Assembly (NCBI GenBank): GCA_000320545.1
Contig: ADNK01000002.1
Location: 1-64,000, forward strand
Length of the DNA: 64,000 nucleotides
Reading direction: 5' to 3'
DNA from: Bigelowiella natans CCMP2755
Lineage: Eukaryota; Protista; Cercozoa
This document shows, piece by piece, positions 1 through 64,000 of this stretch. The position numbers were made by a program, and so were the translations under genes. The number at the start of each line of letters is the position of its first letter. Position 1 is the stretch's first letter. The notes under the pieces are model-generated. The model had not been told where the DNA came from, made no database searches, and worked only from the letters and a program-made list of their open reading frames with translations.

Positions 1-18
1 CTAACTAACTTCCCAGCT

Positions 19-66
19 ATTGTTGTTGTTGTTGTTGTTCGTTGTTGTTGTTGTTGTTGTTGTTGT

Positions 67-107
<41 letters not shown>

Positions 108-109
108 CG

Positions 110-206
<97 letters not shown>

Positions 207-215
207 CGTTGTTGT
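19..215. repeat. (GTT)n microsatellite
   Basis: Near-perfect GTT/TTG run with a few GTC/TTC interruptions; explains the poly-V/L/C/N/Q ORFs. Confidence 0.95.
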
Positions 216-351
216 CATCATCATGACTACTCATAATCCAAACCTTCTCTCCTTCCTCATCCCAGAGAGGCACAACACCTCCTTTACGAGTGGGTCATGC
301 CACATACTGTCTTCTCTACAAGCGGGGAGGGGAATGTTTTGCGGTAGCGGC

Positions 352-2096
352 ATGCACATTCCCTGTGCACCGATTTACCTATCAATTCATCATGACCGAT
401 TCTCGTCTAATGCCGCGAAACCCATTTCCTTCACAGCTGTTGTGATATTAGCTGCATACGGCATTGTGTTTCTATCACAACCATCGTACGAGTACTCAAG
501 ACGAACCGGGGAAGATTCATTTTCTCTTCTCCGGTCGTCATCATCATCAGCATTTAAAATGGCCAGAACTCAAGAATATGAACCCTTCATATTACCTTTC
601 GAACTCGGAAGAAAATCAAATCCAAATGCAACAATGACATTGCTATCAACTAAAAATTTCCAGACTTCTCCTGTTATTTTTGGTTACAAAAGAAGAGGTG
701 AAAGTTGCTCTCAATGCCAGAAGAGAACACTTGAAACTGCAATACGCAATGTAGGTTTAGTCCCGATATCATACTCCTGTGTTGTTCAAATAATTCCTCT
801 TCATCTTCTACCTTCTTCGAACACAATTTGTATCGTTCCGATCAAAGACACGATAATATAACCAGAATCTATTGCGAAGAGAGTTATCATCGAAGGTCTG
901 CTGGACAGGTCGCCTCGATCCAACGGTAAGTTCGAATTGTTTTTTGCTAGTCTTTCACTCCCAACTTAACCATGTATCTTATTGCAGGCAGAGGGATTGA
1001 TGGTTTTCCTCTGCGGTAAGGAATGCGCTAATCAAAAAACATGGAATTCCATGACAAAAGAGTATAGATTCCGCATGCTGCTCGGAGTCACGGTATCACG
1101 TCATAAATAACGTTGAACCAAAGCTAAGCACTGAAATAAATATCTGAATCTCAAAGTGATTAATGTGGTGGTAGAGCGATACGTTCGATTCTTTTGGATT
1201 AGTACTCTCAACTGTTCCAGATAGTCTAGACTTTACAGAGGTATTCATAAGTCTCGCGAGTATGACTACCTAAAGCTGAGACGGTAGCACTTTTCAGATC
1301 TTACGAAAATTCAAGCACGTTATTAACTCGACTGGCAACAGGACTTTCTCTCAACCTTATCCTCCTTTCTCATCTATAGACGCTCGAAATGCGTCAGGGT
1401 GAGGCTAATAGTTAAACATAGAGGAGAGTCAGAAGAATCACATTTCACTTATACTATCTAACACTTAGGTACAAACAACGACTCTGGAAGTGGAGCCTTC
1501 AAAATCGGCTACATGAGATAACAAATGTACCCTCAAAGAATGTCACAATATTTTCCCTAAAATGGATCTCAACAACATATATCTCTAAGCATGAGGTATA
1601 AATGATTCCTAAACACACAGGTTTTTCCATTTTCTATCCATTTGATTATCATTTTAATCACAGATTCTGGGTCTACAATACGAGGACGCCGAGGCATGTT
1701 CCAAAGATGTTTCCTCAACATTTAGAATCGACGATATCAAACGCTCATGGAATGTAAGTGAAGCCATTGAGGCTCGACTCAACCACCAAATTACATTTGT
1801 TCTTTTCAACCATTTACACATCTCTGTTTAAATTTTATCAGGCAAGTTTGAGCAACATATCACGTGACAGGTTTCCTGTTTTGACACTAGAGGCTTCCGT
1901 GTCATCAGGATGTTATATTCGTAGCATCTGTTCGGAGTTGGGCAAAAAGGTAGTTACTACACAAGTGCACGTCATTGTATTTCACAGACATGGTCTGTTC
2001 AAATCACAGGTGGGTACTGGTGGATTAGCCTTGTCAATTGTACGTGAAAAGTTTGGCTCGTTTTCAATCAAATCGGCAAATGTAGCATTCGACTGA
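352..2096 (+). CDS. truB: TruB-family tRNA pseudouridine synthase, multi-exon, with N-terminal hydrophobic leader (start uncertain)
   Basis: Spliced reading (exons ..750, 866-925, 988-1092, 1175-1240, then five further exons to TGA 2094-2096): YKRRGES..KVCWTGRLDPT|AEGLMVFLCGKEC..KEYRFRMLLGVT|SDTFDSFG..FSQPYPPFSS..RLWKWSLQNRLHEI..VSSGCYIRSICSELG..GGLALSIVREKFG. These are the TruB motifs, including the catalytic Asp of RLDP. Confidence 0.85.
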
Positions 2097-2872
2097 ATGT
2101 CTCGTAAGAAACTGTGCATGACTGATGTCTATTTACACATGATTGCTGTGGTCAATCATATGATACTGTCTGCATGTAAGACGGATGTAATTAATCAATT
2201 AAATTTGTCCAATGGTCATCCTTATGTAGCTGTGCAAAGCAGCGGCTACAGCGCTAACATTGAATCTGTTGGTCTAGATGTGTGATATGCAGCAAGTACT
2301 ATGGTCTCCATTGTTCTATTGTTTGTCATGCAATGATCCCCGCCAAGATGATCGTACGCGCATGGCATGCTCGTCCATCTAACATCGTGTGTCATAGAGT
2401 GTACCCGCAGTTATAGTGCTGATGATGGCAATGGTCTACCGTGCACCCAACATCGCAAAGATGTTCGGTAACGCACACGTCTGGCGGCAGCACATTGCAA
2501 CTACGAACAAAGCGCGCATGACTTCATCTGCACACGTGTAGCACGTGCTACGTACGTGTAGCATGTGCCGTGGCATGCACCATGGTCTAGTGTGACTAGT
2601 GCGTGGTGCATTTGCCGCGCCACACGTCTAGACTCACTAGCTCAGCAGGCATGTAGGGTGTGCAGTCTCGCATGTGTCAAGTACAGCAGGCACATGTGCT
2701 AAAACGTCTGCAATGTCTGTGGCAGGTGGACTACTTCATTTTCACAGGTCTCTGCTGCATCTGCATGTTGGTTAGCTAGACCACATTTCTCAAAAATGAC
2801 TACTATGCAACCCTTACATCACACATGTCACACAGCATGTGGTTGTTGAACCATTTTGAATTCATTTGACAG

Positions 2873-3274
2873 TCAAACAAGCCTCGGGCTCTCGAGTCCT
2901 CGAAGATCGAATGTGCTGTTTGATGATTTTGCTCTCTTTTTTTTTTGTCTGATATTTGCATAGTGCAAAATTCTTCGACTAGGACGCAGGGATCCAAAGT
3001 TGTCAAGGTCATAGTTGAGCATGGCCGTTGCAGTTTCATCTTCAACCATGCTTGGTTCCTCAAAAAATGAATCCGTTCTTGGAACATTGCATTTTCCTCC
3101 CAAATTTCTTTTAGAAGCAAATGTGTGGGGGAAGCGGAAAGGGGCATTGAAAACACTGGAGGATTCTGATTTCAACTTCGCAAGATCATGAACGGTGGGC
3201 TTCCTGTGTTCCATGTTGTTTGATCTCAGGCGATGACTTCGAATTCTGTCACTTAGGAGCTTCGTGACGGCCAA
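2873..3274 (-). CDS. Hypothetical protein (~133 aa)
   Basis: Protein-like single ORF placed divergently from CTP synthase; no recognisable domain; start uncertain. Confidence 0.3.
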   Translation of the reverse strand: MAVTKLLSDRIRSHRLRSNNMEHRKPTVHDLAKLKSESSSVFNAPFRFPHTFASKRNLGGKCNVPRTDSFFEEPSMVEDETATAMLNYDLDNFGSLRPSRRILHYANIRQKKKRAKSSNSTFDLRGLESPRLV

Positions 3275-3899
3275 CCAGATCGTGAATCATCTCCTGTTGA
3301 TTGATTGACTGATTGATTGATTGTGTGTGTCTCTGAACACTCGTTCGTTACCAAGGGGCATGATGACTCGTAGATCTATGTACACATGATGGACTGATGA
3401 TGTCTCGGAGCGGATCCAGCATCACGAATTGATCAATCACCTACGAGTCGTAGTCTAAATCTCGAGTGGATGATGATTGAATCATCCTAAAATCATCCCG
3501 GCACAACACTGATCAATTCCGATAACGGCTCCGACTGTTGATGTTGATTTGACTACTGATGTGTGACTGTTGTGATGACCATAATCTGGTAATCGAAACT
3601 GAAATAGTGCGAGATAGTCTCGAGAGTTTTTCTCAGTGTTGTCTCACAAGTAGATATCTGAAAGTCTCGAGAGTTTTTCTCACTGTCTCACACAAGTATC
3701 TGACATATTTAATTAGATTATGCTTTGGTGAGTAGTACGGTACTCTCTTCCATTTTCTTGCTGGGCAACGAAGGAGAGGGGAGCACAGATTCCAGTTCCC
3801 CTTAACTTCCTCTAAAAGAATAATAAAACATACCTTTCTAGCGATAGTAGCTAACCTCAGTTAGAGCCTCCTATTATTACTTGATTATTACTGCAGAAT

Positions 3900-6062
3900 A
3901 TGAAGATAAATACCATTGTCACGCTTCTATTCTCCACCTTCGTTCTCACCACCACCTTTACAACACTAAATTTGGCCAAAATTATCGGGGGAGGATGGCA
4001 AAGCGACAGCAAATATCAGGAATCAAGCCAACATCGTTGGCGGGGGATCCGACGGAGACATCAAACTGAGTCCAAATCATCATCTTTGACTACATTCTTC
4101 CAACCAACCTCGGCAACACATCACTCTGCTTCATTGAGGTTCAGAGGAGGAGGAATTCTAGGAAGTAAACCTGTCATGAATCAGCAGCATGATGCGGCTA
4201 CCCCTGCCGCTCCTGAATCTTTTGCGTCGTCATCGTCGTCTGCCACTACCCCACAAGGTAGTTGCGGTTCTTCGACTATACAGAGTTCTGGATACCCTCC
4301 TCTCAAGTATGTAATTGTTACCGGTGGAGTATTATCCGGTATCGGTAAGGGAGTAACTGCAAGTAGTATAGGAGTACTGCTGAAAATGATGTATCGAAAG
4401 CCAACAGCAATCAAGATTGATCCATACCTTAATGTTGACGCTGGTACTATGTCCCCACTTGAACATGGGGAGGTGTATGTTCTGGAAGATGGTGGCGAAA
4501 CTGATCTTGATTTGGGAAATTATGAGCGATTTATGGATGTAAAATTGACAAATATGTCTAATCTTACCACTGGTAAAGTTTACAGAGCCGTGATAGAAGC
4601 AGAACGTCGAGGAGATTTTTTGGGAAAGACTGTTCAAGTAGTCCCGCACATAACAGGGGCAATTCGTGGTTGGATTGAAAAGGCAGCTCGCGCACGCATT
4701 GGAATGATGTCAAACAGACGACGGGCAGTATCTGCTGCACCAGCACTTCAAAGAGAAGAAACCCCTGATATGTGTGTAATAGAGCTCGGCGGCACTGTAG
4801 GAGATATTGAGAGTATGCCTTTTTTAGAAGCTATACGCGAATTGCAGCTGCAGGTTGGAAGAGAGAACGTGCTAGTTGTTCATGTATCCCTTATTCCTGA
4901 GATAGGAGGAGAGCAAAAGACAAAACCTACTCAACATAGCGTTCAGAAAATGAGAGAAATTGGAATTTACCCCGATGTACTAGTTGCCCGTACAACTAAT
5001 GATTTGACGAATGGGGCAAGAGAAAAACTTGCAAGTTTCTGCCATGTTGATCCAAGGGATATAATAAGTATGCCCAATCTTAACAATATCTATCATATAC
5101 CGCACATACTTGTCAAGCAAGGTCTTCATAACAAATTTGCAGACCAATTGAAACTACGAAGAAGAACCCTGGATCTGGCGCTGTTGAACTCATGGGCAGA
5201 AACAGCTACAAATATCGACAATTTAAAGAAAAAAGTTAAAATTGCTCTTGTTGGCAAATACACAAAGGGCACTGATACTTATCATAGTGTTGTCAAGGCT
5301 TTGTTACATGCTGCGGTTGCAACAAAGCAAAAACTGGAAATATCTTGGATAGATTCCACATACTTAGAAGATTCTGGTGCAACGGAAGAAGAAGCAGAAG
5401 ACCAACAAATATCACTAAGACGAGATGCCTGGAAACGTCTTAAAGAAGCTGATGGTGTGGTGATTCCTGGGGGATTTGGCCAAAGGGCACTGGAAGGTAT
5501 GATCAACGCTATCAACTATTCACGAACGACGAAAAAACCATTTCTGGGAGTGTGTCTCGGTATGCAACTTGCAGTAATAGAGTATGCTCGTTCAGTGCTT
5601 GGCCGCAAACATGCAGGTAGTACAGAATTTGATAAACATCTGACTCAAGAGGAGCAGGTTGTTATATTTATGCCTGAGGGAGATGCAAAAAAAATGGGAG
5701 GTACGATGCGGTTAGGTGTTAGAAAAACGAAGTTACGCAAAGATTCAATCATGCAGAGTTTATATGGAGCAAAGGTAATAGAGGAACGGCATCGGCATAG
5801 ATTCGAAGTTAATCCTCTGCATGTGGATGCGTTGGAAAAAGGAGGACTTCGGTTTGTTGGAAAGGATGCAGACAAAGGAGATAGAATGGAAGTTGTAGAG
5901 CTTTCAGAAGCTGTTCATCCTTACTTCGTAGCAACTCAATATCATCCAGAATTTAACAGTAGACATACCCGTCCGAGTCCTCCTTTTCTCGGTCTACTGC
6001 AAGCTGCAAAAGTTACTTCTAACGCTGCAGCAGAAGGAGCCTCAAAGTCTGAGCTATCGTAG
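3900..6062 (+). CDS. CTPS: CTP synthase (eukaryote-type) with signal peptide and transit-like leader; intronless
   Basis: KYVIVTGGVLSGIGKG, KIDPYLNVDAGTMSP, DLDLGNYERF, VQVVPH, ELGGTVGDIES, KTKPTQHSV; glutaminase motifs PGGFG, GVCLGMQ, ERHRHRFEVN, QYHPEF. ~135-aa N-terminal extension starting with a hydrophobic stretch. Confidence 0.97.
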   Translation: MKINTIVTLLFSTFVLTTTFTTLNLAKIIGGGWQSDSKYQESSQHRWRGIRRRHQTESKSSSLTTFFQPTSATHHSASLRFRGGGILGSKPVMNQQHDAATPAAPESFASSSSSATTPQGSCGSSTIQSSGYPPLKYVIVTGGVLSGIGKGVTASSIGVLLKMMYRKPTAIKIDPYLNVDAGTMSPLEHGEVYVLEDGGETDLDLGNYERFMDVKLTNMSNLTTGKVYRAVIEAERRGDFLGKTVQVVPHITGAIRGWIEKAARARIGMMSNRRRAVSAAPALQREETPDMCVIELGGTVGDIESMPFLEAIRELQLQVGRENVLVVHVSLIPEIGGEQKTKPTQHSVQKMREIGIYPDVLVARTTNDLTNGAREKLASFCHVDPRDIISMPNLNNIYHIPHILVKQGLHNKFADQLKLRRRTLDLALLNSWAETATNIDNLKKKVKIALVGKYTKGTDTYHSVVKALLHAAVATKQKLEISWIDSTYLEDSGATEEEAEDQQISLRRDAWKRLKEADGVVIPGGFGQRALEGMINAINYSRTTKKPFLGVCLGMQLAVIEYARSVLGRKHAGSTEFDKHLTQEEQVVIFMPEGDAKKMGGTMRLGVRKTKLRKDSIMQSLYGAKVIEERHRHRFEVNPLHVDALEKGGLRFVGKDADKGDRMEVVELSEAVHPYFVATQYHPEFNSRHTRPSPPFLGLLQAAKVTSNAAAEGASKSELS

Positions 6063-7083
6063 CTGCTTTAGGTACAAAAGTGCCAGCACGACCAAATTAA
6101 TATCATGAATCACACAAACACTGATCGGGTGCCAAATCTCATGACGAGGCAGACCGTATTGCAACAATATAGGAAATGCTACGAGTACCTTGCTGTGTGT
6201 GTTGTAGCTTTCGCATCACGTACGTACACGCTAATAAGTAACTAGTGCTAGATAGAGCTCACACATGGCATCCTAGATGACATGGGTGCAACATGCATGC
6301 GTCGCGGCCAATGCGATGATGTGCGTTCGATTTTGGCAACTATAACTAGATAACGCTGCTGCTGTATGTAGCCAGCTTGTAGCAGAAACTATATGTGACC
6401 GGATGGAACTGGAGGATGTGCGTTGTGAAATAATATAGATGTAGCTAGAAAGAGCGATAGCAACCAGCAATGTTTCGGTGTTACCCCAATTTTTGGCTAC
6501 ATATATTTATCATTGCAGTTTGTAGCAATGGAGGCCTTTTGTGCCGTAATGTTATGCATTTGCTTAATTTGATCAGTGCAGTTGTGTGAGACACATGCTA
6601 GCAACCGTCTTTAAACGAATTGCGGCCTTGCGGGCGCTGTCCGCATGAGACGGGTGTAATGATTGAGTTAAATTTTATCCATAGTGAGCTATCGTATGTA
6701 CTATTACGATATAAAACTAATATAATTAATCAATTAAATTTGCTCAATGGTTATCCTTATGTAGCTGTGCAATGCAGCGGCATATGTCATCCATATAAAC
6801 AGCTGTAAGTATGACATTTACACATGTTCTGCAAATGAGACAACAATTTTCGTGCCGATCGAGCGTCATTCGCATTCGCGCATTAGACATTATTTGCATT
6901 TTGAATGTTGGTGTCAGCGATGATCTTCTCATCATGACATGTGATTTAGCGCTGCATGACAACGTGCTGCTGTGAAGAACTACATAAAAATCAGCACAAT
7001 CTGTGGAGGTGAGGCCAATTGAATACGACCAGGCGTTTCAAAATATATTCACCAGTCTAATTGGAACGGCGACACAACAAACA

Positions 7084-9037
7084 TCAAGTTACAACCTCTG
7101 TGCAAAAGTCCGTTGACTTTGCATGTAAACCCAAATCTTTTGCTTTCATTCGAGCAAGGAGGCCAGCAACCGAATCAAGGATAACAGCACCTGAGTCAGC
7201 TAGCTTCACCTTTTTCCCACTTTTTCCTCGTCGTCCATTTTTATGAGACAATGTTTTGTTAAAGCTTTTAGCATTACGAGCCGTTGGTGTTAAGTTTGCA
7301 GGTTTTAAATCATCTCCACATTTGTCGTTATTCTTCGCCCACTGCTTGAGTTGAAGATTGTCATCCTGATAAAATTGCAACTTTGAATGGTCATGCGACA
7401 TGTACCATCTGCATACTACCGAAGCCGAAGTCTTTCTTCTTCTGTGACGTTTTCTTGTTCTTTTACGATGAGTTAGATCTCCCATATTATCTACACCACC
7501 TTTCTAGAGAATATAAGATATTCGCCAGTAAAACATGATGTTGAACACATTTTGACAGAAGAAGTCAAATAAATAAATAATATCATGAACCTGATCTATT
7601 GCAGTTTTCCTAAACTTTTGAGGTATTTCCTCTTTGGCCAGTCCTCTCACTGCATATAAACGGACTGCCATGTCCTAGAACAATTAAAAGTAACACTGAA
7701 ATTGGCGAATCAACGATATTGTCTCTAGAACAATTAAAAGTAACACTGAAATTGGCGAATCAACGATATTATCTGAAGATTGATGAGATATCTTCTCCTA
7801 TATGAGTAATTCCAAGGCAGCAGCAGCAGCAGCAGCAGCCCCATAAAACATTGCTAAGATATCATCTCTATGGGACTATAGTTCTCTAAGACAGCAGCAG
7901 CAGCAGCAGCAGCCTAAAAAACAACCAACCATTGCTGTTCCACTGCAGTCCATGTCCCGTATCTCTAGCTCACGAGACAGAATCATCCGCCCATATGCAT
8001 ACAACTGATGACAAAACAATTGCGTACAGTAATACATCACGTATTTCGATAAGAATAAGAGACTGAGTAGTTAGTATCTTGTTCCAGATGTGAAGCCTGA
8101 CATCATATGGTGATCTTGCTGCGTTAACATCAATCTTTGCATGTTCTTCCATGAAATCCTGCAATCCTGCAAATTCTTCCGCGAACTGATACTGCCCCGA
8201 TGCCTACCGTACATAGTTGTGATCGGAAATGTAATACGTCTTCTGCAATTGACATCAAGAGACCTGTAGTTTCTCCAATTCCTCCTTCCGAAGTCTATTT
8301 AATGAACATGTCAGATCACTAATTCTCTTATCGCCCAAATGATATGAATGAAACCTCGTCACATTCATTATAATTACTTCTCTATTTTGCGTTCCTCCTC
8401 CAAGATTCGGAGGCGTTCTTTTATTTTTGCTTGTCGCATCTTTTCTTCCTGCTGACGTAGCCAAACTTCCTCTAAGTTCTTCATACTGCCTGACATGTTG
8501 TTACCAGCAGGGTTGCTAAGATGTGATAATTACACTCTACTACTAGCTAGTAGAAATAGTTCACGGATACTACTTTCATCCATTGATGATTTAGTAGAAA
8601 TAGTTCACGGATACTACTTTCATCCATTGATGATGATTCACTCTCGCTCCTTCATGAGACTTGCTCACGAATCCTACCTGGATGCCATGGCTTGTGATTC
8701 ATGAAATTATGGTAGCCTCCCCCCCCTCCTCGGAATCGTGGCAGGGACTCCCTTAGATCATCCTTTAAATGCACAAGAATATTTATGTAAATATGATGTG
8801 CATAAATATGTGCATAAATATTTGATGCCGAAGAGTTGGGTGGTACAATTATCCATTCAACATGATTACTTTTCCATGAATCTTATCTGGCTTCGACTGC
8901 CTCCTCGTGACCAAATGGGTTTTACTCACACGGAATCTCGTTTGAAAATGCTGCAACGTAGAGGTGGCGTGGATTTGTAAAATATCTTCGCTCATCCATA
9001 GTAAAAGAGTAACTACGCCGAGTAATGATGCTCGCAT
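7084..9037 (-). CDS. CWC25/CIR1-like (Cir_N domain) splicing factor with bipartite leader, multi-exon
   Basis: Exons 9037-8870, 8762-8678, 8489-8378 and 8294-8264 splice in frame: MRASLLGVVTLLLW...LPRFRGGGGGYHNFMNHKPWHPGSMKNLEEVWLRQQEEKMRQAKIKERLRILEEERKIEKLRKEELEKLQ. The KxWHP..N...VW pattern followed by coiled coil is the Cir_N pattern. K/R-rich last exon ends at 7084. Confidence 0.72.
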
Positions 9038-10009
9038 TTGGCCCACGCTACTACATTCTCCAGTTGTTCCGGATTTGTTGCATTGTAGTTGGTTGAAGTA
9101 CTGCATACTTTTCTCCGTTCAACACCTCTTCCGTATTTTTGCTAGCAAGCCTTATCGTTTTTGGCCACTTCTTTTCCACAACGTGGAGCATTCCACCAAT
9201 TAACCATAGCGTGATACCTCCTTTACATTCACATTCACAGAAGTAGCTGTAGCAGATTGGCAAGCACCATCGAAAATAAATGATCAACAATCACGTGCTG
9301 TGAGTTTACCATTTCTCCTGCGATTATCTCCGATGATGCTGAATTGTTCAGTGGAATAAAACAGAAAATGCACTGCGTTCCCGAATATACGACAAAAGGT
9401 ATGGTCTGTAATTAAGCGAGTTAATAGCATGCCGTTTTCTACCTGCGACAATGGCAGGGGGCACCGCTACATTAGTAAATACACTTCCAGCACAGTTGCT
9501 TGTTTTCCGGAAGCGAGCAATTAGAGTTGGGGGGGACAACCTCAGTGCAAACAGAATAAAAGAGTCTAGAGGGGGAAGGGGAGAAAATAGAAGCAAAGAG
9601 AAGGAAGAAGAAAACCTGGAGAAGGAAGAAGAGAAGATTATTTTATTTGGAGTCAGTCTTCCAGATGGCGTCAAATGTTCGAACGTACTACTACTACTAC
9701 TACTCGATTATTCCTCGAATTCCATTTGGAGGGAGGAGGCACAAATGCTATTCGAATCTTTTGATGTTCAAAGAGGCGATTTTTGCGTGTCCATAACTTT
9801 GAAATTGTGCGCCGATTGATGGGTACCATGGTACCAATTGTTCCTAGGTATCCACTTCACCAGATATGTTGGGAGCCAAATTGCAACCGGATAGGAGGAG
9901 GAGGAGGAGGAGGCGGAAATTTATCGGAACTAGTTCCGGTCATTGTTGTAGTGTGACAACTGCTGTGAGAGATAATTGTATGAGGAGAGAGATATTTATA
10001 TGAGGAATA

Positions 10010-11909
10010 ATGAAGCTTATCATTCGGTTAGCTTCAGAACGTGAACAATTGCCCTCTACTACTACTACTACTACTACTACTACTCCTCCTACTTATCAGG
10101 TGTTCAAACCCCTGCTAAAGAGCAAACGAGGATTCGCAGGCAATCTAATCGTTACCGTCAAGAGAGCTGAAATAACCCAGTTTTCAAAGGGTGGTTCAAG
10201 TTCGATAATACATTAAAGTAACTTTTGTTCAATTTGTTGCTTCACAAGCTTTGATGCTCAGATGTCAAGAATCCTGTACTTGAATTGAGGTGCAAGGAGA
10301 CAAAGCTTCTCACGCCAGCAGCATTAGATGGGTTAGAGTGCTGTTTGTATTTTAAATGACTTTACTGCCACATTGTAAATTTCATAAATAATGAATATAT
10401 TCATATCGTTACTCTAGTGAATAAATCATTAGGGGTAAAGCGCCTTGTTGGGAATGCAAGTTTCAGATGTCAGCTGCTGCAAAAAAACAACAACAGCCAA
10501 CCACTAATTTGTTTTATCGTGAAAGTTGTTACTGTAGCGCTCGCAATAACTAACAGGTTGCCATTTTTAACAACTTAGTGATCTGGATGGAGATGAAGAA
10601 TTTCTTGAAGTATAGTAGTACATCGAACGTTTTGGACAGCGTGTTTGTGCCAGCTGCTACTAAAATATTTACTTTTTCCCAGATATACCTCTATGATATG
10701 CCGTCACTCGATCAGAACAAACTCATAGAAATTGGAAGGTAAATAGCGGCGCCATTTATTGGTTTCGTTACCATAGATTAAAAGAACCCATTCAAAGTGA
10801 AAATCCAACCTGTTTATTATATGAACTTTTTCCCTCCTTCTTATCCTCTTCTCCAGATCCTCGATTCCTCTCTTGCCTTTGGTTTCAATTGCAAATCCGG
10901 TCATAATTATCCAATTTTCCTTCTAAAATCAAAGACCTGACAACAAACACATCTGTGTTGTTTTCAGATATATACGTTTGATAAAGAGGAGAAAGAAGAC
11001 AATGAGGACATTCAAAAAATTTTAGACTTAGTAAATTCATATTTCTATTTTATTCCAAGTACTTTAGGTAATATATCTTGTTTACAGGTGAAATCATCTA
11101 AAATTCACAAGTTTCGAAAGACGTATCTTCAGGTGGGTGCGTCAATTCTGTAGTAACTTAGTCGTAAATCAACTTACTCATTTTATCGAACATAATTTGA
11201 AAATCACAGGCAATTTTGACCACACAACTTGTGAAGGCTCATCTGTTTTGGTTCAATATTATCCGACCAAATACAAAAGCAGCAGCGAAAAAAAGGTATA
11301 ATTATCGTCATAATTCTTTTAAGTGTACGATATATGAACATGATGGATACTGTCTCTCCTCCGTAGACGTGGCTCGCTTTATACTACTTTTCAACTTGGT
11401 GTGCATCATAATTTTAGGGCTGCTGCTCCTGCTGCTATTGTTGGAAAAGTGCGTTTGCAGGTGTGAGGACGTATTATCTCTTGTAAAAACGGCATCTGCT
11501 AAGCTGAAATATCAATGTTTAGATTGGTTTTAGGCCTGACCTCAGCGCTCCTGTGCTTTCAGACGAGAGAAGACGTCTACTCGAGTAATCATAATAATTT
11601 ATATCCGAGCAGCTGTGCAATAACCGAGCTTCTGTTTCATGTGATGATGTGCTAGACATTTTTTTTAGAGTCATTCCGCTTGTTTACAATGTCGATTTTT
11701 TGGTGTGCAATACTTCAGAGCAAAGAGGAGAAGGAGTTCTCCTATGGTACTATTTACAAAAAGTGTGTGGTTACCGTGAAGCTTGCTTGTTCATCATGTT
11801 AAACATCATGAGTCTCTGTGGTTACCATGAAGCTTGCTTATTCATGTTAAACATCATGAATCTCTTCTTTGCAGCAGCAGCAGCAGCAGCAGCAGGTGGA
11901 GGCTGTTGG

Positions 11910-11942
<33 letters not shown>

Positions 11943-12161
11943 CACTGGTTCATCATCGGGAGGAAAATCAGATTTCTTAGGAAAATGTGTGATGATAACA
12001 ACATCATTAGACTATGCTACTGCTGCTGTCAAAAATATGATGAACGACCACTATATGCACACAGTGAAAAATTATGACAGCATATTATATCAACGGGGTA
12101 GCACTACTTTTATAATTTATTGCCAAATAGAATAATAGTTACAGTTATTGCTACGACGATT

Positions 12162-12200
<39 letters not shown>

Positions 12201-12988
12201 TTCGAGGAAAATGGACTAAGAATGAAAAAGAAGTAAGAATGTAGATAATACATTGTTGCACCTCGTTCAATTACTACTATTACGACTACTACTACCACTA
12301 CCGCTACTAATCGGTTTTTTATTCCATCGCGTAGCAATATATAAATAATCCATATTAATATTATCATATTCATTTTTTGGTCGGTAATTGCTTGTTTCTA
12401 AGGGCAAACTTTTCGGAAAGACCATTGAACAAGGTAGTGAGGGAGAAGCTGCACGGGGAGGGGGGTGGATGGATGGAGGGGGCAAGAAGGGGGAGGGAGG
12501 GGGTTCTGACAGACTAAGATATGTCGGTTGAAAAAGATGAATAGTTGAATCTAGGTTTAGAATATGATGATGCATAGAGCAGCAACATGAATCTGTTTCA
12601 TATCAACACTGATAAATACATGTATATTTATGTTGAGTAGTAGAACATCATATTCATATCAACACTGATAAATACATGTATGTTTATGTTGAGTAGTAGA
12701 ACATCATATTCATATCAACACTGATAAATACATGTATGTTTATGTTGAGTAGTAGAACATCATATTCATATCAACACTGATAAATACATGTATGTTTATG
12801 TTGAGTAGTAGAACATCATATTCATATCAACACTGATAAATACATGTATGTTTATGTTGAGTAGTAGAACATCATATTCATATCAACACTGATAAATACA
12901 TGTATGTTTATGTTGAGTAGTAGAACATCATAAATAAGTTTCTTATTAAATTTACAAACAATATATATATATATATATATATATGCAA

Positions 12989-13024
<36 letters not shown>

Positions 13025-13235
13025 CAGGGGTTAAATTGGGCGAGTACGGTGTTCCTGATATCATGGTGGAAACGGTAAGGAAGAGAAGGAGGAGGAGGAG
13101 GAGGAAAAGAGAAGCGAAAACACAATATAGTGTCAATCTCCCTCTTTTTCTCTTAACTATTTTGCCATTCTCTGCTCAGTACTTTGCTTCTTTCGTATTA
13201 TTCATACTATATATATAAATATATAATATATATAT

Positions 13236-13288
<53 letters not shown>

Positions 13289-13908
13289 ATATGCATATAT
13301 TAGATATCGTTTTTGCTCAAAGAGGGTTTGTTCACAGAGGGCATATTTCGTGTGGCAGGGTAGTACTTAACTAACTTGAAGAATCAATGATAATAATCTT
13401 TATGCTTGTTTTCGCAGCATTGCAACATAATAGCAACATCACTTTAATATCTGTTTCAATAATACTGGACTAACTTTTTTGTATCGACTTTATTTATTGT
13501 TTGTTTTTAGAAATGCGGAAACAATAAGGCATATAAAAAACGAATACGACCAGAAGACAAGAGGGTATTCGTACACATCATTTACTATTACATACACACA
13601 TACATACAATATCTTGCTAATCATACCTCTTTTTTTAGACTAGTATGTACAAAATCTGGAATGTTGTTTGGTGATGATCTAAATATTCTTCTCTAATTTT
13701 ATTTCTGCTGCCACACACACCCACACACGTATACGACGTGTGTTAGAGTCAAAATGGAGAATGTTCACGACGTTGCAGGTAATACAATGATGATAGCGAC
13801 AGCACCGATTTCACTAGTTCTTCTTTTTAAGAAAGGATAGGTATTGTAGTATGTGTTTCGCCTCGAACTTCTTCTTCTTCTTCTTCCTACTATTGTATGT
13901 GTTTCTCG

Positions 13909-13940
<32 letters not shown>

Positions 13941-14267
13941 CTTCCTAATATAGAATATCACTGACACGCACGCCCATCTTACATTCTCATCATCATCGTC
14001 ATCATCATTGTTGCCATTGTTTCTCGGTTTTTCTGATTTTGTTTGATTCTTCTGATTTTGTTTGATTATAGGCGTATTGAAGTTATACATCCGATCTCTC
14101 AAAGAGCCAATTATTGCGTAATAGCAATTTATTCAGTGTGTCATGTGTGAAAAGGTATTATTTACCATTATTATCATCGATAAACAGGTCTAGCCTATAC
14201 GATGAGTTCATAAAACTTGACACTTTGAAGAAGAAGGCACAAAAATTTGAGAGGTTGTAAGAAAATT

Positions 14268-14300
<33 letters not shown>

Positions 14301-14577
14301 ACACAAGTGACGATGAAGCGATTTTTAAAAAAGACAACGAGGAGGAGGAGGAGGAGCTAATACTCATCAGTCAATATACTAACTACTACATATTAAGTAC
14401 AGATAGCACCTTCACTACTACTATACCTATGGATACTACTACTACTACTACTACTACTACTCTACTAAAGCTAAACCCTATCTACTCAATAATCGTCTTC
14501 ATTAAATAATCAAATCGACGTCGTGTCATACTACCACTCTTTATATATCATCATCTTTGTTTGTTTGTTTGCCGTTG

Positions 14578-14614
<37 letters not shown>

Positions 14615-15074
14615 CACTACTGCAGGTACGTATTCCTCCTTGATCAACTTTCAGGACCGGCATTCGACTCTTTAGGGTTATTATTATCATCATTATTATT
14701 TGTATACAGTGAATCAAACAATTTGTTTATAATTTATAATATTAATAACAGAGATCCCTGTTCTTCGAGAAAACCGAATTCTTAGCCCTCAATAATAAAT
14801 CCTTGTCCATCTTCTACAATTTTGTCCCCCCCCCCTTTCCCAGGTACCTCTGTCGCTTTCTTCAAACGATAGCGAGATTTGATTTCAAAACGAAAATGAC
14901 AGCATTCAACCTTGCGGTAGATAATCTAACCCCAAGTCTCTTCCTCCTCCTCCTCCTCCTCCTCCTCACAATAACATGGAATGATTTTCCCAATCCATTG
15001 TTAGGTCATTTTTGCGCCTAGTATCCTGAAACCTCTATCTGATGATCCAGCCGTTGCCATGGCAGACATGCCAA

Positions 15075-15109
<35 letters not shown>

Positions 15110-16364
15110 TTTGTGAGAGGAGGAGGAGGAGGAGGAGAGTGGTAGTAGCAGTAGTAAGTAGTAGTGAGAGATGAATCTTCTTCTTCTTCTTTGTTCTTGT
15201 GTTCTCATGGTGGGGGGGGGGACAGTAGAGTTGGGCGTCCTAGTTGGGAGCATCAACTCAGTCTTTCATCTCGAAGTATCTTCGATTTAAATTTTCCCTA
15301 ACTACGTGATTAGGCCATACGATGTATGAGCTGGTTCATCGAGCACGCCTTCAAGCTTTTTCCTGAGGAGGAGGAGGAGGAGGAGGAGGAGGAGGAGGCA
15401 CAGAAGCAGGGAATCCAGAAGGATCAAGATGCAAAAGCGAATACGAATGTGCGAGCATATGAACAAAGAAAGACCGAAACAGAAGATGGTAGTGATAATG
15501 AAAAGATGGCGGGGAAGATAGTTTCAGGGTTAAATAAAGGTGGAATTGGGAGAGAAAATGGAGAGGAAAATCGAATAGAATATGATGAAAGAGGAGATTG
15601 CAAGCAGACTGTGGTAACATCATCGCCACCACCACCGCCACCGCTCAGTGTTAGTTCCTCCCGTGGTAATAGTAGTAGTAGTAGTAGTTGTAATAGTAAT
15701 GCTCCACGACTAGTAAAGCGAAAGAAGAATTCTCTGCGTCTTTCCGGACTCAAGATCAAGCCTTTTGCTAAGAGCCTGTCGTCCACCATCGAGCAAGACT
15801 ACTTCAGTATCAACCCCACACACAAAGATGCAGACCTTTTCATGAAGCACCTAACTAGAGGAGGAGGAGGAGGAGAAGGAGGACCACCTGAGTGTAAAGT
15901 GGAAATTCTTAGCAGTTCTGTTGCAAGTACTGCAGATATGTCAGCTGCAAGTGTAACGCCTCCACCCCCCCCCATGCCCCTGGGGCTGGGCAGGTAAAAT
16001 TTCATTTTCGTATCTGCTGCAAAATTCTTCTATTCACTGCGAGATGAATGCAGTCCCGTTTTGTTTTGCGCTTGGGGAGATGAGCAAAAAAAGGCACACA
16101 CAGCAAAATCATATATAACCAAAAACGTTCATACATATTTCTTGTTCCTTTATCATGTTACGTATACATAATAAATGTGTTTTGTGTGGAGGGGGGGGTG
16201 CTGCTTGCAATTTTACTACCATTCTATCAACACATGACCATGAGTCATATTGTCGCAGGTTGCAGTCCCCATCGTTCGTTGTTGGTTCTGATGTGCTTCC
16301 ACCTCCTCCCATCGCAGAAGAAAATCACAAAGATGACAGGTGTGAAGATGAGGTCGTAGATTGA
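10010..16364 (+). CDS. Rho GTPase-activating protein with probable N-terminal C2-like region, many exons (start uncertain)
   Basis: Exons read KLFGKTIEQG, GVPDIMVET, ISFLLKEGLFTEGIFRVAG (~13304-13360, arginine finger), ENVHDVAG, VLKLYIRSLKEPII, YLCRFLQTIARFDFKTKMTAFNLA, VIFAPSIL. Low-complexity C-terminal exon 15326-15993; last exon ends at 16364. Confidence 0.85.
12597..12932. repeat. 56-bp tandem minisatellite, ~6 copies, intronic
   Basis: Unit TATCAACACTGATAAATACATGTATGTTTATGTTGAGTAGTAGAACATCATATTCA starts at 12601, 12657, 12713, 12769, 12825 and 12881; no spacers. Confidence 0.95.
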
Positions 16365-16865
16365 TTAAAATTTTGTTCAATTGCACTTTCACCAAAATGC
16401 ACCAAACGAACGGCAAGCATTTTTTGTCGGCAGTTGCGCTGCAATGTGCAATTGTCACAGAATCGGGCATGCACATTTACAAATGTAGCGAATTCCAGGT
16501 ACTGCATGAATGACAGATGCACCATTGTCACGTTTATTTGGAAAGCGCATTTGGTCTTGTGCACATTGCATGCATTGAAATTGAGTCGTACGTTCTAGCG
16601 TTCTACTCATCCATGTACGCTAGTACGTTGCTCGTAACCACACATGCGTGTGTGTCGTGTCTTGGTATCGTAACAAGTAGTTTGCACATGCTACATGAGG
16701 ATGACCACATTGAACAAACTTAATTGATTCATTATTACATCTGTCTTACATGCACATATTGACATGTTCATTCTAGCCTTGCTAGCTTGTACGATGTCCC
16801 CGCTGAAGCGCTGTGTGTGCGTGGCGTCTAGCAGATGTTATCTACGTTGCGATATGCAGGCCTAG

Positions 16866-17223
16866 TTTTAGCGGACTAGCGGTAGCTGTTTGGCTTTTGT
16901 GCGCGGGACTGTGCTGTTGATGTTGGAAAGTCAACACGCGGTCTCGTGTGCTTTTGGATTCTGATGATGACTTGTGACTTGCGCTGCACGCATGTGCGCA
17001 TTGGGTTCCGGCGCATTCGCGAAGATTCTCGAATCTTCCAGAATTCTCTCGAATTCTCTCGAGTGTTTCTGGAAGGTTCTCGAAGCTTCCGGAATGTTCT
17101 CGAAGATTCTGGAAGTTCTGAGAACTTCCATGCGCATGTGCGCAGCGCAGCGTGCAGCACGAGTGGACGTGCGCATGCTGCGACAGCTCCTTGATCGTGG
17201 GTGGCGCGGCCAGACCGCTGACA
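16866..17223 (-). repeat. Copia 3' LTR (358 bp)
   Basis: Matches 23592-23949 except for 5 substitutions in the terminal 27 bp. Confidence 0.95.
17016..17114. promoter_or_regulatory. Heat-shock element (nGAAn) arrays in the Copia LTR (second copy at 23742-23840)
   Basis: 6 in-register alternating TTC/GAA units at 17016-17043 and 10 units at 17067-17114. Confidence 0.75.
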
Positions 17224-18978
17224 CGCCCCCATGGACGTGGTGACCACGATCAGAGTGCTGATGTGCACGTGCCATTTCTGCCATGGTGACAGAACTTTTG
17301 CACGGTGCTGCACATGGACGCCATTCCCAAAGGTTTCGGAGTCCGAATGGTTGGCAATGTTTTGCCGACCAAACATCGCACCACCAGACGCCCAAAAACT
17401 CTGTGCAGAGGCACAAAATTCCCAGGCTTGCAACTGGGCAAGGTGCCATGGGCATGGTGCACTCCGAAATCGGCAGGAAAAATTCTTGCCTGACTGGGCA
17501 AGGTGCCACCATTTCGGTACGAACTGGGACTTGTCCAAAAAATTAATTTTTTTTGAACGACACCAGTGTGCTTCCAGAAAAGAATTTTTCTGCGACACTG
17601 GTGCACTTCCAGAAAAAATTCTGGAATCCCCTGGGCACTTCCAGAAAGATTCCAGAAAAATTCCGGAATGCCCTACGTTCGTCACCTGCACCCACATGCG
17701 GTGTTGACCAAGGCTCGGTAGGTAGGTAGACAGGTGGGTAGTGCAAGTAGTCCTTTCCTCCTTCTTCTTCTTCTTCTGTTTTTCGTCATCAGCAGTACGA
17801 GCAGCACGACCCTTCTGGTTTGATCGTTGCTGTTTGATGCCATCTCTGTCACTTACACTGTCACTACTGCTGCTGCTGTTTGCGTTGTGATGGCTACGGC
17901 GGTCTACTTTGAAGGGTTGTTTCTGATGCCCATGAAAGTTCCAGAAAGATTCCAGATTGTTGCTGCGTTTTTGTGAGACTAAGCTAATACTAGCTGTTTC
18001 GTTAGTGATATGACGAGGAAGGGGGGGTGGAGGAGCCCCCTCAAAGCTTTGTTGAGGGACCGCTGCTCTTGCCTGGTCCCGAACGTTCGACCCCAAGTAT
18101 GCTTCGCCCTGTAGGCGCGATTTTGTCTCATAAGGTGCGGCCAATTTCGATCTATCGGTGTCCTTGCCATGATAACCTTTTGTGCCAGAACCCTCATTGT
18201 GATAGATTCCCCTTCTGCCTGCTTCCATGAAGGGGGGAGCGAGGATTCTCTTACCGGAAAGCTATAACGACGGTTATTGAATTATTTATATAATAATGAG
18301 TCATCACTGAGCACCATAAGGGGCGCTAACTTCCTCATAATGAATATTCACCGCTTCGACCGGCCTGGATCTGTGATAGCCATTTCTCTGCGTAACTATT
18401 TGGTTGTCTTTGTGAATAGGCCCTCCTTGGTAGTCATGCTGTGGACGATCCGTTAACCCTGTATGGAGACTCAAGTTCACGTGCCTTAGAAATCGCTATA
18501 TTACCCATGCTGCTTTGTTGCGGTCTCTGCATTTCTTTATTGTGGCCATTGTACATAGGAGCCACAGCAGATGCCTCGCCACTTCCAATATAATACCGAT
18601 AATTGTGTGGATCTCCAGGCGATCGTTTTTCCTTTTGTTAACTTCGTAGGTATCTTGTAGTATACAGCTTTTGCATGTTCTCTCCTTATATTTGACTTCG
18701 TATTTGTTATACACTAGGTATCTCGTCTTCATTATTATATCCGCCCCCATGATTGTGCAGTGTCTGGAAGACACTGTGCAATCATATAGAAATCTATAGC
18801 GTATTCTACATTCGCCCCCATGATAGCGAGAGTGTCTGGAAGACACTGTGCATATAGTCCATAGCAAGATACGCAAGGAAAGGTACACACATACAAAGAT
18901 GTGTGCCATTAAAACCTTGCAGCCTATATGTTTATATGTTGTAGGTTTCTAAATGGACGTGGGGCTTTCATAGGGCGA

Positions 18979-21900
18979 CTAAGCGGACGTGGGGCCGACA
19001 AGGCGAGGGAGCTTGTAAGGTAGAGTCTTTGTAGTTATTTTTCTTTTTCTGGTGCCTTGTAGCATGATGGTTAGTTTTTCTCTGTATGATATAGGGAACA
19101 AGAAATCACAGTGTTTCTTGTTGCTAGGTCCTGGTAGAGCCTTAGTAAGTATATCAGCGGGATTGTCCTCCCCAGGTATTTTGTTTATGCAGATCTGCTT
19201 AGTTTGATAGTTATCACGAACATTGTGATATTCTATCCTTATGTTCTTGCCTTTTTGTGTGAATCCAGGCTTGGCTGCAATGGAGATAGCTGCTTGAGAG
19301 TCACAATACACAGGTACAGGTTTCGGTATCTTCATCTTTAACTCCTGTAGTAACTGAGTGACATACACTAACTCTCTGCATATATCTGATAGTGCTATGT
19401 ACTCAGCCTCGCCACTGGACATAGCAACGACCTTTTGCTTGTTGCTCTTCCAGACAACAGGTGCGTTGCTTAGCGATATGAAATATCCTGAGTATGATTT
19501 ACCCGTTTTCTTGCAGGTTTTCCAGGAGGCATCGACGTAAGCTTTAAGCTCAGGTTTGGACGCTGCTTTAAAGGTAATTCTTTTATCCTTTGTATTGACC
19601 AGATACTGCAGTAAGCGTACTGCAGCGATGTAGTGTATAGTTCTAGGATCTTGACTGTAGGAAGCTAGACGAGATAGAGTGTAGCATATGTCTGGTCTAG
19701 TAGCCACAGCTGCATACATTGCAGCTCCTATGATGGATCTGTATGCCTTTTGATCCACCTTATCATGCTCCTCGTATTCGTCTAACTTCGATCCTGTTAT
19801 CATTGGTGTTTTTGCTCTTTTCGTAGGCGTGATATCATACTTCTGGGCGAGTCTGGTGAGGTAGTCTTCCTGCGATATCCAATAGTTTCCCTCATTGTCG
19901 CTACCAACTCTTATGCCCAGTGTTTTCTTTAGCTCGCCTTCATCGCGAAACTCAAACTTGTCGCCTATTCGCTTCATGACAAAGTCCAGGTCTCTCTTAT
20001 CTTGATATGCTATGCATATGTCATCCACGAAACATGACAATATGATGATTCTTCCTTGTCTGTGCATTATCATTAGGCAAGGATCGGAATAAAGCTGGAC
20101 GAAGCCAATGGCGTTGAGATGCTCGAGCAAGGTAAGGCTGAATATTGCACTTGCTTGTGTCAGCCCATAAATGCTTTTATTTACCAGTAGGGCTAGTGGA
20201 AGGCCACTGTTGTATAGCCGGATTTCATCAGGTGTCTTCGGCTTCCACCCTTTAGGTATTTCCATGTATACTTTACAGTCCATCTTTCCAGTTAGGAAAG
20301 CTGTAAGTATATCTATCCCGTGTAGTTTTAGCTTGAGGATAGATGCTATGGCTAACATTATCCGAAAACTATTTAGGGACAACGTCGGGGAATAAGAGAA
20401 GAAGAAGTCTTCTCCCGGGATCTGCGTGAACCCTCGCGCGACCAGCCTTGACTTATACCGAATGGTATAGTCTACATTTATTTTCTTCTTGAATACCCAT
20501 TTAGATGTAACGAAATTTGTATCCTTAGGTCGCACTACCAGCGTAAACGTTCCAAGTTTTCGAAGCTGGTGCAGTTCCTCTTCCGTAGAAGGTATCCAAT
20601 GCTTCTTATCATCTCCTGTGATTGCATCGTCATACGTCTTAGGAAGGTCCTCGATCTCTTGTACTGATGGAGCTTTTATGTTCATCAGGCGGTCGTAATA
20701 GCTACCAAGTATTCCGTAACGAATACCAGGTACTCCCCTATTTTCTCTATTCGACCTTCGAGGCTTACTTTTTGCTTTTGTTTCAGGCCCACCATCCTCT
20801 GGCAACTCGTCAGTTGCACTGGATGGTTCGGGGGCGTCCGCGTCGGCAGGACCTTCTGGATAAAGGTACGCCAAAGCCGAATCACTAACTTTGTTTCTCT
20901 TCAGCGAAGGAAACTTAAACACTGTGTGGTACCATTTAGTTACACGGACTCTTTTAATTTTCAGCGTCTTCGTGGCGACGAGAAAAGTACCAAATCTATC
21001 GTCATATCCCAACATACGTACGTATTCACCTCTAGCACCCATACCACCTGCAGGTCGGAGTTCCTTGTCAATGTGGTTTACTCCGATGCATCCCCAGGTA
21101 GTTAGATTCTTTAGATTTGGTTGCTCATGGTGCAGTAGTTCTTTAGGCGTTTTTCTACCAGGTGTGCTGCGATGTGAGGTGACGTTGTGGAGATATGCTG
21201 CAGTCTGAGCTGCGTAGGACCAGTATCCGACCGGTAAGCGTGCATGTTCTAACATAGCTCTTGTTTTCGCCATGATAGTCTGTATGTGACGCTCGGACAT
21301 TCCATTTTGCTCAGGTGTTCGGGCGGTGCTAGGAACCCATTTTATTCCTTCGGAGGTGAGCCAGCTATGTAGCTTTGCGCTCATATATTCACCTCCACCA
21401 TCCGATCTGAATTCGTCTATGCTTCCACAACCTGGAAGCTTTCTGATGTGCTTTAGGAACTGTATGGTTTTCTGCGTAACTTCGCTTTTCTTTCTCATGA
21501 GCTCCAAGGTAACCCACCTTGTTCCTTCATGTACGAATATTACGAAATACTTGTAACCATCCATGCTGTTAGGCATGGTCTTTACATCAGAGTGAATTCT
21601 ATTCCACATCCGGTTTTTCTTGTGGATATCAGGTACACATTTTTGCTTCTTTTTGACAGCATCGTCCTCAATCTTTGCTTTATTCCGATGCTGTTTCATC
21701 CTTTCTTGGGCGCTTGGATCAAAGATCGGAGATCTTTTTGTTTTGGCTACATCACAGGCCTTGCAAAAGATCTTCTTTGGTATTTTTATCGTCTTGGAAT
21801 AAGGTAAACCTTCTGTAACTGCATAGGTGTCTCTTATCTTATCCGCTGCGATGTGCCCTAGGATGTTATGTGCGTGCTTGATTGAAGATGGCTGTTTCAT

Positions 21901-23421
21901 TGGGTAGGATTTAAATCTTTGTGTTTTTGTACTTTTGTTTATTTGTTTATATCTCAAATAAAATAGGCCGTCGTCTTGAAAGTCCCCGAACGCGTATTCC
22001 TCTCCGTTGGCGGTAATGCTTATTCCTTGTTTTGTTCCTTTGTACTCGCTGCCACTCTTAACTAGTCTGTTTAGAGAAATCACATTGCCTGCAGCTTCTT
22101 CAGAGTACAAAGCTCCTTGTAGAACAATTTTGTGCATCTTTCCTTGCTTGTTTTTTGTAGTTAGTTTGACGTCGCCTGCATAATTCACAAAGAATCCTGT
22201 CCCATCTTTGCCAACTTCTATGTATCGTGGTTGAATAGGTTTCAACTCGTTGAAGAAGTCGCGGTCGCAGAAGAAGTGGTTGTTGGCTCCGCTGTCGAGA
22301 AGGATCAAAGGCTTATGGTTGTACTTCAGCGTTTGCAGGTAAGAATTGTCGCGTGCCATCTTATTAATGTAAGAGGGTCTTTGGGAAGGGGAGCCATGAT
22401 CAATAAAAGAATAGTGTTTTCCTTTGTTCTGCTTGCCTTCATCTCTCATCTTGTTTCTGCATTCCTTTTCCCAATGTCCTTTCTTGCCACAGTAATGGCA
22501 TTTTGTTCTTTTCTTTAAGTTCAAGAAATAGTCTTCTCTCTTTTGCTTCTTGGAATTGTCTTGATATGCTTCGCTGTTGTATCTGTTCTTTCCCTTTTTG
22601 AATTTCCTCTTGTAGGTCTTCAGCTGACCTGTAAGTTCGTTTAGCCTTTTCTCCAAGCCATCGTACATCTTCACGTATTTGTGTTCTGCACTGGTGTGTC
22701 CTGCATGTTTCTTTGAAGGTCTCTGCCCGTCATCTAATGATCGGGAGTTTATGTGGGAGCGGATCATGTCCACTGCAGAGTCGAAGGTAACATCTTTCTT
22801 GTTGTTGATGACTGTAACTATAGTCTCGTATTTTTCGCTAGGTACAAGTCCTCGAAGTAGAGTGGCAAGCGCTTGGTTGTCGGAGTACCCTTCGTGCTGT
22901 GCCCGAAGTCTTCTGATCGTCGAGTCAAGGTCAGAATGATACTTTGTGAAGTCTCCATTGTACTGACCCATGTTTATATCACTTAGTTTCGAATAAAGTT
23001 TCCTGACGGCTACAGGATTGGTAGGCTCGTACTTCTCCAGCAAGGCTGCTAAGGTAACTGCTACGTCTTTGGGTTTTCCTTCGAGTAGATCGAAGAATTT
23101 ATCAGGAAGGGTAGCAGTGAGGAAGAATCTTCCTCTCTTTCTTTTGTTTATCTTTTCTTGTGATCCTCTTCCTTCAGGTTTGGGATTGAGGATATCGAAT
23201 TGCTCCGGGGATAGCTTGAGTACTTCTCGTCGGTGAGCGGGGTCGGTGCGTACATTGACTTCTGTCACCTTTCCTTCTATTTCTATGTTGACATTGAAGC
23301 ATGATTCCAAATCCGCTGCTTCAAAGGCAGACATTAGCTTGTACATGTAGGGCTTGTAGTTGCTACCATCGTACTTGAGGGTGAAGTTTTTCAGCAGGGA
23401 GTCTATCTGCTTTTCTGACAT
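18979..23421 (-). CDS. Copia gag-pol polyprotein (1480 aa)
   Basis: Zn knuckle CHYCGKKGHWEKEC; protease LLDSGA; integrase H..H..CKAC, IHSD, RSDGGGEY, PEQNGMSER; RT KSRLVARGF, SIYGLTQA, FVDD; RNase H YVDASW, NPADILTK. IN-before-RT order defines Copia. Confidence 0.98.
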   Translation of the reverse strand: MSEKQIDSLLKNFTLKYDGSNYKPYMYKLMSAFEAADLESCFNVNIEIEGKVTEVNVRTDPAHRREVLKLSPEQFDILNPKPEGRGSQEKINKRKRGRFFLTATLPDKFFDLLEGKPKDVAVTLAALLEKYEPTNPVAVRKLYSKLSDINMGQYNGDFTKYHSDLDSTIRRLRAQHEGYSDNQALATLLRGLVPSEKYETIVTVINNKKDVTFDSAVDMIRSHINSRSLDDGQRPSKKHAGHTSAEHKYVKMYDGLEKRLNELTGQLKTYKRKFKKGKNRYNSEAYQDNSKKQKREDYFLNLKKRTKCHYCGKKGHWEKECRNKMRDEGKQNKGKHYSFIDHGSPSQRPSYINKMARDNSYLQTLKYNHKPLILLDSGANNHFFCDRDFFNELKPIQPRYIEVGKDGTGFFVNYAGDVKLTTKNKQGKMHKIVLQGALYSEEAAGNVISLNRLVKSGSEYKGTKQGISITANGEEYAFGDFQDDGLFYLRYKQINKSTKTQRFKSYPMKQPSSIKHAHNILGHIAADKIRDTYAVTEGLPYSKTIKIPKKIFCKACDVAKTKRSPIFDPSAQERMKQHRNKAKIEDDAVKKKQKCVPDIHKKNRMWNRIHSDVKTMPNSMDGYKYFVIFVHEGTRWVTLELMRKKSEVTQKTIQFLKHIRKLPGCGSIDEFRSDGGGEYMSAKLHSWLTSEGIKWVPSTARTPEQNGMSERHIQTIMAKTRAMLEHARLPVGYWSYAAQTAAYLHNVTSHRSTPGRKTPKELLHHEQPNLKNLTTWGCIGVNHIDKELRPAGGMGARGEYVRMLGYDDRFGTFLVATKTLKIKRVRVTKWYHTVFKFPSLKRNKVSDSALAYLYPEGPADADAPEPSSATDELPEDGGPETKAKSKPRRSNRENRGVPGIRYGILGSYYDRLMNIKAPSVQEIEDLPKTYDDAITGDDKKHWIPSTEEELHQLRKLGTFTLVVRPKDTNFVTSKWVFKKKINVDYTIRYKSRLVARGFTQIPGEDFFFSYSPTLSLNSFRIMLAIASILKLKLHGIDILTAFLTGKMDCKVYMEIPKGWKPKTPDEIRLYNSGLPLALLVNKSIYGLTQASAIFSLTLLEHLNAIGFVQLYSDPCLMIMHRQGRIIILSCFVDDICIAYQDKRDLDFVMKRIGDKFEFRDEGELKKTLGIRVGSDNEGNYWISQEDYLTRLAQKYDITPTKRAKTPMITGSKLDEYEEHDKVDQKAYRSIIGAAMYAAVATRPDICYTLSRLASYSQDPRTIHYIAAVRLLQYLVNTKDKRITFKAASKPELKAYVDASWKTCKKTGKSYSGYFISLSNAPVVWKSNKQKVVAMSSGEAEYIALSDICRELVYVTQLLQELKMKIPKPVPVYCDSQAAISIAAKPGFTQKGKNIRIEYHNVRDNYQTKQICINKIPGEDNPADILTKALPGPSNKKHCDFLFPISYREKLTIMLQGTRKRKITTKTLPYKLPRLVGPTSA

Positions 23422-23580
23422 GTTGTTTCGTTCCTGTTTTCTTTGTTTTCAGTGCTTTGGAGGCTTGACCGAAGATTGGCTGAGGGAATGCTGTTGTCGC
23501 TTTCAGTTCCTTCTTCTGGAAGGATGTAGCTGAAGGGGGGGGGTGGGGGGTTTGCTTGGTTCTTTTGCAAGTCCTCTTGA

Positions 23581-23591
23581 GGCTCATAACC
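23581..23591 (-). promoter_or_regulatory. Primer-binding site, half-tRNA-iMet type
   Basis: Minus strand GGTTATGAGCC directly after the 5' LTR resembles the GGTTATGGGCCC PBS of Drosophila copia. Confidence 0.8.
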
Positions 23592-23949
23592 TTTTAGAGG
23601 GCTTGCGGTAGCTGCTTAGCTTTTGTGCGCGGGACTGTGCTGTTGATGTTGGAAAGTCAACACGCGGTCTCGTGTGCTTTTGGATTCTGATGATGACTTG
23701 TGACTTGCGCTGCACGCATGTGCGCATTGGGTTCCGGCGCATTCGCGAAGATTCTCGAATCTTCCAGAATTCTCTCGAATTCTCTCGAGTGTTTCTGGAA
23801 GGTTCTCGAAGCTTCCGGAATGTTCTCGAAGATTCTGGAAGTTCTGAGAACTTCCATGCGCATGTGCGCAGCGCAGCGTGCAGCACGAGTGGACGTGCGC
23901 ATGCTGCGACAGCTCCTTGATCGTGGGTGGCGCGGCCAGACCGCTGACA
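23592..23949 (-). repeat. Copia 5' LTR (358 bp)
   Basis: Minus strand begins TGTCAGCGG and ends CTAAAA, immediately followed by the PBS. Confidence 0.95.
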
Positions 23950-24179
23950 CCTAGTGCTATAACAACACCATCGAACTAGCTCAGCTCATACAGCATGAAA
24001 TTGAACCATCATCATGCATGCATCGATCTTGGCGGGTAGCACCCGTCTACCCGTTAACGGCGCCCATCTGGACATAGCTAGATAGTTAGATAAATGCTAG
24101 AGTGCTACACTACGTACACTAGTACACATTGAATGCAGCTTGCTGCACAGACATTGCTATCTAGCTAGCAAGCTATGCC

Positions 24180-25060
24180 TTAAGGAGCGCTTGACCATTT
24201 CCAAAGAACTTCTCTATCTTTTCTCCAGTAAAATACTCGCAAGCCTCTATGAAGTTCGCAAAAATGGAACATATTTTGATGTTTTTCTGGATTAGGACTT
24301 CGACCTTAATGAGGAGGGTATTTATCACTTTAAACGATGAGTTTCGGGGCAAAGTATGTCAATTATACCTTTGATTCTATATTTCTTATTCTTTTGAAAA
24401 CAGCAAAGAGTGGCAAATAGCTCGAGAATAAAATTGTAATCTCCTCGATACAATAACTCTGGATAGACTTTATGGCAAATTCGTGAAGCTTTTTCAAATG
24501 GTCACTGCCATATTTTTTAAGAATGTCAAAAATATTGAAGATGGGTATTGTGACGTTCATTGTACCTTAATCGCTGGCACAATATAATGATTAAATATAG
24601 ATCGCTTGACATCATCACGATTGTAGGGTGTGAGCTAAGAATGTAATTTCCAGAGCGTAGGGGTCGTATGAACACTTCCCAAAACTTTGACAGCAATTTA
24701 TTGTACTCTACCTGAAAACAAACGAAAATAAGTTCACACTGTATTTGTAATTTCCAGTAATTTGTTCACAAGGCACGGTACTTACCGCTGCCTTCGTCAA
24801 TTTCTGGAGTGCTGCAGCCCAAGGTCTACTAGCCTTGCTTCCGGAAGATAAATTATCGCATGACTTCTTCAGTTTTGTTTCAAAGATGTTTTTTCGTTGA
24901 AATTTTTGACATGGCACCTCCTTCAACGCTTGTTCTGCCATTACTTATCACTTTGTGTTTGTTGAAGTTTTTTTAATAAGAGCGATAAATTATGTGTTGT
25001 TAGGGAAGATAGTGTGCTTCTTACCCAGATCAAGGTCTTCTACGAGCATGTGATAACTTC
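24180..25060 (-). CDS. Hypothetical protein, multi-exon (5' end uncertain)
   Basis: Protein-like segments around 24941-24785, 24560-24370 and 24310-24180 with GT/AG boundaries; no recognised domain. Confidence 0.35.
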
Positions 25061-25748
25061 AACCATGCCGATTGTTCTACCCGGTGGTACGTTCTTTTCC
25101 GCGCTACATATCGTTTTGCGTACGACAACAAAAATGGAAATATTTTAACAAAAATCCCATGCAATCTAAAGAGGGAATGCAACTGTCACTGCTTGGTAAC
25201 TGCCGTTAAAAGAAGCCAGCATCTCAAGGGTTGTCAGCTGTCATCCAGAAAAACTCTTCGAAACTCCCATTTGTTGTTGTTGTTATTATTATTGTTGTTG
25301 TTGTTGTTGCTATTGTGTCCAATAATTTCCGATAATAAGTGGTTATAATACTAACTAGCATGGTCATTCATCATCGGGAATATATGCTAATAATATATTC
25401 TAATAACAATAATAATAATAATAATAACAACATTTATTTCTCAACGAACTAGGACCATGAGGATGGTCATCAATCATCCATCATCATCATGGTGCTGCAA
25501 TTAACTTAAAACTCATCTACCAACCTAACCTATCCTCCTCCTCTCCCCCCCTCTCCCTCCACCTTACGCCCATCATCTTGCTGCTACCATAGTTAGCTTG
25601 AGAAGGAAAGAATGTGTTGAGAAGAACGGGGAGCCGAAGAAAGATCGACTATCATCCAGCTAGGGGAGTAAAAGAAGAAGGAAGAAGAAGAAGAAGAAGA
25701 AAAAGGACACAAGGCGTTGGAAAATTCATTCGTTAGCCTGACGCAATC

Positions 25749-26791
25749 ATGGCTACCTATCTGCTGCAAAGCTTTTTGGTGTTCATCATTCTCCTTTCGT
25801 ATTTGCAAATTCGGCAAACGAAGACTCTTTCCTCGCCGATAAAAGTACTTCCAGCAGCAAGAAATATGGTTAGGGGAAGGCGCTCCTTTCTTACTCGGTG
25901 CGAAGAAGACGGTGGGGTGTTTCAAACACTTCGAGCAAAGCAATTTTCTAAGCCCCAGGTCTGGTAACTACTCGGAAGGCTTTGCTCTTTGCTGATACAT
26001 TATCGAATTACTAATTTAAACTTCATATGTAATTTTAAACTACTTACCAATTTGGCGAGTAGGGTTTCTATCGATTCCTTTGAATACATAACAATTTGGC
26101 CTGGAGGTTTCTGTCGATTCCCTGATCAGAAGAGAGAATATCAGAAGAGAAAATTTATCAAACGTTTGATTTCCCCTCCCTGCAATATGTAGAAGCAGCT
26201 ACTCTCATAACTTTGCATTCTTCATCGAAATTATCCAAAACACAGATTCGAAAGCTGAGGGCATTGTCACAGCGTCTCAAGGCTAACAAAACTATGCCGC
26301 GCATTACGGTTCTTCACAGCAACAACCAATTATGATGATGAAAATTTCTTTCCAAATGGTCACTCAGTGGTAGATAGATGGTGGAAACGTATTATCCTTC
26401 ATTCTTCCTTATAACAATAGGTTCATGGATCCAGTATTGACACGTGGGATATCCAACGACTGTCTTCAGCGATGAGAGGCAGCAGCAGCAAAAGCGGCAG
26501 CGGCTGTCAATTCATTAGTGTCAAATTTGGCGACTTGCAAGGGGTTCGTAATTCAAAGAAATAACACTGATCCAATTTTTTTTGTCATTCATTATATGTT
26601 ACACGACGTTATAATTTACATGTTTCAACGACGTTTTACTTTGTTAGAAGCAGACCGTGAGAAAGGCTGCTGAGCTTCTCGCATGTACTTTAGACGCTGA
26701 CATAGTACAAGTAATCGGGCATACTACGGTGTTGTGTCATGGCATTACCCCCAATGACAGCAGTTTACTTGAAGATTCTAAACCGTGGTAA
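25749..26791 (+). CDS. CRM/YhbY (CRS1-like) RNA-binding protein, probably plastid-targeted
   Basis: Signal peptide MATYLLQSFLVFIILLSYL and a basic transit-like segment; later exons IRKLRALSQRLK..., QFISVKF, RKAAELLACTLDADIVQVIGHTTVL (CRM QVIGxTxVL signature); TAA at 26789-26791. Confidence 0.75.
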
Positions 26792-27820
26792 TTAAGTTCT
26801 CGCGTTACATAGATTTGATCAATGTGTGATTTACATTGTGTGTAGAACACATCAAAAGGACTAACTATGTTTCCCTATCAATAAAACGTTGCGATGATGT
26901 CCAGCACGTAAATGCATCCAATGCATTTGTAGATTGACGCATGGTCTGCATCGCATCAGCACACAGAAACGAAATGTGTGAGTCTCCCTTTCTAGCTTTG
27001 AGCGCAATGAACTTGTTGGCATATTATGCATTGCGTGAAGTGCACGCACGTTTGCATGTATACGGTGTGAAAGGTGATCAGTGCGAGATGCGATGAATCG
27101 ATCACTCAGTGCTTGCATGCACGCCACTGAACCAGCATGCACGCGCGCGAAACCGCTGGTAGCAGTGGCGTGGCTTGCATCATTCACAGCGGCGGTGCAA
27201 ACAGCACGCAATCAACGCACATCCACGCGTGCTTGCGAAGCGCAATGGAATTATTGGACACAATACAGTGACATCATGTTCATGTCATGCCAGCATGTGT
27301 GGTACGGTGTTGCATGTCTGTGATGTTTCAATGAACAATGAACAATGAACAAAGCATTGATGCAAACACTGCATGAAAAAGAACCACATGGGAGACATGC
27401 ATGAACTGTGACAGCAGCACCTCATCAAAAATCATTGCGAGGAGGGAGCTGCGATGCCTTCCCTTCTCCAACAAAGGGGGCCAATCATCAAAAGCGGCAT
27501 TGGCCATTGCCGTGAGGGCGTTGGGCAGGGATGACTCTGCGACACGTTCACTGCACGATGCAGGCTCATGTCGTTAGCCTGCAATAATACTAGCAGCATT
27601 CTTGATCGTTGTATGTAGACATAGTAGCCATGGAAATGAAAATGTGAAATATGTTCAATACTGGCGCGTAGCACCGATCTCTCCCACTTCTGATTCTATC
27701 TCTGATCTGGGAATGGATAAGCTGGAGTAAAAGTTTTGGGGTAGTTGAGCGAAAACTTGTCCATATGTGCCTTAAGTATAGCAGACATAGGTAAAATATT
27801 TTTCACATCATACAGCATCT

Positions 27821-29133
27821 CTAGATGTATCTAGGTATTGGGATTCCCTCCAAATATGTGTTGTGTTCGGTCTGTCTTTTACTCCTACTTTGTATTGTTT
27901 ACTACCTGCTCTACGCCGCCAAGTCGCTTCAAACGTACATATGCAGCAGTTCCTGTAGGTAGAAAATAATAATGACAAAGCAAAATATTGTCATGCCGAT
28001 GATAAATCATGTATGATGATGATACAATCTATCACTGCCATAACTAGTGAAGATTAGGAATGAGAATCCTTACTACACAACTACTAGTTGAACTACAGCT
28101 ACAACTGTGATTATGGTCATCAACATCATCATCATAATCATCATCATATGCAGCAGTAGGAGGAGCAATAATATCATTACATCCACCAGCACCATCATCA
28201 TCATCATCATCATACCTATCCCTGCAAGTGAGCAAACTTCCAAATCACCACCTAAGGGTAGCAGCAGCAGCAGTAGTACCAACACCAGCAGGTAGGTCGG
28301 GGAGAGAAGAAATATCATATCATATTTGCAGTACTCATAGTACAACAAACATGGGCATCATGGGCATCATCATGGGCATCATCATCATCATCATCATCAT
28401 CATCAAGATCGTTGGAAGAGATAGCAACAGGAGATGCAGCAGAAAGCAAGATAATTCATTCCTTTGTCTAGTAATAGACCACATATTTATTTTTAAGCGC
28501 CACTACTGGAACTACTACTACTACTACTACTACTACCAAAAAAACGAGCATATAATCTTGATAATGGCAATCCGAATCCCATCCCTGCATCATGCATTCA
28601 TCCATTGATTCATTCATTGATTCATCATCACATTCATCACCATCACTGGTTGCTATGATAGTAGTTGACAAGAGCAGAAGAATGATGATGATGACGATGA
28701 TGATTATAATCATGATCATGTTACTGCTCAGAGAGTAGTAGTAGTAGTAGCAGTAACAGTAGCACTAGCAGTAGTAGTAGTAGGTGGGTGTGGTGCACAA
28801 ATACAAACAGATACACGATGGAACAAAAAGCAGCTCATTGACAATCAAGCCATCACACAGCATCTTCTTCTTAAGTGCAACTATCATCATCTTCATCACC
28901 TGCTAATATGCCATCACGGCGATGATTAGCGTATCCGTATTGATCATCCTTTCAAGTAGTAGCAGCAATAAGTAGCACATGATGATATGAATATCAATAA
29001 AATTTTGTATTTTTGCTACTACTACTACTACTACAACAACAACTACTACTACTACTACTATTATTACCGCTTTAACTCCCTCTGCAGATGAATGAGTATA
29101 CCTATAAGCAGCATCAGTAAGTAGTAGCAACAA

Positions 29134-29171
<38 letters not shown>

Positions 29172-30273
29172 TTGATGGTGGAGGGGTATGAGAAGTAGAA
29201 TTGCAAGCTGCTGCTGCTATTTGGTTGGTTGGTTGGTGGGTAAACAACGTTATAAACTTATTTGTATGTATGTTTTGAGCTACATGCTATCTTGCTACTG
29301 CTGCTATACTGCCAACAAACAAACGAATGCCATACAGAACAAATATCTCTATCTTCTCCTCCTCCTCCTCCTCCTCCTTCTACTTTTGTTCATTCCACAT
29401 TTACATTGCTCCTATTCTCAAATTATTGGTCCTCTCTACTACTGTCAAGAAACGACTGAGCAACACTACTTTTCGTATAACATATTACTACTTACTTCCA
29501 AACATCTGGCATTTTGGATGAAGGTATTCCTAGACGATCATATATAGATATTCGGTCGTTAGCAGCCTATTTCCACCTCCCCATCCATGATATCAACAGC
29601 ATGGTGTTGTGTCAAAAGTAGTAGTAGTAGTAGCAGTAGTAGTTAGTAGCAGTAGCAGTTAGTAGCAGCAATGATTGCGTATTATCACTGGTACCTCCTC
29701 CTCTATCCCGAACCATTATTACTACATCCTAAGAATGATGCAACAAGAACAACAACAACAACAACAACAATAATAAGCAAGAATAAATAGTGGAAGAACA
29801 AATAGAAAAAGAAGAGGCATACAACATTAAATATGCATCATCATCATCATTATCACCATCAAATCGTAGCATAAGAAGTAGTAGTAGTAGCAGCAGCAGC
29901 TTTAGCTTTGTTGTAGAAGAAGGTATAGGTAGTCGTTTTATTATTAGTCATTAATAGAATACCTCATCTTCCTTAGAAGAACCGATGACAACCTAAAAAA
30001 TAACAGCAGCAGCAACAACAACAACCAAAACAACGACAATGATGATCAACACGACAACAATCAGGAGAAGGAAACAACATAGACCGTAATTATTGATTGA
30101 TACCACCATCACCATCATGAATGAATGTATGAATGAATGAATGAAAAGCAAAAATATAGGATACAATACCCTATGGTTGCAAACACAGTAATACTACTAC
30201 CACTACTACCTCAACGGGGGGAATTTGGAAGTTTAGATCGTCTTGAAACTAGATGTTGGAAATACGCGACGAC

Positions 30274-30313
<40 letters not shown>

Positions 30314-31355
30314 ATACATGCATGGAGTGCGTAAAGCAGACTTAGTGGTACTAAATAGTAGAAGCAGCGCCAATAGCAATAGCTATAGCAATAGCAGGGG
30401 GATAATACAAAATACTACGTGATGAGATAGAAAGAGAGAAAGAAGAACCATAAGTTGTTGTTGTTTATGCAATGGCAAATAATGATAATGAAATACTCCT
30501 CTTCCTCCTCCCTCTGATTATCATTATCATTATCATCATCATATCCCCAGCATAACCCTCCTCCCTTGTAACAACAATTATCACCTGATTTGAGTGCTCT
30601 ACTTGTGCTCGAAATGAGTTTTTCAACAATTCAACCCTACAGAAGAACAACAAGAACAACAAGAACCATGCAGTGATAATATTTAAAACCATCATCATCA
30701 TCACCATCATTGTAAGTAGCAGTAGCAGCACCATCGGCTAGATCGTCATGACCAACCACCATCATCTTCTTCTTCTTCTTCTTCTTCTTGTAATTCTTCT
30801 CATTATGTGCTATTGCTAGTGGTGGTGGTGTCATCCTCATCGATCATCGTGGTGCTATTATTATTATTAGTTAATATTATTATTATGAAATATTATTTAT
30901 GCAATTATTACGCAATATAGTGAATGTGAGCTGGAATATAGGGCAAAGTCACATCGATGTGTCCTTTCACGATAAATCTGATGATTGATTGATTGACGTG
31001 TTCTTGCACGAAACAGCACATGCTACTACTGCTGCTGCTGTCTCCATGGTCCACATTTAAGCAGCATCACGCACGCTACTATGCTCATAATTGAAACTAT
31101 ATGCCATCCCTCCCCCAATCTCTAGATTTAACCACACTATTCCTTTTCATACGTTGCTCGTATAATTTGATTAGAATACTCTAAGAACACATCTGCTTGC
31201 ACACATGCACTACACATATAGATATATCTACCATACATACATACATACTACGAACCCAGGTGTTGTTCCTAACTCCTTTTCGCACATTAGGCGAACATTC
31301 TCTGCCGCATCTAAAAATATCTGATGATGAATCACACCAATATCCACACACGCAC

Positions 31356-31386
<31 letters not shown>

Positions 31387-31827
31387 CAGTAGAAGAGGAA
31401 CGAATGCAATTAACATTGTTGATGTTGTTGTTATTATGACCAGCTGTTCAACGATCTATTATGTGTTGTTGTTGTTGTTATAATTGTTGTTGTTGTTGTT
31501 GTTGTCTCTTCGTCGCCCACTGTACACTAGCTCGCTTGTAGTAGCGATGATCTTTATCCCAACAACCAATCATTATTCTTACTATTCTTGTCACTCTTAT
31601 TGTGGTTGTGGTTGTTGTTGTTGTTGTTGTTTTCCGACTTTTTCTTCCCCTCTGGTTATTCATCACGAGTGGGAACTGTTTCTACTATTTCTACTACTAC
31701 TACTACTACTACTACTACATCATTACTATCATTATTATAGCACCCTTTTGGGGCTGCAGTTAACTTGGAGTGCCCCGACATACCTATAATGATGATGATG
31801 ATAATAATAATAATAATAATACAAATC

Positions 31828-31860
<33 letters not shown>

Positions 31861-31995
31861 TTGATAAGAATTTTGGAGAAGCAGCAGCACCCTTCTCGTT
31901 TTCCTTCGATAAGATCTTGATGCAGTTCTAGGTGCTGCGATGTGAGCACTGATGTCCTGTAGCATACATACAGTAGTAGCAGTAGTAGTAGTAGT

Positions 31996-32030
<35 letters not shown>

Positions 32031-32652
32031 CGTTGTCGTTGTTGTTGTTGTTGTCGTTGTTATTGTTTCGTGTGTTGATGCACTACTACTCCTTGTTATC
32101 TACCCGATGCGAGCTGTGAGGAATCGATCCAGTAAATCATGGAGATACTGTTCTTCTCTGAAGAAAATGGATGATGATGTTGGTGGTAAAGATGTTTGTT
32201 CAAAGACTACAAAAATAACAAAATAAGAAACAATGATGATATAAGCAGAAGAGTGTCCTTAAAAATCTTGTAATCAATGACGAAAAAGTGAGAGAGAATA
32301 ACGTGAGAAAGAACAACAGCACCACAGCAGCAGCACCACCACCATCATCCCATTCTACCAGCGGAACAAGTAAAACAGCAGAAGCTCAAGAAGAAGGAGA
32401 AGAAGAAGAAGAAGAAGAAGGTGAAGGATCACATTATGTGTCGTAAGTCAGTTGTGAGTTGGTATTGTTATTATTACCTTGTTGACATTCCTCTTTTATT
32501 CTTTAACTCGTGAACACCTTTCATCAATCATCAATGCTTCAAGAACGAATGATTAAAATGATGATGATGATGATGATTGATGCTAATAATATTACACACA
32601 ATCTTAAGATAGTGGTAGACGAAGAAGCAACAACAGCACATGTGTATTTTTG

Positions 32653-32694
<42 letters not shown>

Positions 32695-33255
32695 AGCACA
32701 TAATCTAATGTAGCATATATGCTGCTGTAGCAATTAAAAAGTCATATCTGTGGTTTATTCTTCGCTTCTTGTTCTTCGCGTATTCTCTTTACTACTACTA
32801 CTAGTACAAACTAGCACCTTCAGATAAGAGGGGAATTACTTATTGCTACTACTACTACTAGAACAAACTAGCACCTTCAGATAAGAGGGGAATTACTTTC
32901 GCTAATCTGTCCTTGTGTTGTGTCAAAATCTGACAAGAGAGAGAGACAGAGAGAGAGAGAATATATTGTTGATTGGGAAGGAGGAAGAACGAAGGGATAA
33001 TGAGGCAGCTACGTAGTAGATGATTTAATATCGAGCTACTGTTGGAAAAAGTAGTATTCTCATCATTATTATTTTTATTGGTAGTAGAAATAGTAATGGT
33101 AGTAGTAGTGGTAGTAGTGGTAGTAATACGTAGCAACAACCCGGCGTAGTTGTATTGCATCATCTGTGGAATCGGGTTCATCGATCGATCGAAGGTCCAT
33201 GAAACATTGTAAATACCTGGTGCCAGATAGATCATGTATAATTAACAGAGATACG

Positions 33256-33339
<84 letters not shown>

Positions 33340-33655
33340 GTTTCTGAAATTAGCTTGAAAGATTTCGTTTTGATCCATGATGGTGCCAGTTCGAATTCCT
33401 TCGCCCGAACCTTATTGATACCAAACAATATATAATATTGAGTGCTGCATGGCTATATAGGGTTGGTGCTGGCATCACACATAATTTGAATAAAAAGATA
33501 TATGTGCACACATCAGTGTTAATACTACCGCATATCGTACTGGCAACTCCCTGTACAGAAACTTAGCAGAGTTTACAATGGTATCCTGAACAGAACAACT
33601 AACATTAAAACGATAGAAACCAATCACAAAGAGAAATGCATAAATACACACACAA

Positions 33656-33734
<79 letters not shown>

Positions 33735-34247
33735 AATATATCTATACAATGTAACATCACGTGACGCTTGAGTGAATGCCGTTATTAAATCAGATACAAA
33801 TTATCTTACCGAATCCGGATCCATCCCAAACTTAATCATCATATCGATGCTTTAAATAAATGTAAAAAGTTGTTCAGAGGCCGCCAATAGCGTCGCTTTT
33901 TCGTTATAATAGCATAATCATTATCATCATTATCATCATCATCGTGTGTATCATTTATCCTTATCTTCCTATGTCCTACAACCGAACATCATACAACGTA
34001 TAAGCAAAAGGAATGCTGGTTCTTTCTTATGTTACCTGACACTAGTCTGTCTTATCCCTGCTAATTGTGTTGCTTCTGCTAGAAGTAGTTCTTCAAATCT
34101 CCGTTTCGTTATTGACACCATCTGCATCTTACTATTTTTGTTTAGCGTCGATGATGTGCTCATAGATTTGATCAAGTGGTGGTAGCAGGTTTGACGCCGA
34201 GGAGGGGCCTTCCTTGCCACTCTCAACAACGATGTGTTGCATCTCAT
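27821..34247 (-). CDS. PDK: Mitochondrial pyruvate dehydrogenase kinase / BCKD kinase family protein, many small exons
   Basis: Presequence-like MRCNTSLLRVARK; SAKFLYRELPVR; LLDRFLTARIG; YVGALQVNCSP; YIPAHIHYI; ELLKNSFRA; GMGFGLPLSRLYAR; GGDLEVCSLAGIG; GTAAYVRLKRL. Confidence 0.9.
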
Positions 34248-34619
34248 GTTGGTGGTGAGCGATCAGTTTGTTCAGAGGAAGGCGCTCGTAGCCAATTACT
34301 TTTGATCATTTCTGAACTGGATGTTTATCGTATAAGAACAATCATATTCTAAATTGAATTCAACAACAAATAAAACAACTCTTTACGCATATGATAATCT
34401 ATCGGAGTAGATCTAGTGTTATTACTATCTTTTAAGTTCAACGATTCGATATGGTCCAAATAAGGCTAAATTGCACAAATTTCGTTGTCGCTACATATAA
34501 ATCATCTTAATTTTAAGGGGACGAAAAATTCTTCGTAGGATTTTTCCTTTGTTCATAAATGCCTCATAGAGGTTACCCAAATCCAGTCGGCTGCCCTGTC
34601 CAAGCATCCTTTGATAGTC

Positions 34620-35621
34620 ATGGCAACGTCTTGGATCATCTCTAATTCTCTCAAGGTAGTCATTTCTCATTTCAAGAATCTAACTGAAAATTTATTCTCT
34701 TTTCAATCGAAGAGCTGCTTCGCTGGTGCATCTATTGGATTCGGAGTTTACCAGATTGTAGAGAGCGCGGGTGGGGGTGCACGTATAAGTCCCCCACGGA
34801 CGATAGCAAGGTAGTGATATTCACATAAACGAAAAAATATTTATTATGATTCAAAATTTACTTCAGAGCAGCGTTCATAAATTCAGGATTGCTGCTTTTC
34901 ATATTCTTGGTAATTTTATTGCAACATTCCGAGTTTGAGAGATGTGAGCTGTCGTTTGCAGACTTATCATTGCCCGGTTGACATGGGATGGCGTTCTGCC
35001 CTCACAGCAGACACATTCTTACGAGTAACAATTCAATTTTTATTTATATCATGTCCGATATTCACCAGTGATTTTCCCCAAAATTGTTAGACCTCCTTGA
35101 TACTGCTTGGACTGGTATTCTTATTGATGTTTAAACTTTGTATAACATTGCTATCTTTTATCGCATAGTTTCTTGGCAAATAGATGAAGGAAATATATCG
35201 CCTCGAATGAAAAATAAGATTACTTATGTTAATAATTAATTCAGTACATCCTGTACGTTCTCTCGGTAGCAAATTACAAGGCAGTAAATCTTGTGAAAAT
35301 AATCCCAAAATGGGCCGAAAGAAATTTATTAATAGGTATAATCATCATTATTTCTCAAGATCAAAAACTTTAATTTCACACTTATTTTTATGGATTCAGG
35401 ATCTGCAATATTAATTGCAGTAATGTCTTCCTCATACGTGGCAATCATGATTTTGGATAAATTGTGGCTAAATGGAATTCGTAATATTGGCACCGCCCTT
35501 GTAATATGTTATGAAGGTCATAAGATATCTTATCGACTCTAATATCACTCGAGATTTTTTGATACCATAGAGGATTGATCATCTTCACCTCCTTTATAGT
35601 GAATGAGAGGGGGGGAGAGAT

Positions 35622-35682
<61 letters not shown>

Positions 35683-36895
35683 GAGGATGTGCCAGTTTCT
35701 AATTTTGATTGTTGCACTCGATCCAATGTATAATCTCATGATATCATCGTATGGGTTGGATGTATTACTTGATTATTCAGCGGGCTACATTCTATACTGT
35801 ATGAGTAACCTTCGTAGAATGGTGATGAAATCGGAAGAAAATATGCTTGTGCGCTTGGGTACATTAACCCCAAAGTCAGCTCGGTCAATGCAGCATCAAA
35901 ATCAAGTTAAAGGAAAAATTGAAGATGGGATGAATGAAAAAGGAAAATGTCAAGAAGATGATGATTGTAAAGTAATGGGGAAGGGTACTACCTCTTTGGT
36001 GGTAGGATCATTGAGAACCACCACAAGTGAAGATAATGATCACGTAACAGCAACCAAACGTGCTGCTGCAAAGGATGATAACAATAATGTCGATGGTGGT
36101 CCAAAGACACTAAAAAATCAACATGATCAACATAACTACTCCAACACTGAGCTTCTATCTTCTGTTGCTCAAGCAGGAGTTTCAAAGTGGTCTAATATTT
36201 CGCAATCCCCAGCAGATAAGGTGGAAAACGTCAAAAATGTTTTATTTACGCAGAATGAGAGTTTTTGTTCTACGGACGACACAATTGCTCCAATATCATT
36301 GGTGCAGAGTATTGCAGAAACTACATCTGGAGCATCGGCCCTCATGTTTCACCGTTTCAATCAGCAGAAAATAACTATGGAACTTCAGTACAGCGTTTCA
36401 AATGTTGCTATCAATCCCATTGCTCAGAACGACCAAAAATCTGACCTGGAAGCTCCGTCAGCCTTAAATCATAATGCTTATAGTTCCACAGAAGGAAAAA
36501 CTTCAAATAATGGTGGGAAACACAACCCCTTGTTTTGGATGATGTCTAAACACAACTTCAGGAGCTCCCACTCTGAGCGTTTAAGTGACCATCAGAAGAT
36601 AAAGAAAATGTGGTTCACCGTTGTGAAAACAAAACTTACCCGTTTAATCGTCTCCGGAGCCTTAATAGCATCATTTATTGTCGGTATCCTATTGTTCATC
36701 ACTTCCAATCACCTGCAAAACCGTAAACAAAGTTGGTCGAAATCATACGATGCTGAACGAGACAGTTACAACATCGGCACAGACATTGGCTTCTGGGGAA
36801 TGTTGCTCATAAACTGTTACATGCAATTTTATTCTGCCTACAGAAAACCGAGCCCACGTTCCAATGTGCCAGCCCTGATTCCATCCCCTGGATGA
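34620..36895 (+). CDS. Hypothetical multipass membrane protein with a long cytosolic loop
   Basis: Short hydrophobic exons followed by a ~400-codon last exon with hydrophobic helices flanking a long polar loop; 5' structure uncertain. Confidence 0.55.
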
Positions 36896-37487
36896 CGAAA
36901 GAATTCTGATTGAATGTGGATGCTGGGAGGCAAACTTTGAAAAACACATCAGAAATTTCAAGCTTCAAAAGATGAATGGCTTTGAGTTAAATTCACAAAA
37001 TGAAGTTGATCGCAAACATTTTTGATCCATCTTGTCACATCACAACATGGTGGACATTGGAACTTTGTGCAATGCTGCATTTGCACAATTGATGCTCTGC
37101 TGCAATGTTCATGTTGGATGGCGCATGCACGCGCATGTTTCGTTCACGCACTTGAAGCATTGCATTGTGATCGAACGGTGGCAGCGGAAAGTGTGCGCAG
37201 CAGGGCTAGAGGGAATGGCAGCGGCAGCAGCAATGGCAAACGATCAGATGTGTGCAATGATGAGGGTGGTTGGGACAAGTTCACTCACGCTAGCACGTGC
37301 TGTCTAGCTGTGCACGGCGGGCGAAACTGGGAGAGAGTGGGCTGCGCTGGTTGCACACGAGCTGTGGGCGAGGTTGCAGCGCCGCACTCGCGCTTACGCG
37401 CTCCATGCTCATTTTGTGCCGCTCAACGCAAAGTTGCCGCCATCACGAAAATGCATGTTTCCTTCTTTTGTGCGAACGTGCTGGCTA

Positions 37488-38035
37488 CAAGGGTTTCTCA
37501 CTCCCCTGGAATCCCGGCAGGCATGCGCGGATTCCACTCCAAACTTTCACACATGACCCCTGTGGACCATGTGAGGGCCCTAGGACCCTCAGGGAAGCAA
37601 AAAAAAATGTTTTTTGGAAAATCGAAAATGGGCAGGGCACAAACTTTGAGTGCTCCGGAAACGCCCCTGACTTCGCCTCCTTCCACAAAAACCATGCCAA
37701 AGTGACAGGTGCAAAAAGATCTTTCTTCTCTCAAATTTTCACAACTCAAAACACAAAATTGAACATTTCCGGAGCAAAATTGCGCGCGCAGGCACAATTT
37801 TTTGCAGTTTGTGGCAGGCGCAGCGAGGCGCAGCGCGGCGCAGCGGGCTCACCAGTTCATTTTTCACTGGTCAAAATTGGCACATTTCTTCTGAAATGAT
37901 TCACAGTTTCAAAATGACATGTTCAAATTCGACAGCGAGTGATGAACGAAGAAAAAGTGAGCCACGATGCACACGCGCATGGTGCATGCGTGTGTGTGTG
38001 CACGTGTGTGTGTGTGTGTGTGTTGTGTGTGCATG

Positions 38036-38069
<34 letters not shown>

Positions 38070-38108
38070 ATGTGTGTGTGTGTGCATGTGTGCATGTGTG
38101 TGTGTGTG

Positions 38109-38145
<37 letters not shown>

Positions 38146-38785
38146 GTGTGTTGTGTGTGTTGTGTGTGAACATGCAATCAAACACCACGATGCCAGCTCT
38201 GGAGGGTTGTGTGTTCCGGATCTGCACATGCATCTTGTGTGGTCAGCACACAGGCATGACTGCATGGCACACATCCTTCAAACCATCCTCCTTGCAGCTT
38301 CTCCTGATGTGACGCCATTCGTCCTTGGCAACCGAGAACGTTGCCTCAAGTTCTCCCCAAGGACATGTCTTCCCGTCCAGCCTCCTCGTCACATGTCCCC
38401 AACCGCACTTTGGCAGAGAAATCACACTGTCGTGTGCAACCACGACTCCGTTGTGTTCATGATGCACCCTCACATGACTCCCGTTCTTCAACACAAAATT
38501 CTCTGAATTTGACATGAGGGAAAGAGGGCAAGGAAGGTTGGTGTGGTGTGCTGGGGTTGGCCCCAATGAGCTCGTGTGAAAAAAAGTTGCGAGCGTCACC
38601 AGAGATTTCACGTCAATTTCGGCCAAAGAAATCCATGGATGTTCACACATGAAATTCGATTTTTCACAAGGAAATCTTCGTTTTTGGTTCAAATCCTGAA
38701 AAAAATTTCGGCTGCCGCCGAAATGAGGCACACCTTGAAAGTCCGCGCATCCCTGCCGGGATTCCCGGGGAGTGAGAAACCCTTG
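37488..38785. mobile_element. Non-autonomous hAT-type DNA transposon (~1.3 kb)
   Basis: ~45-bp TIRs CAAGGGTTTCTCACTCCCC(T/G)GGAATCCCGGCAGG(C/G)ATGCGCGGA; 8-bp TSD GCTGGCTA (37480-37487 and 38786-38793); no transposase. Confidence 0.88.
37984..38168. repeat. Interrupted (TG)n microsatellite inside the hAT element
   Basis: TG run with CA interruptions and no TA. Confidence 0.9.
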
Positions 38786-39239
38786 GCTGGCTAGCTAGCG
38801 AACTGAACGTGACGCAGAAAGGTTTCTTTGTGCAGGCTAGCAGGGTGCAGGGGTGCGCGAACGATGATGGACACATCTGATATGGACATTGAAATTCATT
38901 GAATCGTTTTCAATGAACGTTTCAGCTCGAATGTTCCATTGATGGAAATGTTGTCCATCATCAGGTTCATTCATCGTTCATTGGGCCTGAGAGAGATTCG
39001 AGGAGCGTCATCGTTGTTGATTGGTGATGCCGTTTGTACTTTGCGACATATGATATTGTGATGTCTCAGGGCAGAAATCGGTCTATTGTGTTGTCAGTCA
39101 GTTAGTCGCGACATAGAGTAGTAAGTAATAACTGTCGTAGACAAGGGAGGGATAATAAGAAGAGGAGGAATCCGAAAGATTCAAGAATCGAATACGACCA
39201 GCGTACGAAGAGGAGGAGGAGGAGGACACTCGGAGGAAT

Positions 39240-40483
39240 ATGAAGGCGGACACAGTAGTCCACGTACTACGAAGGCGTGTGATCCTTTTGTAGGCTTGAG
39301 AGTGTCAAAAACCAACAAAGGAAGAGCTTAGAAATTTCCAAAGCAGTCTCTCATAGGAACCTCAGGCACGTCTCTGCATATCCCTTGAGGGATTTGATCA
39401 AGTGCGATTCTTCGAATCAAGAAAATAATTGAGTAGCTTCCTGATACGAACGAACGAACGAATCATGCAAAGCAATCAGGCTGCTGTCTCAACCGGTGAA
39501 AGGGAGATTGAGCCCTCTGAATTGATGACGAGCTACTCATTCAAAGACAGCGATCTAATTCCTGGTGTCGTCTAACAATCAACGATTCTTCACGAAATCG
39601 TTAGAATAATTTGTAATTGTTGATCAGAAAAACCACTGTCTAGACTCGATGTTCCGAGGAATAGATCAGTGTCAAGAAATCAAGAATCCTACATGTATTC
39701 ATTCATCAGAACTTATTATTATTAATACCACCTCTCAACAAAATCAATCCACACACTACATTCTGCAACTGCATTAGGTCTGAAAATACCATTGGAAATG
39801 ACTTGGATAAAAGTAGAGGGTATTTTCTTTCGTTTGAAACGTATTCATTGCTAGCTCATCGGAAACACCATTAAATTCTCCTCCAACAACATTTTTCAAA
39901 ACATGAAGCGGGACTTTAAATATGGGCTCGGTCTCAACGATTGACGTGCCAGATCAAGTACTACGAATGAGTTCAATAATCGTTGATTACAAATGAATGG
40001 TCATTGCATCTTGTAATGAGTCCTTACTACACGCAGATGATGGAATTAGATGATCCAGAAAATGGAAACGATGGTTTGAGGACCCCTCCACTTCAAACAC
40101 CACCGTACGTCGTAGAATTATATTTGCGGTGCAATTGATTGTTGAGCTGGATACTTCCTCTTTGTTAAATTGCAATGCGTCAATGAATGCTTCATTAGCT
40201 TGAGTAAGTTGTGCCGATTTAGATTGTATTTGAATAGTAATAATAATTTCACACAGTAATGAGCCGGAAGATATAGAAGCAGATCTTAAAATCATACTTT
40301 CAAAAAGAGCGTCGGTATTGGATCCATCTCAGGGTAGAAATAGTCATAGTGGACGTAGACTGCTGCTACTACTATGAACAAGTTATAATTATGAAATGTA
40401 AGCACAATATGTTTATCATATGATCTATCTAGATATCTACCACAAACATAAACATAAAACACACAGACACGTTTGTTCTTTTA

Positions 40484-40525
<42 letters not shown>

Positions 40526-43032
40526 ACATCCACACATATACAAATTTAAACAGATACTAATAATTATACAAACTTCCCAACAATCGAACAAAGTGATAGC
40601 ATATTCCACAGAACTTTTGCGTATTTGATTGCAAAGAGGATGAGATGAAGGTAACCCATGCGTGTTTGATTGCAAAGAGGAAGAGATAAAGTTGCTACTA
40701 GAAGACATGCCGGACTTGATTGACGATGAAGAAACTAAAGTGAACCAGGAAATGAAGGCATTTCGAGAGAGAAATGTTGAGAAAGCAAAAAATCTGCAAG
40801 ATGAAGTAAAGCAAGAATCTTTGAAGGAGCTTCAAGCTATGGAGGATGAAAGCTTAAACGCAAGGCTTAAGAGCATCGAGATTGCAAAAAGATTAAGTGA
40901 TGCAGCAAGGTAGTAATATCAACACGAGAGGCATACAAGTACAATAACAGTTGAATTGGAGAAAGGGAGAAGACTTGGGAATGCACAATAATACTGTGAT
41001 GATGGCAGGAAAGAAAGGGTGTCTGAAGAGAAAGATATTATTAAAATGTCAAACGAATATCGACGAAAAAGTATAATTGAAGCTATCGAGGCCGCAAATA
41101 CGGCAAGGTGTTTAGCATGGCTAGGTTTATTTGCGTAGAAGAAGAGGAAACACTGTATACAGGGTCTGTTGTTTCGGTTGTGATGAATGTGAATGATGTT
41201 GTGCAAAAGTAGTATCAACACAATATATAAGACGCTACTATAGGTTGGAATGACATTCCGTAGGAAAGGAAACACCTCAGTCTCTTTTCATGCCTTTATA
41301 CCTACTAATATTCATGGGCGGGATTCTGTTCACTGTCGCAGACGAGAAAGGAAAATGGAACATGTTAAGTGCGATGAAGAGAGTCGCAATGAGAGGAAAC
41401 TAAACCAAACAAAAGTGAAAGATCTGTATGAGTTAGCGAGGTAACTATTATAGTTAAAAACCTGAGAAAAAAACACTGTGAGTACCGTACCCCAAATCAT
41501 CATAGAGTGTTCAGCAAATAGCTAAAGTCAAATCGATACAGTGTTATGGTACCTTGCAAGTAATCTGATATAATATGACCGATGATGAATATTTCTTTTT
41601 TCTGGTATTTTTGATATTTTCGACACTAAAAAGGAATGAACGCTTAAGTGAAATCAAGAAAAACGGAATTGAAACCTTGAAGAGCAGACGTAATAGTATT
41701 CTCGAAGCTAAACGTCTCTATCAACAAGCTGTTATTGAGGTTGTACGTGTAATTTGTAGACAGTAAAGGGGAGAGATGCCTCATAAATTGGATAGTGAAG
41801 TAGAGCTGCTGCCGCAACATGTAATTATGATATCGATCTATGGCTACTGGTTCGGTTGGCTGCAGCTAATTGCTTCATACTCTCCGTTGATGTCGTCTCT
41901 TCTTTTGTCTTATCATCCCTTAGAACCAAGCTGAAAGAGAATATATCGACAGAGCTAATGCCAAAAATAGGTCAAACAGCATTGAGAAAGCCAAGAAACT
42001 TGCAGAAATAGCTCTGGAAGAAATAATTGTGGAACGAAAAAACGCAAGAAAAGCCGAACTTCAATATAAGGAATTATCAATAAAAAAGGCTATAGATGCT
42101 GTTTATACAGAACAAAGAAGACGAATAAATTCCCCGGTCAGTCAATCTCTTAGACATTTTTTCTGGAAAGAAGAAGAAGAAGAAGAAGAAGAAGAAGAAG
42201 AGGAAGAAAAAGAAGAAGGAGAAGAACGACAACCCTCTCAAATGTTGAGGATATGAATAAATATAAGGATATTTGGCTCAAATTTAGCTCTAAACCTAGT
42301 TATAACAGGAAGAAGAAAAGATTCGAAATAGGAGCGCTACATTCATTTGTGAGGAGGTAACAACATCTAAACATTATCCATCCATACGTTATCCATTTAC
42401 ACACATATCCATCAAAAATTAAAACAATATATCCAAGCAGGCACTTCGCTGCTATTAGTTACTGTGATGATTGAAACTTACTGTTCCTTATATGGATTGG
42501 CTAATACGGAGGAAGAGGAGGGGGAGGAAGAATCTTCAAAATAACAGATATGCAAAGCCTCATCACATTTATTGATAAAAAAAGGTTAACAGATTATTGG
42601 AACACGTCACCACTACAACTACTACTACTACTACTACCGTTGTCAATAATGACGACGAGGACCCTGCTGCTGAAAGCTGCATAAAATCGTCTGATGTACC
42701 TGTATCAGTGAAAATACTTCTCGAGGTATACATCATATCGTAGTTGATCAACACAAAAAAAAATTAAAACAATTGAGCTATTTACATCTACACCAATCTA
42801 AAAATAATTTCTTATTCTCCTTACGTTTCCTGACCAGATGTTGCTCTGAGCTCTGTCAATTTCAATACTTTTCCCATACTCTTCATCACCACGTCATCGT
42901 AAATCGTTTTTCTTATATCTTGTCATTTGCACAAAGACCTCGAAGAAACTTCCAATGTCACCTCGGAAATTCAAATACAAATTCGGTATTACAGTTACAT
43001 ATGAACACATTCACACATACCCACGCGCGTAT

Positions 43033-43125
<93 letters not shown>

Positions 43126-43355
43126 CACAGTTTCTTCTAAAACTACTGACTTTGGTTCTCGTATAGTATTCTAGATTCTTACACGTTCTAACCTCCCGTA
43201 TTGGAAAGAAATAATATTTTGATCATAATGGTGTTTGTAAAGCTACGGGGAGTCCAAAAAGTAACGAAGATGAAAAGGGGAAGATAACAGATAGTAACAA
43301 TGCTGACGATAATTTAGACATGGATTCGTTGTGGGACGATAAGGTTGTATTCTAG
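39240..43355 (+). CDS. Hypothetical coiled-coil protein, multi-exon (start uncertain)
   Basis: E/K/R-rich helical exons near 40670-40910, 41340-41440, 41630-41740 and 41925-42135; acidic last exon ends ..DSLWDDKVVF with TAG at 43353-43355. Confidence 0.55.
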
Positions 43356-44029
43356 ATGATGTGCAATGCGTTTAATCTATATTTCAGATTCTCTTTTTCC
43401 TGTGCAACCATGACGCGCTGCTACTTGAACACTAATATTCAACGACTGTCTCTTAATGCTGGTGATGTTTCCAGATTGACACTTCCAGTCTTCCGCCTTC
43501 AGTATGCCCCGATGACATCGTGCAAGATAGGATGAATCAATACTTACATGATGACGAAGATGTACCTGGACACCCAACGCTCCCCATGTAGGTTTCAATT
43601 TGGAGTAGTCATTTTCAAATTAACCCACACATACACATATATAAATAGATAAATATAATTTGTGGAGTTTCCATTTGAGGCAAACGACCACTACGATTTT
43701 GCACGGAGCAATGACATTGCAATTGGAGTTGTTGCCACTTTTGACATTTTTTTTTGTTGTTCAAAAAATCTGAAATTCAGGCCACTTCCACGCGTCTGCA
43801 AGAGAGGATGTGCCGTGTTTTTTTTCCGATGAAAGTGTGCTTAACTTTGAGGTGCCATTATAGACATGAGAGGGTTACATGGTTTTTGAGGCAAACTAGC
43901 AAAGTTACGTGACCTAATCAAGTAGCCACATGACCTGATCTCCAAAAGCCACGTGGTTCACACATGTGATGCAACATGCACATGCATTCCATGCATGTGA
44001 CATTGCTGTGTCTATCATTGACAGCTACA

Positions 44030-45110
44030 GAGCTGGATGCATGAGTTGTGCCCAACAGTGCACATCATTTGCCATTTGACACATCAACCTGGTGCTGAGG
44101 CCACCGCCATGCTTGCATGATGGACGTGTGATGCGCATCAGGACTAGAGAAGAGCACACACGCAGCACACACATTGCTGAAAGCATCGCCGCAGATTCTT
44201 GCAGTTGCAATGCCAGAATGTGCTGCAGCACTTTCATCTCATTTCTGGCACTTTGTGTGACACAGACTTTCTGCAACACTGTGGATTGTGTCGCTCCACA
44301 TCGCGTCGTGAATGAACGAACAAGCAATGCAAAATTCCAAGGCGCTGCAGCCAAACAAAGGTTGAACATTGTCCTTCATGTTGATGCTCCCATGTTCGCG
44401 CAAGTTTGACATGCATGCAGTCGACATGTGAGCGAGCATGGACTGAGGAAATTGGCAAATTGACTGTGCACGTTGTGGCAGGTGAAGCGGCACAGGTGCG
44501 ACAAGCATTGCCGTGACGCTTCAGCCTGCCGCGACAAGGAATGCACACGCATGTCGCGCGACAAGGCTGGTCCTTGTCGCGGCCTAGAAACCCAATGCAA
44601 TTGCATGTGACTGATGACAAGCTTGACATCTGTCAAGGGGCGGTCAAGCTCTTGCACGATGTCATCACAGTTCAACCTGAACACCGCTGCCCACTCGTTT
44701 GCCACCTTTTGCTCACTGCGCGCACATCGCACCGCACCCAGCCCCTCAATTGTGGACACGATCTCAATGCTTCACATCGGTGCTGCTCTGACTGCACGCA
44801 CACGCGAGAACCACGTGGGAGACAAGCGCTTCCATCACGTGCGTGCAGCAGCGCCTGCAAGCAAAAACTCTTTGCGCGAGGACTTCTGGAACTTCACAGC
44901 ATGACAACACCCTGCCAATGCTGATGTGTCATGATGGACACAGCAACAGCATGTCCATCATTGTTGCCAAAACTCAGCCAAGCAGAGTGATTGGTTTGAC
45001 GGAGCACGTGCACCAGCTGACAAGTGGAGCCATTGCGAATCGAAGAGGGACGCATTCAAGATTCAAGATTCGTGTTCGTTCGACCACTTGAAGTTCATCA
45101 AACAAACGTG
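44030..45110 (-). pseudogene. Decayed, hypermutated retroelement-like remnant
   Basis: Tyr-free, Cys/His-rich frames. Segment KEFLLAGAAA..KRLSPTWFSR (~44800-44880) resembles the sequence flanking the Gypsy insertion (46650-46680 and 52396 onward). Family not identified. Confidence 0.4.
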
Positions 45111-45129
45111 ATGACAGACTGGCCTGACT

Positions 45130-45710
45130 TGGGAACAATGAGAACAATGATGAAAAACTGCACTTTCAAAGTGTGACAAGACACTTGCAGTGTGTCGAAC
45201 TGGCTTCAGTGAGGACTGAAAACTGAGCCTCGAACTGACTTTGGTGGGCTGGTGAGAACTGACCAGTGAAACAAAAAGGAATGAAGAATGGCATCACTCC
45301 AGCCACTCCTCCTCCATTCCTAGCTTCATTGTCTTTTGTGCCTGATCTCGGGAACAATGAACAATGATGAACAATGAACAATGAACAATGATGACGAACC
45401 ACACTTCCAAAGTGTTGCAAGACGTTTGCAGTGATCGAAGTGCAGTGCCTCGAACTGGCTTCAGTGAGGACTGTGACCAGCAAATCAACTGGCTGGTTTT
45501 TCAAGTTGGCATGATTTGGTCATTGTGTTGCAATGACACTGTGAACAATGAACAATGATGACGAACTGCGTTCCAAAACGTTGCAAGACACTTGCAGTGA
45601 TCGAAATGCAGTGCCTCGAACTGGCTTCAGTGAGGACTGTGACTGGCGGCAAATCAACTGGCTGGTTTTTCAAGTTGGCATGATTTGGTCATTGTGTTGC
45701 AATGACACTG
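45130..45710. repeat. Diverged ~180-bp tandem repeat with AACAATG runs
   Basis: Units share CTTGCAGTG..TCGAACTGGCTTCAGTGAGGACTG and CAAATCAACTGGCTGGTTTTTCAAGTTGGC; partial copies at 52500-52600. Confidence 0.85.
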
Positions 45711-46560
45711 GCGGCAAAGTTCTGACGGCGCAAGACCTCCACTCTGAGCAAAAACTTCCTGAAGGCCATGTCCACACGACGATCTGCGTTTGGATCATCC
45801 GAGGGGGGCCCCAGCAAAACTTTGGTTTTGGCAGAGTCCGGAGCGTCAAAGAGTGAAGAGCAGAAGGAAGAATCTGGGCCCAGAGCCAATCTCATGCGCG
45901 AGAGAAGTTTGTTTCTCTCTGCATTCAAGTGAGTGCAATGATGGATGAGGTGGTTGACAGTTTGAACAACCTCAGCATTGCAAAGAGGACAAACTGAGGA
46001 AGAGGGGGGCAGGTTGCAAGTTTCAGCCCTGCGTTCTTCAGTTTCGCAAGTCCCAGCGCGGAGCCGGAGTTTGAGCAACACTCCTGAATTGTCATGCCAA
46101 TCATCGAGATGACACTCAAACAATCTGGAAGCTGGCCTTCCAATGTGGCTCTTCGCCCAGGCTCTGAGTTTGCAGATTGGGGTGTCGGGTTTGACGAACG
46201 AGCAAAAGCTGTGACACAAGTTGCCATTGGAGGACAGAGAGGCCCTGACTCTTCGGTGGAGGTCAAGATCAACCAATTTTGGATGGGTCTGGTCCAAGTT
46301 GACCAACACGTCAAAGCCACGGGCAGATTGGCCACAACCAGCAATGCGGTGAAGAATGGACCCAGTGTTGTGACCCCAACTTGAGCGCAGAGCGTCAGCC
46401 TGATCCAGAGAAAGGTGCAGTGGATCCTTTGTCATGAATTCATCAGGTTGCTGACGCATCCTGCTCAGGAGGCTCATGAGAGACTTGTCCCAACGGGCCT
46501 GCAGACCTTCCTGGCCACACTCAGACAATGGGAAGCACAGGGGTTGGCCATGGGCTCGAA
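45710..46560 (-). pseudogene. 3' part of a decayed non-LTR (LINE) ORF2
   Basis: Post-RT-like segment SECGQEGLQARWD..., KLRLRAG and CCHC finger CPLCNAEVVQTVNHLIHHC; no Tyr in 311 codons. Confidence 0.7.
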
Positions 46561-46680
46561 TTCTGATGAACAATGAACAATGAACAATGAACAATGATGA
46601 TGATGAACAATGAACAATGAACAATGAAGAAAGCGTTGATCAAAACCACGTGCGCCAGAACCACATGGGAGACAGGCATT

Positions 46681-47006
46681 TGTAGCGCGTACCACTACGC
46701 GGGCACAAGTCACGTGCGACAACAAAGGGGTTGTCGCGGATATAGAATATAGATAACGTAGATATTAATACAGCATAGGCACGTGGGTTCCGGCGGGACT
46801 CATGGCAGCACACCGGAAGTGTGCTGCCCCACGTGCGGCGGCATTCGCGAAAGCTTCGCGAATGATTACGCAGTGCACGATTTAATAAAAATATAATCTT
46901 TAATAAAAATAAACACAACTCTTCAAAAGGAAGCAAACGTGCCTTTCCCCCCCCCTGCCTACTTGTGCACGTAGCGCCTCGGCCTGTGAACACCTTACGC
47001 GCAACA
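46681..47006 (+). repeat. Gypsy 5' LTR
   Basis: TGTAGCGCG...CGCGCAACA; identical to 52070-52395 by eye. Confidence 0.95.
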
Positions 47007-47045
47007 ACCTTTGGCTTCCACACACGGGAAACGATTTGACTAACA

Positions 47046-48227
47046 ATGTCACAGCAGCTAGAAGAACAGCAGGACTTTGGCTCGCAGGCCGTGCAAGGGC
47101 ACGAGCAGAAACAGGAAAGGAAGGGCGATACGGACGCTAAGGAAGGAGGAGGAACACCTCCACAGGCACCGCCGGGACCAGCACCCGGGATTAAGAAAGC
47201 AGATGCAGCAGCAGAGGCACTGGAGAACTTCTACGAGGCGGACGACGAGGACGTGGCCGCCGAAAGCAAGAAGGTCGTAATGGCATTACGAGCCTTGCGA
47301 CCCAGGGCGAGCAACTACGCCAAACTGAAAGTATCGATAGAATACAAGTATCAGACACATGATGTTTGGGCAGCTATCATGCAGGACATCATGGATTACG
47401 AAGCAGACTTACCTCCAGAGTGGGCAGCTTTGTTTAGGAACGACGGGGGTCTGGGCGCCTCGCGGGGGACGACCCAGAGCACCGTCAAGCAGCAGCAGCC
47501 GGTACAGCGGAACACCCAGTTCATGTCTGTTAAAACAGCACCGGTTATGATAACGAAATACAACGGGAAAAGAGGTGAGGCAAGGAGGTGGTGGAAGAAC
47601 GCTAGGAGTATACTCTGCGACTTTACCCCTAACCCCACCGAAAACGACAAGCTCAAATGGCTAGCTATAATAAAGCAAGCCATGGACCTTTACGAGACAG
47701 GCAGGACCCGGATCAGGCAGCTAGAGAAAATACACACTACAGTTAGTGGGCTACGAGACGTTGAGGCGATAATGAAGGCTTTTGTAAATGAACAGGATGC
47801 TAACTCCCTACCCCAGGCTATTAGAAAATACAGAGCAATGATGCAGCATGAGAGAGAACCTGTTAGAGACTTTGCCACGCGCTTCCAGGATATGATCGAC
47901 GAACTACATGATTTTAATTACAACACAGGTGATGATCAGGCAAGGTTTGAAGAGTTCAAGTTAAAGATAAAGGAATCCACTTACGTTACGGAGAAAGGCT
48001 ACACCACGATGGAGGCAGCAGTGCAGGCTATATCCCTACGCGAGCAGGAGCAGGACCGCAAGTTTACCAGCCCTAAGGTACCTGGCATAGGAAACATTAA
48101 CGCTATTAAGCCGCAGCGAGACTGGTACAAGGACAGGGAAGGTAACCGACGTTGCGGATACTGCTCACGTAAAGGGAAACACACCGCTAAGACTGCAGAG
48201 ACAGGAAAGAAGGACGACCCAGGATGA
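47046..48227 (+). CDS. gag: Gypsy Gag
   Basis: Capsid-like MHR-type segment QHEREPVRDFATRF; partial Zn knuckle CGYC..H near the end. Confidence 0.85.
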   Translation: MSQQLEEQQDFGSQAVQGHEQKQERKGDTDAKEGGGTPPQAPPGPAPGIKKADAAAEALENFYEADDEDVAAESKKVVMALRALRPRASNYAKLKVSIEYKYQTHDVWAAIMQDIMDYEADLPPEWAALFRNDGGLGASRGTTQSTVKQQQPVQRNTQFMSVKTAPVMITKYNGKRGEARRWWKNARSILCDFTPNPTENDKLKWLAIIKQAMDLYETGRTRIRQLEKIHTTVSGLRDVEAIMKAFVNEQDANSLPQAIRKYRAMMQHEREPVRDFATRFQDMIDELHDFNYNTGDDQARFEEFKLKIKESTYVTEKGYTTMEAAVQAISLREQEQDRKFTSPKVPGIGNINAIKPQRDWYKDREGNRRCGYCSRKGKHTAKTAETGKKDDPG

Positions 48228-51200
48228 CGATCAGGCAGCTCAACGAACACTACGAGAAGTTAAAGAGAAAGAAAGGCAGAGGACAAGGATATAACAACAG
48301 CAAATGGCAAGGCAGCAACAACGGGAAGAACAATAAATATAAGAACAAAAAGCAGAACAGTATCAATGCTATACAGCAGCAGATAAACGGAATATTAGAT
48401 CACCTTAAGCAGGCGCCGACGAAGACAGCAGTACCAGCAACGCAGGACCAAGACAAGCCCATGACCCTAGACGACATAAAGAACTTAGGAGTATGCAACA
48501 TTAATGACGAAGACGCTAACAGGACTATCAAAGTTGCTATGACCAAGGTTAAAGTTAAAGACAGCTACGGAGACTACAAGAAACTACCTGCCCTTTGGGA
48601 TAGTGGCAGCATGCCGAAGTCCTTCATAAGCCTAAGCACAGTAAGAAGGTTAGGACTATTGGATCAAGTGACTAAGAAAGAACGTAAATATGCTCAAGCA
48701 GACGGAAGCTCTTCCATGAAGACCGTCGGTGAGCTAATGCTAAAGCTACAGATACCTGGCAGCGACGCGGAGACCCAAATCAAGACCCGAGTAGCCATGA
48801 CTTTATCCATGGAACTACTCCTCGGACAGGATGCCCTAGAAAAATTAGGGGGGATCATATCATTCTACAATCACAAGATATACTTTGCTAAGTTGCCAAA
48901 GAAGTCAGGCAGGACCATCAGCCAGAACATGATACGGCTTGACGAGTGGACCTCTGAGTCAAGCGTTAATGCGTTAGAGTTTATGGACCTAGCGGACAAC
49001 AAGCTACCTACACCTACCGAGCTACGGAAGAAGAACCCCGGCAAGACCATCCGACAGATAACGGAGCTACTGGACAAGACCCCCCCAGCTGATGATTGGG
49101 ATATCGACAAAGGCAAAAAGTACATTAATAAAATATTAAACGAGAAGTACTCTGACATCACCAAGCCGACGACGAAGCCCTCCAGCAAGCTTACCCCAGT
49201 AAAGATCGAGCTAAAGAAGGGATACGAAGAGTGCATCATCAATGACCCAGAACATAGGCGACCGGAAGCGGACTGGGAAAAGATAGAGTGGCAGATCAAT
49301 GAATGGGCAAAGGAAGGGAAGATAGAGCCAAGCAACTCACCATGGAACGTGAGACATGTGCTAGCTAAGAAACCTACTTACCCTTTCTTCCGCCTGGCGC
49401 ACAACTTCATCCGCCACAACCGAGTAATAAAGAGGATCCAGACACCTACACCAAGGATAGATGACGTTATTGAACACGTCATAGGATACAAATACTACTC
49501 TTCCCTAGATAAAAATGAATCATACATGCAGACACCCATCCACAAAACCTCCCGCCCCATTACCGCGTTCTCCAGCAGGCACAGGAAGTGGCACTTCGTC
49601 GTATTCCCTTACGGCCTAAGCATATCAGGGGATGCGTTCAGTAGTCAGAACTACAGGGCATACACACATGATGGGATGGCGTCTGTGTTGTGGGTGTTTG
49701 TGTTTGTGTATGTGGATGATGACATAATATGTACCAACACAGTCGTCGCTCAGATCTTCCTCCTGGAAAATATATTTATTAGGTTTGCACACTTCGGTTT
49801 TACTATTAGACTGCAGAAGTGTACATTCCTAGCTACAAGAATCAAGTGGTGTGGATATTACCTGGAGCAAGGCCGCATCACCCCAAACCCCGAGAAAGTA
49901 GCAGCACTACAGCAAGCCCCTAAACCTAAGAATGCAAAGGAGTTAAAGTCATTCTTGCAGACTGCAGCTTGGATACTACGTAGGTTCTCCCCTACCTACG
50001 CTAGGACTGCAGCTGCTTTTACTACTGCTTACCGGAAGGAGAACTCTGTAGGCCTCAGCTTCGCTAAGGTGTGGGCCAAGGCTGGCCTTGATGCCCACTT
50101 CGATAACCTAATAAAGTTATGCAGCAACACCCTATTGAATGCTAAGCTAGACACTACTAGACCAGCTACCCTATGGACAGACTGGTCTAAGCTAGGTATG
50201 GCTGCTGTACTTACCCAAGACCAGCAGATCATACGGGTGTGGGGCAGGGCCTGCACAGCAGCTGAGGCCAAGTACAGCCCTACAAAAGGAGAGTATAAAG
50301 CCATGACTGAGGCGCAGAGGAAACTAAGATACTACCTGCTGTCGGTGCCCAGCTTCACCTTAATGACTGACCACAAGCCCCTCCTAGGCATCGACCGCAA
50401 GCTCGAAGCGCCTAACGATGAGTATGCAGCTATGAGGGCGGACACGGAAGAGTTTAGGGACAAGAGGACAGTGGTCTACGCACCAGGAGACAAGCAGCTT
50501 GCTGACTATTTCAGCAGGCTGTTCGAAAAGAAAGTCCCTACCCAGGTCACCCCTAGGGTTAACGCGATTACCTTCGAGGACGGCGACTTCCTGCCTGAGC
50601 CAGAGGAGCTCCAGCACCTTCAAGAACACCTGGATAAATACAAACACAAGCATGAGGTACTTAGTGATAGGATATATGTATACACTAATAATGTTAGGCG
50701 TACCTACGTGCCACGGCGGACCAGGGGAGCCCTTCTCTTTACCGCCCATGGACCTGCACACGTAGGAGAAAACCATATCACTGCTCTACTCTACCATTAC
50801 TACTGGCCCTACAAGCTAAAAGAGATAAGGACATACCTGCGTGGCTGCAGGTGCTCCAGCTTGAAGGCGGCAGGCGTCGCCACCAAGGAGTCCAGCAAGA
50901 GCCGTGCATCTAAGAAAATCAAAGCAAGGAACTTCTTAGATATCGTGCAAATTGATGTTTATAAGTACGATGGCTATCACTACCTTACCTTCGTTGATGT
51001 GGCCACTGGAAAGTGCTGGGTTAAAAAGATTATCAAGGTCAACGTTGCTAAGAAGAACAAAGGCTTATATAAGCAGAGGCTTACTAACTGCTACCGTACC
51101 TGGGAGTCTGAGCTCCAGGCTATCCCTGATGAAGTTAGCATAAACAAGATACCAAAGAAGTTACATGTGGATAATGAGACCTCTCTTCTACAGCTACCAC

Positions 51201-52018
51201 ACCCTAATATTGATGCCTCACCTGTATACTATGCCCAGTCCAACTCCAAGGTAGAGCGACTCCACCGCACCTTGGCCAACCTAAGCAGGATAAATAGCAC
51301 CACACCAGACAAGATACAAGGGTTAGTAAACGACACCTTCACGTCTGGGGGAGGTATCAAGGATAAGGAGAGGGAAGAAGGCGACGACAACGACGACGAT
51401 ACCGAGAGCGAAGACGAGAAGGTCCCGTACGATGGCCGAGTTCTAAAGGAAGGACAGTATGTTAGGGCCAAGGTAAATCTGAGATCGAGAAATAAACAAG
51501 ACCCCTTCTGGGGTGGCGTTGCAAAGGTTACCGAGAGGAAGGGGAGGAAGCAGTACTACATCTATGATGGGAACAGGGTCACCTTGCGCCACATCAGTCA
51601 CCTAAAGAATTATGATATCGGTGAGAAGCTCCTAGAGGATGTTAAAGTAAACCCTACTGTGTGGGAGCGAGCAATGCCTTGTTTAGGACCCCGACCTAAG
51701 TTCGATGTGGAATATGGAAACAATAAGGTCAGGGTGAACGACGATTGGCGCATGAAGATTGTCTATCTAGGCTACCCTGGATTACGAAATATGGAGAGGG
51801 TAGCTATGAAAATAAAGGACGGAAAATATCAGCTACTCTACCTAGCTGTTCCCGACTTACCCTTTGAGCACTGGTATAAGGTCCTGGGGGACCTTGATGC
51901 AGAGGGCTGGTATGGACACGAACCTAAGGACGAAGGTGAGTTCTGGGTAAGCGACAAAGGAGATAAGGTTAGAGAGGAATCTATTACCTGGTGGTTGGTG
52001 AAGTTCCGAAAGCGATGA
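48191..52018 (+). CDS. pol: Gypsy Pol (PR-RT-RNase H-IN plus extra C-terminal domain)
   Basis: ALWDSGS; SPWN; FPYGL; YVDD; LWTDWS; TDHKPL; integrase IVQID..VDNE..SNSKVERLHRT. The frame opens at 48191 after a TAA; first ATG is at 48224. Confidence 0.95.
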   Translation, partial: DCRDRKEGRPRMTIRQLNEHYEKLKRKKGRGQGYNNSKWQGSNNGKNNKYKNKKQNSINAIQQQINGILDHLKQAPTKTAVPATQDQDKPMTLDDIKNLGVCNINDEDANRTIKVAMTKVKVKDSYGDYKKLPALWDSGSMPKSFISLSTVRRLGLLDQVTKKERKYAQADGSSSMKTVGELMLKLQIPGSDAETQIKTRVAMTLSMELLLGQDALEKLGGIISFYNHKIYFAKLPKKSGRTISQNMIRLDEWTSESSVNALEFMDLADNKLPTPTELRKKNPGKTIRQITELLDKTPPADDWDIDKGKKYINKILNEKYSDITKPTTKPSSKLTPVKIELKKGYEECIINDPEHRRPEADWEKIEWQINEWAKEGKIEPSNSPWNVRHVLAKKPTYPFFRLAHNFIRHNRVIKRIQTPTPRIDDVIEHVIGYKYYSSLDKNESYMQTPIHKTSRPITAFSSRHRKWHFVVFPYGLSISGDAFSSQNYRAYTHDGMASVLWVFVFVYVDDDIICTNTVVAQIFLLENIFIRFAHFGFTIRLQKCTFLATRIKWCGYYLEQGRITPNPEKVAALQQAPKPKNAKELKSFLQTAAWILRRFSPTYARTAAAFTTAYRKENSVGLSFAKVWAKAGLDAHFDNLIKLCSNTLLNAKLDTTRPATLWTDWSKLGMAAVLTQDQQIIRVWGRACTAAEAKYSPTKGEYKAMTEAQRKLRYYLLSVPSFTLMTDHKPLLGIDRKLEAPNDEYAAMRADTEEFRDKRTVVYAPGDKQLADYFSRLFEKKVPTQVTPRVNAITFEDGDFLPEPEELQHLQEHLDKYKHKHEVLSDRIYVYTNNVRRTYVPRRTRGALLFTAHGPAHVGENHITALLYHYYWPYKLKEIRTYLRGCRCSSLKAAGVATKESSKSRASKKIKARNFLDIVQIDVYKYDGYHYLTFVDVATGKCWVKKIIKVNVAKKNKGLYKQRLTNCYRTWESELQAIPDEVSINKIPKKLHVDNETSLLQLPHPNIDASPVYYAQSNSKVERLHRTLANLSRINSTTPDKIQGLVNDTFTSGGGIKDKEREEGDDNDDDTESEDEKVPYDGRVLKEGQYVRAKVNLRSRNKQDPFWGGVAKVTERKGRKQYYIYDGNRVTLRHISHLKNYDIGEKLLEDVKVNPTVWERAMPCLGPRPKFDVEYGNNKVRVNDDWRMKIVYLGYPGLRNMERVAMKIKDGKYQLLYLAVPDLPFEHWYKVLGDLDAEGWYGHEPKDEGEFWVSDKGDKVREESITWWLVKFRKR

Positions 52019-52069
52019 AGGTCTAAGGGAATAAGGAAGGAAGGAAGGAGCAACGTGACTTGGGGGAGG

Positions 52070-52395
52070 TGTAGCGCGTACCACTACGCGGGCACAAGTC
52101 ACGTGCGACAACAAAGGGGTTGTCGCGGATATAGAATATAGATAACGTAGATATTAATACAGCATAGGCACGTGGGTTCCGGCGGGACTCATGGCAGCAC
52201 ACCGGAAGTGTGCTGCCCCACGTGCGGCGGCATTCGCGAAAGCTTCGCGAATGATTACGCAGTGCACGATTTAATAAAAATATAATCTTTAATAAAAATA
52301 AACACAACTCTTCAAAAGGAAGCAAACGTGCCTTTCCCCCCCCCTGCCTACTTGTGCACGTAGCGCCTCGGCCTGTGAACACCTTACGCGCAACA
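52070..52395 (+). repeat. Gypsy 3' LTR
   Basis: Follows the PPT; identical to the 5' LTR by eye. Confidence 0.95.
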
Positions 52396-52838
52396 CATTT
52401 GCACGCAGCAGAGCCTCAACAACACTCGTTGCAAGGACTTGTCAGCACCCTGTTGGTGAGAGACACAAAAAATCAGCCGCATCCCATGAAATTGGCATGA
52501 AACAATGAAACAATGAAACAATGATGAAAAACTACATTTCCAAAGTTTTGCAAGACACTGGCATGGATGATGATGAACTGCGTTTCCAAAATGTCGGAAT
52601 GTGAGTGACTTGTGAATCTGAAACAGATTCATGGAGCTCAAGAATGCGACATGAATGTGTGAATGACGCACAACACAATTGGGGTCCTGTTTGTGAATCG
52701 ATTCATGGAGCTTAAGAATGCGACATGAATGTGTGCCTGACGCACATCACAATTGGACTGATGTTTACCACTACGACTCATTTGAGCCCGGTGAAGGAAG
52801 AAGGGTAGTTACATAAGACTCGAAACCTCCATTCTCCC

Positions 52839-52840
<2 letters not shown>

Positions 52841-52896
<56 letters not shown>
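52841..52896. repeat. (AG)n microsatellite
   Basis: Pure AG run. Confidence 0.95.
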
Positions 52897-52899
<3 letters not shown>

Positions 52900-53114
52900 A
52901 GGAGGACCTTCTACGACGACGAGGAGGACAAGTGTGCTAAGATTGCAAAATTCAAAATTTGAACAAGTTTCGACCTCAATTATCAACCACGTGCGCTTCT
53001 TTGGATGCGAGCAGAAACTACTACTAGCATCAAAAACAAAAAGGTAGCTACCCCTAATACCGTGTTTTAACATCAATCTTACAACCACACAATATGTGCG
53101 CCATAAATTTGTAG

Positions 53115-53726
53115 GGTAGGAAGTCTGTGGTGCTCAATTCTGAAGCTTGGCTCGAATTTTGCAAAGAAAGGGAGATACTAAAGACCAAAAGCGACGAGCA
53201 GGTGCAGGATTATGGAGACTCCGATAGCGATGAGGAAGAAGCTGACCGAAAAAATAGAAATGAGGTTTAAAAAAATGATCCGGAATCTTCGATTACCTTT
53301 GACATAGTTGTCTTATTAGGGAAGGAAATCCATAGTGATGGACGCAAAGGCATGGGAAGAGCATGCAAAAAAGATTAAGAAAATGTTAGATGATGCAGAA
53401 AAGAAAAATGAAGTATTTGATGGCGGAGATTCCAATGGCAGCAGTGGAGATTTTCAAAAGGTGCTACTTAATGATTTCATTCTCCATTTACTAAAGAGAT
53501 GTTGTAATATTCAGCGTCAGGTAGTTACAATGGATTCATCAAAATCACAGACAAATTCAAGTACGCTTCAAAGCGATGCCAAAGTGGAGGTAAGAATTAT
53601 ATTTAGTAACACTTAGCCGTGAGGGACTTTAATTTCAAGTCAGATCCAATCTGTAGTTTGTTTCACTTTCTTTCCTATTCTTGTCAGAATTTTGGAGAAG
53701 ACAGTGATGAAGATGAAGACGACTGA
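53115..53726 (+). CDS. Small acidic hypothetical protein with internal repeat, multi-exon (5' end not found)
   Basis: Two exons begin with related motifs GRKSVVLNSEAWLEFCK and GRKSIVMDAKAWEEHAK; ends NFGEDSDEDEDD with TGA at 53724-53726. Confidence 0.5.
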
Positions 53727-54760
53727 TAGCGAGCATTAGGCGTAGATGGGGATGATTGCCACTAGCCATGTTGCTGCACCGACAGGATGCTTTAACAAAA
53801 CATCGGGTGCCGACAATGTGTGATCATGGAGGTGATAATATCCAGCTACTTCTGATGCGATGATTTAGACTTTCACTTGCTAGCTTGTACGCGTTATAAA
53901 CAGCTGCGATGGCTAGTTTGTACGTTATGCGTATCAAGATGTCGTAGGCGGCGTTCTCGATCGTATATCCCATGATCACGATCGATCGCTAGATCGATCA
54001 ACACGGCTCGCATATCGCAATAAAAGCAGCTGGGCTACACATCAAGACATGCACATATGCACAACGTAGCCGCTGCTCGCGCATATATAGCTAGCTTCGT
54101 AGCTACATTACTAGATTAGGGTGACGTACTATTGAAAGAATGCAATCATTTCATTACTCCATCTCATGTAACTGTTATTGCTAGCGCCAACAATGTCCAT
54201 GACTACTAGACTAGATAAGGCGGATCGGATGTAAACGACTGTGTGAATTTTTTATTTTTAAATGTCATCGTGATGTACGTACTAGCTAAGATGCGTCTAT
54301 GACTATGGTCCATACATGTCATGTGATAGAAAATTATGTAAATTATAATATTTATGTATATTATATAGCATGTATATACATGCTACATGGTATATAAAAG
54401 TATATTACGACGAGATAGTATTACGTACGTCTTGCGGTGACACAAATAAATCAACTCCAACATGTATTATGCCAGCTTGTATTCCTAGATTTTAACTTTA
54501 CAAATACATATAATAACGATACTCATTCACCGTGAGATACAATCAAAAGAAGCTTAGTTCGCTTGAATCTCTGAGTTCTGTGTTCCCATGGCTATTCGTC
54601 AATGATTCTACAGAGCGATACTCATCCAACTAGAATAGAATGATTATGTAACCCAAATGTTCCTAATGAACTCCTTTAACTTCGTTCTATGTTCAATACC
54701 GCAAGGTCTTTGTTTATCCTTCTTACTATTACAAGTGTGGGTTCATAACAACGTATTTCT

Positions 54761-56317
54761 TCAGTTGGTATTCCTCATGAAGCCTTTCTTATGAACGTTT
54801 GTAGTGGAATGCTGTTTTTTTCCCATCGGCTTACTCTTCTTCCCTCTTACAGTTGGAGTATGAGAGCTACCTCCGACAGTTACTCTCATTATCCATGAGT
54901 CAAGAGTATCAGAAGCAAGTTTGAATGCAGAAGGGCTTGCCCGCAAAATGTTCTCTGCCGTCTCAGCACCTACCCTTTTCTCTAACTCGCTTCGCACGTG
55001 CATGACTCTATCAGATGATACCCTGAGCATGCCGGGGGATCGTTCTATGACTGCAAGTGCGTGTGATTCAGACCCTAAGGCTTCTGCCAATGCATCATAA
55101 GCATCCATTGCAGTTTTACTAGGAGCTTTAAGGACGGTTGGATTTTTCTTTATCAGTTCCTCTGCTTTATTCTCCCCAAACAGCTTCTTCAAGACCTTCC
55201 AGGATCCTACCATTGTATCTTTGGGTGAGTTAAGCACCCCTGGAGACTGTCGCACCACTTCAAACGAAGATTGTTCCCCAAGAATTTCAACGAGATTATC
55301 CCATGCTCCCTTCACCGTATAGCCAGGGGCACGGAGAAGATCAGGGTTATTTTGCACTGCTCTCAAAGCTTCAGAATGTCCCAAGACATTTTCAAGCACT
55401 TCCCATGCTCCTTGAACAGTATCTCTAGGAGCTTTCAACACTGCTGGGTTTTTCACAACTAATGCAACCGCAACTTCAGGGCCGAAGAGAACCTGCAGTG
55501 CCTCTAATGAGCCTGTCATTGTAGGCCCTGGAGCTGAAAGAACGTTGGGGCATCTTTCACATAATTCAATGGCATCCTCAGCGCCCACCAATGTCTCTAA
55601 CTTTTCCCATGCTCCCCTTATAGTTGGTTCTGCTACTTTAAGGAGAGAAGGGCTCTTGCGTATGAGTGAGGTTGCTTTTTCTCTCCCAACAAATTCAACT
55701 AGAGCATCAAAAGATTTGACCATCGTCGATTCAGGTGATGTTAGTACAACACTGGTACGAGTGACAAGCTGCAGAGCGTCGTCTTCTCCAAATAAAGATT
55801 TGATTACATGCCAAGCACCAGATAGAGTTGTGAGAGGTGTGGCCAGCACTCCAGGTCTTTTTATGAGGATATCCTTGGCCTTTTCAGATCCTACAAGATC
55901 TTCCAAAAACTTGAATGATGAGCGAGCACACAATTCTGGTGCTTTAAAGACACCCGGACTGCGTGACATGACTTTTATGGCGTTCGATAGGCCAACCTGC
56001 TCAACGACAAACTCCCATGTACCTGTAGCGGTACAATTCGCAATTGGACGAAGGCATCCTGTAGGAGTCATAAGTAACTTCGTTGCTTTGCTTGCAGAAA
56101 GTTGCTGCATCATGAGATCCTGGATAGTTCTTCTGGGTTTTTGAAACTGACTATTACCATTATCTGAAAGTTGATGATGATGTCCTCGCACTGCAAGCTC
56201 TCTCCAAGTATCCTTCATAAACACTAACGAATCTGTACCCTCACATACAGACTGGTCATTGAAGTACAAACTGTTTCTATGAAGATGACTAATGTGAAAT
56301 CTTCTCGAAAACGGCAA
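54761..56317 (-). CDS. mTERF-like helical repeat protein, probably organelle-targeted (true start upstream)
   Basis: About 11 repeats of ~34 aa of the form GAW..L..LxG.E.A..LV...P.VL.AP..T, resembling mTERF repeats. Confidence 0.7.
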   Translation of the reverse strand: MPFSRRFHISHLHRNSLYFNDQSVCEGTDSLVFMKDTWRELAVRGHHHQLSDNGNSQFQKPRRTIQDLMMQQLSASKATKLLMTPTGCLRPIANCTATGTWEFVVEQVGLSNAIKVMSRSPGVFKAPELCARSSFKFLEDLVGSEKAKDILIKRPGVLATPLTTLSGAWHVIKSLFGEDDALQLVTRTSVVLTSPESTMVKSFDALVEFVGREKATSLIRKSPSLLKVAEPTIRGAWEKLETLVGAEDAIELCERCPNVLSAPGPTMTGSLEALQVLFGPEVAVALVVKNPAVLKAPRDTVQGAWEVLENVLGHSEALRAVQNNPDLLRAPGYTVKGAWDNLVEILGEQSSFEVVRQSPGVLNSPKDTMVGSWKVLKKLFGENKAEELIKKNPTVLKAPSKTAMDAYDALAEALGSESHALAVIERSPGMLRVSSDRVMHVRSELEKRVGAETAENILRASPSAFKLASDTLDSWIMRVTVGGSSHTPTVRGKKSKPMGKKQHSTTNVHKKGFMRNTN

Positions 56318-57390
56318 AGGATGTCCAACACTTCCGCGTCCACTTTGTGTTCGTGTGTACGCAAAGCCACTTCTTAATCGGTAAGGCTCCTAGTAAATTA
56401 AAAAATTATCATTAATTTACAAAGATATAAGCTGAATTTAGTCGTATTGAAATTGTGTGGTAATAAATTACAGCTGGTTGCATGAGGAGAAGCATGAAGA
56501 AGGCTCCAACGACGATAGGTTGCATACTTGGATGGACGACAACCCCACACACTCCATACACACCAAACATCACCGCCACGTACTATACACGCGCGAACGC
56601 ATGTGCGAACGTGCACAAGGGTGAATTATAGTGTCAAGTAGGACGTATGAGAGTAGGGGGGGGTGGGTGTTGTGTTGTGTTCTGACCGACCGTCACTATC
56701 CGGCACTACCTGCTCGTAAGATGCGAAGGTTGTTGTTTCTATTGTATAAGAAATACTCTCATCTGTAGGAAATACGCAGTATCTTTTGCGCCAACTTGAT
56801 TATCACACAAGATTTAGAAGAAGACGACGACAGAAATTGTTCTATGAATTATTGTTATTATTTCAAATAAGTCAGAAAATAAGTATGCAAGGAATGACCA
56901 AAATATGATTTTATTATAACAGTTGAAATCCCAAAGGTGGTTGTCCACGTTCTTGCTGCTGAGAACAAACATGAATGGTAATATTCCCATCATATTTTAT
57001 ACACGTACAACGATGGTGTCAATCAACAAATTTAGAAGTATTCTGCAATGATACAGGTGCTTGTTGGTGATGGGGCTATTGATTTGATGGTGTTGGTGAT
57101 TGCGGTGGTGGAAAGCTTGAACTAGCAATTAGTGGTAAAATACTCGTGCGAGTTAACAATGAAAATGGGATGGCAATAATATGATGGTGATGATAATGAC
57201 CAGAATTACAACGATCGTTGGAAACACCCTGCAGAGTAGGGAGCAGAAGAAATCGTTGTACGCACAAATTGCGTTGAAGAGTGCATATGAGTAGTACTGA
57301 AAGATAGCAGGGTACGAATGGCTCACTGGACCAACGAACAGAAGTGGAACTTTCTTCGTCGTTATCCTGTAGCACCATTGGATAGAGAAA

Positions 57391-58716
57391 ATGGCCATAC
57401 ACTCCAAGTAATGAAACCAAGAAGATAAATGATAGCCTACAGCGCACAGCTTATTCTAAGCTTGTTTTGATAACAACTTAGTCTTCGAAGGATAGTTCGA
57501 GGTTCAGCTTTTGTACTCCTTATCTCTATACTTGGTTTTCAACAACACCTTCGTGATAATAAGGCAGCGATGCAACCCAAGTTACTGCTGTCAGGTTGTT
57601 GTTGTTGTTTTTGCTGCTGCTGCTGCTGTTTACCATCTTTTACATATTCCATCATCATCACTATCATCGTACTAAATCGTGACTGGTTCTTGTTCTCCTC
57701 AAAAGTAGAGTCCAGAGCTGCTTCTCGAAGAGGATCATTATCATCATCTTCGTCATCATCATTACCATCTTCAATCAACAGCTGGATGTTAGTCCCTGCT
57801 GGTATTAAAAGCATCGGACTACAGCATGAAGAACGACATCACGACGTTTTTGAAGAAGATGATGAAAACGAAAAGAAAGATGATGAAGAAGAAGAAGGCC
57901 ATTGGAGAAGGGGAGGAGAAAATGTTGTTGTTTTCGGTAAAGCTGCAAACGAGAAAAATACATACAGAGTAGGCAGATTGGAAAATGCAGACATTAAGTT
58001 GACGGGTGCTTCATGTTCAAGGAGGTAATAATGTGATGATGTCATAATTTAGCATCTACTAAGATAAAAGGCTGATCCATAACACAATAGCGTTCATCGA
58101 CTAGCCAATCACATTGATAATTACATTTATGATGATAATAATGATGACACAACTACATCGTTTATCGAGAGATAGGAAAGCAAACTAACCCTAATATTTC
58201 CCTATACATTAGGCATGCCATATTTCGAATTAGCGACAGTAGTCAGAAAGGAGGAGCATCTTCCTTCTCCTCGTCTTCTCATCATCAGCAGCAGTATACA
58301 AAAATCACGGTGACAGATCTAGGGACATCATCAGGCACATTTCTAAATGATCAACGGTAATGATGATGATGATGATGATGATGATGATGTTTAAATTTGT
58401 CGTTCAGTCACATGATCTATTGGATTCACACTTGTATGATATGATGTTAGAATCGTGATGTTGTTGCATACATAGGCTGTCCTCTTTGGTAGAGCGTGAG
58501 TTATGCCATGGGGATGTTATTCGGTTTGGCAAAGGTAGTAGTAGTAGATGTTGATGATGATAGAGGTCAAGGAATAAGAACAATGATTGTGATAATTCAA
58601 GTTAGCCATGAAACAAATGAAAACTACTCTGTATTTTATCGGTGCTTTGTGTCAAATCATAATCAAGAAAAAAACACGGAATATTTTTATACATATATAA
58701 ATATATTATTCTTCGG

Positions 58717-58755
<39 letters not shown>

Positions 58756-59118
58756 GTGCGTGTGTCTGTGTTTGTGAGGCAGGGCAGGGAGGGAGGGAGA
58801 AAGTGAAGGTTAAGGGGGGATAGAGATAGAAGGTGCCTGTTGTCTTAGACTGCTATGGTAGCATTATCATTATTTGTTTACAGCCTCTCTCTTTCTCTTC
58901 TTCCTATTCTCTGAATGTTGATTCTACAGGATCATCGTCAAGTTTTACTGTGAAAGCTCCCAAATCACATCCTTCTACAACATGCCATGATCCATATCTA
59001 CATCGTATTCAAATAGAGCAAGAATATGCTCAGAAAGTCGTTGAAAAGGAGAAGAGTAGACGGTTCTGTAAAACAAAGCCTCTCCTGTTACCAAAAACTA
59101 GCACAAAAGCTACTACTG

Positions 59119-59150
<32 letters not shown>

Positions 59151-59702
59151 GGCTTCGTTGAGGACAGCAGAATAAAAACAACTACTACGACACCAGCAGC
59201 AGCAAGAGCATCAGCCGCAAGAATAAGAATAAGTGCTGGTGCTCAACGTGACTACTCTATCAGTGGGCTAGATGCTCCTGCCCCTTCGTGGGGAGATAAA
59301 ACGTCGTATCCAAGAGACGGCCGCTCATACACTTTGACAAGCAGTTCGTCGTCTATAACGAGGAGGAGTGAGAAGGAGGAGAAAGAAGAAGAAGAAGAAG
59401 AAGAAGAAGAAGAACAGCATATTATTAGCAAGGGGACTGTGCTGCATATTGGGCGTCATCCTGATTGTCACGTGGTAGATTCACGCAAACGACAACGACG
59501 AGGAGGAGGAGGAGGAGAAGGGGGAGGAAGAGGAGAGGACACGAGCGTGTTGTGTATGTATGTATGTATGTATGTATGTATGCATTAGTATCAATACCAG
59601 TGGCAGTCATCATCTTAGTTAATATACTGATCTGATGGAGGAGCACATCTCTGCTGTTCTAGGAACAACTTATATCATCACTGACTACTACTACTACTAC
59701 CA

Positions 59703-59735
<33 letters not shown>

Positions 59736-60319
59736 GCAGGTGTTGAGCCATACCTCATCCTCACGATTGCACGCTATAATCTCAATAAGGAGATTAGACA
59801 AAGTAATAATAAAGAGAAATAGAATCACTGCTGCTACTGTAGAACGATGCCTATTAGTAGTAAGTAAGCATATCAGAGCTGTGTATTTGTTGTAGCTTAT
59901 ATATTATAACTCTGTTTATTGTAAATATATTTTATACCTAGTACTAATATTTATCGTTGTTGTCGTTATTGTTGTTGCCTACTACTACCTGGGTTACACA
60001 GGTTCTTTGTATAGAGGATGCGGGGTCTGCTAGAGGGTCGTCCTCCGTTTGAGAGATAAATATGTTATTGCACACTTCTTTCGAGAATTTTATAATATTT
60101 CAAGCAGCCTGCAAGTATTAATACAACAGTATCATATCTCTTGTGTGATATCTAGACAAACGATAGTTGATGATATTCACTATGCACGTGTTTTAATTGT
60201 TGTTGTTCTTCTTCTTCTTGTTTTATAAAGGACATTTCTAAACAAAGAACGTATTCCACCACACATTCCCACACCTTTACATCCAGGAGATGTGGTACTA
60301 CTAACACTTAGAGTTATTG

Positions 60320-60354
<35 letters not shown>

Positions 60355-60879
60355 TGTACTGTTTCGTCACAAGCCAATGATATTCTTTTTCTCGTCAAGT
60401 AAATATGCAGTAGTAATGTGGAAATTATAGCACTTTTCCGCATTATTTTTTGTTCAACACATGCTCTCTGTTATTTATCGGAGCATACAGTTACATTGTA
60501 GGACGATAAAATAAGAAGAGGAAGAAACTGAAGAAAATGATGATGATGATGATGATGATGATGACGACGACGACGAGACTGAATTTTTCTCTTTTCACAA
60601 TTCTACTCTCCTCCCCTGCTTCCAATTGGGTATCCACGACCTAATCTCATTAGCATTAATTTAATAAATGTTGTTGCAGTTATCATTTGGGGTTGACAAA
60701 AGAAAAAGGTGCCTCCTCTTCCTCCTATTCCTCCTCCTCCTATATAATAAAATACTTAATGTGTCGTTGATTATTATTATTTAATTTAGTAGCGGTGGCA
60801 GTGGTAGTACTATCTGCCTATCACTTCTAAGTATTTATTTAGCAAAGGCAAAAAATGATGATTATGGCTGATGATGATT

Positions 60880-60912
<33 letters not shown>

Positions 60913-61448
60913 CTCCTTATGTTATTATTCAAAAATCATTCAAGCAGATACGTTCTCGGTCTTTTGCTAACACATGGAGAGGCAGAGAAGGAGGAGGAAG
61001 AAGAATTATTGGGAAGGTACAGTGATTCACATCGTCCTCGTCGTCATCGATCGTTTTAAGGAAGAAGGGGCAAAAGTAGATCATATTCTTGTGTCGTCTA
61101 CGCTTTGATGTCTAGGATGATAATAATAACTACTACTACTACTCTTCTCCTCCTTTAAATTACGATAGGAATATGATAAAGAAAAATGGGGAGGAGGAAA
61201 AGAAGAAGATGTCACGACAGAGGCGATTAGCAGATAAGGCTGTTTTCATCACCCAGGTGATGATGATGATGATGATGATCATCGATAGATCGATCGAAGA
61301 AGAAGAAGAAGAAGAAGAAGAAGAAGAAAAGATTCCAAATTATGAGTAAGAGAAGTTTTTTTTTTATAAGTCATCATCATCATTATTACTAGTTCTGACT
61401 GAGGAGTAATATATTGGTTTCCACCTCCTTATCTACGTTTGATATTGT

Positions 61449-61481
<33 letters not shown>

Positions 61482-62631
61482 TACTATCAATACCACAGAG
61501 TCGGGCAGAAATGACGAGTAACATTCGTCATAGTAGTAGTAGTAGTAACAATGGTAAGAGAAACCCAGCAGCAGATACTACTGCTACTGCTACTGCTACT
61601 ACTACTACTACTACTACTACTGCGAAGAATGAAGAATTTGGAAGAAACACTGCTATGATGGGATCATCATCATCATCATCATCCAAAATAAAGAAGACAG
61701 GAAGGACGGGTGAAATGATAATATATATGTCAATTCATTCTTCCCCATTATTTACACCGATCCGCATCATTATGGATGCAAAAAACTAATAGGAGTAGTA
61801 GTAGAAGAAGAAGAAGAAGAAAACAAGAAATCAGAGAGACCGGATTTTTCCACCATCCAACGCATATTACTATCATCATATTTATCATCGCCACATCCTC
61901 ATCATCATCATCATCATTATTATTCGCAGAAGTAAGACTTGACAAATCGTGATACTACTACTACTACTACTACCCATCACCACAGGTATCTTGGAATACG
62001 AAGAAGAGGCAGATGATATGGATTGGAGAATAATGAAGTATTCCAACAGGCTCTCAACGTATTCCTATTACCACTCAGACTATACTATTAATATGCTGTA
62101 CTACTACGGTGAAACATGTTTAATGAAAATAAAGTGATGGTTATTCTCCACCGTCATAATTGATCGAGCGATTCTTTCATTCCTCTTCTTATTCCTCTTT
62201 TAGGAAACAAGATGCAAAGGCTACAAAGGCGCTAAAACTAGAAGTAGTGCTTGCCACTATATAGATAATCAATAAGGATAACAACATAAACAACCATATT
62301 TTTGGTATATAGGCTGAATTGAATAGGGCAAGAAAAGAGGCAAATACTTTGGTATGTAACTATCCCATTTCAGTATGTAATGGCTATACGATGAAGATTA
62401 TATTTAATGATGATGATATTGATACAAAGTTGTTAGAAGGACAGTTAAGAACATATTTAATGATGATGATATTGATATACATTTGTTGTTGGAACGACAA
62501 TTAAGTAATTACCTTTACTATGGACGATGATAGTAGTAGTAATATTCTACTTTTTAAGAAGAAGAAAAAGAAGAAGAACAAGAACAAGAGCATATATACT
62601 ACTCAAATATAATTTTCCAATATGTGAATTG

Positions 62632-62670
<39 letters not shown>

Positions 62671-64000
62671 GCACACACATACGCACACACATTTATATAT
62701 GCAATATACGTTCGTGGAGCACCGAAACTTGGTTATGATAATATTATCCATCATCATCCTCATAACCATCTCAAATTGTCGTAAAACTGCAGATTCGAAA
62801 GCAAGCAATCTATGGAGGCATATCATATGACCAAAATCATCGTCTGGAAGAGCTGCAAAAATCAATTCCATTGAAAGAAGAACAACTTGAATGCTTTGTG
62901 GCAGATCTAGAAGAGTCTATCGAGGTGTTTAACGTTTTTCAACGCACGCAACATACAACTAACTGCTACCGCAAATAGAGAAGATATTTGAGAAACATAG
63001 AGGGAAAGAGAAAGATTATTCCAACTTGCGAATAGTAATGTGCTACTGGTTACAGGGATGATGATGATGATGACAGCCCCTGCTCTATTCCTTTGTTATT
63101 TACACTGCAGCAGCAGCAAAATAAAATACCTTCAAAGATGTAAAGAGATGAAATGATTACATTCGTGCACAATGCAAGCATTTTTCTTATTTCCTATTCT
63201 TCTTCTTCTTCTTCTTCTTCTTCTTCTTCTTCAACTATTCCATGTTGATGCTATGATTGCCAATTTCTTGGTGAGATAAATTTATCAATTTAAAACCAGG
63301 CAAATCGCCATAAAAGAGAGAAAGAGAAATACAGAAAAGGCAAACAGAAGAAAAGGGGACAAGGAGATCTTGAGATGGAATCATCATCATCATCATCATC
63401 ACCAACCAAGGAGGTATCCTTCATTTACGGAGGACGAAAACAACAAAGAAATCGATGCGGCAGTACTGGTTGTTCTCCACCCTTGATATTCATTTTGAAA
63501 TTTGTGATTCCTCTATTACTCCTTATAGTATTATGCGGCTGGAATCATGGTTATATTTTTATTTTCTCTCTCTTTTCCAAGAATTTCTAGTGATACTCCT
63601 TCCTTCATTACATCTCAATCATTCATATATGATGACTCGATTTGTCATCATCAGTTGACCATCCTTTGTTGTTTTATTGTAATTTATATGATGATAACAG
63701 ATGATAGCGAGGAGAGTGGAAGTGGCAGTTGTAGCTCTTCCACAAGTACCAGCCATCAAATATACAAAAACCGCATGGAAAAGCAAATGATGATAAGAAA
63801 TCAATATTCTCGCAACTTAAACACAAGATACGAGGATGGACAAACAGATGACCAGGAATCAAAACAAGATTATAATAAGGGGTACTACTGCAAATTTACT
63901 ATTCAAAGCAGAATAATCAGAACCTTTGTAATTTTTGGTATTTATGGAGTGTTGTTTTCACTTATACAATGCTTGATTGGTATGGAAATATCCTAACGTG
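57391..64000 (+). CDS. Kanadaptin (SLC4A1AP)-like protein with two FHA domains, many exons; probably continues past the window
   Basis: FHA1: YRVGRLENADIKLTGASCSR|HAIF..VTDLGTSSGTFLNDQR..HGDVIRFG. FHA2: LHIGRHPDCHVV|LSHTSSSRLHAII..EDAGSARG|TFLNKERIPP..PGDV|LSFG. Then DDMDWR..KQDAK..AELNRARKE..IRKQAIYGGISYDQ..LEESIE, resembling the plant kanadaptin coiled coil. Confidence 0.7.

Follow-up and report, generated by a model that had tools for sequence, protein, structure and literature searches.

In chlorarachniophytes, cryptophytes and ochrophytes, many proteins that are encoded in the nucleus and unrelated to each other carry leaders which, as read from the sequences, end in a hydrophobic residue followed by Arg-Gly-Gly. 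We interpret this motif as a mimic of the ubiquitin tail without the ubiquitin fold, which would be cut after the two glycines within the periplastid compartment (PPC) of red- and green-derived plastids, by a deubiquitinase or a protease of the ULP type; the probability of this reading is estimated at about 60%. The signal peptide would bring the precursor into the ER, delivery to the PPC would follow, and the leader would be removed by a cut past the second glycine. The cutting enzyme would be a ubiquitin-family protease residing in what was once the cytosol of the endosymbiont. Since this cytosol already had enzymes cutting after LRGG, a leader with such a tail could be removed without a new peptidase. 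Pre-existing enzymes would also account for a motif common to green-derived plastids, which have no SELMA, and red-derived plastids, which have it. That the last residues of ubiquitin were reused independently as a general leader-removal signal for a large class of PPC and nucleomorph proteins in both types of complex plastid, with an endosymbiont deubiquitinase or ULP as the postulated PPC transit peptidase, is held at slightly below even odds.

For the removal of leaders from PPC-resident proteins, reviews postulate a peptidase without naming it (PMC5756292; PMC5487736). The six-residue motif makes this step directly testable. If the reading is correct, the true PPC and nucleomorph proteome could readily be predicted from the motif; the sensitivity of PPC prediction is described as low (PMC12136025). 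The set of proteins targeted to the nucleomorph would become better defined, in the present case by a CTP synthase and a splicing factor, and plastid lineages having different import machines would have converged.

Two convergent genes with the motif are located in the 64-kb stretch of Bigelowiella natans DNA that was analysed as a whole (the window; Table 1). The first encodes a CTP synthase with both class-defining domains in Pfam, CTP_synth_N (aa 136-419) and the class I glutamine amidotransferase domain GATase (aa 459-701). Unspliced RNA-type contigs of two runs (X15 and X16) cover 3720-6195. The raw RNA reads of X24 (213) lie nearly all at 3' ends and gave no information on start or splicing. 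Bigna1/51407 matches the enzyme at 97%; the public model is without the leader. Hydrophobicity peaks at aa 6 (window value 2.19). Residues 27-84 comprise 17% R/K, 28% S/T and 5% D/E, and R/K drops to 2% past the GG. RFRGG corresponds to aa 80-84 (nt 4137-4151).

Table 1 Features of the two genes in the window
Feature	Position	Strand	Basis and remarks
CTP synthase gene, intronless, 720 aa	3900..6062	+	ORF, Pfam, RNA-type contigs; periplastid targeting predicted
Predicted signal peptide of CTP synthase, ~aa 1-26	3900..3977	+	Hydrophobic window; boundary by eye
Basic, Ser/Thr-rich, transit-peptide-like segment of CTP synthase	3978..4130	+	Composition
SLRFRGG, ubiquitin-tail-like motif of CTP synthase	4131..4151	+	Predicted cut after G84
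Ser/Thr/Ala-rich linker between motif and enzyme domain of CTP synthase, ~50 aa	4152..4304	+	Sequence
Gene 2, CWC25/Cir_N + SDE2_2C (SAP), 9 coding exons, 363 aa	7084..9106	-	RNA contigs, P0138, Pfam, PDB; nucleomorph splicing factor predicted
Gene 2 leader exon with an N-region, a hydrophobic segment (~aa 27-38) and a basic segment	8870..9106	-	RNA junction, orthologue start, P0138 map
GT-AG intron of gene 2, 107 nt, in frame, leader exon to motif exon	8763..8869	-	Junction in X15 and X16
LPRFRGG motif of gene 2 (RFRGG 8738-8724)	8744..8724	-	Sequence, orthologues, CWC25 register
Cir_N region of gene 2, exons 2-3, split by intron 8677-8490; begins right behind motif	8378..8723	-	Pfam, RNA junctions

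For gene 2 the exon map was supplied by the transcript protein P0138, in which the leader exon is joined to the RFRGG exon. Seven junctions are backed by RNA-type contigs; intron 7929-7675 was taken from the P0138 map alone. Translation probably starts at the upstream ATG at 9106, with the hydrophobic segment then recessed; this ATG was preferred because it is kept in B. longifila and the Met at 9037 is not. The hydrophobicity window reaches 2.9, and the basic leader was judged by inspection. For both genes the signal peptide was assigned by eye and hydrophobicity window and its cleavage site by eye. Cir_N was detected with PF10197 (E 3.7e-9) and with CWC25 entries of the PDB (E ~0.002); SDE2 entries of the PDB matched as well. 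Gene 2, called CWC25-like in the earlier note, carries an SDE2_2C SAP domain besides Cir_N and is not a plain CWC25. From the SDE2 architecture (N-terminal UBL, SDE2 domain, C-terminal SAP), SDE2_2C is the single element matched by Pfam. The RFRGG motifs claimed for both leaders were found, in gene 2 within LPRFRGG exactly at 8744-8724. The layout said to be shared was confirmed regarding hydrophobic segment, basic leader and RFRGG. The position directly at the domain start holds for gene 2 only, since a linker of about 50 residues follows the GG in the CTP synthase.

In six frames of the window R[LFIM]RGG occurs twice, once in each gene; 100 shuffles of the window gave 0.25 matches on average and at least two in 2%. 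One explanation to be weighed is that the composition of Arg/Gly-rich, low-complexity leaders yields RGG by chance. Plain RGG indeed appeared in 6-7% of the shuffles of each leader (p 0.06-0.07), and the natural start of CWC25 accounts for three of the five glycines of gene 2. The longer R[LF]RGG was obtained with p 0.0003 and 0.001, and orthologues conserve the motif. Together with the counts in Guillardia and Amorphochlora given below, this largely refutes chance, which is very improbable. As a single control with a signal peptide, the mTERF gene of the window, whose destination is not established, lacks RGG over the first 250 aa. A role in RNA binding or methylation as an RGG box was set aside, because the motif occurs in single copies, at leader ends and on unrelated cargo.

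The position of the motif in gene 2 could be compared with natural protein starts. In all four chlorarachniophyte CWC25-SAP orthologues, [L/F]RGG leads into three Gly and then into the beginning of Cir_N, and their upstream leaders cannot be aligned. In the alignment with human CWC25 the residues behind the GG fall on Gly2-Gly4. The conserved Trp is residue 13 past the GG; in 66 leaderless Cir_N homologues starting with Met it is found at positions 9-23 including Met, mostly 11-19. The statement that the motif directly precedes the natural start of Cir_N is borne out by these three comparisons. The predicted cut would leave a native-type Gly N-terminus, and only if it removes the leader would Cir_N lie at the extreme N-terminus. 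In yeast, Gly2 of Cwc25 touches the branch point, and binding to the spliceosome becomes weaker when tags are placed at the N-terminus (PMC5340917). Comparable results were obtained for EF-1alpha of Guillardia: set against the EF-1alpha of a diatom that has no leader and is listed with it in the ASAFind 2.0 supplements (PMC12136025), the motif occupies the place of the initiator Met. The register argues strongly for a cut after GG in CWC25 and Guillardia EF-1alpha. When metagenomes were scanned with the CWC25 alignment, 314 sequences matched the pattern but none was confirmed as a relative.

Proteins of known or predicted localisation were examined in the ASAFind 2.0 supplements (PMC12136025), with counting by eye. 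The leader ends in xRGG in all six GFP-tested Guillardia PPC proteins, which stem from two papers with a perhaps non-random selection. This was also the case for 7/15 Guillardia PPC-matrix proteins and for 11/31 PPC-matrix proteins overall. In the cryptophyte plastid set only 3/101 rows have a leader [LMIF]RGG, and all three are without an aromatic +1 residue. The Fisher p of 1e-5 for 7/15 versus 3/101 overstates the support, as p values of the PPC comparisons generally do, because related rows are not independent. The motif is absent from 20 of the 31, including cytosol-type PEPC1, sDrp and proteasome beta2, and only 4/16 Thalassiosira rows have it. No RGG was returned from Appendix S5 of ASAFind, which lists 262 localised proteins of Phaeodactylum; it presumably does not contain full sequences and counts neither way. 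For Amorphochlora (PMC10927497 Table S1), 11 of 14 LRGG places are leader ends, belonging to 10 distinct proteins, compared with about 0.6 expected by chance among 134. Their cargo includes importin-4, CK2-beta, an FKBP, a ClpB/Hsp101-like protein and Hsp70.

Furthermore, leader RGG was detected in 10 of 16 chosen leader-bearing CTP synthase homologues (9/15 clusters) from Amorphochlora, diatoms and brown algae. The Amorphochlora orthologue and the ochrophyte homologues have xRGG at the place corresponding to the motif in the window. In 78,169 core residues of CTP synthases, RGG occurs 12 times and [LFIM]RGG not at all. The enrichment at leader ends, for which the earlier note proposed a test, is supported, as is the chlorarachniophyte setting with bipartite leaders, and both can be extended to cryptophytes and ochrophytes. 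The other six homologues have, by eye, the stroma-type signature of an aromatic residue behind the signal peptide; given such leaders, the CTP synthase of the window may have a stromal role. In CTP synthases 16-92 residues lie between GG and domain, which was counted against the ubiquitin-tail reading. In a CTP synthase tree made with a quick method (36 rows, 17 of 102 short matches sampled), the chlorarachniophyte pair was not joined with support to the clade of ochrophytes, which leaves shared descent of the motif via this enzyme undecided.

Known bipartite presequences of PPC proteins in chlorarachniophytes, cryptophytes and diatoms resemble the two leaders in the hydrophobic N-terminal and basic S/T-rich segments, and in cargo of a kind typical of the eukaryotic cytosol or nucleus, such as the Cir_N of gene 2 with its leaderless homologues. 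The features described are the lack of an aromatic +1 residue and the charge distribution; 'RGG' does not appear in the available main text of PMC12136025. A conserved C-terminal motif and its peptidase are absent from the descriptions found in the accessible parts of PMC12136025 and PMC5756292. A literature search with incomplete coverage of key papers found no description of RGG as a leader motif.

Precursors with ubiquitin or UBL fusions (polyubiquitin, the chlorarachniophyte ubiquitin-actin, SDE2) likewise have a hydrophobic-R-G-G tail before the mature protein and, given the predicted cut, the non-Met N-terminus in common with the window proteins. As in gene 2, the tail adjoins the mature protein exactly; in the CTP synthase it is 50 aa upstream of the domain. 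Such fusions are cut after GG by deubiquitinases and possess the ubiquitin fold, whereas the tails in the window end a predicted organelle-targeting leader and no ubiquitin fold precedes them. No ubiquitin-family Pfam match was found in either leader at E<=1, and a low-confidence model of the gene 2 leader (4-sequence alignment, leader pLDDT under 50) has no beta-grasp strands. ESM Atlas searches gave no usable match with the CTP synthase leader, and for the CWC25-SAP orthologue only structure matches with TM < 0.5, none usable by features. Fast cutting by deubiquitinases usually requires the entire ubiquitin fold. Proteases of clan CE (ULP/SENP, adenain, ASFV pS273R) cut short linear GG-ended sites without it. 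The Gly-Gly sites of this clan serve virion maturation, whereas the leader motif would serve organelle import in a cell.

A deubiquitinase or ULP as leader cutter is what we infer. The Ubp15-like PPC deubiquitinase ptDUP was found in stramenopiles and haptophytes; it is missing from cryptophytes and none was reported for chlorarachniophytes, which do have a plastid-type Uba1 (PMC12412216). That it is missing from cryptophytes, where the motif is most ubiquitin-like, counts against the deubiquitinase reading. The missing ptDUP also fits a cut site or boundary mark of a PPC peptidase outside the ubiquitin family, e.g. a retargeted stromal-processing-type metallopeptidase, the likeness to ubiquitin being incidental or historical. 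The CWC25 register serves this explanation equally, the Amorphochlora stromal processing peptidase PPAP13 showed a putative-PPC GFP pattern, and diatom forms (e.g. IRGG, TRGG, SRGG, ARGG) depart from the ubiquitin tail. We consider it unlikely: cryptophyte and chlorarachniophyte copies often agree with the ubiquitin tail in five or six residues, and an enzyme already present in both endosymbiont cytosols explains a motif in two independently acquired plastid types more easily.

The motif could also act uncut, as a sorting or stop-transfer signal which retains the protein in the PPC or off the envelope translocon, like the glycine stretch of Toc75. In the available part of PMC2222254, LRGGG is given as replacing the Toc75 polyglycine stretch in the N-terminal region of Omp85 of a diatom and of the red alga Cyanidioschyzon, i.e. 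the same letters in a similar region of plastid-bound precursors. It is mentioned there for two membrane beta-barrels and without a tie to the PPC, ubiquitin or processing. Moreover, Toc75/Omp85 are envelope beta-barrels sorted at the intermembrane space, whereas the cargoes in the window are soluble enzyme and spliceosomal domains. The seeming mutual exclusion of motif and aromatic +1 stroma signature, in CTP synthases and the cryptophyte set, would agree with sorting. The same applies to the apicoplast periplastid ubiquitin-like protein PUBL of Toxoplasma, with RGG between apicoplast leader and mature domain. The authors took this RGG as a possible deubiquitinase site, but it is not processed, and exchange of GG to AA leaves complementation intact (PMC5487736). 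PUBL is one ubiquitin-like protein, in contrast to a motif on many unrelated ones. In the 16 of 25 rows of Amorphochlora GFP data available, leader LRGG was present in 1/5 PPC-labelled and 1/10 stroma/pyrenoid proteins, or 2/5 PPC-labelled if LQGG is included (Fisher p 1.0 and 0.24); there is no enrichment in these PPC-labelled proteins. Like the unprocessed PUBL site and the many PPC-matrix proteins lacking the motif, this counts against the ubiquitin-tail reading. PPAP10 has leader LRGG and a GFP signal in the pyrenoid matrix, many proteins reach the PPC without the motif, and a sorting signal has no need for a GG end that matches native N-termini exactly, as in CWC25 and EF-1alpha. Sorting is therefore judged still less probable than another peptidase.

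Finally, the motif could be a functionless relic if the leaders were built from ubiquitin fusions that have decayed, or from the ubiquitin-like leader of an SDE2 gene in the case of gene 2. SDE2 maturation occurs at a GG site, and SDE2_2C is within gene 2. This origin was considered improbable: neither leader has a ubiquitin-family match or beta-grasp (with the model confidence given above for gene 2), Cir_N and not the SDE2 N-terminus comes after the GG of gene 2, and conservation of the motif alone across four genera/species, without the flanking leader, is unexpected for a sequence without function. A relic origin can nevertheless be compatible with a ubiquitin-tail cut site. In favour of a relic, Amorphochlora has a ubiquitin-actin fusion, and the PPC ubiquitin of Guillardia contains, behind its leader, a ubiquitin-like unit with RGG end.

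The earlier note proposed that the leaders of the CTP synthase (CTPS) gene and of the convergent CWC25-like gene end in the same ubiquitin-tail-like motif. RFRGG was located in both genes, each time behind a hydrophobic segment followed by a basic stretch. These sites are the only matches of R[LFIM]RGG in the six frames of the window; in 100 shuffled windows the mean was 0.25 matches, and two or more occurred in 2%. Regarding the layout, described as identical, the agreement extends to leader type and motif, but CTPS has 50 further residues between GG and the enzyme domain. The DNA flanking the two motifs showed no likeness beyond codons; therefore, the motif is not a copied element.

Coordinates of the two genes and their motifs
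Feature	Position	Strand	Basis
CTP synthase, 720 aa	3900-6062	+	ORF
RFRGG of CTP synthase	4137-4151	+	sequence
RFRGG of CWC25-like gene	8738-8724	-	sequence
CWC25-like gene	9106-7084	-	7 junctions in X15/X16 RNA-type contigs; nine exons by mapping transcript protein P0138

RNA-type contigs from the runs X15 and X16 span 3720-6195, and with it the CTPS ORF, without a junction. The arginine and lysine content falls from 17% ahead of GG to 2% beyond it. The closest match was the public B. natans model Bigna1/51407 (97%), followed by an Amorphochlora protein (64%), which points to B. natans or a very near relative as the host. Bigna1/51407 begins at a methionine 3' of the motif and thus lacks the leader (window 3900-4175). 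In this model about 15 aa are also dropped at about 4710-4760, a region unspliced in the RNA-type contigs. Such gene models would conceal the motif from genome-based predictions of proteins of the periplastid compartment (PPC).

The motif is a real, conserved, cross-lineage presequence feature of algae with complex plastids. CTPS homologues were sampled as 16 eukaryote-type proteins with an extension of at least 40 aa, from the best 120 of 7,999 matches and from their cluster members; the B. natans model, being truncated, was omitted, as were near-duplicates within a cluster and two archaeal-type proteins with short extensions. RGG occurred within the N-terminal extension of ten proteins (9/15 clusters), from Amorphochlora, brown algae, Eucampia and further records clustering with diatoms in the tree; two brown-algal models among them have no signal peptide. 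In the six CTPS without RGG, visual inspection shows the stroma signature, an aromatic residue following the signal peptide. The background was 12 RGG and no [LFIM]RGG in 78,169 CTPS core residues. An origin of the motif by chance is extremely improbable. Among the ochrophyte-type CTPS (P0007, P0014, P0017, P0044, P0063, P0101), stroma-type leaders were seen by eye in some and RGG leaders in others. This suggests that CTPS changed plastid sub-compartment more than once.

For the CWC25-like gene, Cir_N (E 3.7e-9) and SDE2_2C (E 5.3e-8) domains were detected. Of 1.84 billion representatives scanned, 84 matched; chlorarachniophyte-type orthologues were the only full-length relatives of this Cir_N and SDE2_2C (SAP) fusion among them. 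Possibly, the fusion is a splicing factor specific to the nucleomorph and serving its tiny introns. In transcript protein P0144 a 54-nt in-frame intron (window 7366-7419, minus strand) is kept unspliced. The orthologue set comprises four chlorarachniophyte-type proteins of complete or almost complete length, namely those of B. natans, B. longifila and Norrisiella, plus P0141. Their leaders are scarcely alignable upstream of [L/F]RGG; this motif, three glycines and the invariant Cir_N start are kept in all four. The residues after GG pair with Gly2-Gly4 of human CWC25, and the placement of the motif directly before the natural Cir_N start, as claimed earlier, was borne out. A start at methionine without N-terminal extension was found for 66 of the 81 other matches, with the conserved Trp/Phe at position 9-23, mostly 11-19; the conserved Trp would be at position 13 after a cut behind GG. 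Gly2 of yeast Cwc25 touches the branch point; tagging the N-terminus lowers binding, yet was reported not to impair splicing (PMC5340917, in part). Hence, exact removal of the leader at GG is plausible, though it may not be strictly required.

In the 154 proteins of the Amorphochlora pyrenoid proteome (Table S1 of PMC10927497; 134 nucleus-encoded), LRGG was found at 14 places: one each in RbcL, in a ubiquitin-actin fusion and internally, and 11 at ends of N-terminal extensions. The latter belong to ten distinct proteins, compared with about 0.6 expected; annotated cargoes are an importin-4-like protein, CK2-beta, an FKBP-type isomerase, a ClpB/Hsp101-like ATPase, Hsp70 and a RanGAP-like protein. 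For the 16 of 25 GFP rows covered, LRGG was present in 1/5 PPC-labelled proteins, with LQGG in a second, and in 1/10 stroma/pyrenoid proteins (PPAP10), with p values of 1.0 for LRGG and 0.24 including LQGG. PPC specificity of LRGG finds no support in these GFP data.

Curated sets were counted by eye in ASAFind 2.0 Appendix S3 (all four parts) and Appendix S2 (PMC12136025), with at most 400 letters per sequence. The leader ends in xRGG in 11 of 31 PPC-matrix proteins (Guillardia 7/15, Thalassiosira 4/16), the Guillardia PPC ubiquitin, whose ubiquitin-like unit ends in RGG, being left out. All six GFP-supported Guillardia proteins (ugg-t, EF-1alpha, 14-3-3, RRM1, CyP, Ubc8) have the motif; five originate from Gould 2006. 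Many motif-less rows look like ER-lumen proteins from their names; PEPC1, sDrp and a proteasome beta subunit are PPC-matrix members without xRGG. A text search of the cryptophyte plastid set (101 rows) gave [LMIF]RGG at the leader end in three, all without aromatic +1 residue. For 7/15 versus 3/101 Fisher's p is 1e-5, which overstates the support because the rows are related.

Presence, position and conservation of the motif, and its enrichment in Guillardia PPC proteins, were observed. With a probability of roughly 60%, the leader end is a cut site after GG for a deubiquitinase (DUB) or ULP-type protease. The leader-bearing precursor would enter the ER and be delivered to the PPC, where the leader would be cut after GG by a DUB or ULP. 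The motif would then act like the cut site of ubiquitin fusions, although it is not part of one; no ubiquitin fold was found ahead of the motif in the leaders, the structure model, of the CWC25-like protein, being of low confidence. In fission yeast Sde2 is matured at a GG site by Ubp5/Ubp15, and short GG sites are cut by clan CE proteases. A PPC leader peptidase has been postulated but not named (PMC5756292; PMC5487736, both in part). The Ubp15-like PPC deubiquitinase ptDUP is described for stramenopiles, haptophytes and Vitrella; cryptophytes and apicomplexans are without it, and chlorarachniophytes have no SELMA, yet a plastid-type Uba1 (PMC12412216, in part). A cutter other than a DUB or ULP is rather unlikely, and a sorting-signal role of the motif is quite unlikely. 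The chief experiment against a cut site comes from the Toxoplasma apicoplast ubiquitin-like protein PUBL, whose leader-side RGG is not cut and is dispensable (PMC5487736, in part). That the motif is a relic is very unlikely.

No mention of the motif as a leader feature was found in the portions covered of PMC3542566, PMC12730881, PMC6332867, PMC6411479 and PMC6995639, three of them checked for the string RGG, nor does RGG occur in the accessible main text of the ASAFind 2.0 paper (PMC12136025). The sole literature match for LRGG with plastid terms points out LRGGG in two Omp85 proteins (PMC2222254, in part). Because the motif is conspicuous in the sequences of Gould 2006 and Curtis 2012, an earlier mention in print is quite possible, at less than even odds.

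The window also holds an mTERF gene (54359-56720, minus strand) whose single intron lies close to the 5' end and whose hydrophobic leader lacks RGG, and copia-type and gypsy-type LTR retrotransposon polyproteins (18982-23448, minus strand, and 47040-52015, plus strand). Between the 3' ends of CTPS and the CWC25-like gene lies a short high-copy repeat (6720-6785), inside which polyadenylated RNA reads terminate near 6753.

Follow-up and report, generated by a model that had tools for sequence, protein, structure and literature searches.

A mutational process that turns TA into CA or TG and spares the tetramer CTAG is supported by two tracts of dead mobile DNA from Bigelowiella natans CCMP2755. 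Both lie in the 64,000 bp of contig ADNK01000002.1 that we analysed (positions 1 to 64,000; "the window" below), and both are nearly without TA and have CA and TG in excess (Table 1). The deep TA-free DNA of these domains (4917 bp) retains 15 TA steps, and 10 of these are CTAG. Our preferred explanation, which we hold at about even confidence, is that CTAG is spared through the mutator's own sequence taste over both flanks of the target A.

Table 1. Features of the window that bear on TA loss and CTAG survival
Feature	Position	Strand	Remarks
Copia-type LTR retrotransposon	16866..23950	-	Target-site duplication CCTAG
CTAG-rich native intergenic DNA, normal TA	23951..24165	.	Continuous with 16595-16865 before the copia insertion
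Left flank of domain 1, single-copy, TA-free type	36989..37487	.	rho TA 0.18; 5 TA: CTAG 37206, 37290, 37304; TTAC 37395; CTAC 37486 (made by target-site duplication)
Non-autonomous hAT-like element (MITE), 1298 bp	37488..38785	.	One TA (CTAG 37580)
Right flank of domain 1	38786..38880	.	3 TA, all CTAG (38791, 38795, 38837)
Domain 2, TA-free non-LTR (LINE) retrotransposon remnant, repeated 3' region	44027..46680	-	3 TA, all CTAG (44144, 44584, 45320)
316-aa open frame, LINE ORF2 C-terminal tail, no tyrosine	45689..46639	-	Homology
Gypsy-type LTR retrotransposon, inserted in domain 2	46681..52395	+	rho TA 1.13, 397 TA
Domain 2 continued past gypsy insertion, TA-poor	52396..52766	.	Survivors CTAC, TTAA, TTAC
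Second CTAG-rich intergenic stretch, normal TA	53762..54282	.	10 CTAG of 81 TA in 53600-54400

Loss of TA and gain of CA and TG

The window as a whole holds 4348 TA in 64,000 bp, and its longest TA-free runs are 1362, 1211, 736 and 635 bp. Four kilobase windows (37001-39000 and 44001-46000) together contain 15 TA where 246 are expected; their rho values for TA and for CA+TG are 0.10 and 1.62 (37001-38000), 0.06 and 1.84 (38001-39000), 0.07 and 1.92 (44001-45000) and 0.01 and 1.63 (45001-46000). CA+TG counts of 315 and 573 compare with 181 and 334 expected, a 1.7-fold surplus that equals the TA deficit, and the GC content of the TA-free stretches is raised to about 0.50. The other steps that end in A are not depleted (rho AA 1.23, GA 1.04 and CA 1.65 in the core). 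In domain 2 TG (285) and CA (283) are nearly equal in number and interleaved, so both strands were hit alike, and a strand-patch test of the domains found neither TG-rich nor CA-rich patches and no sign of a one-strand processive mode. We infer from the sequence that the changes in these domains probably ran from TA to CA/TG.

A test of the products through tetramer and triplet composition was tried and rejected as unreliable, because the domains show a 2.7 to 3.0-fold enrichment of CGC and GCC, GC-rich triplets that are not possible products of the process, so the ancestral DNA was not of window-average composition. Searches of the window for unmutated copies by self-blastn gave LTR pairs and local repeats only, and a tblastn search with eight queries, taken from the copia and gypsy proteins and from five further frames, gave no match in the domains.

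Composition and history of the two domains

The central element of domain 1 has 44-nt inverted ends that are 95% complementary and is bounded by the 8-bp target-site duplication GCTGGCTA at 37480-37487 and 38786-38793; its frames have no Pfam match. Two results show that the element is repeated in the genome: contig words are 3 to 23 times as deep in it as in the flank, and several distinct flanks meet it at 37488. Its other copies are TA-free over 37488 to ~37903 (the extent over which depth is present; 37488-37975 was queried) save for variants at 37630 and 37795. Mutation in place does not apply to 1298 of the 1892 bp of domain 1: the MITE was already TA-free at its arrival, which came later than the loss of TA from the DNA around it. 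The duplication around the element does uphold an earlier proposal, that the TA at 37486 read CTAG before the insertion. The region 35700-37517 is covered by one contig per DNA run in three runs with 0 differences, a comparison in which nearly no TA targets remain and contigs drop rare variants, and no RNA reads fall within 37068-37447.

The 316-aa frame of domain 2 has 70 relatives at E<=1e-3, the full-length ones of which carry RVT_1 and Exo_endo_phos_2, and it aligns to the last 150-275 residues of proteins of 1118 to 1225 aa; the window holds the ORF2 tail only. It has a weak zf-RVT match (E 0.066), and a Pfam search with seven domain frames gave nothing above threshold. Its closest relatives are EukProt gene models of B. 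natans. Three B. natans paralog models (P0122, P0123 and P0192) are also without tyrosine, and at residues 35, 90, 119, 233, 235 and 260 the frame has His or Cys where relatives from environmental assemblies have Tyr. Metagenomic DNA of the LINE relatives aligned too variably to be used, and two further scans confirmed no locus. Comparisons with the paralogs suggest that hits fell on either strand. These comparisons are noisy: of the 143 single-base differences that can be deduced uniquely, only 14 are TA changes; the direction of these is an assumption, and several would show up for just one of the outcomes. One change deduced in this way, Arg to Gly at residue 93 where the preceding codon ends in CT, would mean the loss of a CTAG and counts against sparing. 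The gypsy element that interrupts domain 2 has 326-bp LTRs that are 100% identical and a target-site duplication CATT.

Outside the two domains, the copia element has 359-bp LTRs that are 98.6% identical; these LTRs and the 450 bp adjoining the 3' LTR are TA-poor (rho 0.17 and 0.07) and the 1489-aa frame is TA-normal (0.88). Could such sequences be natively TA-free classes, selected or inherited without any local mutation, in which CTAG is a functional motif? The other MITE copies are also TA-free, and the 340-bp TA-free part is the same in both copia LTRs, so TA-free sequence has been propagated as such, but we find this explanation scarcely credible: inherited TA-free copies still need an origin, the LINE tail carries His or Cys at positions held by Tyr in Tyr-bearing relatives, the CA/TG excess fits the TA deficit, and the process has been witnessed live in B. 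natans (10.64898/2026.01.13.699255).

Context of the surviving TA steps

Full listings of TA bear out the earlier counts of the survivors: 7 of the 9 TA in 37021-38880 are CTAG (TA at 37207, 37291, 37305, 37581, 38792, 38796 and 38838), the other two being TTAC (37395) and CTAC (37486), and all 3 TA in 44030-46680 are CTAG (TA at 44145, 44585 and 45321). In the deep domains the 10 surviving CTAG compare with 12.9 expected without loss, whereas the 5 other TA compare with about 358, a roughly 70-fold loss. These 5 are made up of 2 half-sites (CTAH and DTAG; 131.4 expected), 1 TTAA (18.0 expected) and 2 in the remaining contexts (208.3 expected). YTAR apart from CTAG was erased as well (1 against 48.7 expected, of which CTAA and TTAG together 0 against 30.7 and TTAA 1 against 18.0). 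A pyrimidine precedes the T in 15 of 15 survivors (baseline 0.449, P 6e-6).

The contrast also holds when CTAG is counted as a share of TA inside and outside depleted DNA, a comparison of the kind that the sequence-only reading had proposed: CTAG makes up 12 of 28 TA in seven low-TA stretches (6783 bp) and 150 of 4309 outside them (Fisher p 9e-11). A test that is free of segmentation gives the same picture, since CTAG accounts for 11 of the 31 TA that have no more than 4 others within 150 bp, against 162 of 4348 overall. Is CTAG spared in these stretches, or is it enriched? Its density is 1.77 per kb inside the low-TA stretches and 2.62 per kb outside, which is about equal, so it is spared and not enriched. 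Nor do the survivors look like TA re-made by ordinary transitions, as CCAG and CTGG together are 48 of 1072 CA/TG and about 4.5% of TA re-made in this way would be expected to be CTAG, not 67%. The 30-letter flank at another MITE insertion site has 2 TA, both CTAG.

If ancestral tetramer densities equalled the window average, the rate at which CTAG mutates would be about 17-fold below that of other TA, with a lower bound of about 3-fold. This estimate has a small n (10 CTAG), and 6 of the 10 lie in two tight groups adjoining the MITE, in DNA that is perhaps natively CTAG-clustered; native CTAG clusters reach about 25 per kb in normal intergenic DNA, so the expected CTAG count is uncertain. The gaps at about 24070-24170 and 53760-54290, which had been described as CTAG-rich and partly TA-depleted, are indeed CTAG-rich (6 of 28 and 10 of 81 TA) but are not TA-depleted (rho 1.01 and 1.13). 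Intergenic CTAG often stands as GCTAGC.

Which flanking bases matter

In the mechanism that we propose, the mutating activity would read the base two before the target A and the base after it, and would be much slower on C-T-A-G; CTAG is its own reverse complement, so both strands of the site would be slow at once. The exemption seems to need both flanks, because CTAH and DTAG, which have one unfavourable flank per strand, were erased, apparently through either strand. The exemption would then be a property of the enzyme and not of the DNA. To our knowledge no enzyme is known for the TpA hypermutation of B. natans.

A simpler rule, already suggested from the sequence, is that G after TA is unfavourable. 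A target A with G behind it would be unusable for the mutator, and CTAG alone has that arrangement on both strands. Such a rule predicts CTAG as the sole fully protected tetramer, and one-strand TAG sites do make up 11 of the 20 non-CTAG TA in sparse surroundings against about 37% expected, which is weak (estimated p about 0.1). As the sole rule it is nevertheless poorly supported, and we regard it as very unlikely. One-strand TAG sites were erased like the rest, and half-sites survive no better than the remaining contexts (the counts above), where about 13 would be expected with one immune strand; this argues against single-flank rules only if erasure was not saturated. Five uniquely deduced changes from CTAH to CCAH (residues 37, 73, 119, 233 and 283) are best read as hits on A-then-G targets, as is an Ile to Met change at residue 291 for which the deduction is not unique. 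Two DNA polymorphisms agree with this: position 37630 is ATAG in minority copies of the MITE and ATGG in the window, and the copia LTR pair differs by TTAG and TTGG. Enrichment is also much the same for CAG/CTG (1.73-fold) and CCA/TGG (1.69-fold).

Might the DNA itself rather than the enzyme make CTAG special? If CTAG were chemically marked or occupied in the duplex (by N6-methyladenine, cytosine methylation or a bound protein), a mutator that hits any TA would be blocked there. This we consider unlikely. The whole palindrome is seemingly required and half-sites were erased, as a mark would demand; CTAG, often within GCTAGC, clusters in normal intergenic DNA, so that a factor recognising it is conceivable; and giant viruses of B. 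natans carry palindromic 6mA motifs, CANNNNNNTG and TGCA (10.1101/2025.11.19.688996). CTAG is not among the modified motifs given in that source, however, and the DNA there is viral, not host; a strand-wise four-base rule predicts identical survivors; and in domain 2 each of the three CTAG stands alone within dead LINE DNA, where a bound factor is unlikely. That CTAG is a protected nuclear word, with both A (or C) modified or with a duplex-reading mutator excluded from it, is in our judgement distinctly unlikely. The sequence alone is compatible with enzyme specificity and with a mark on the palindrome.

The same survivors would be left if CTAG were hit like any other TA and the mismatch were then efficiently repaired back in this context, in the manner of very-short-patch repair. 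Bacteria have sequence-specific mismatch repair of this kind, by Vsr at CTWGG, but this known example removes CTAG and does not keep it, the window holds no evidence of such repair, and we know of no such enzyme in B. natans; we regard this explanation as highly improbable.

Comparison with known mutators and editors

We infer that the two domains were made by the TpA hypermutation known from living B. natans cultures. Mettrop et al. (10.64898/2026.01.13.699255) describe TpA to CpA/TpG hypermutation in mutation-accumulation lines of B. natans, confined to certain regions, in which 230 of 231 hypermutations were A>G or T>C and all of these GC-biased changes were on TpA. The window resembles that process in its change of TA to CA/TG on either strand, in being poor in TpA and rich in CpA+TpG, and in its tie to DNA that is foreign or mobile, with reverse-transcriptase genes included. 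It differs in the carriers, which are integrated giant-virus and virophage DNA there and a LINE tail and a MITE here, in an end-state without targets. By the per-window TpA and CpA+TpG values used to define hypermutated regions in B. natans, four kilobase windows qualify, but they form two runs of two and not runs of at least three consecutive low-TpA windows; 46001-47000 takes in the young gypsy LTR and for that reason falls short (rho CA+TG 1.40). The two domains may lie outside the 124 clusters of the preprint. The main text of the preprint uses the terms CTAG, context, flanking and palindrom 0 times and gives no rule beyond TpA. In our literature search only this preprint described the process, and no paper linked CTAG to TpA hypermutation. 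Over 87% of its length the CTP synthase frame matches the gene model jgi/Bigna1/51407 at 97% identity, and its next best match, from another chlorarachniophyte, reaches 64%; these values point to B. natans or a close relative.

Like RIP in fungi, the process seen in the two domains acts regionally on mobile DNA, makes transitions at a particular dinucleotide and distorts the dinucleotide composition (features of RIP also given in the Discussion of 10.64898/2026.01.13.699255). RIP, however, turns CpA into TpA and lowers GC, whereas the two domains have almost no TpA, a surplus of CpA/TpG and an elevated GC content.

A-to-I editing of the ADAR or fungal tRNA-deaminase type is similar in changing A to G with a strong preference for U/T before the A. 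The TA-preferring adenosine deaminases of this kind are RNA editors that favour UAG, and in Fusarium also UAA (PMC4817773), whereas in the two domains CTAG is the class that escapes, the change is fixed in DNA and the strands are equal. TAG with another preceding base was erased, so the misfit with a UAG preference is specific to C-T-A-G. The ADAT2/ADAT3 type, the candidate class of 10.64898/2026.01.13.699255, deaminates A in DNA; the amphioxus enzyme BjADAT2 does so in the context GAA and deaminates C in TCG, and in the account of PMC10354150 it is without the TA preference or CTAG avoidance of the process in the window.

Meaning of the CTAG exemption

The four-base exemption of CTAG is a concrete fingerprint that candidate enzymes must reproduce, and it fits badly with editors of the ADAR and tRNA-deaminase types, which like UAG. 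If CTAG were instead a protected word, B. natans would have a eukaryotic mutational genome defence with an exempt site like that of restriction-modification. TA-stripped sequence can keep spreading, as the MITE family and the copia LTRs do, which suggests an end-state beyond the reach of the defence.

Two domains depleted of TA

The window contains 4348 TA per 64,000 bp, its longest TA-free runs being 1362, 1211, 736 and 635 bp, and the depletion in two domains is listed by kilobase in the table below. These domains have a 1.7-fold excess of CA plus TG, the products of TA change (315 versus 181 expected and 573 versus 334 expected), and their GC fraction is ~0.50 versus ~0.39 in the surroundings; the sizes of the TA loss, the CA/TG gain and the GC rise are mutually consistent. 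In domain 2 the 285 TG and 283 CA are balanced and intermixed, and long one-strand tracts are absent, which argues that both strands were mutated equally. TG and CA alternate in domain 2 above chance (331 runs versus 285 expected, z +3.9; control stretches gave z of -3.5 to +0.5), a pattern that could stem from TATA-like runs once present there and since turned into CATG or TGCA.

Features of the window and their TA content (rho, observed/expected ratio)
Feature	Coordinates	TA	Remarks
Kilobase window	37001-38000	6 seen, 60 expected	
Kilobase window	38001-39000	4 seen, 62 expected	
Kilobase window	44001-45000	4 seen, 56 expected	
Kilobase window	45001-46000	1 seen, 68 expected	
Domain 1	36989-38880		
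hAT-like element (MITE)	37488-38785		1298 bp, 44-nt inverted ends, 8-bp duplication
Open frame adjoining domain 1	35624-36895		423 aa, no Pfam match
Half-depleted kilobase	36001-37000	rho 0.52	
Domain 2	44027-46680, resuming at 52396		
LINE-tail frame	45689-46639		316 aa, zero tyrosine
gypsy element	46681-52395	rho 1.13 (above expectation)	LTRs 100% identical
CTP synthase frame	3885-6062		
CTAG cluster, divided by copia	16595-16865 with 23951-24165	normal	intergenic, frequently GCTAGC
CTAG cluster	53762-54282	normal	intergenic, frequently GCTAGC
CTAG cluster	2587-2776	normal	intergenic, frequently GCTAGC
CTAG cluster	6242-6445	normal	intergenic, frequently GCTAGC
copia element	16866-23950	rho 0.88 (normal)	intact 1489-aa frame
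Tandem array	12541-12988		56-bp unit, copies ~99% identical, AT-rich surroundings

Domain 1 is composite, since it contains the hAT-like element: DNA up to 37517 is single-copy with no differences among three DNA runs, and from 37488 onward contig depth rises to 3-23 times that of the flank and several distinct flanks join. Other copies of the element are also TA-free (read comparison, 37488 to ~37903), so the element was TA-free before spreading and was inserted into DNA already stripped of TA; this accounts for the CTAC that survives at its left duplication. Over the same part (37488-37903) copies of the family vary at two positions that were once TA: at 37795 ATAA makes up ~40% of contig depth where the window has ACAA, and at 37630 ATAG makes up ~10% where the window has ATGG. 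At 37780 every contig differs from the window, and RNA reads cover the element at low depth. RNA is very scarce around the adjoining open frame, which could represent a gene or element that has undergone part of the mutation.

The CTP synthase frame shares 97% identity with a gene model of Bigelowiella natans, and its second-best match, from another chlorarachniophyte, is at 64%. The domain 2 frame matches 70 proteins, and its full-length relatives are ORF2 proteins of LINEs, carrying an endonuclease as well as a reverse transcriptase domain. Its closest relatives are B. natans gene models that likewise have no tyrosine; the residue is absent throughout reference models P0122, P0123 and P0192 (the matched part of P0126 lies outside this count). 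Relatives from environmental assemblies have Tyr at positions where the window's frame has His or Cys, and this together with the LINE ORF2 homology identifies domain 2 as a mutated LINE tail. Among the relatives examined, those bearing Tyr (P0124, P0129, P0193 and P0131) come from short environmental-assembly contigs and are apparently unmutated. The gypsy element that interrupts domain 2 has normal TA, and either postdates the last bout of hypermutation or is not a target.

Sparing of CTAG

The CTAG bias among surviving TA is real. The sequence-only reading had counted 7 of 9 TA as CTAG in 37021-38880 and 3 of 3 in 44030-46680, and both counts were borne out with exact coordinates. CTAG makes up 12 of the 28 TA in seven low-TA stretches versus 150 of 4309 outside them (p 9e-11). 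Counted independently of segmentation, it accounts for 11 of 31 TA that have no more than 4 other TA within 150 bp (3.7% overall) and for 5 of the 14 whose nearest TA in either direction is beyond 60 bp (P 1e-4).

Is CTAG enriched in these domains, or spared? The deeply TA-stripped DNA, 4917 bp in all, contains 10 CTAG versus 12.9 expected without any loss (a result resting on ten sites, six of them in two tight groups), while 5 of ~358 other TA survive; near-expected CTAG density beside near-total loss of other TA indicates that CTAG is spared, not enriched. A pyrimidine precedes the T in 15 of 15 surviving TA of the deep domains, and YTAR sites except CTAG are erased (1 survivor versus 48.7 expected). 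Fresh TA arising by ordinary transitions are ruled out as the source of CTAG, as CCAG or CTGG constitute just 48 of the 1072 CA/TG in the domains.

Gaps near 24070-24170 and 53760-54290, rich in CTAG (6 of 28 and 10 of 81 TA), had been taken for partly depleted DNA, but they have ordinary TA content (rho 1.01 and 1.13) and represent native clusters of CTAG, frequently GCTAGC. A cluster of this kind, stripped of all its other TA, may make up the single-copy flank of domain 1, where 594 bp hold 6 CTAG. With copia removed, the cluster it divides has ~12 CTAG in ~480 bp, a density tenfold that of the window as a whole, and copia's target-site duplication is CCTAG. The copia LTRs are TA-poor (rho 0.17), as are the 450 bp adjoining the 3' LTR (rho 0.07); the LTR pair has no differences over its TA-free part, and 5 of 5 differences lie within ~28 nt at one end, the sole part that holds TA. 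Hypermutation of the parent's 3' end and then retrotransposition would fit this pattern.

Possible cause of the exemption

At an NTAN site each strand presents one A, with a particular base following it and another standing two places ahead of it, and CTAG is the sole site at which both strands read C-T-A-G. On the simplest reading, the mutator's rate would be lowered by C two before the A and by G after it, and the two together would confer near-immunity on that A. Such intrinsic four-base specificity has, in our judgment, about an even chance of being the cause, and we favour it over a protective mark. A mark or duplex-bound factor on the CTAG palindrome would spare it too, and from sequence alone a palindromic site looks the same either way; we consider such a mark or factor unlikely. 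The palindromic 6mA motifs of giant viruses of B. natans, in the accessible part of 10.1101/2025.11.19.688996, do not include CTAG.

Single-flank rules (following G alone, or preceding C alone) predict one immune strand and far better survival of the half-sites CTAH and DTAG than of other TA. The suggestion that TA followed by G is disfavoured agrees with the sparing of CTAG, but the half-sites were erased like other TA (2 of 131.4 expected survive versus 2 of 208.3 for other TA), an argument valid only if erasure is unsaturated. Comparison with the Tyr-bearing relatives gave 14 uniquely inferable TA changes among 143 single-base differences; half-site changes fell 5 times on the A preceding G and 3 times on the A after CT, and at Tyr codons where both outcomes are visible the count was 2 to 1 for A-then-G versus A-after-CT. 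Two DNA polymorphisms, at 37630 in MITE copies and in the copia LTR pair, are best read as TAG to TGG. The change at residue 93 of the LINE tail may be a lost CTAG.

Relation to TpA hypermutation in B. natans

The main text of a 2026 preprint (Mettrop et al., 10.64898/2026.01.13.699255) reports that in B. natans mutation-accumulation lines an integrated giant virus and a virophage mutate at ~6e-7 per site and generation; 230 of 231 changes were A>G or T>C and are stated to fall on TpA. The two hypermutable regions still contain 6169 and 2300 TpA. It also describes 124 clusters of TpA-poor, CpA+TpG-rich windows across the genome; the domains enriched there include reverse transcriptases. Four kilobase windows here pass its thresholds, and we infer that our domains are end-states of this process, the only TpA hypermutation described in the literature that our search returned. 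The terms CTAG, context, flanking and palindrom- have 0 occurrences in that main text. Spared CTAG is not predicted by ADAR or by the fungal editing activity, both of which want U before A; UAG is among the best triplets of both in the accessible part of PMC4817773. Nor is it predicted by amphioxus ADAT2, the model for the preprint's candidate, for which the accessible part of PMC10354150 gives a preference for GAA on DNA. The CTAG exemption is a new, testable detail of TpA hypermutation in B. natans.

What the first reader, a model, noticed from the sequence alone, without database searches (positions are those of the whole stretch)
45150..52720. Paralogous copies show one TA resolved to both TG and CA
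Seen: at one homologous position of the repeat after ATGA(A/C/T)(A/G)AAC, copies read TA (52533-34), TG (45159-60, 45567-68, 52579-80) and CA (45400-01). A tandem pair reads GAGCTCAAGAATG (CA at 52639) versus GAGCTTAAGAATG (TA at 52713). Inference: an ancestral TA gives TG or CA by one transition on either strand. The alternative, CG decay, needs two steps to reach TA and conflicts with the retained CpG. The TA-retaining copies sit near the domain edge.
Basis: partly seen in the sequence, partly recalled or inferred. Interest (0 to 1): 0.7.

Follow-up and report, generated by a model that had tools for sequence, protein, structure and literature searches.

The report
TA-erased retrotransposons in an alga
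Old retrotransposon copies in this stretch of Bigelowiella-type algal DNA have lost almost every TA step to TG or CA, while a young element inserted among them has kept its TA steps; this is likely the long-term scar of the TA-specific hypermutation already reported for viral inserts in Bigelowiella natans.

Summary
All seven cited dinucleotides are confirmed. The DNA is Bigelowiella natans or a very close relative. The repeat is the 3' end of a decayed LINE in a 3-kb island holding 5 TA where about 190 are expected; a young Gypsy element with identical LTRs and normal TA content splits the island. A metagenome homolog has TA at 9 sites where a window copy has CA (5) or TG (4). Dead relatives of the window's intact Gypsy and Copia lost 35 of 35 tyrosines (16 to Cys, 16 to His); transitions hit 88/226 TpA opportunities against 1/116 CpG. 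The process itself is known: a 2026 bioRxiv preprint measured TpA to TpG/CpA hypermutation in viral inserts of B. natans and only suggested transposons as targets. Added here: polarised evidence for LINE, Gypsy and Copia, and a weaker second target, ApT (19/180 vs 18/608). CpG is also somewhat depleted, and the edge claim is weak. The enzyme is untested. The scan noted the same pattern earlier in diatom-like DNA.

The parts
44030..46680 (.). Left part of the TA-free island (decayed repeats; 3 TA in 2651 bases)
45692..46558 (-). Remnant of the C-terminal end of a LINE (endonuclease-RT non-LTR retrotransposon) ORF2 with a CCHC zinc knuckle; no Tyr in 289 codons
45128..45712 (-).
   Evidence: the 3' end reading is inferred from position behind the ORF and from homolog P0148
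46566..46680 (-). Tail and end of a further repeat copy, interrupted by the Gypsy insertion
   Evidence: loose ends in run X15 run from 46677/46682 into the right-flank sequence
46681..52395 (+). Young Gypsy-type LTR retrotransposon: identical 326-base LTRs (46681-47006, 52070-52395), 4-base target duplication CATT, ORFs 47046-48227 and 48224-52018; TA content normal (349 internal, o/e 1.05)
52396..52765 (.). Right part of the same island; holds sites 52533 (TA) and 52579 (TG)
52626..52766 (.). Tandem pair, period 74, CA at 52639 against TA at 52713; single-copy depth
37488..38785 (.). Second TA-free island: element with terminal inverted repeats and an 8-base target duplication; 1 TA in 1298 bases
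16866..23950 (-). Copia element with intact, TA-normal ORF (18979-23421) and nearly TA-free LTRs; used as the second reference for polarity
27303..27574 (.). Small TA-free island, homologous to 46608-46679

Best explanation
The island is made of old retrotransposon DNA in which TA steps were converted to TG or CA by A-to-G change on either strand, likely by the same host hypermutation process that was measured in viral inserts of Bigelowiella natans and probably through deamination of adenine in silenced chromatin. Shown: island, nested unmutated Gypsy, direction and strand symmetry of the change in three retrotransposon families. Inferred: each copy is hit after insertion, site by site, so sister copies end up TG or CA at one column; the process runs close to completion and so wrecks reading frames; young copies have not yet been hit. 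Inferred with less support: targeting follows a chromatin domain rather than sequence pairing, because TA loss reaches single-copy-depth DNA and passes element ends. Untested: the enzyme (an ADAT2/TadA-like deaminase is the published candidate; I put adenine deamination at about 0.55).
For: Host: CTP synthase 97% and Gypsy Pol up to 100% identical to JGI Bigna1 models. Island 5 TA against about 190 expected, TG+CA o/e 1.7-1.9, nested Gypsy o/e 1.05. Homolog L001 has TA at 9 sites in 60 aligned bases; the window copy at 45450 reads CA at 5 and TG at 4, six of them outside the search pattern, and the one CG is shared. The YLD motif has Tyr in 12 of 13 distant LINE homologs aligned and His in the window. 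LINE homologs that still contain Tyr differ from the window by 14 TA-only against 4 CG-only changes. Six paired TG/CA swaps are among the 29 island rows shown, and at two of them more contigs carry the TA-making half. Dead Gypsy (P0129, P0139) and Copia (P0222, P0224) copies: 0 of 35 Tyr kept, 16 Cys, 16 His, 3 other; TpA 88/226, CpG 1/116, other G 10/594; the ceiling is about half because each TA offers two exclusive edits. Same spectrum measured de novo in B. natans (10.64898/2026.01.13.699255).
Against: In the LINE remnant CG-compatible differences are as many as TA-compatible ones by distinct codon (13 vs 12), and 10 vs 7 against Tyr-free paralogs; CpG o/e is 0.6 in the island, so CpG decay or further A-to-G change also acts. 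ApT is hit above background (19/180 vs 18/608), whereas the preprint found its de novo changes on TpA only. The dead copies are only about three independent loci (P0129 and P0139 share several changes; P0222 and P0224 are neighbouring gene models) and were read as protein, not DNA. Only 40 of 431 difference rows were visible. The Gypsy family is at very high depth and 20 of 22 Pol hits are unmutated, so the process is slow, patchy or evaded. No rate, chromatin or enzyme data here.
Confidence: 0.85

Rival explanations
1. Methyl-CpG decay: ancestral CG became TG or CA, and the rare TA are second hits.
For: CpG o/e is 0.59-0.61 in the island against 0.80-0.85 in the flanks; 13 distinct LINE codons differ in a CG-compatible way; a TG/CA swap alone fits CG as well as TA.
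Against: It would not remove TA (o/e 0.02). In dead Gypsy and Copia copies 1/116 CpG opportunities were hit against 88/226 TpA. L001 shows TA, not CG, at all 9 sites. Tyr to Cys/His cannot come from CG.
Confidence: 0.04
2. Reverse polarity: TG/CA is ancestral and the TA-bearing copies arose by fungal-type RIP (C to T at CA/TG).
For: RIP links the same three dinucleotides (recalled); L001 against one window copy cannot be oriented by itself.
Against: The TA-rich Gypsy and Copia have long open frames with Pfam RT domains; the TA-free ones carry Leu-to-Pro and Tyr-to-His/Cys changes. A conserved Tyr is lost in the LINE. TG in one copy and CA in another at one column needs TA in between.
Confidence: 0.02
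3. Same direction, different chemistry: an error-prone repair polymerase of the polymerase-eta type makes A-to-G changes at TA in silenced DNA, with no deaminase.
For: Polymerase eta favours A-to-G at WA with TA above AA (recalled); it would act on both strands. Nothing here identifies an enzyme.
Against: A after A is not raised: 2/85 and 2/30 in the two Gypsy Pol comparisons against 31/79 and 8/31 for A after T. The second-ranked context is ApT, not AA.
Confidence: 0.2
4. Erasure happened once in a master element and TA-free copies then multiplied, so the differences among window copies are inherited, not local.
For: The Copia has two near-identical TA-free LTRs around a TA-normal ORF. P0129 and P0139 share several changes. 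At 52533-34 no other letter reached 15% of a very high summed depth, so that TA may be inherited from a common master, not spared by the edge.
Against: Sister copies resolve one column to TG or CA; single-copy-depth DNA and a local tandem pair are also TA-poor; TA loss passes the ends of the TIR element. This rival changes the timing, not the mutation type.
Confidence: 0.15

Closest known systems
TpA hypermutation of integrated NCLDV and virophage DNA in Bigelowiella natans (Mettrop et al., bioRxiv 10.64898/2026.01.13.699255)
   Same: [quoted passage not shown] The preprint reports 124 such clusters and RT, endonuclease-RT and DDE domains enriched in TpA-depleted genes.
   Different: Targets here are a LINE, a Gypsy and a Copia family, which the preprint names only as potential targets (its main text has no 'LTR', 'paralog' or 'copies'). 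Here the end state is near-complete and polarised by paralogs; a weaker ApT class appears; no rate is measured.
Repeat-induced point mutation (RIP) of fungi (features recalled)
   Same: Works like it: dinucleotide-specific, both-strand transition hypermutation that ruins transposon reading frames.
   Different: Opposite direction (RIP makes TA from CA/TG by C to T). Dependence on pairing of repeats is not shown here, and the preprint's viral target is single-copy.
Methyl-CpG decay in silenced repeats (recalled)
   Same: A palindromic dinucleotide decays to TG or CA on either strand.
   Different: The starting dinucleotide is TA and the change is A/T to G/C, so GC content rises (0.51 in the island against 0.38-0.42 in flanks).

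Membership tests
B. natans TpA hypermutation (Mettrop et al. 2026) | Occurs in B. natans nuclear DNA | tested here: met
   Window proteins 97-100% identical to JGI Bigna1 models; strain not determined
B. natans TpA hypermutation (Mettrop et al. 2026) | A-to-G / T-to-C transitions concentrated on TpA, both strands | tested here: met
   88/226 TpA vs 18/608 other A and 1/116 CpG; Tyr to Cys 16, to His 16
B. natans TpA hypermutation (Mettrop et al. 2026) | Strictly TpA only | tested here: inconclusive
   ApT 19/180 lies above other A (P 1.5e-4), but the data are protein-level, long-term and from about three loci
B. natans TpA hypermutation (Mettrop et al. 2026) | Confined to local regions of foreign or selfish DNA | tested here: met
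   Islands at TA o/e 0.00-0.09 on LINE, TIR-element and LTR DNA; flanks 0.80-0.82. Retrotransposons, not NCLDV or virophage
B. natans TpA hypermutation (Mettrop et al. 2026) | De novo rate about 1000-fold above background | not testable with these tools
   Needs line-specific raw reads; only contigs were available
Fungal RIP | C-to-T transitions, TA gained | tested here: not met
   G-to-A/C-to-T hits 11/710 in dead copies; TA is lost
Fungal RIP | Triggered by pairing of repeated sequence | tested here: inconclusive
   Single-copy-depth stretches are also TA-poor, but they may be repeats decayed below 80% identity
Fungal RIP | Needs a RID-type methyltransferase in the sexual cycle | not testable with these tools
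   No genome held
Methyl-CpG decay | CG is the ancestral state of TG/CA columns | tested here: not met
   TA in L001 at 9 of 9 sites; 1/116 CpG hits; a minor share possible
LINE (APE-RT non-LTR retrotransposon) | ORF2 with endonuclease and RT, C-terminal CCHC knuckle | tested here: met
   Only the C-terminal part is in the window; it aligns to the ends of 1118-1225 aa proteins with RVT_1 (3 of 3) and Exo_endo_phos_2 (2 of 3)
LINE (APE-RT non-LTR retrotransposon) | Clade assignment by RT phylogeny | not tested
   No RT remnant identified in the island
Gypsy-type LTR retrotransposon | TG..CA LTRs, target duplication, RT followed by RNase H | tested here: met
Gypsy-type LTR retrotransposon | Integrase downstream of RNase H | tested here: inconclusive
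   No integrase family reached E 0.001; about 540 residues follow the RNase H match

The most novel reading that the evidence does not exclude
Bigelowiella runs a general mirror-image RIP: an adenine-editing genome defence that erases TA, and more weakly AT, across whole silenced domains holding LINE, Gypsy, Copia and DNA transposons, spreads past element ends, and is steered by RNA such as the multi-intron antisense transcript seen over the young Gypsy.
Probability: 0.3. Interest if true: 0.75.

Novelty: new member of a known kind. Interest (0 to 1): 0.45.

Why it matters
The preprint measured the process in two viral inserts and left transposons as a suggestion. Polarised dead copies of three retrotransposon families make it a general defence against selfish DNA and show that it runs nearly to completion. 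A high-copy Gypsy family with both intact and erased copies gives a ready assay for timing, targeting and the enzyme. A natural DNA adenine editor would be of mechanistic and applied interest. In practice, erased elements lose TAA and TAG stops and were annotated as Tyr-free genes (P0139, P0143, P0222), and they would distort age estimates of repeats.

Tried and rejected
The repeat finder was swamped by microsatellites; a BLAST self-comparison replaced it. Pfam on 12 frames from TA-free DNA gave no hit above a curated cut-off, only a weak zf-RVT at E 0.06. The repeat-end pattern found nothing in viral contigs, nor did P0129. The one metagenome match could by my estimate be chance from the degenerate pattern alone; it counts only because the 36 bases beyond the pattern align. 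A three-state column using L001 and both window copies depended on gap placement and was dropped. Assembly error was rejected for the right-hand sites. RNA editing was rejected: three of four dead copies are genome gene models, and sense-strand T-to-C changes are as common as A-to-G. Genome-wide TA scarcity was rejected: flanks are at 0.80-0.82. A link of the ApT class to 6mA could not be checked; PMC12695648 has no 'Bigelowiella', 'chlorarachni', 'Rhizaria' or 'Amorphochlora' in its main text. The spliced antisense RNA gave no long frame (longest 154 codons) from 15 of 132 joints.

Full report
Observation. All seven dinucleotides stand at the stated places. The copies align at that column, the 52570 copy only over a short core. 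Contigs from runs X2 and X6 cover 52517-52790 without a differing letter.

Setting. The window is eukaryotic. Its CTP synthase is 97% identical to a JGI Bigna1 model, and its Gypsy Pol is up to 100% identical to several: Bigelowiella natans or a very close relative. Between them lies a Gypsy-type element, 46681-52395, with identical 326-base LTRs, a CATT target duplication, RT and RNase H domains and normal TA content (o/e 1.05). Contigs of run X15 continue from the insertion point into the right-flank sequence, so the two blocks are one island split by a later insertion.

What the repeat is. The minus-strand frame 45692-46558 found 71 proteins at E up to 0.001. It aligns to the C-terminal ends of 1118-1225 aa proteins that carry RT (3 of 3 scanned) and AP-endonuclease domains (2 of 3). 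It is a LINE ORF2 remnant.

Direction. Four other lines fix it. (1) The one metagenome match, L001, aligns over 60 bases with the copy at 45450; all 9 of its TA are CA (5) or TG (4) in the window, six of them beyond the search pattern, with 3 other mismatches and the single CG shared. (2) Of 19 LINE hits aligned (of 71), 13 are distant homologs; 12 of these have Tyr in the YLD motif where the window has His. Among 14 close homologs, the 8 that contain Tyr differ from the window by 14 TA-only and 4 CG-only changes; the 6 Tyr-free ones by 7 and 10. (3) Among the 40 difference rows shown of 431, 29 lie in the island and 12 of these form six paired TG/CA swaps; at 45887-88 and 45934-35 more contigs carry the TA-making half than the CG-making half. 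(4) Of 22 Gypsy Pol hits, 20 are nearly identical to the window and 2 are Tyr-free; of 14 close Copia hits analysed (of 41), 2 are diverged in the same way. Against the window's intact frames these four proteins kept 0 of 35 Tyr (16 Cys, 16 His, 2 Arg, 1 Phe). Single-transition amino-acid changes hit 88/226 TpA opportunities, 19/180 ApT, 18/608 other A, 1/116 CpG and 10/594 other G. Each TA offers two exclusive edits, so 39% is close to the ceiling. Columns near gaps or under 55% local identity were dropped before counting.

Against. CpG is reduced in the island (0.59-0.61), and CG-compatible codon differences in the LINE number 13 against 12 TA-compatible, so a second process adds some noise. 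The dead copies are about three loci and were read as protein. The edge claim is weak (3 of 5 surviving TA within 250 bases of an edge, P 0.035, edges defined by TA). At 52533-34 no other letter reached 15% of a summed depth of 10,758 in X2, against 6.75 on single-copy DNA. This suggests that TA is the common state among similar copies and was inherited, not spared by position; the tool's handling of short contigs limits this reading.

Mechanism. Best reading: a host process changes A to G in TpA on either strand of silenced repeat DNA, site by site after insertion, until almost none is left. Domain-level targeting is inferred from TA loss in stretches at single-copy depth and about 650 and 250 bases beyond the ends of a TIR element; these flanks could be older repeats. 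B. natans has one heterochromatin state, H3K9me3 with H3K27me3, on transposons and repressed genes (10.1101/2025.03.17.643675, passages only). Adenine deamination is the published hypothesis and is untested here. A polymerase-eta-type mutator is the main chemical rival, but A after A is not raised (2/85 and 2/30; the eta preference is recalled).

Relation to print. Mettrop et al. (10.64898/2026.01.13.699255; parts 1-4 of 5 of the main text read) found 231 of 302 new mutations in two viral inserts, nearly all A/T to G/C and on TpA, listed 124 TpA-poor clusters, saw RT and DDE domains enriched in TpA-poor genes, and named transposons as potential targets. Its supplements were not seen; its tables of genes and clusters may include this locus. 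Six paper searches showed no other report of TA-directed erasure of retrotransposons in their listings. PMC12695648 was checked by term search only. RIP, CpG decay and polymerase eta features are recalled. Earlier scan notes report the same pattern in diatom-like genomes; I did not test them.

Verdict. Real and correctly interpreted in direction. It works like a mirror image of RIP but is not RIP. It belongs to a process already described in this species, extended here to LINE, Gypsy and Copia targets, with a tentative second context. Interest 0.45.

Noticed in passing
window 47324-50213, run X19: Contigs of this run join at least 15 splice joints across the Gypsy gag-pol (15 shown of 132); 14 read GT..AG on the minus strand. 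This is a multi-intron antisense RNA over a retrotransposon, with no long frame in a partial reconstruction.
   Followed up: partly
window 48188: The three runs covering this place carry one more base than the window, so this copy's gag and pol frames are split by a 1-base difference from other copies (mutation or assembly error).
   Followed up: no
window 16866-23950: Copia with nearly TA-free LTRs and 3' non-coding end around a TA-normal intact ORF; the five LTR mismatches cluster in about 28 bases at one end. It suggests a recombinant or an element that stayed mobile after partial erasure.
   Followed up: partly
window 37488-38785: TIR element with an 8-base target duplication that keeps its TA on both sides; the internal TG/CATG run at 37990-38168 looks like an erased (TA)n tract; TA loss extends into both flanks.
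   Followed up: partly
window 46681-52395: Summed contig depth over the Gypsy is several hundred times single-copy depth in runs X2 and X11 but only about 9-15 in X15, which points to very different copy numbers between isolates (depth is not a copy number).
   Followed up: no
window 2171-2246, 6709-6781, 16681-16754: Three copies of a short repeat with partial TA loss; several columns differ as TA against TG or CA. Possibly an early stage of erasure; not counted.
   Followed up: partly
proteins P0176, P0178, P0196: More distant LINE homologs with no Tyr, which may be erased copies of other families or from other organisms.
   Followed up: no
L001 1-780 against 780-1051: The metagenome contig has a TA-poor left part and a very TA-rich right part that holds the homolog.
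   Followed up: no
window 3900-6062 and 54761-56317: Host genes: an intronless CTP synthase and an mTERF-family protein.
   Followed up: no

What the first reader, a model, noticed from the sequence alone, without database searches (positions are those of the whole stretch)
51635..52015. Gypsy Pol ends in a Dam-like adenine-methyltransferase-like domain
Seen: after the integrase and an SH3-like segment comes VKVNPTVWERAMPCLGPRPKFDV..DDWRMKIVYLGYPGLRNMERVAMKIKDGKYQLLYLAVPDLPFEHWYKVL. Known: the phage-Dam-like domain of DIRS retroelements follows roughly L...F..I...GP..IDLFA..W....YAFPP..LI..VL.KI....ILIAP.WP...WF..L. In Gypsy elements this position usually holds a chromodomain or nothing. Inference: a captured MTase-fold domain with degenerate motifs (DLFA to DVEY, FPP to YPG), possibly an inactive reader for targeting or a protector of the element's adenines. 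This is notable beside an apparent adenine-directed mutator.
Basis: partly seen in the sequence, partly recalled or inferred. Interest (0 to 1): 0.75.

Follow-up and report, generated by a model that had tools for sequence, protein, structure and literature searches.

The report
Disabled methyltransferase tail on algal retrotransposon
A recently active Gypsy-type jumping gene of a marine alga ends its polyprotein in a 127-residue domain that is likely a worn-down, probably inactive relative of the adenine methyltransferase domain of DIRS elements, a kind of fusion already described in a 2026 preprint but not reported there for this host group.

Summary
The quoted peptide is really there: the last 127 residues of a 1,275-residue Pol frame of a young Gypsy-type LTR element (identical 326-bp LTRs, 4-bp target duplication); proteins with the same tail, 97-100% identical, carry Bigelowiella natans gene-model labels. 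The Dam-like reading is likely but unproven. Pfam, PHROGs, PDB-sequence, atlas and profile-HMM searches gave nothing, and there is no signal against phage Dam. Against 39 real DIRS methyltransferase domains, though, the tail outscores 967 of 967 real decoy segments (z 3-4 in global alignments), aligns end to end and stops the same 80 residues after the catalytic-motif proline. This element's own integrase is also invisible to HMMER. The SAM-binding stretch is deleted and the catalytic motif replaced, so catalysis is unlikely; a published table lists the host as lacking AMT1. Best reading: a pseudo-methyltransferase kept as a nucleic-acid-binding appendage of integrase (homology about 0.8, that role about 0.5). 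DAM-carrying LTR elements are known (bioRxiv 2026); this would be a degenerate rhizarian variant. No adenine-directed mutator was found. Side finding: RNA contigs show at least 20 antisense introns across the element.

The parts
46677..46680 (+). Left target-site duplication (CATT)
   Evidence: same 4 bases follow the 3' LTR
46681..47006 (+). 5' LTR, 326 bp, TG...CA, 100% identical to the 3' LTR
47012..47030 (+). Likely primer-binding site (TGG start, 5 nt after the LTR); tRNA not identified
   Evidence: sequence; inference
47046..48227 (+). Gag frame (weak Retrotrans_gag hit, E=0.033). Other copies have one more A after 48188, which would join gag and pol into one frame
   Evidence: (3 of 3 DNA contig sets)
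48191..52018 (+). Pol frame, 1,275 aa: protease (active-site motif at 48593), RT (YVDD at 49709), RNase H (50174), integrase, barrel, Dam-like tail
50747..51330 (+). Integrase zinc finger and highly diverged D-D-E core (candidate D 50954, D 51170, E 51254)
   Evidence: 4.4 bits by HMM; z 6.4 pairwise
51443..51607 (+). SH3/PWWP-like barrel, likely the usual integrase C-terminal domain
   Evidence: weak hit; position; recalled GPY/F-type pattern
51635..52015 (+). Likely degenerate DIRS-type Dam (N6-adenine methyltransferase fold) domain; retained aspartate at 51704, deletion of about 15 residues before 51755, YPG in place of FPP at 51773-51781
   Evidence: against: 9, 24, 46, 61, 63
52062..52069 (+). 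Polypurine tract before the 3' LTR
   Evidence: sequence
52070..52395 (+). 3' LTR
52396..52399 (+). Right target-site duplication (CATT)
47721..51987 (-). Span of at least 20 antisense GT-AG introns (56-165 nt) seen in RNA-derived contigs; three of them (51602-51657, 51696-51860, 51924-51987) overlap the Dam-like coding region on the opposite strand; no long ORF in the spliced product

Best explanation
The Pol polyprotein of this young Gypsy-type element ends, after integrase and its small barrel, in a domain that is likely a DIRS-type Dam methyltransferase fold which has probably lost its enzyme activity and would act as a non-catalytic DNA- or chromatin-binding appendage of integrase. Shown: position, open frame, conservation across copies, collinear alignment to DIRS MT domains, deletion of the stretch that carries the DAF motif, and YPG in place of FPP. 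Inferred: homology (about 0.8). Inferred from the general methyltransferase motif scheme (recalled): the SAM-binding half is broken while the C-terminal half (four strands, two helices) still folds. Inferred, untested: it stays attached to integrase, occupies the slot that chromodomains hold in chromoviruses, and helps hold the cDNA or choose the target. Catalysis may have been dispensable because the host is listed without AMT1, the enzyme that would maintain any 6mA laid down.
For: Mean local score against 39 DIRS domains is reached by 0 of 967 real decoy segments and by 2 of 400 (BLOSUM62) or 1 of 400 (BLOSUM45) shuffles; global score z 3.0-4.0, reached by 0-1 of 300 shuffles, 0-1 of 500 decoys, 0 of 107 other retroelement C-termini. 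MAFFT places the tail on the MT domain even when given whole RT-RNase H-MT proteins; 11 of 38 columns conserved at 90% or more are identical, 9 fall in gaps, 18 differ. Distance from the motif proline to the C-terminus is 80 residues, the mode in DIRS (41 of 118; 79 of 118 within 79-81). With the DIRS alignment AlphaFold2 gives ten-residue pLDDT means of 65-91 over residues 51-136; its best viral matches are phage Dam models (rank 1, probability 0.99, E=0.012) and its best solved match the cap methyltransferase 6irx (Z 4.6, rmsd 4.1, 103 aligned), but this is partly circular. Calibration of the blanks: an intact DIRS domain scores only 17.4 bits on Pfam Dam, under the 28.1 cut-off; this element's own integrase core scores 4.4 bits on an integrase HMM and its RT sits on a branch of 3.1 changes per site, so an open tail of conserved length is unlikely to be neutral (inference). 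Host listed with AMT1=0, AMT6/7=0, AMT2/5=0 (PMC12695648 Supplementary Table 1).
Against: No hit in Pfam at E<=1, PHROGs, PDB sequences other than one chance row or the ESM Atlas. DIRS profile HMM: 2.2 bits, not significant, below two unrelated window frames; phage and mixed profiles do not list the Pol frame. PSSM tests: 61, 137, 320 and 778 of 1000 shuffles reach the score. hhalign probability 1.7-4.9%, P 0.008-0.03. No signal against phage Dam sets. The model without an alignment is poor (pLDDT 38.8) and lists no methyltransferase among 50 rows. Foldseek on PDB ranks Alba and GNAT folds first, none with E<=0.001; Z 4.6 is within the range the tool calls common. No control was possible for the borrowed-alignment model, and that alignment misplaces the first 28 residues. 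No diverged sister family was found, so selection on the tail and any binding role are untested. The DIRS set is narrow (relatives of one seed).
Confidence: 0.5

Rival explanations
2. The tail is an unrelated alpha/beta domain and the resemblance to DIRS MT is chance.
For: All library and profile searches are blank or non-significant; no signal against phage Dam; the unbiased model shows no methyltransferase; 18 of 38 well-conserved columns differ.
Against: 0 of 967 real decoys reach the pairwise score; end-to-end collinearity and equal distance to the C-terminus; the same blanks hold for the element's integrase.
Confidence: 0.2
3. The tail is an active adenine methyltransferase that marks the element's cDNA or RNA-DNA hybrid, as proposed for DAM-LTRs, protecting or activating new copies.
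For: The motif-I aspartate, the following asparagine-lysine and one motif-IV proline are kept; the preprint reports more 6mA on DAM-LTR copies in three species.
Against: Deletion of about 15 residues with the DAF motif and YPG for the Asn-Pro-Pro triplet that the preprint finds in almost all DAMs; even intact eukaryotic DAMs gave no 6mA in E. coli; host listed without AMT1; no mutator found to protect against.
Confidence: 0.05

Closest known systems
DAM-LTR retrotransposons (Fernandez-Moreno et al., bioRxiv 10.64898/2026.05.21.726589; whole main text read, supplements not seen)
   Same: Ty3/Gypsy-type LTR element with a DIRS-like Dam domain in the Pol frame; small alpha/beta domain.
   Different: The five lineages named are from chlorophytes, an ochrophyte, ichthyosporeans, Pyropia and Euglena; Bigelowiella, Rhizaria, Cercozoa and chlorarachniophytes do not occur in the main text. 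Those domains keep Asn-Pro-Pro and pass an HMM screen at E<=1e-5; this one has neither. 9 of 13 DAM-LTR hosts there have AMT1; this host is listed without it. No chromodomain here.
DIRS1-like MT domain (Pfam Dam PF05869-related; PMC3266345 and PMC3783388, passages read)
   Same: Collinear alignment, same C-terminal end point, C-terminal position in a pol frame.
   Different: In DIRS it follows RNase H in a tyrosine-recombinase element; here it follows a DDE integrase and barrel in an LTR element. About 15 residues shorter, 15-27% identity, FPP replaced.
Chromovirus integrase chromodomain (recalled; also summarised in the preprint's introduction)
   Same: Same slot, at the C-terminus behind the integrase barrel; proposed targeting role by analogy.
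   Different: No sequence or fold relation; a targeting role here is untested.
Spliced antisense RNAs of HeT-A/TART (PMC2615633, abstract read) and Blumeria TE antisense lncRNAs (PMC10648671, abstract and passages read)
   Same: Non-coding antisense transcripts of a retroelement with introns (side finding).
   Different: [quoted passage not shown]

Membership tests
Ty3/Gypsy LTR retrotransposon | Two LTRs with TG...CA ends and a target-site duplication | tested here: met
   326-bp identical LTRs, 4-bp duplication
Ty3/Gypsy LTR retrotransposon | Domain order protease-RT-RNase H-integrase | tested here: met
   Pfam order in P0001; integrase core weak by HMM but z 6.4 pairwise
Ty3/Gypsy LTR retrotransposon | RT groups with Gypsy rather than DIRS | tested here: met
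   Quick tree of 45 Gypsy-type, 25 DIRS and the query RT: query on the Gypsy side of a branch with SH-aLRT 100; very long branch, place within Gypsy unresolved, Gypsy rows were found by similarity to the query
DIRS-type Dam / DAM-TE domain | Significant match to the Dam profile (PF05869 or a DIRS-derived profile) | tested here: not met
   an intact DIRS domain also stays under the Pfam cut-off
DIRS-type Dam / DAM-TE domain | Collinear sequence similarity to DIRS MT domains above chance | tested here: met
   (z 3-4; moderate, family chosen after the fact)
DIRS-type Dam / DAM-TE domain | Class I methyltransferase-type fold | tested here: inconclusive
   Seen only in the model made with a borrowed DIRS alignment; unbiased model uninformative
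Active N6-adenine methyltransferase | Asn-Pro-Pro catalytic triplet (Phe-Pro-Pro in the DIRS set fetched here) | tested here: not met
   YPG at the aligned place
Active N6-adenine methyltransferase | Intact SAM-binding region (DLFA loop and DAF motif; assignment of these motifs to SAM binding is recalled) | tested here: not met
   Aspartate kept, FA and a 15-residue stretch with DAF in gaps
Active N6-adenine methyltransferase | SAM binding and methyl transfer | not testable with these tools
   Needs a bench assay
DAM-LTR lineages of the 2026 preprint | Dam domain nested in the eukaryotic DAM clade / one of the five lineages | not tested
   No DAM-LTR sequences could be fetched; the remote representative search never ran
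DAM-LTR lineages of the 2026 preprint | Host with AMT1 and raised 6mA on copies (a tendency, not a strict rule) | tested here: not met
   Published table lists AMT1 absent in Bigelowiella natans and Lotharella oceanica; 6mA itself not measurable here
Diversity-generating retroelement-like adenine mutator | Template and variable repeat pair differing at adenines | tested here: not met
   No such pair within the window; the rest of the genome was not available

The most novel reading that the evidence does not exclude
A Gypsy lineage in an alga without the 6mA maintenance enzyme has turned a captured Dam methyltransferase into a pseudo-enzyme that replaces the chromodomain as integrase's targeting module. 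This would show that the conserved job of retroelement Dam domains is nucleic-acid binding rather than methylation, and explain why they persist in hosts without 6mA and show no activity in E. coli.
Probability: 0.2. Interest if true: 0.7.

Novelty: new variant of a known kind. Interest (0 to 1): 0.4.

Why it matters
The function of the Dam-like domain of DIRS elements has been open since it was described (PMC3266345 calls it unknown), and the 2026 preprint ties DAM-LTRs to host AMT1 and 6mA. A very young, multi-copy element that keeps the fold without the catalytic and cofactor motifs, in a host listed without AMT1, is a natural test of whether the domain has a non-catalytic role. It also shows that HMM screens at E<=1e-5 can miss such members. 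If the homology fails, the tail is an orphan domain of a very divergent Gypsy family.

Tried and rejected
No whole genome was held, so copy number, insertion sites and sister families could not be read from it. The HMMER scan of 1.84 billion representatives never ran (queue full on 10 of 10 tries). Word-index protein searches found only 97-100% identical gene models from the same genome (13 proteins) and generic Gypsy proteins at 22-30% identity with no Dam annotation (best 120 of 197 listed); a motif scan of the 123 proteins then held found no Dam-like motif set. Viral contigs: no relative; metagenome contigs: 1 locus of 47 candidate stretches, a spliced copy of the same family. tblastn of phages gave only E>=0.8 rows, not methyltransferases. 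Two atlas searches blank. Single-sequence model and its fold search uninformative. Rejected: an adenine-directed mutator. Rejected: a hidden antisense protein-coding gene as the reason for the tail's sequence; with the known introns removed the longest open stretch is 142 codons with 11-17 stops per frame (the intron list is incomplete). No complex prediction was run. RNA runs X17 and X18 covered too little to add joints. The scan's earlier findings held nothing for this sequence or place.

Full report
Observation. Pfam places a protease, reverse transcriptase, RNase H and an integrase zinc finger in that order. The frame lies between two identical 326-bp LTRs (46681-47006, 52070-52395) with TG...CA ends and a 4-bp target duplication, so the insertion is very recent. 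Thirteen protein clusters with the same tail at 97-100% identity carry the label Bigna1, which I know as the JGI code of the chlorarachniophyte Bigelowiella natans; one cluster has 22 members. Three of three DNA contig sets laid on the element list no difference in the tail and carry one more A at the gag-pol junction, which would make one frame (these runs may be the source strain). A quick RT tree puts the element on the Gypsy side of the split from DIRS (SH-aLRT 100) on a branch of 3.1 changes per site (45 of 102 Gypsy-type RTs and 25 DIRS RTs used, careful search unfinished).

Library searches of the tail are blank. Pfam at E<=1, PHROGs, PDB sequences (one chance row), phage genomes (E>=0.8) and the ESM Atlas give nothing useful. 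No diverged relative turned up in protein clusters, viral contigs or metagenome contigs. The large HMMER scan could not be run.

Direct test against real DIRS domains. A motif scan of viral contigs returned one genuine DIRS RT-RNase H-MT frame (L002), and a search with its MT domain returned 120 listed relatives of 269, several with PF05869 or PF12237 annotation. The profile from them recognises phage Dam proteins at E down to 8e-10, so it is the right family. Against it the tail gives mixed results. Profile methods do not detect it: 2.2 bits with HMMER, no listing with phage or mixed profiles, 61 to 778 of 1000 shuffles as good in four PSSM settings, hhalign probability 1.7-4.9%. Pairwise methods do: 25% identity over 79 residues, pair E=1e-6; the mean local score over 39 non-redundant DIRS domains is reached by 0 of 967 real decoy segments and 1-2 of 400 shuffles; the mean global score has z 3.0-4.0 and is reached by 0 of 107 other retroelement C-termini (first 500 of 967 decoys used there). 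There is no signal against 56 or 30 phage Dam proteins. The two kinds of result fit together if the most conserved family positions are the ones that were lost, which is what the alignment shows: of 38 columns conserved at 90% or more, 11 are identical, 9 are gapped and 18 differ. The alignment is collinear from the N-terminal helix to the last strand, has two single-residue gaps or fewer over the last 86 residues, and ends 80 residues after the motif proline, the modal distance in DIRS (41 of 118).

Calibration. An intact DIRS domain scores 17.4 bits on Pfam Dam, below the cut-off of 28.1. This element's own integrase core scores 4.4 bits on an HMM from 19 integrase cores and z 6.4 by the same pairwise statistic that gives the tail z 3-4. 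Blank library searches are therefore expected even if the tail is a true homologue. Against this stands the fact that the family was picked by eye beforehand, which weakens P values of about 1e-3.

Structure. Folded alone, the tail gives pLDDT 38.8 and no methyltransferase among 50 fold-search rows. Folded with 117 DIRS rows it gives mean pLDDT 66, with block means of 65-91 over residues 51-136, as strand-helix-strand-helix-strand...strand, and under 51 over residues 1-50, where the alignment was partly wrong and the deletion lies. That model's first viral matches are phage DNA N6-adenine methyltransferases (rank 1 probability 0.99, E=0.012, TM about 0.4; none at E<=0.001) and its first solved match by full alignment is the cap-specific adenosine methyltransferase 6irx (Z 4.6, rmsd 4.1, 103 aligned), while Foldseek on PDB ranks Alba and GNAT proteins first, none significant. 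Since the alignment was borrowed and no decoy control could be run, this shows compatibility, not proof. Overall I put homology at about 0.8.

How it likely works. In the aligned tail the aspartate of the DLFA loop and the following Asn-Lys are kept, but FA and a 15-residue stretch with the DAF motif fall in gaps, and FPP becomes YPG. By the standard methyltransferase motif scheme (recalled) these are the cofactor-binding and catalytic parts, so methyl transfer is unlikely. The half that remains well formed is the one that faces the nucleic-acid target in such enzymes (recalled). Because the frame has stayed open to the same end point in an element that is otherwise extremely diverged, some function is more likely than none (inference). 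Its place, fused behind the integrase barrel where chromoviruses carry a chromodomain, suggests a non-catalytic DNA- or chromatin-binding appendage that holds the cDNA or steers integration (inference, untested; about 0.5 overall). Supplementary Table 1 of PMC12695648 lists B. natans with no AMT1, AMT6/7 or AMT2/5, and Lotharella oceanica likewise, while Reticulomyxa has AMT1 (four rhizarian rows seen). If so, the route proposed in the preprint, seeding 6mA that host AMT1 then maintains, is closed in this host, which offers a reason for the loss of catalysis. Rivals: a relic without function (0.25), chance resemblance (0.2), active enzyme (0.05).

The 'adenine-directed mutator'. I found no support. 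The window holds no repeat pair that differs at adenines. The only candidate, an A-poor tract before YVDD, is matched by 35 of 1000 codon shuffles and is not listed as different in other copies.

Comparison with what is known. bioRxiv 10.64898/2026.05.21.726589 (whole main text read; supplements closed) reports Dam domains in Gypsy-type LTR elements in five lineages, finds Asn-Pro-Pro in almost all, and saw no 6mA gain on expression in E. coli. Bigelowiella, Rhizaria, Cercozoa and chlorarachniophytes are not in its main text, and its screen used hmmsearch at E<=1e-5, which this tail would not pass on Pfam Dam. Searches listed no paper on this element family; the library is partial. Passages of PMC3266345 and PMC3783388 define the DIRS MT domain and call its function unknown. 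Unchecked notes of this scan report other Gypsy elements with Dam after integrase or with lost catalytic motifs; they lower the novelty and were not tested here. The finding is thus a likely new, degenerate variant of a known kind, not a member of the active Dam family by the features tested.

Side finding. RNA-derived contigs show the element's antisense strand spliced at 20 or more GT-AG introns, four of them at identical positions in two studies and nine shared with an independent contig record whose origin I did not determine. Three overlap the tail's coding region on the other strand and do not alter the protein. No long ORF results. Spliced antisense RNAs of retroelements are known (PMC2615633 abstract; PMC10648671 abstract and passages), though this density is high. 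Contigs cannot give strand or level directly; strand is inferred from the splice ends.

Verdict. Observation confirmed; interpretation partly supported; new variant of a known kind; interest 0.4.

Noticed in passing
window 47721-51987, minus strand; L129:38-1544: The element's antisense RNA is densely spliced. One search lists 15 joints in run X15 (9 more not shown), 12 with CT..AC ends; one search lists 12 joints, 11 with CT..AC ends, 4 of them also in run X16 of another study. Contig L129 maps in 13 pieces; 12 of 12 gaps resolve as antisense GT-AG introns and 0 of 12 as sense ones, 9 shared with the run lists. Union 20 introns, 2,075 nt. Among the 17 from the runs, 16 have a purine at +3 and 17 a pyrimidine at -3. 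Some introns are retained in some contigs; no long ORF. Likely non-coding, perhaps cryptic splicing of a U-rich strand in an intron-rich host, perhaps part of silencing.
   Followed up: partly
window 48188: The window copy lacks one A that 3 of 3 DNA contig sets carry and that the gene models imply; the family would have a single gag-pol frame, so the frameshift here is a copy mutation or an assembly error.
   Followed up: yes
window 52023-52308, minus strand: Pieces of an X18 contig jump from 52309 to 52022 (table 8), with CT..AC ends in the window sequence: a possible further antisense intron across the polypurine tract and part of the LTR; the tool dropped joints at this repeat as mostly false.
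   Followed up: no
window 49667-49714: A-poor, GT-rich tract just before the RT YVDD motif (4 A in 48 nt; 35 of 1000 codon shuffles as extreme); shared by other copies, no template repeat in the window.
   Followed up: yes
window 16866-23950, minus strand: A second young element, Copia-type (1,489-aa frame 18979-23448; 359-bp LTRs 98.6% identical, all five differences within about 27 nt at one end), with about 1.7 kb between pol and the 3' LTR.
   Followed up: no
window 46608-46680 and 52396-52563: The Gypsy copy sits inside older repeated sequence (flanks resemble 27329-27402 and 45130-45710), and X15 contigs join 46679 to 52410 like an empty site of a related repeat. One site says nothing about target preference.
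   Followed up: no
window 50954-51254: Integrase core looks shortened: 27 residues between the second D and the E instead of the usual 35 (recalled), and it is missed by Pfam rve.
   Followed up: partly
runs X1-X14: Fourteen DNA runs filed under eleven different coded organism labels each hold 95-98% of the element's words; not explained (same culture, contamination or mislabelling are possible).
   Followed up: no
L074:1849-3312 and L060:1276-4152: Giant-virus contigs with PCIF1-like NPPF methyltransferase domains weakly recognised by the DIRS profile (E=0.02 and 0.5).
   Followed up: no
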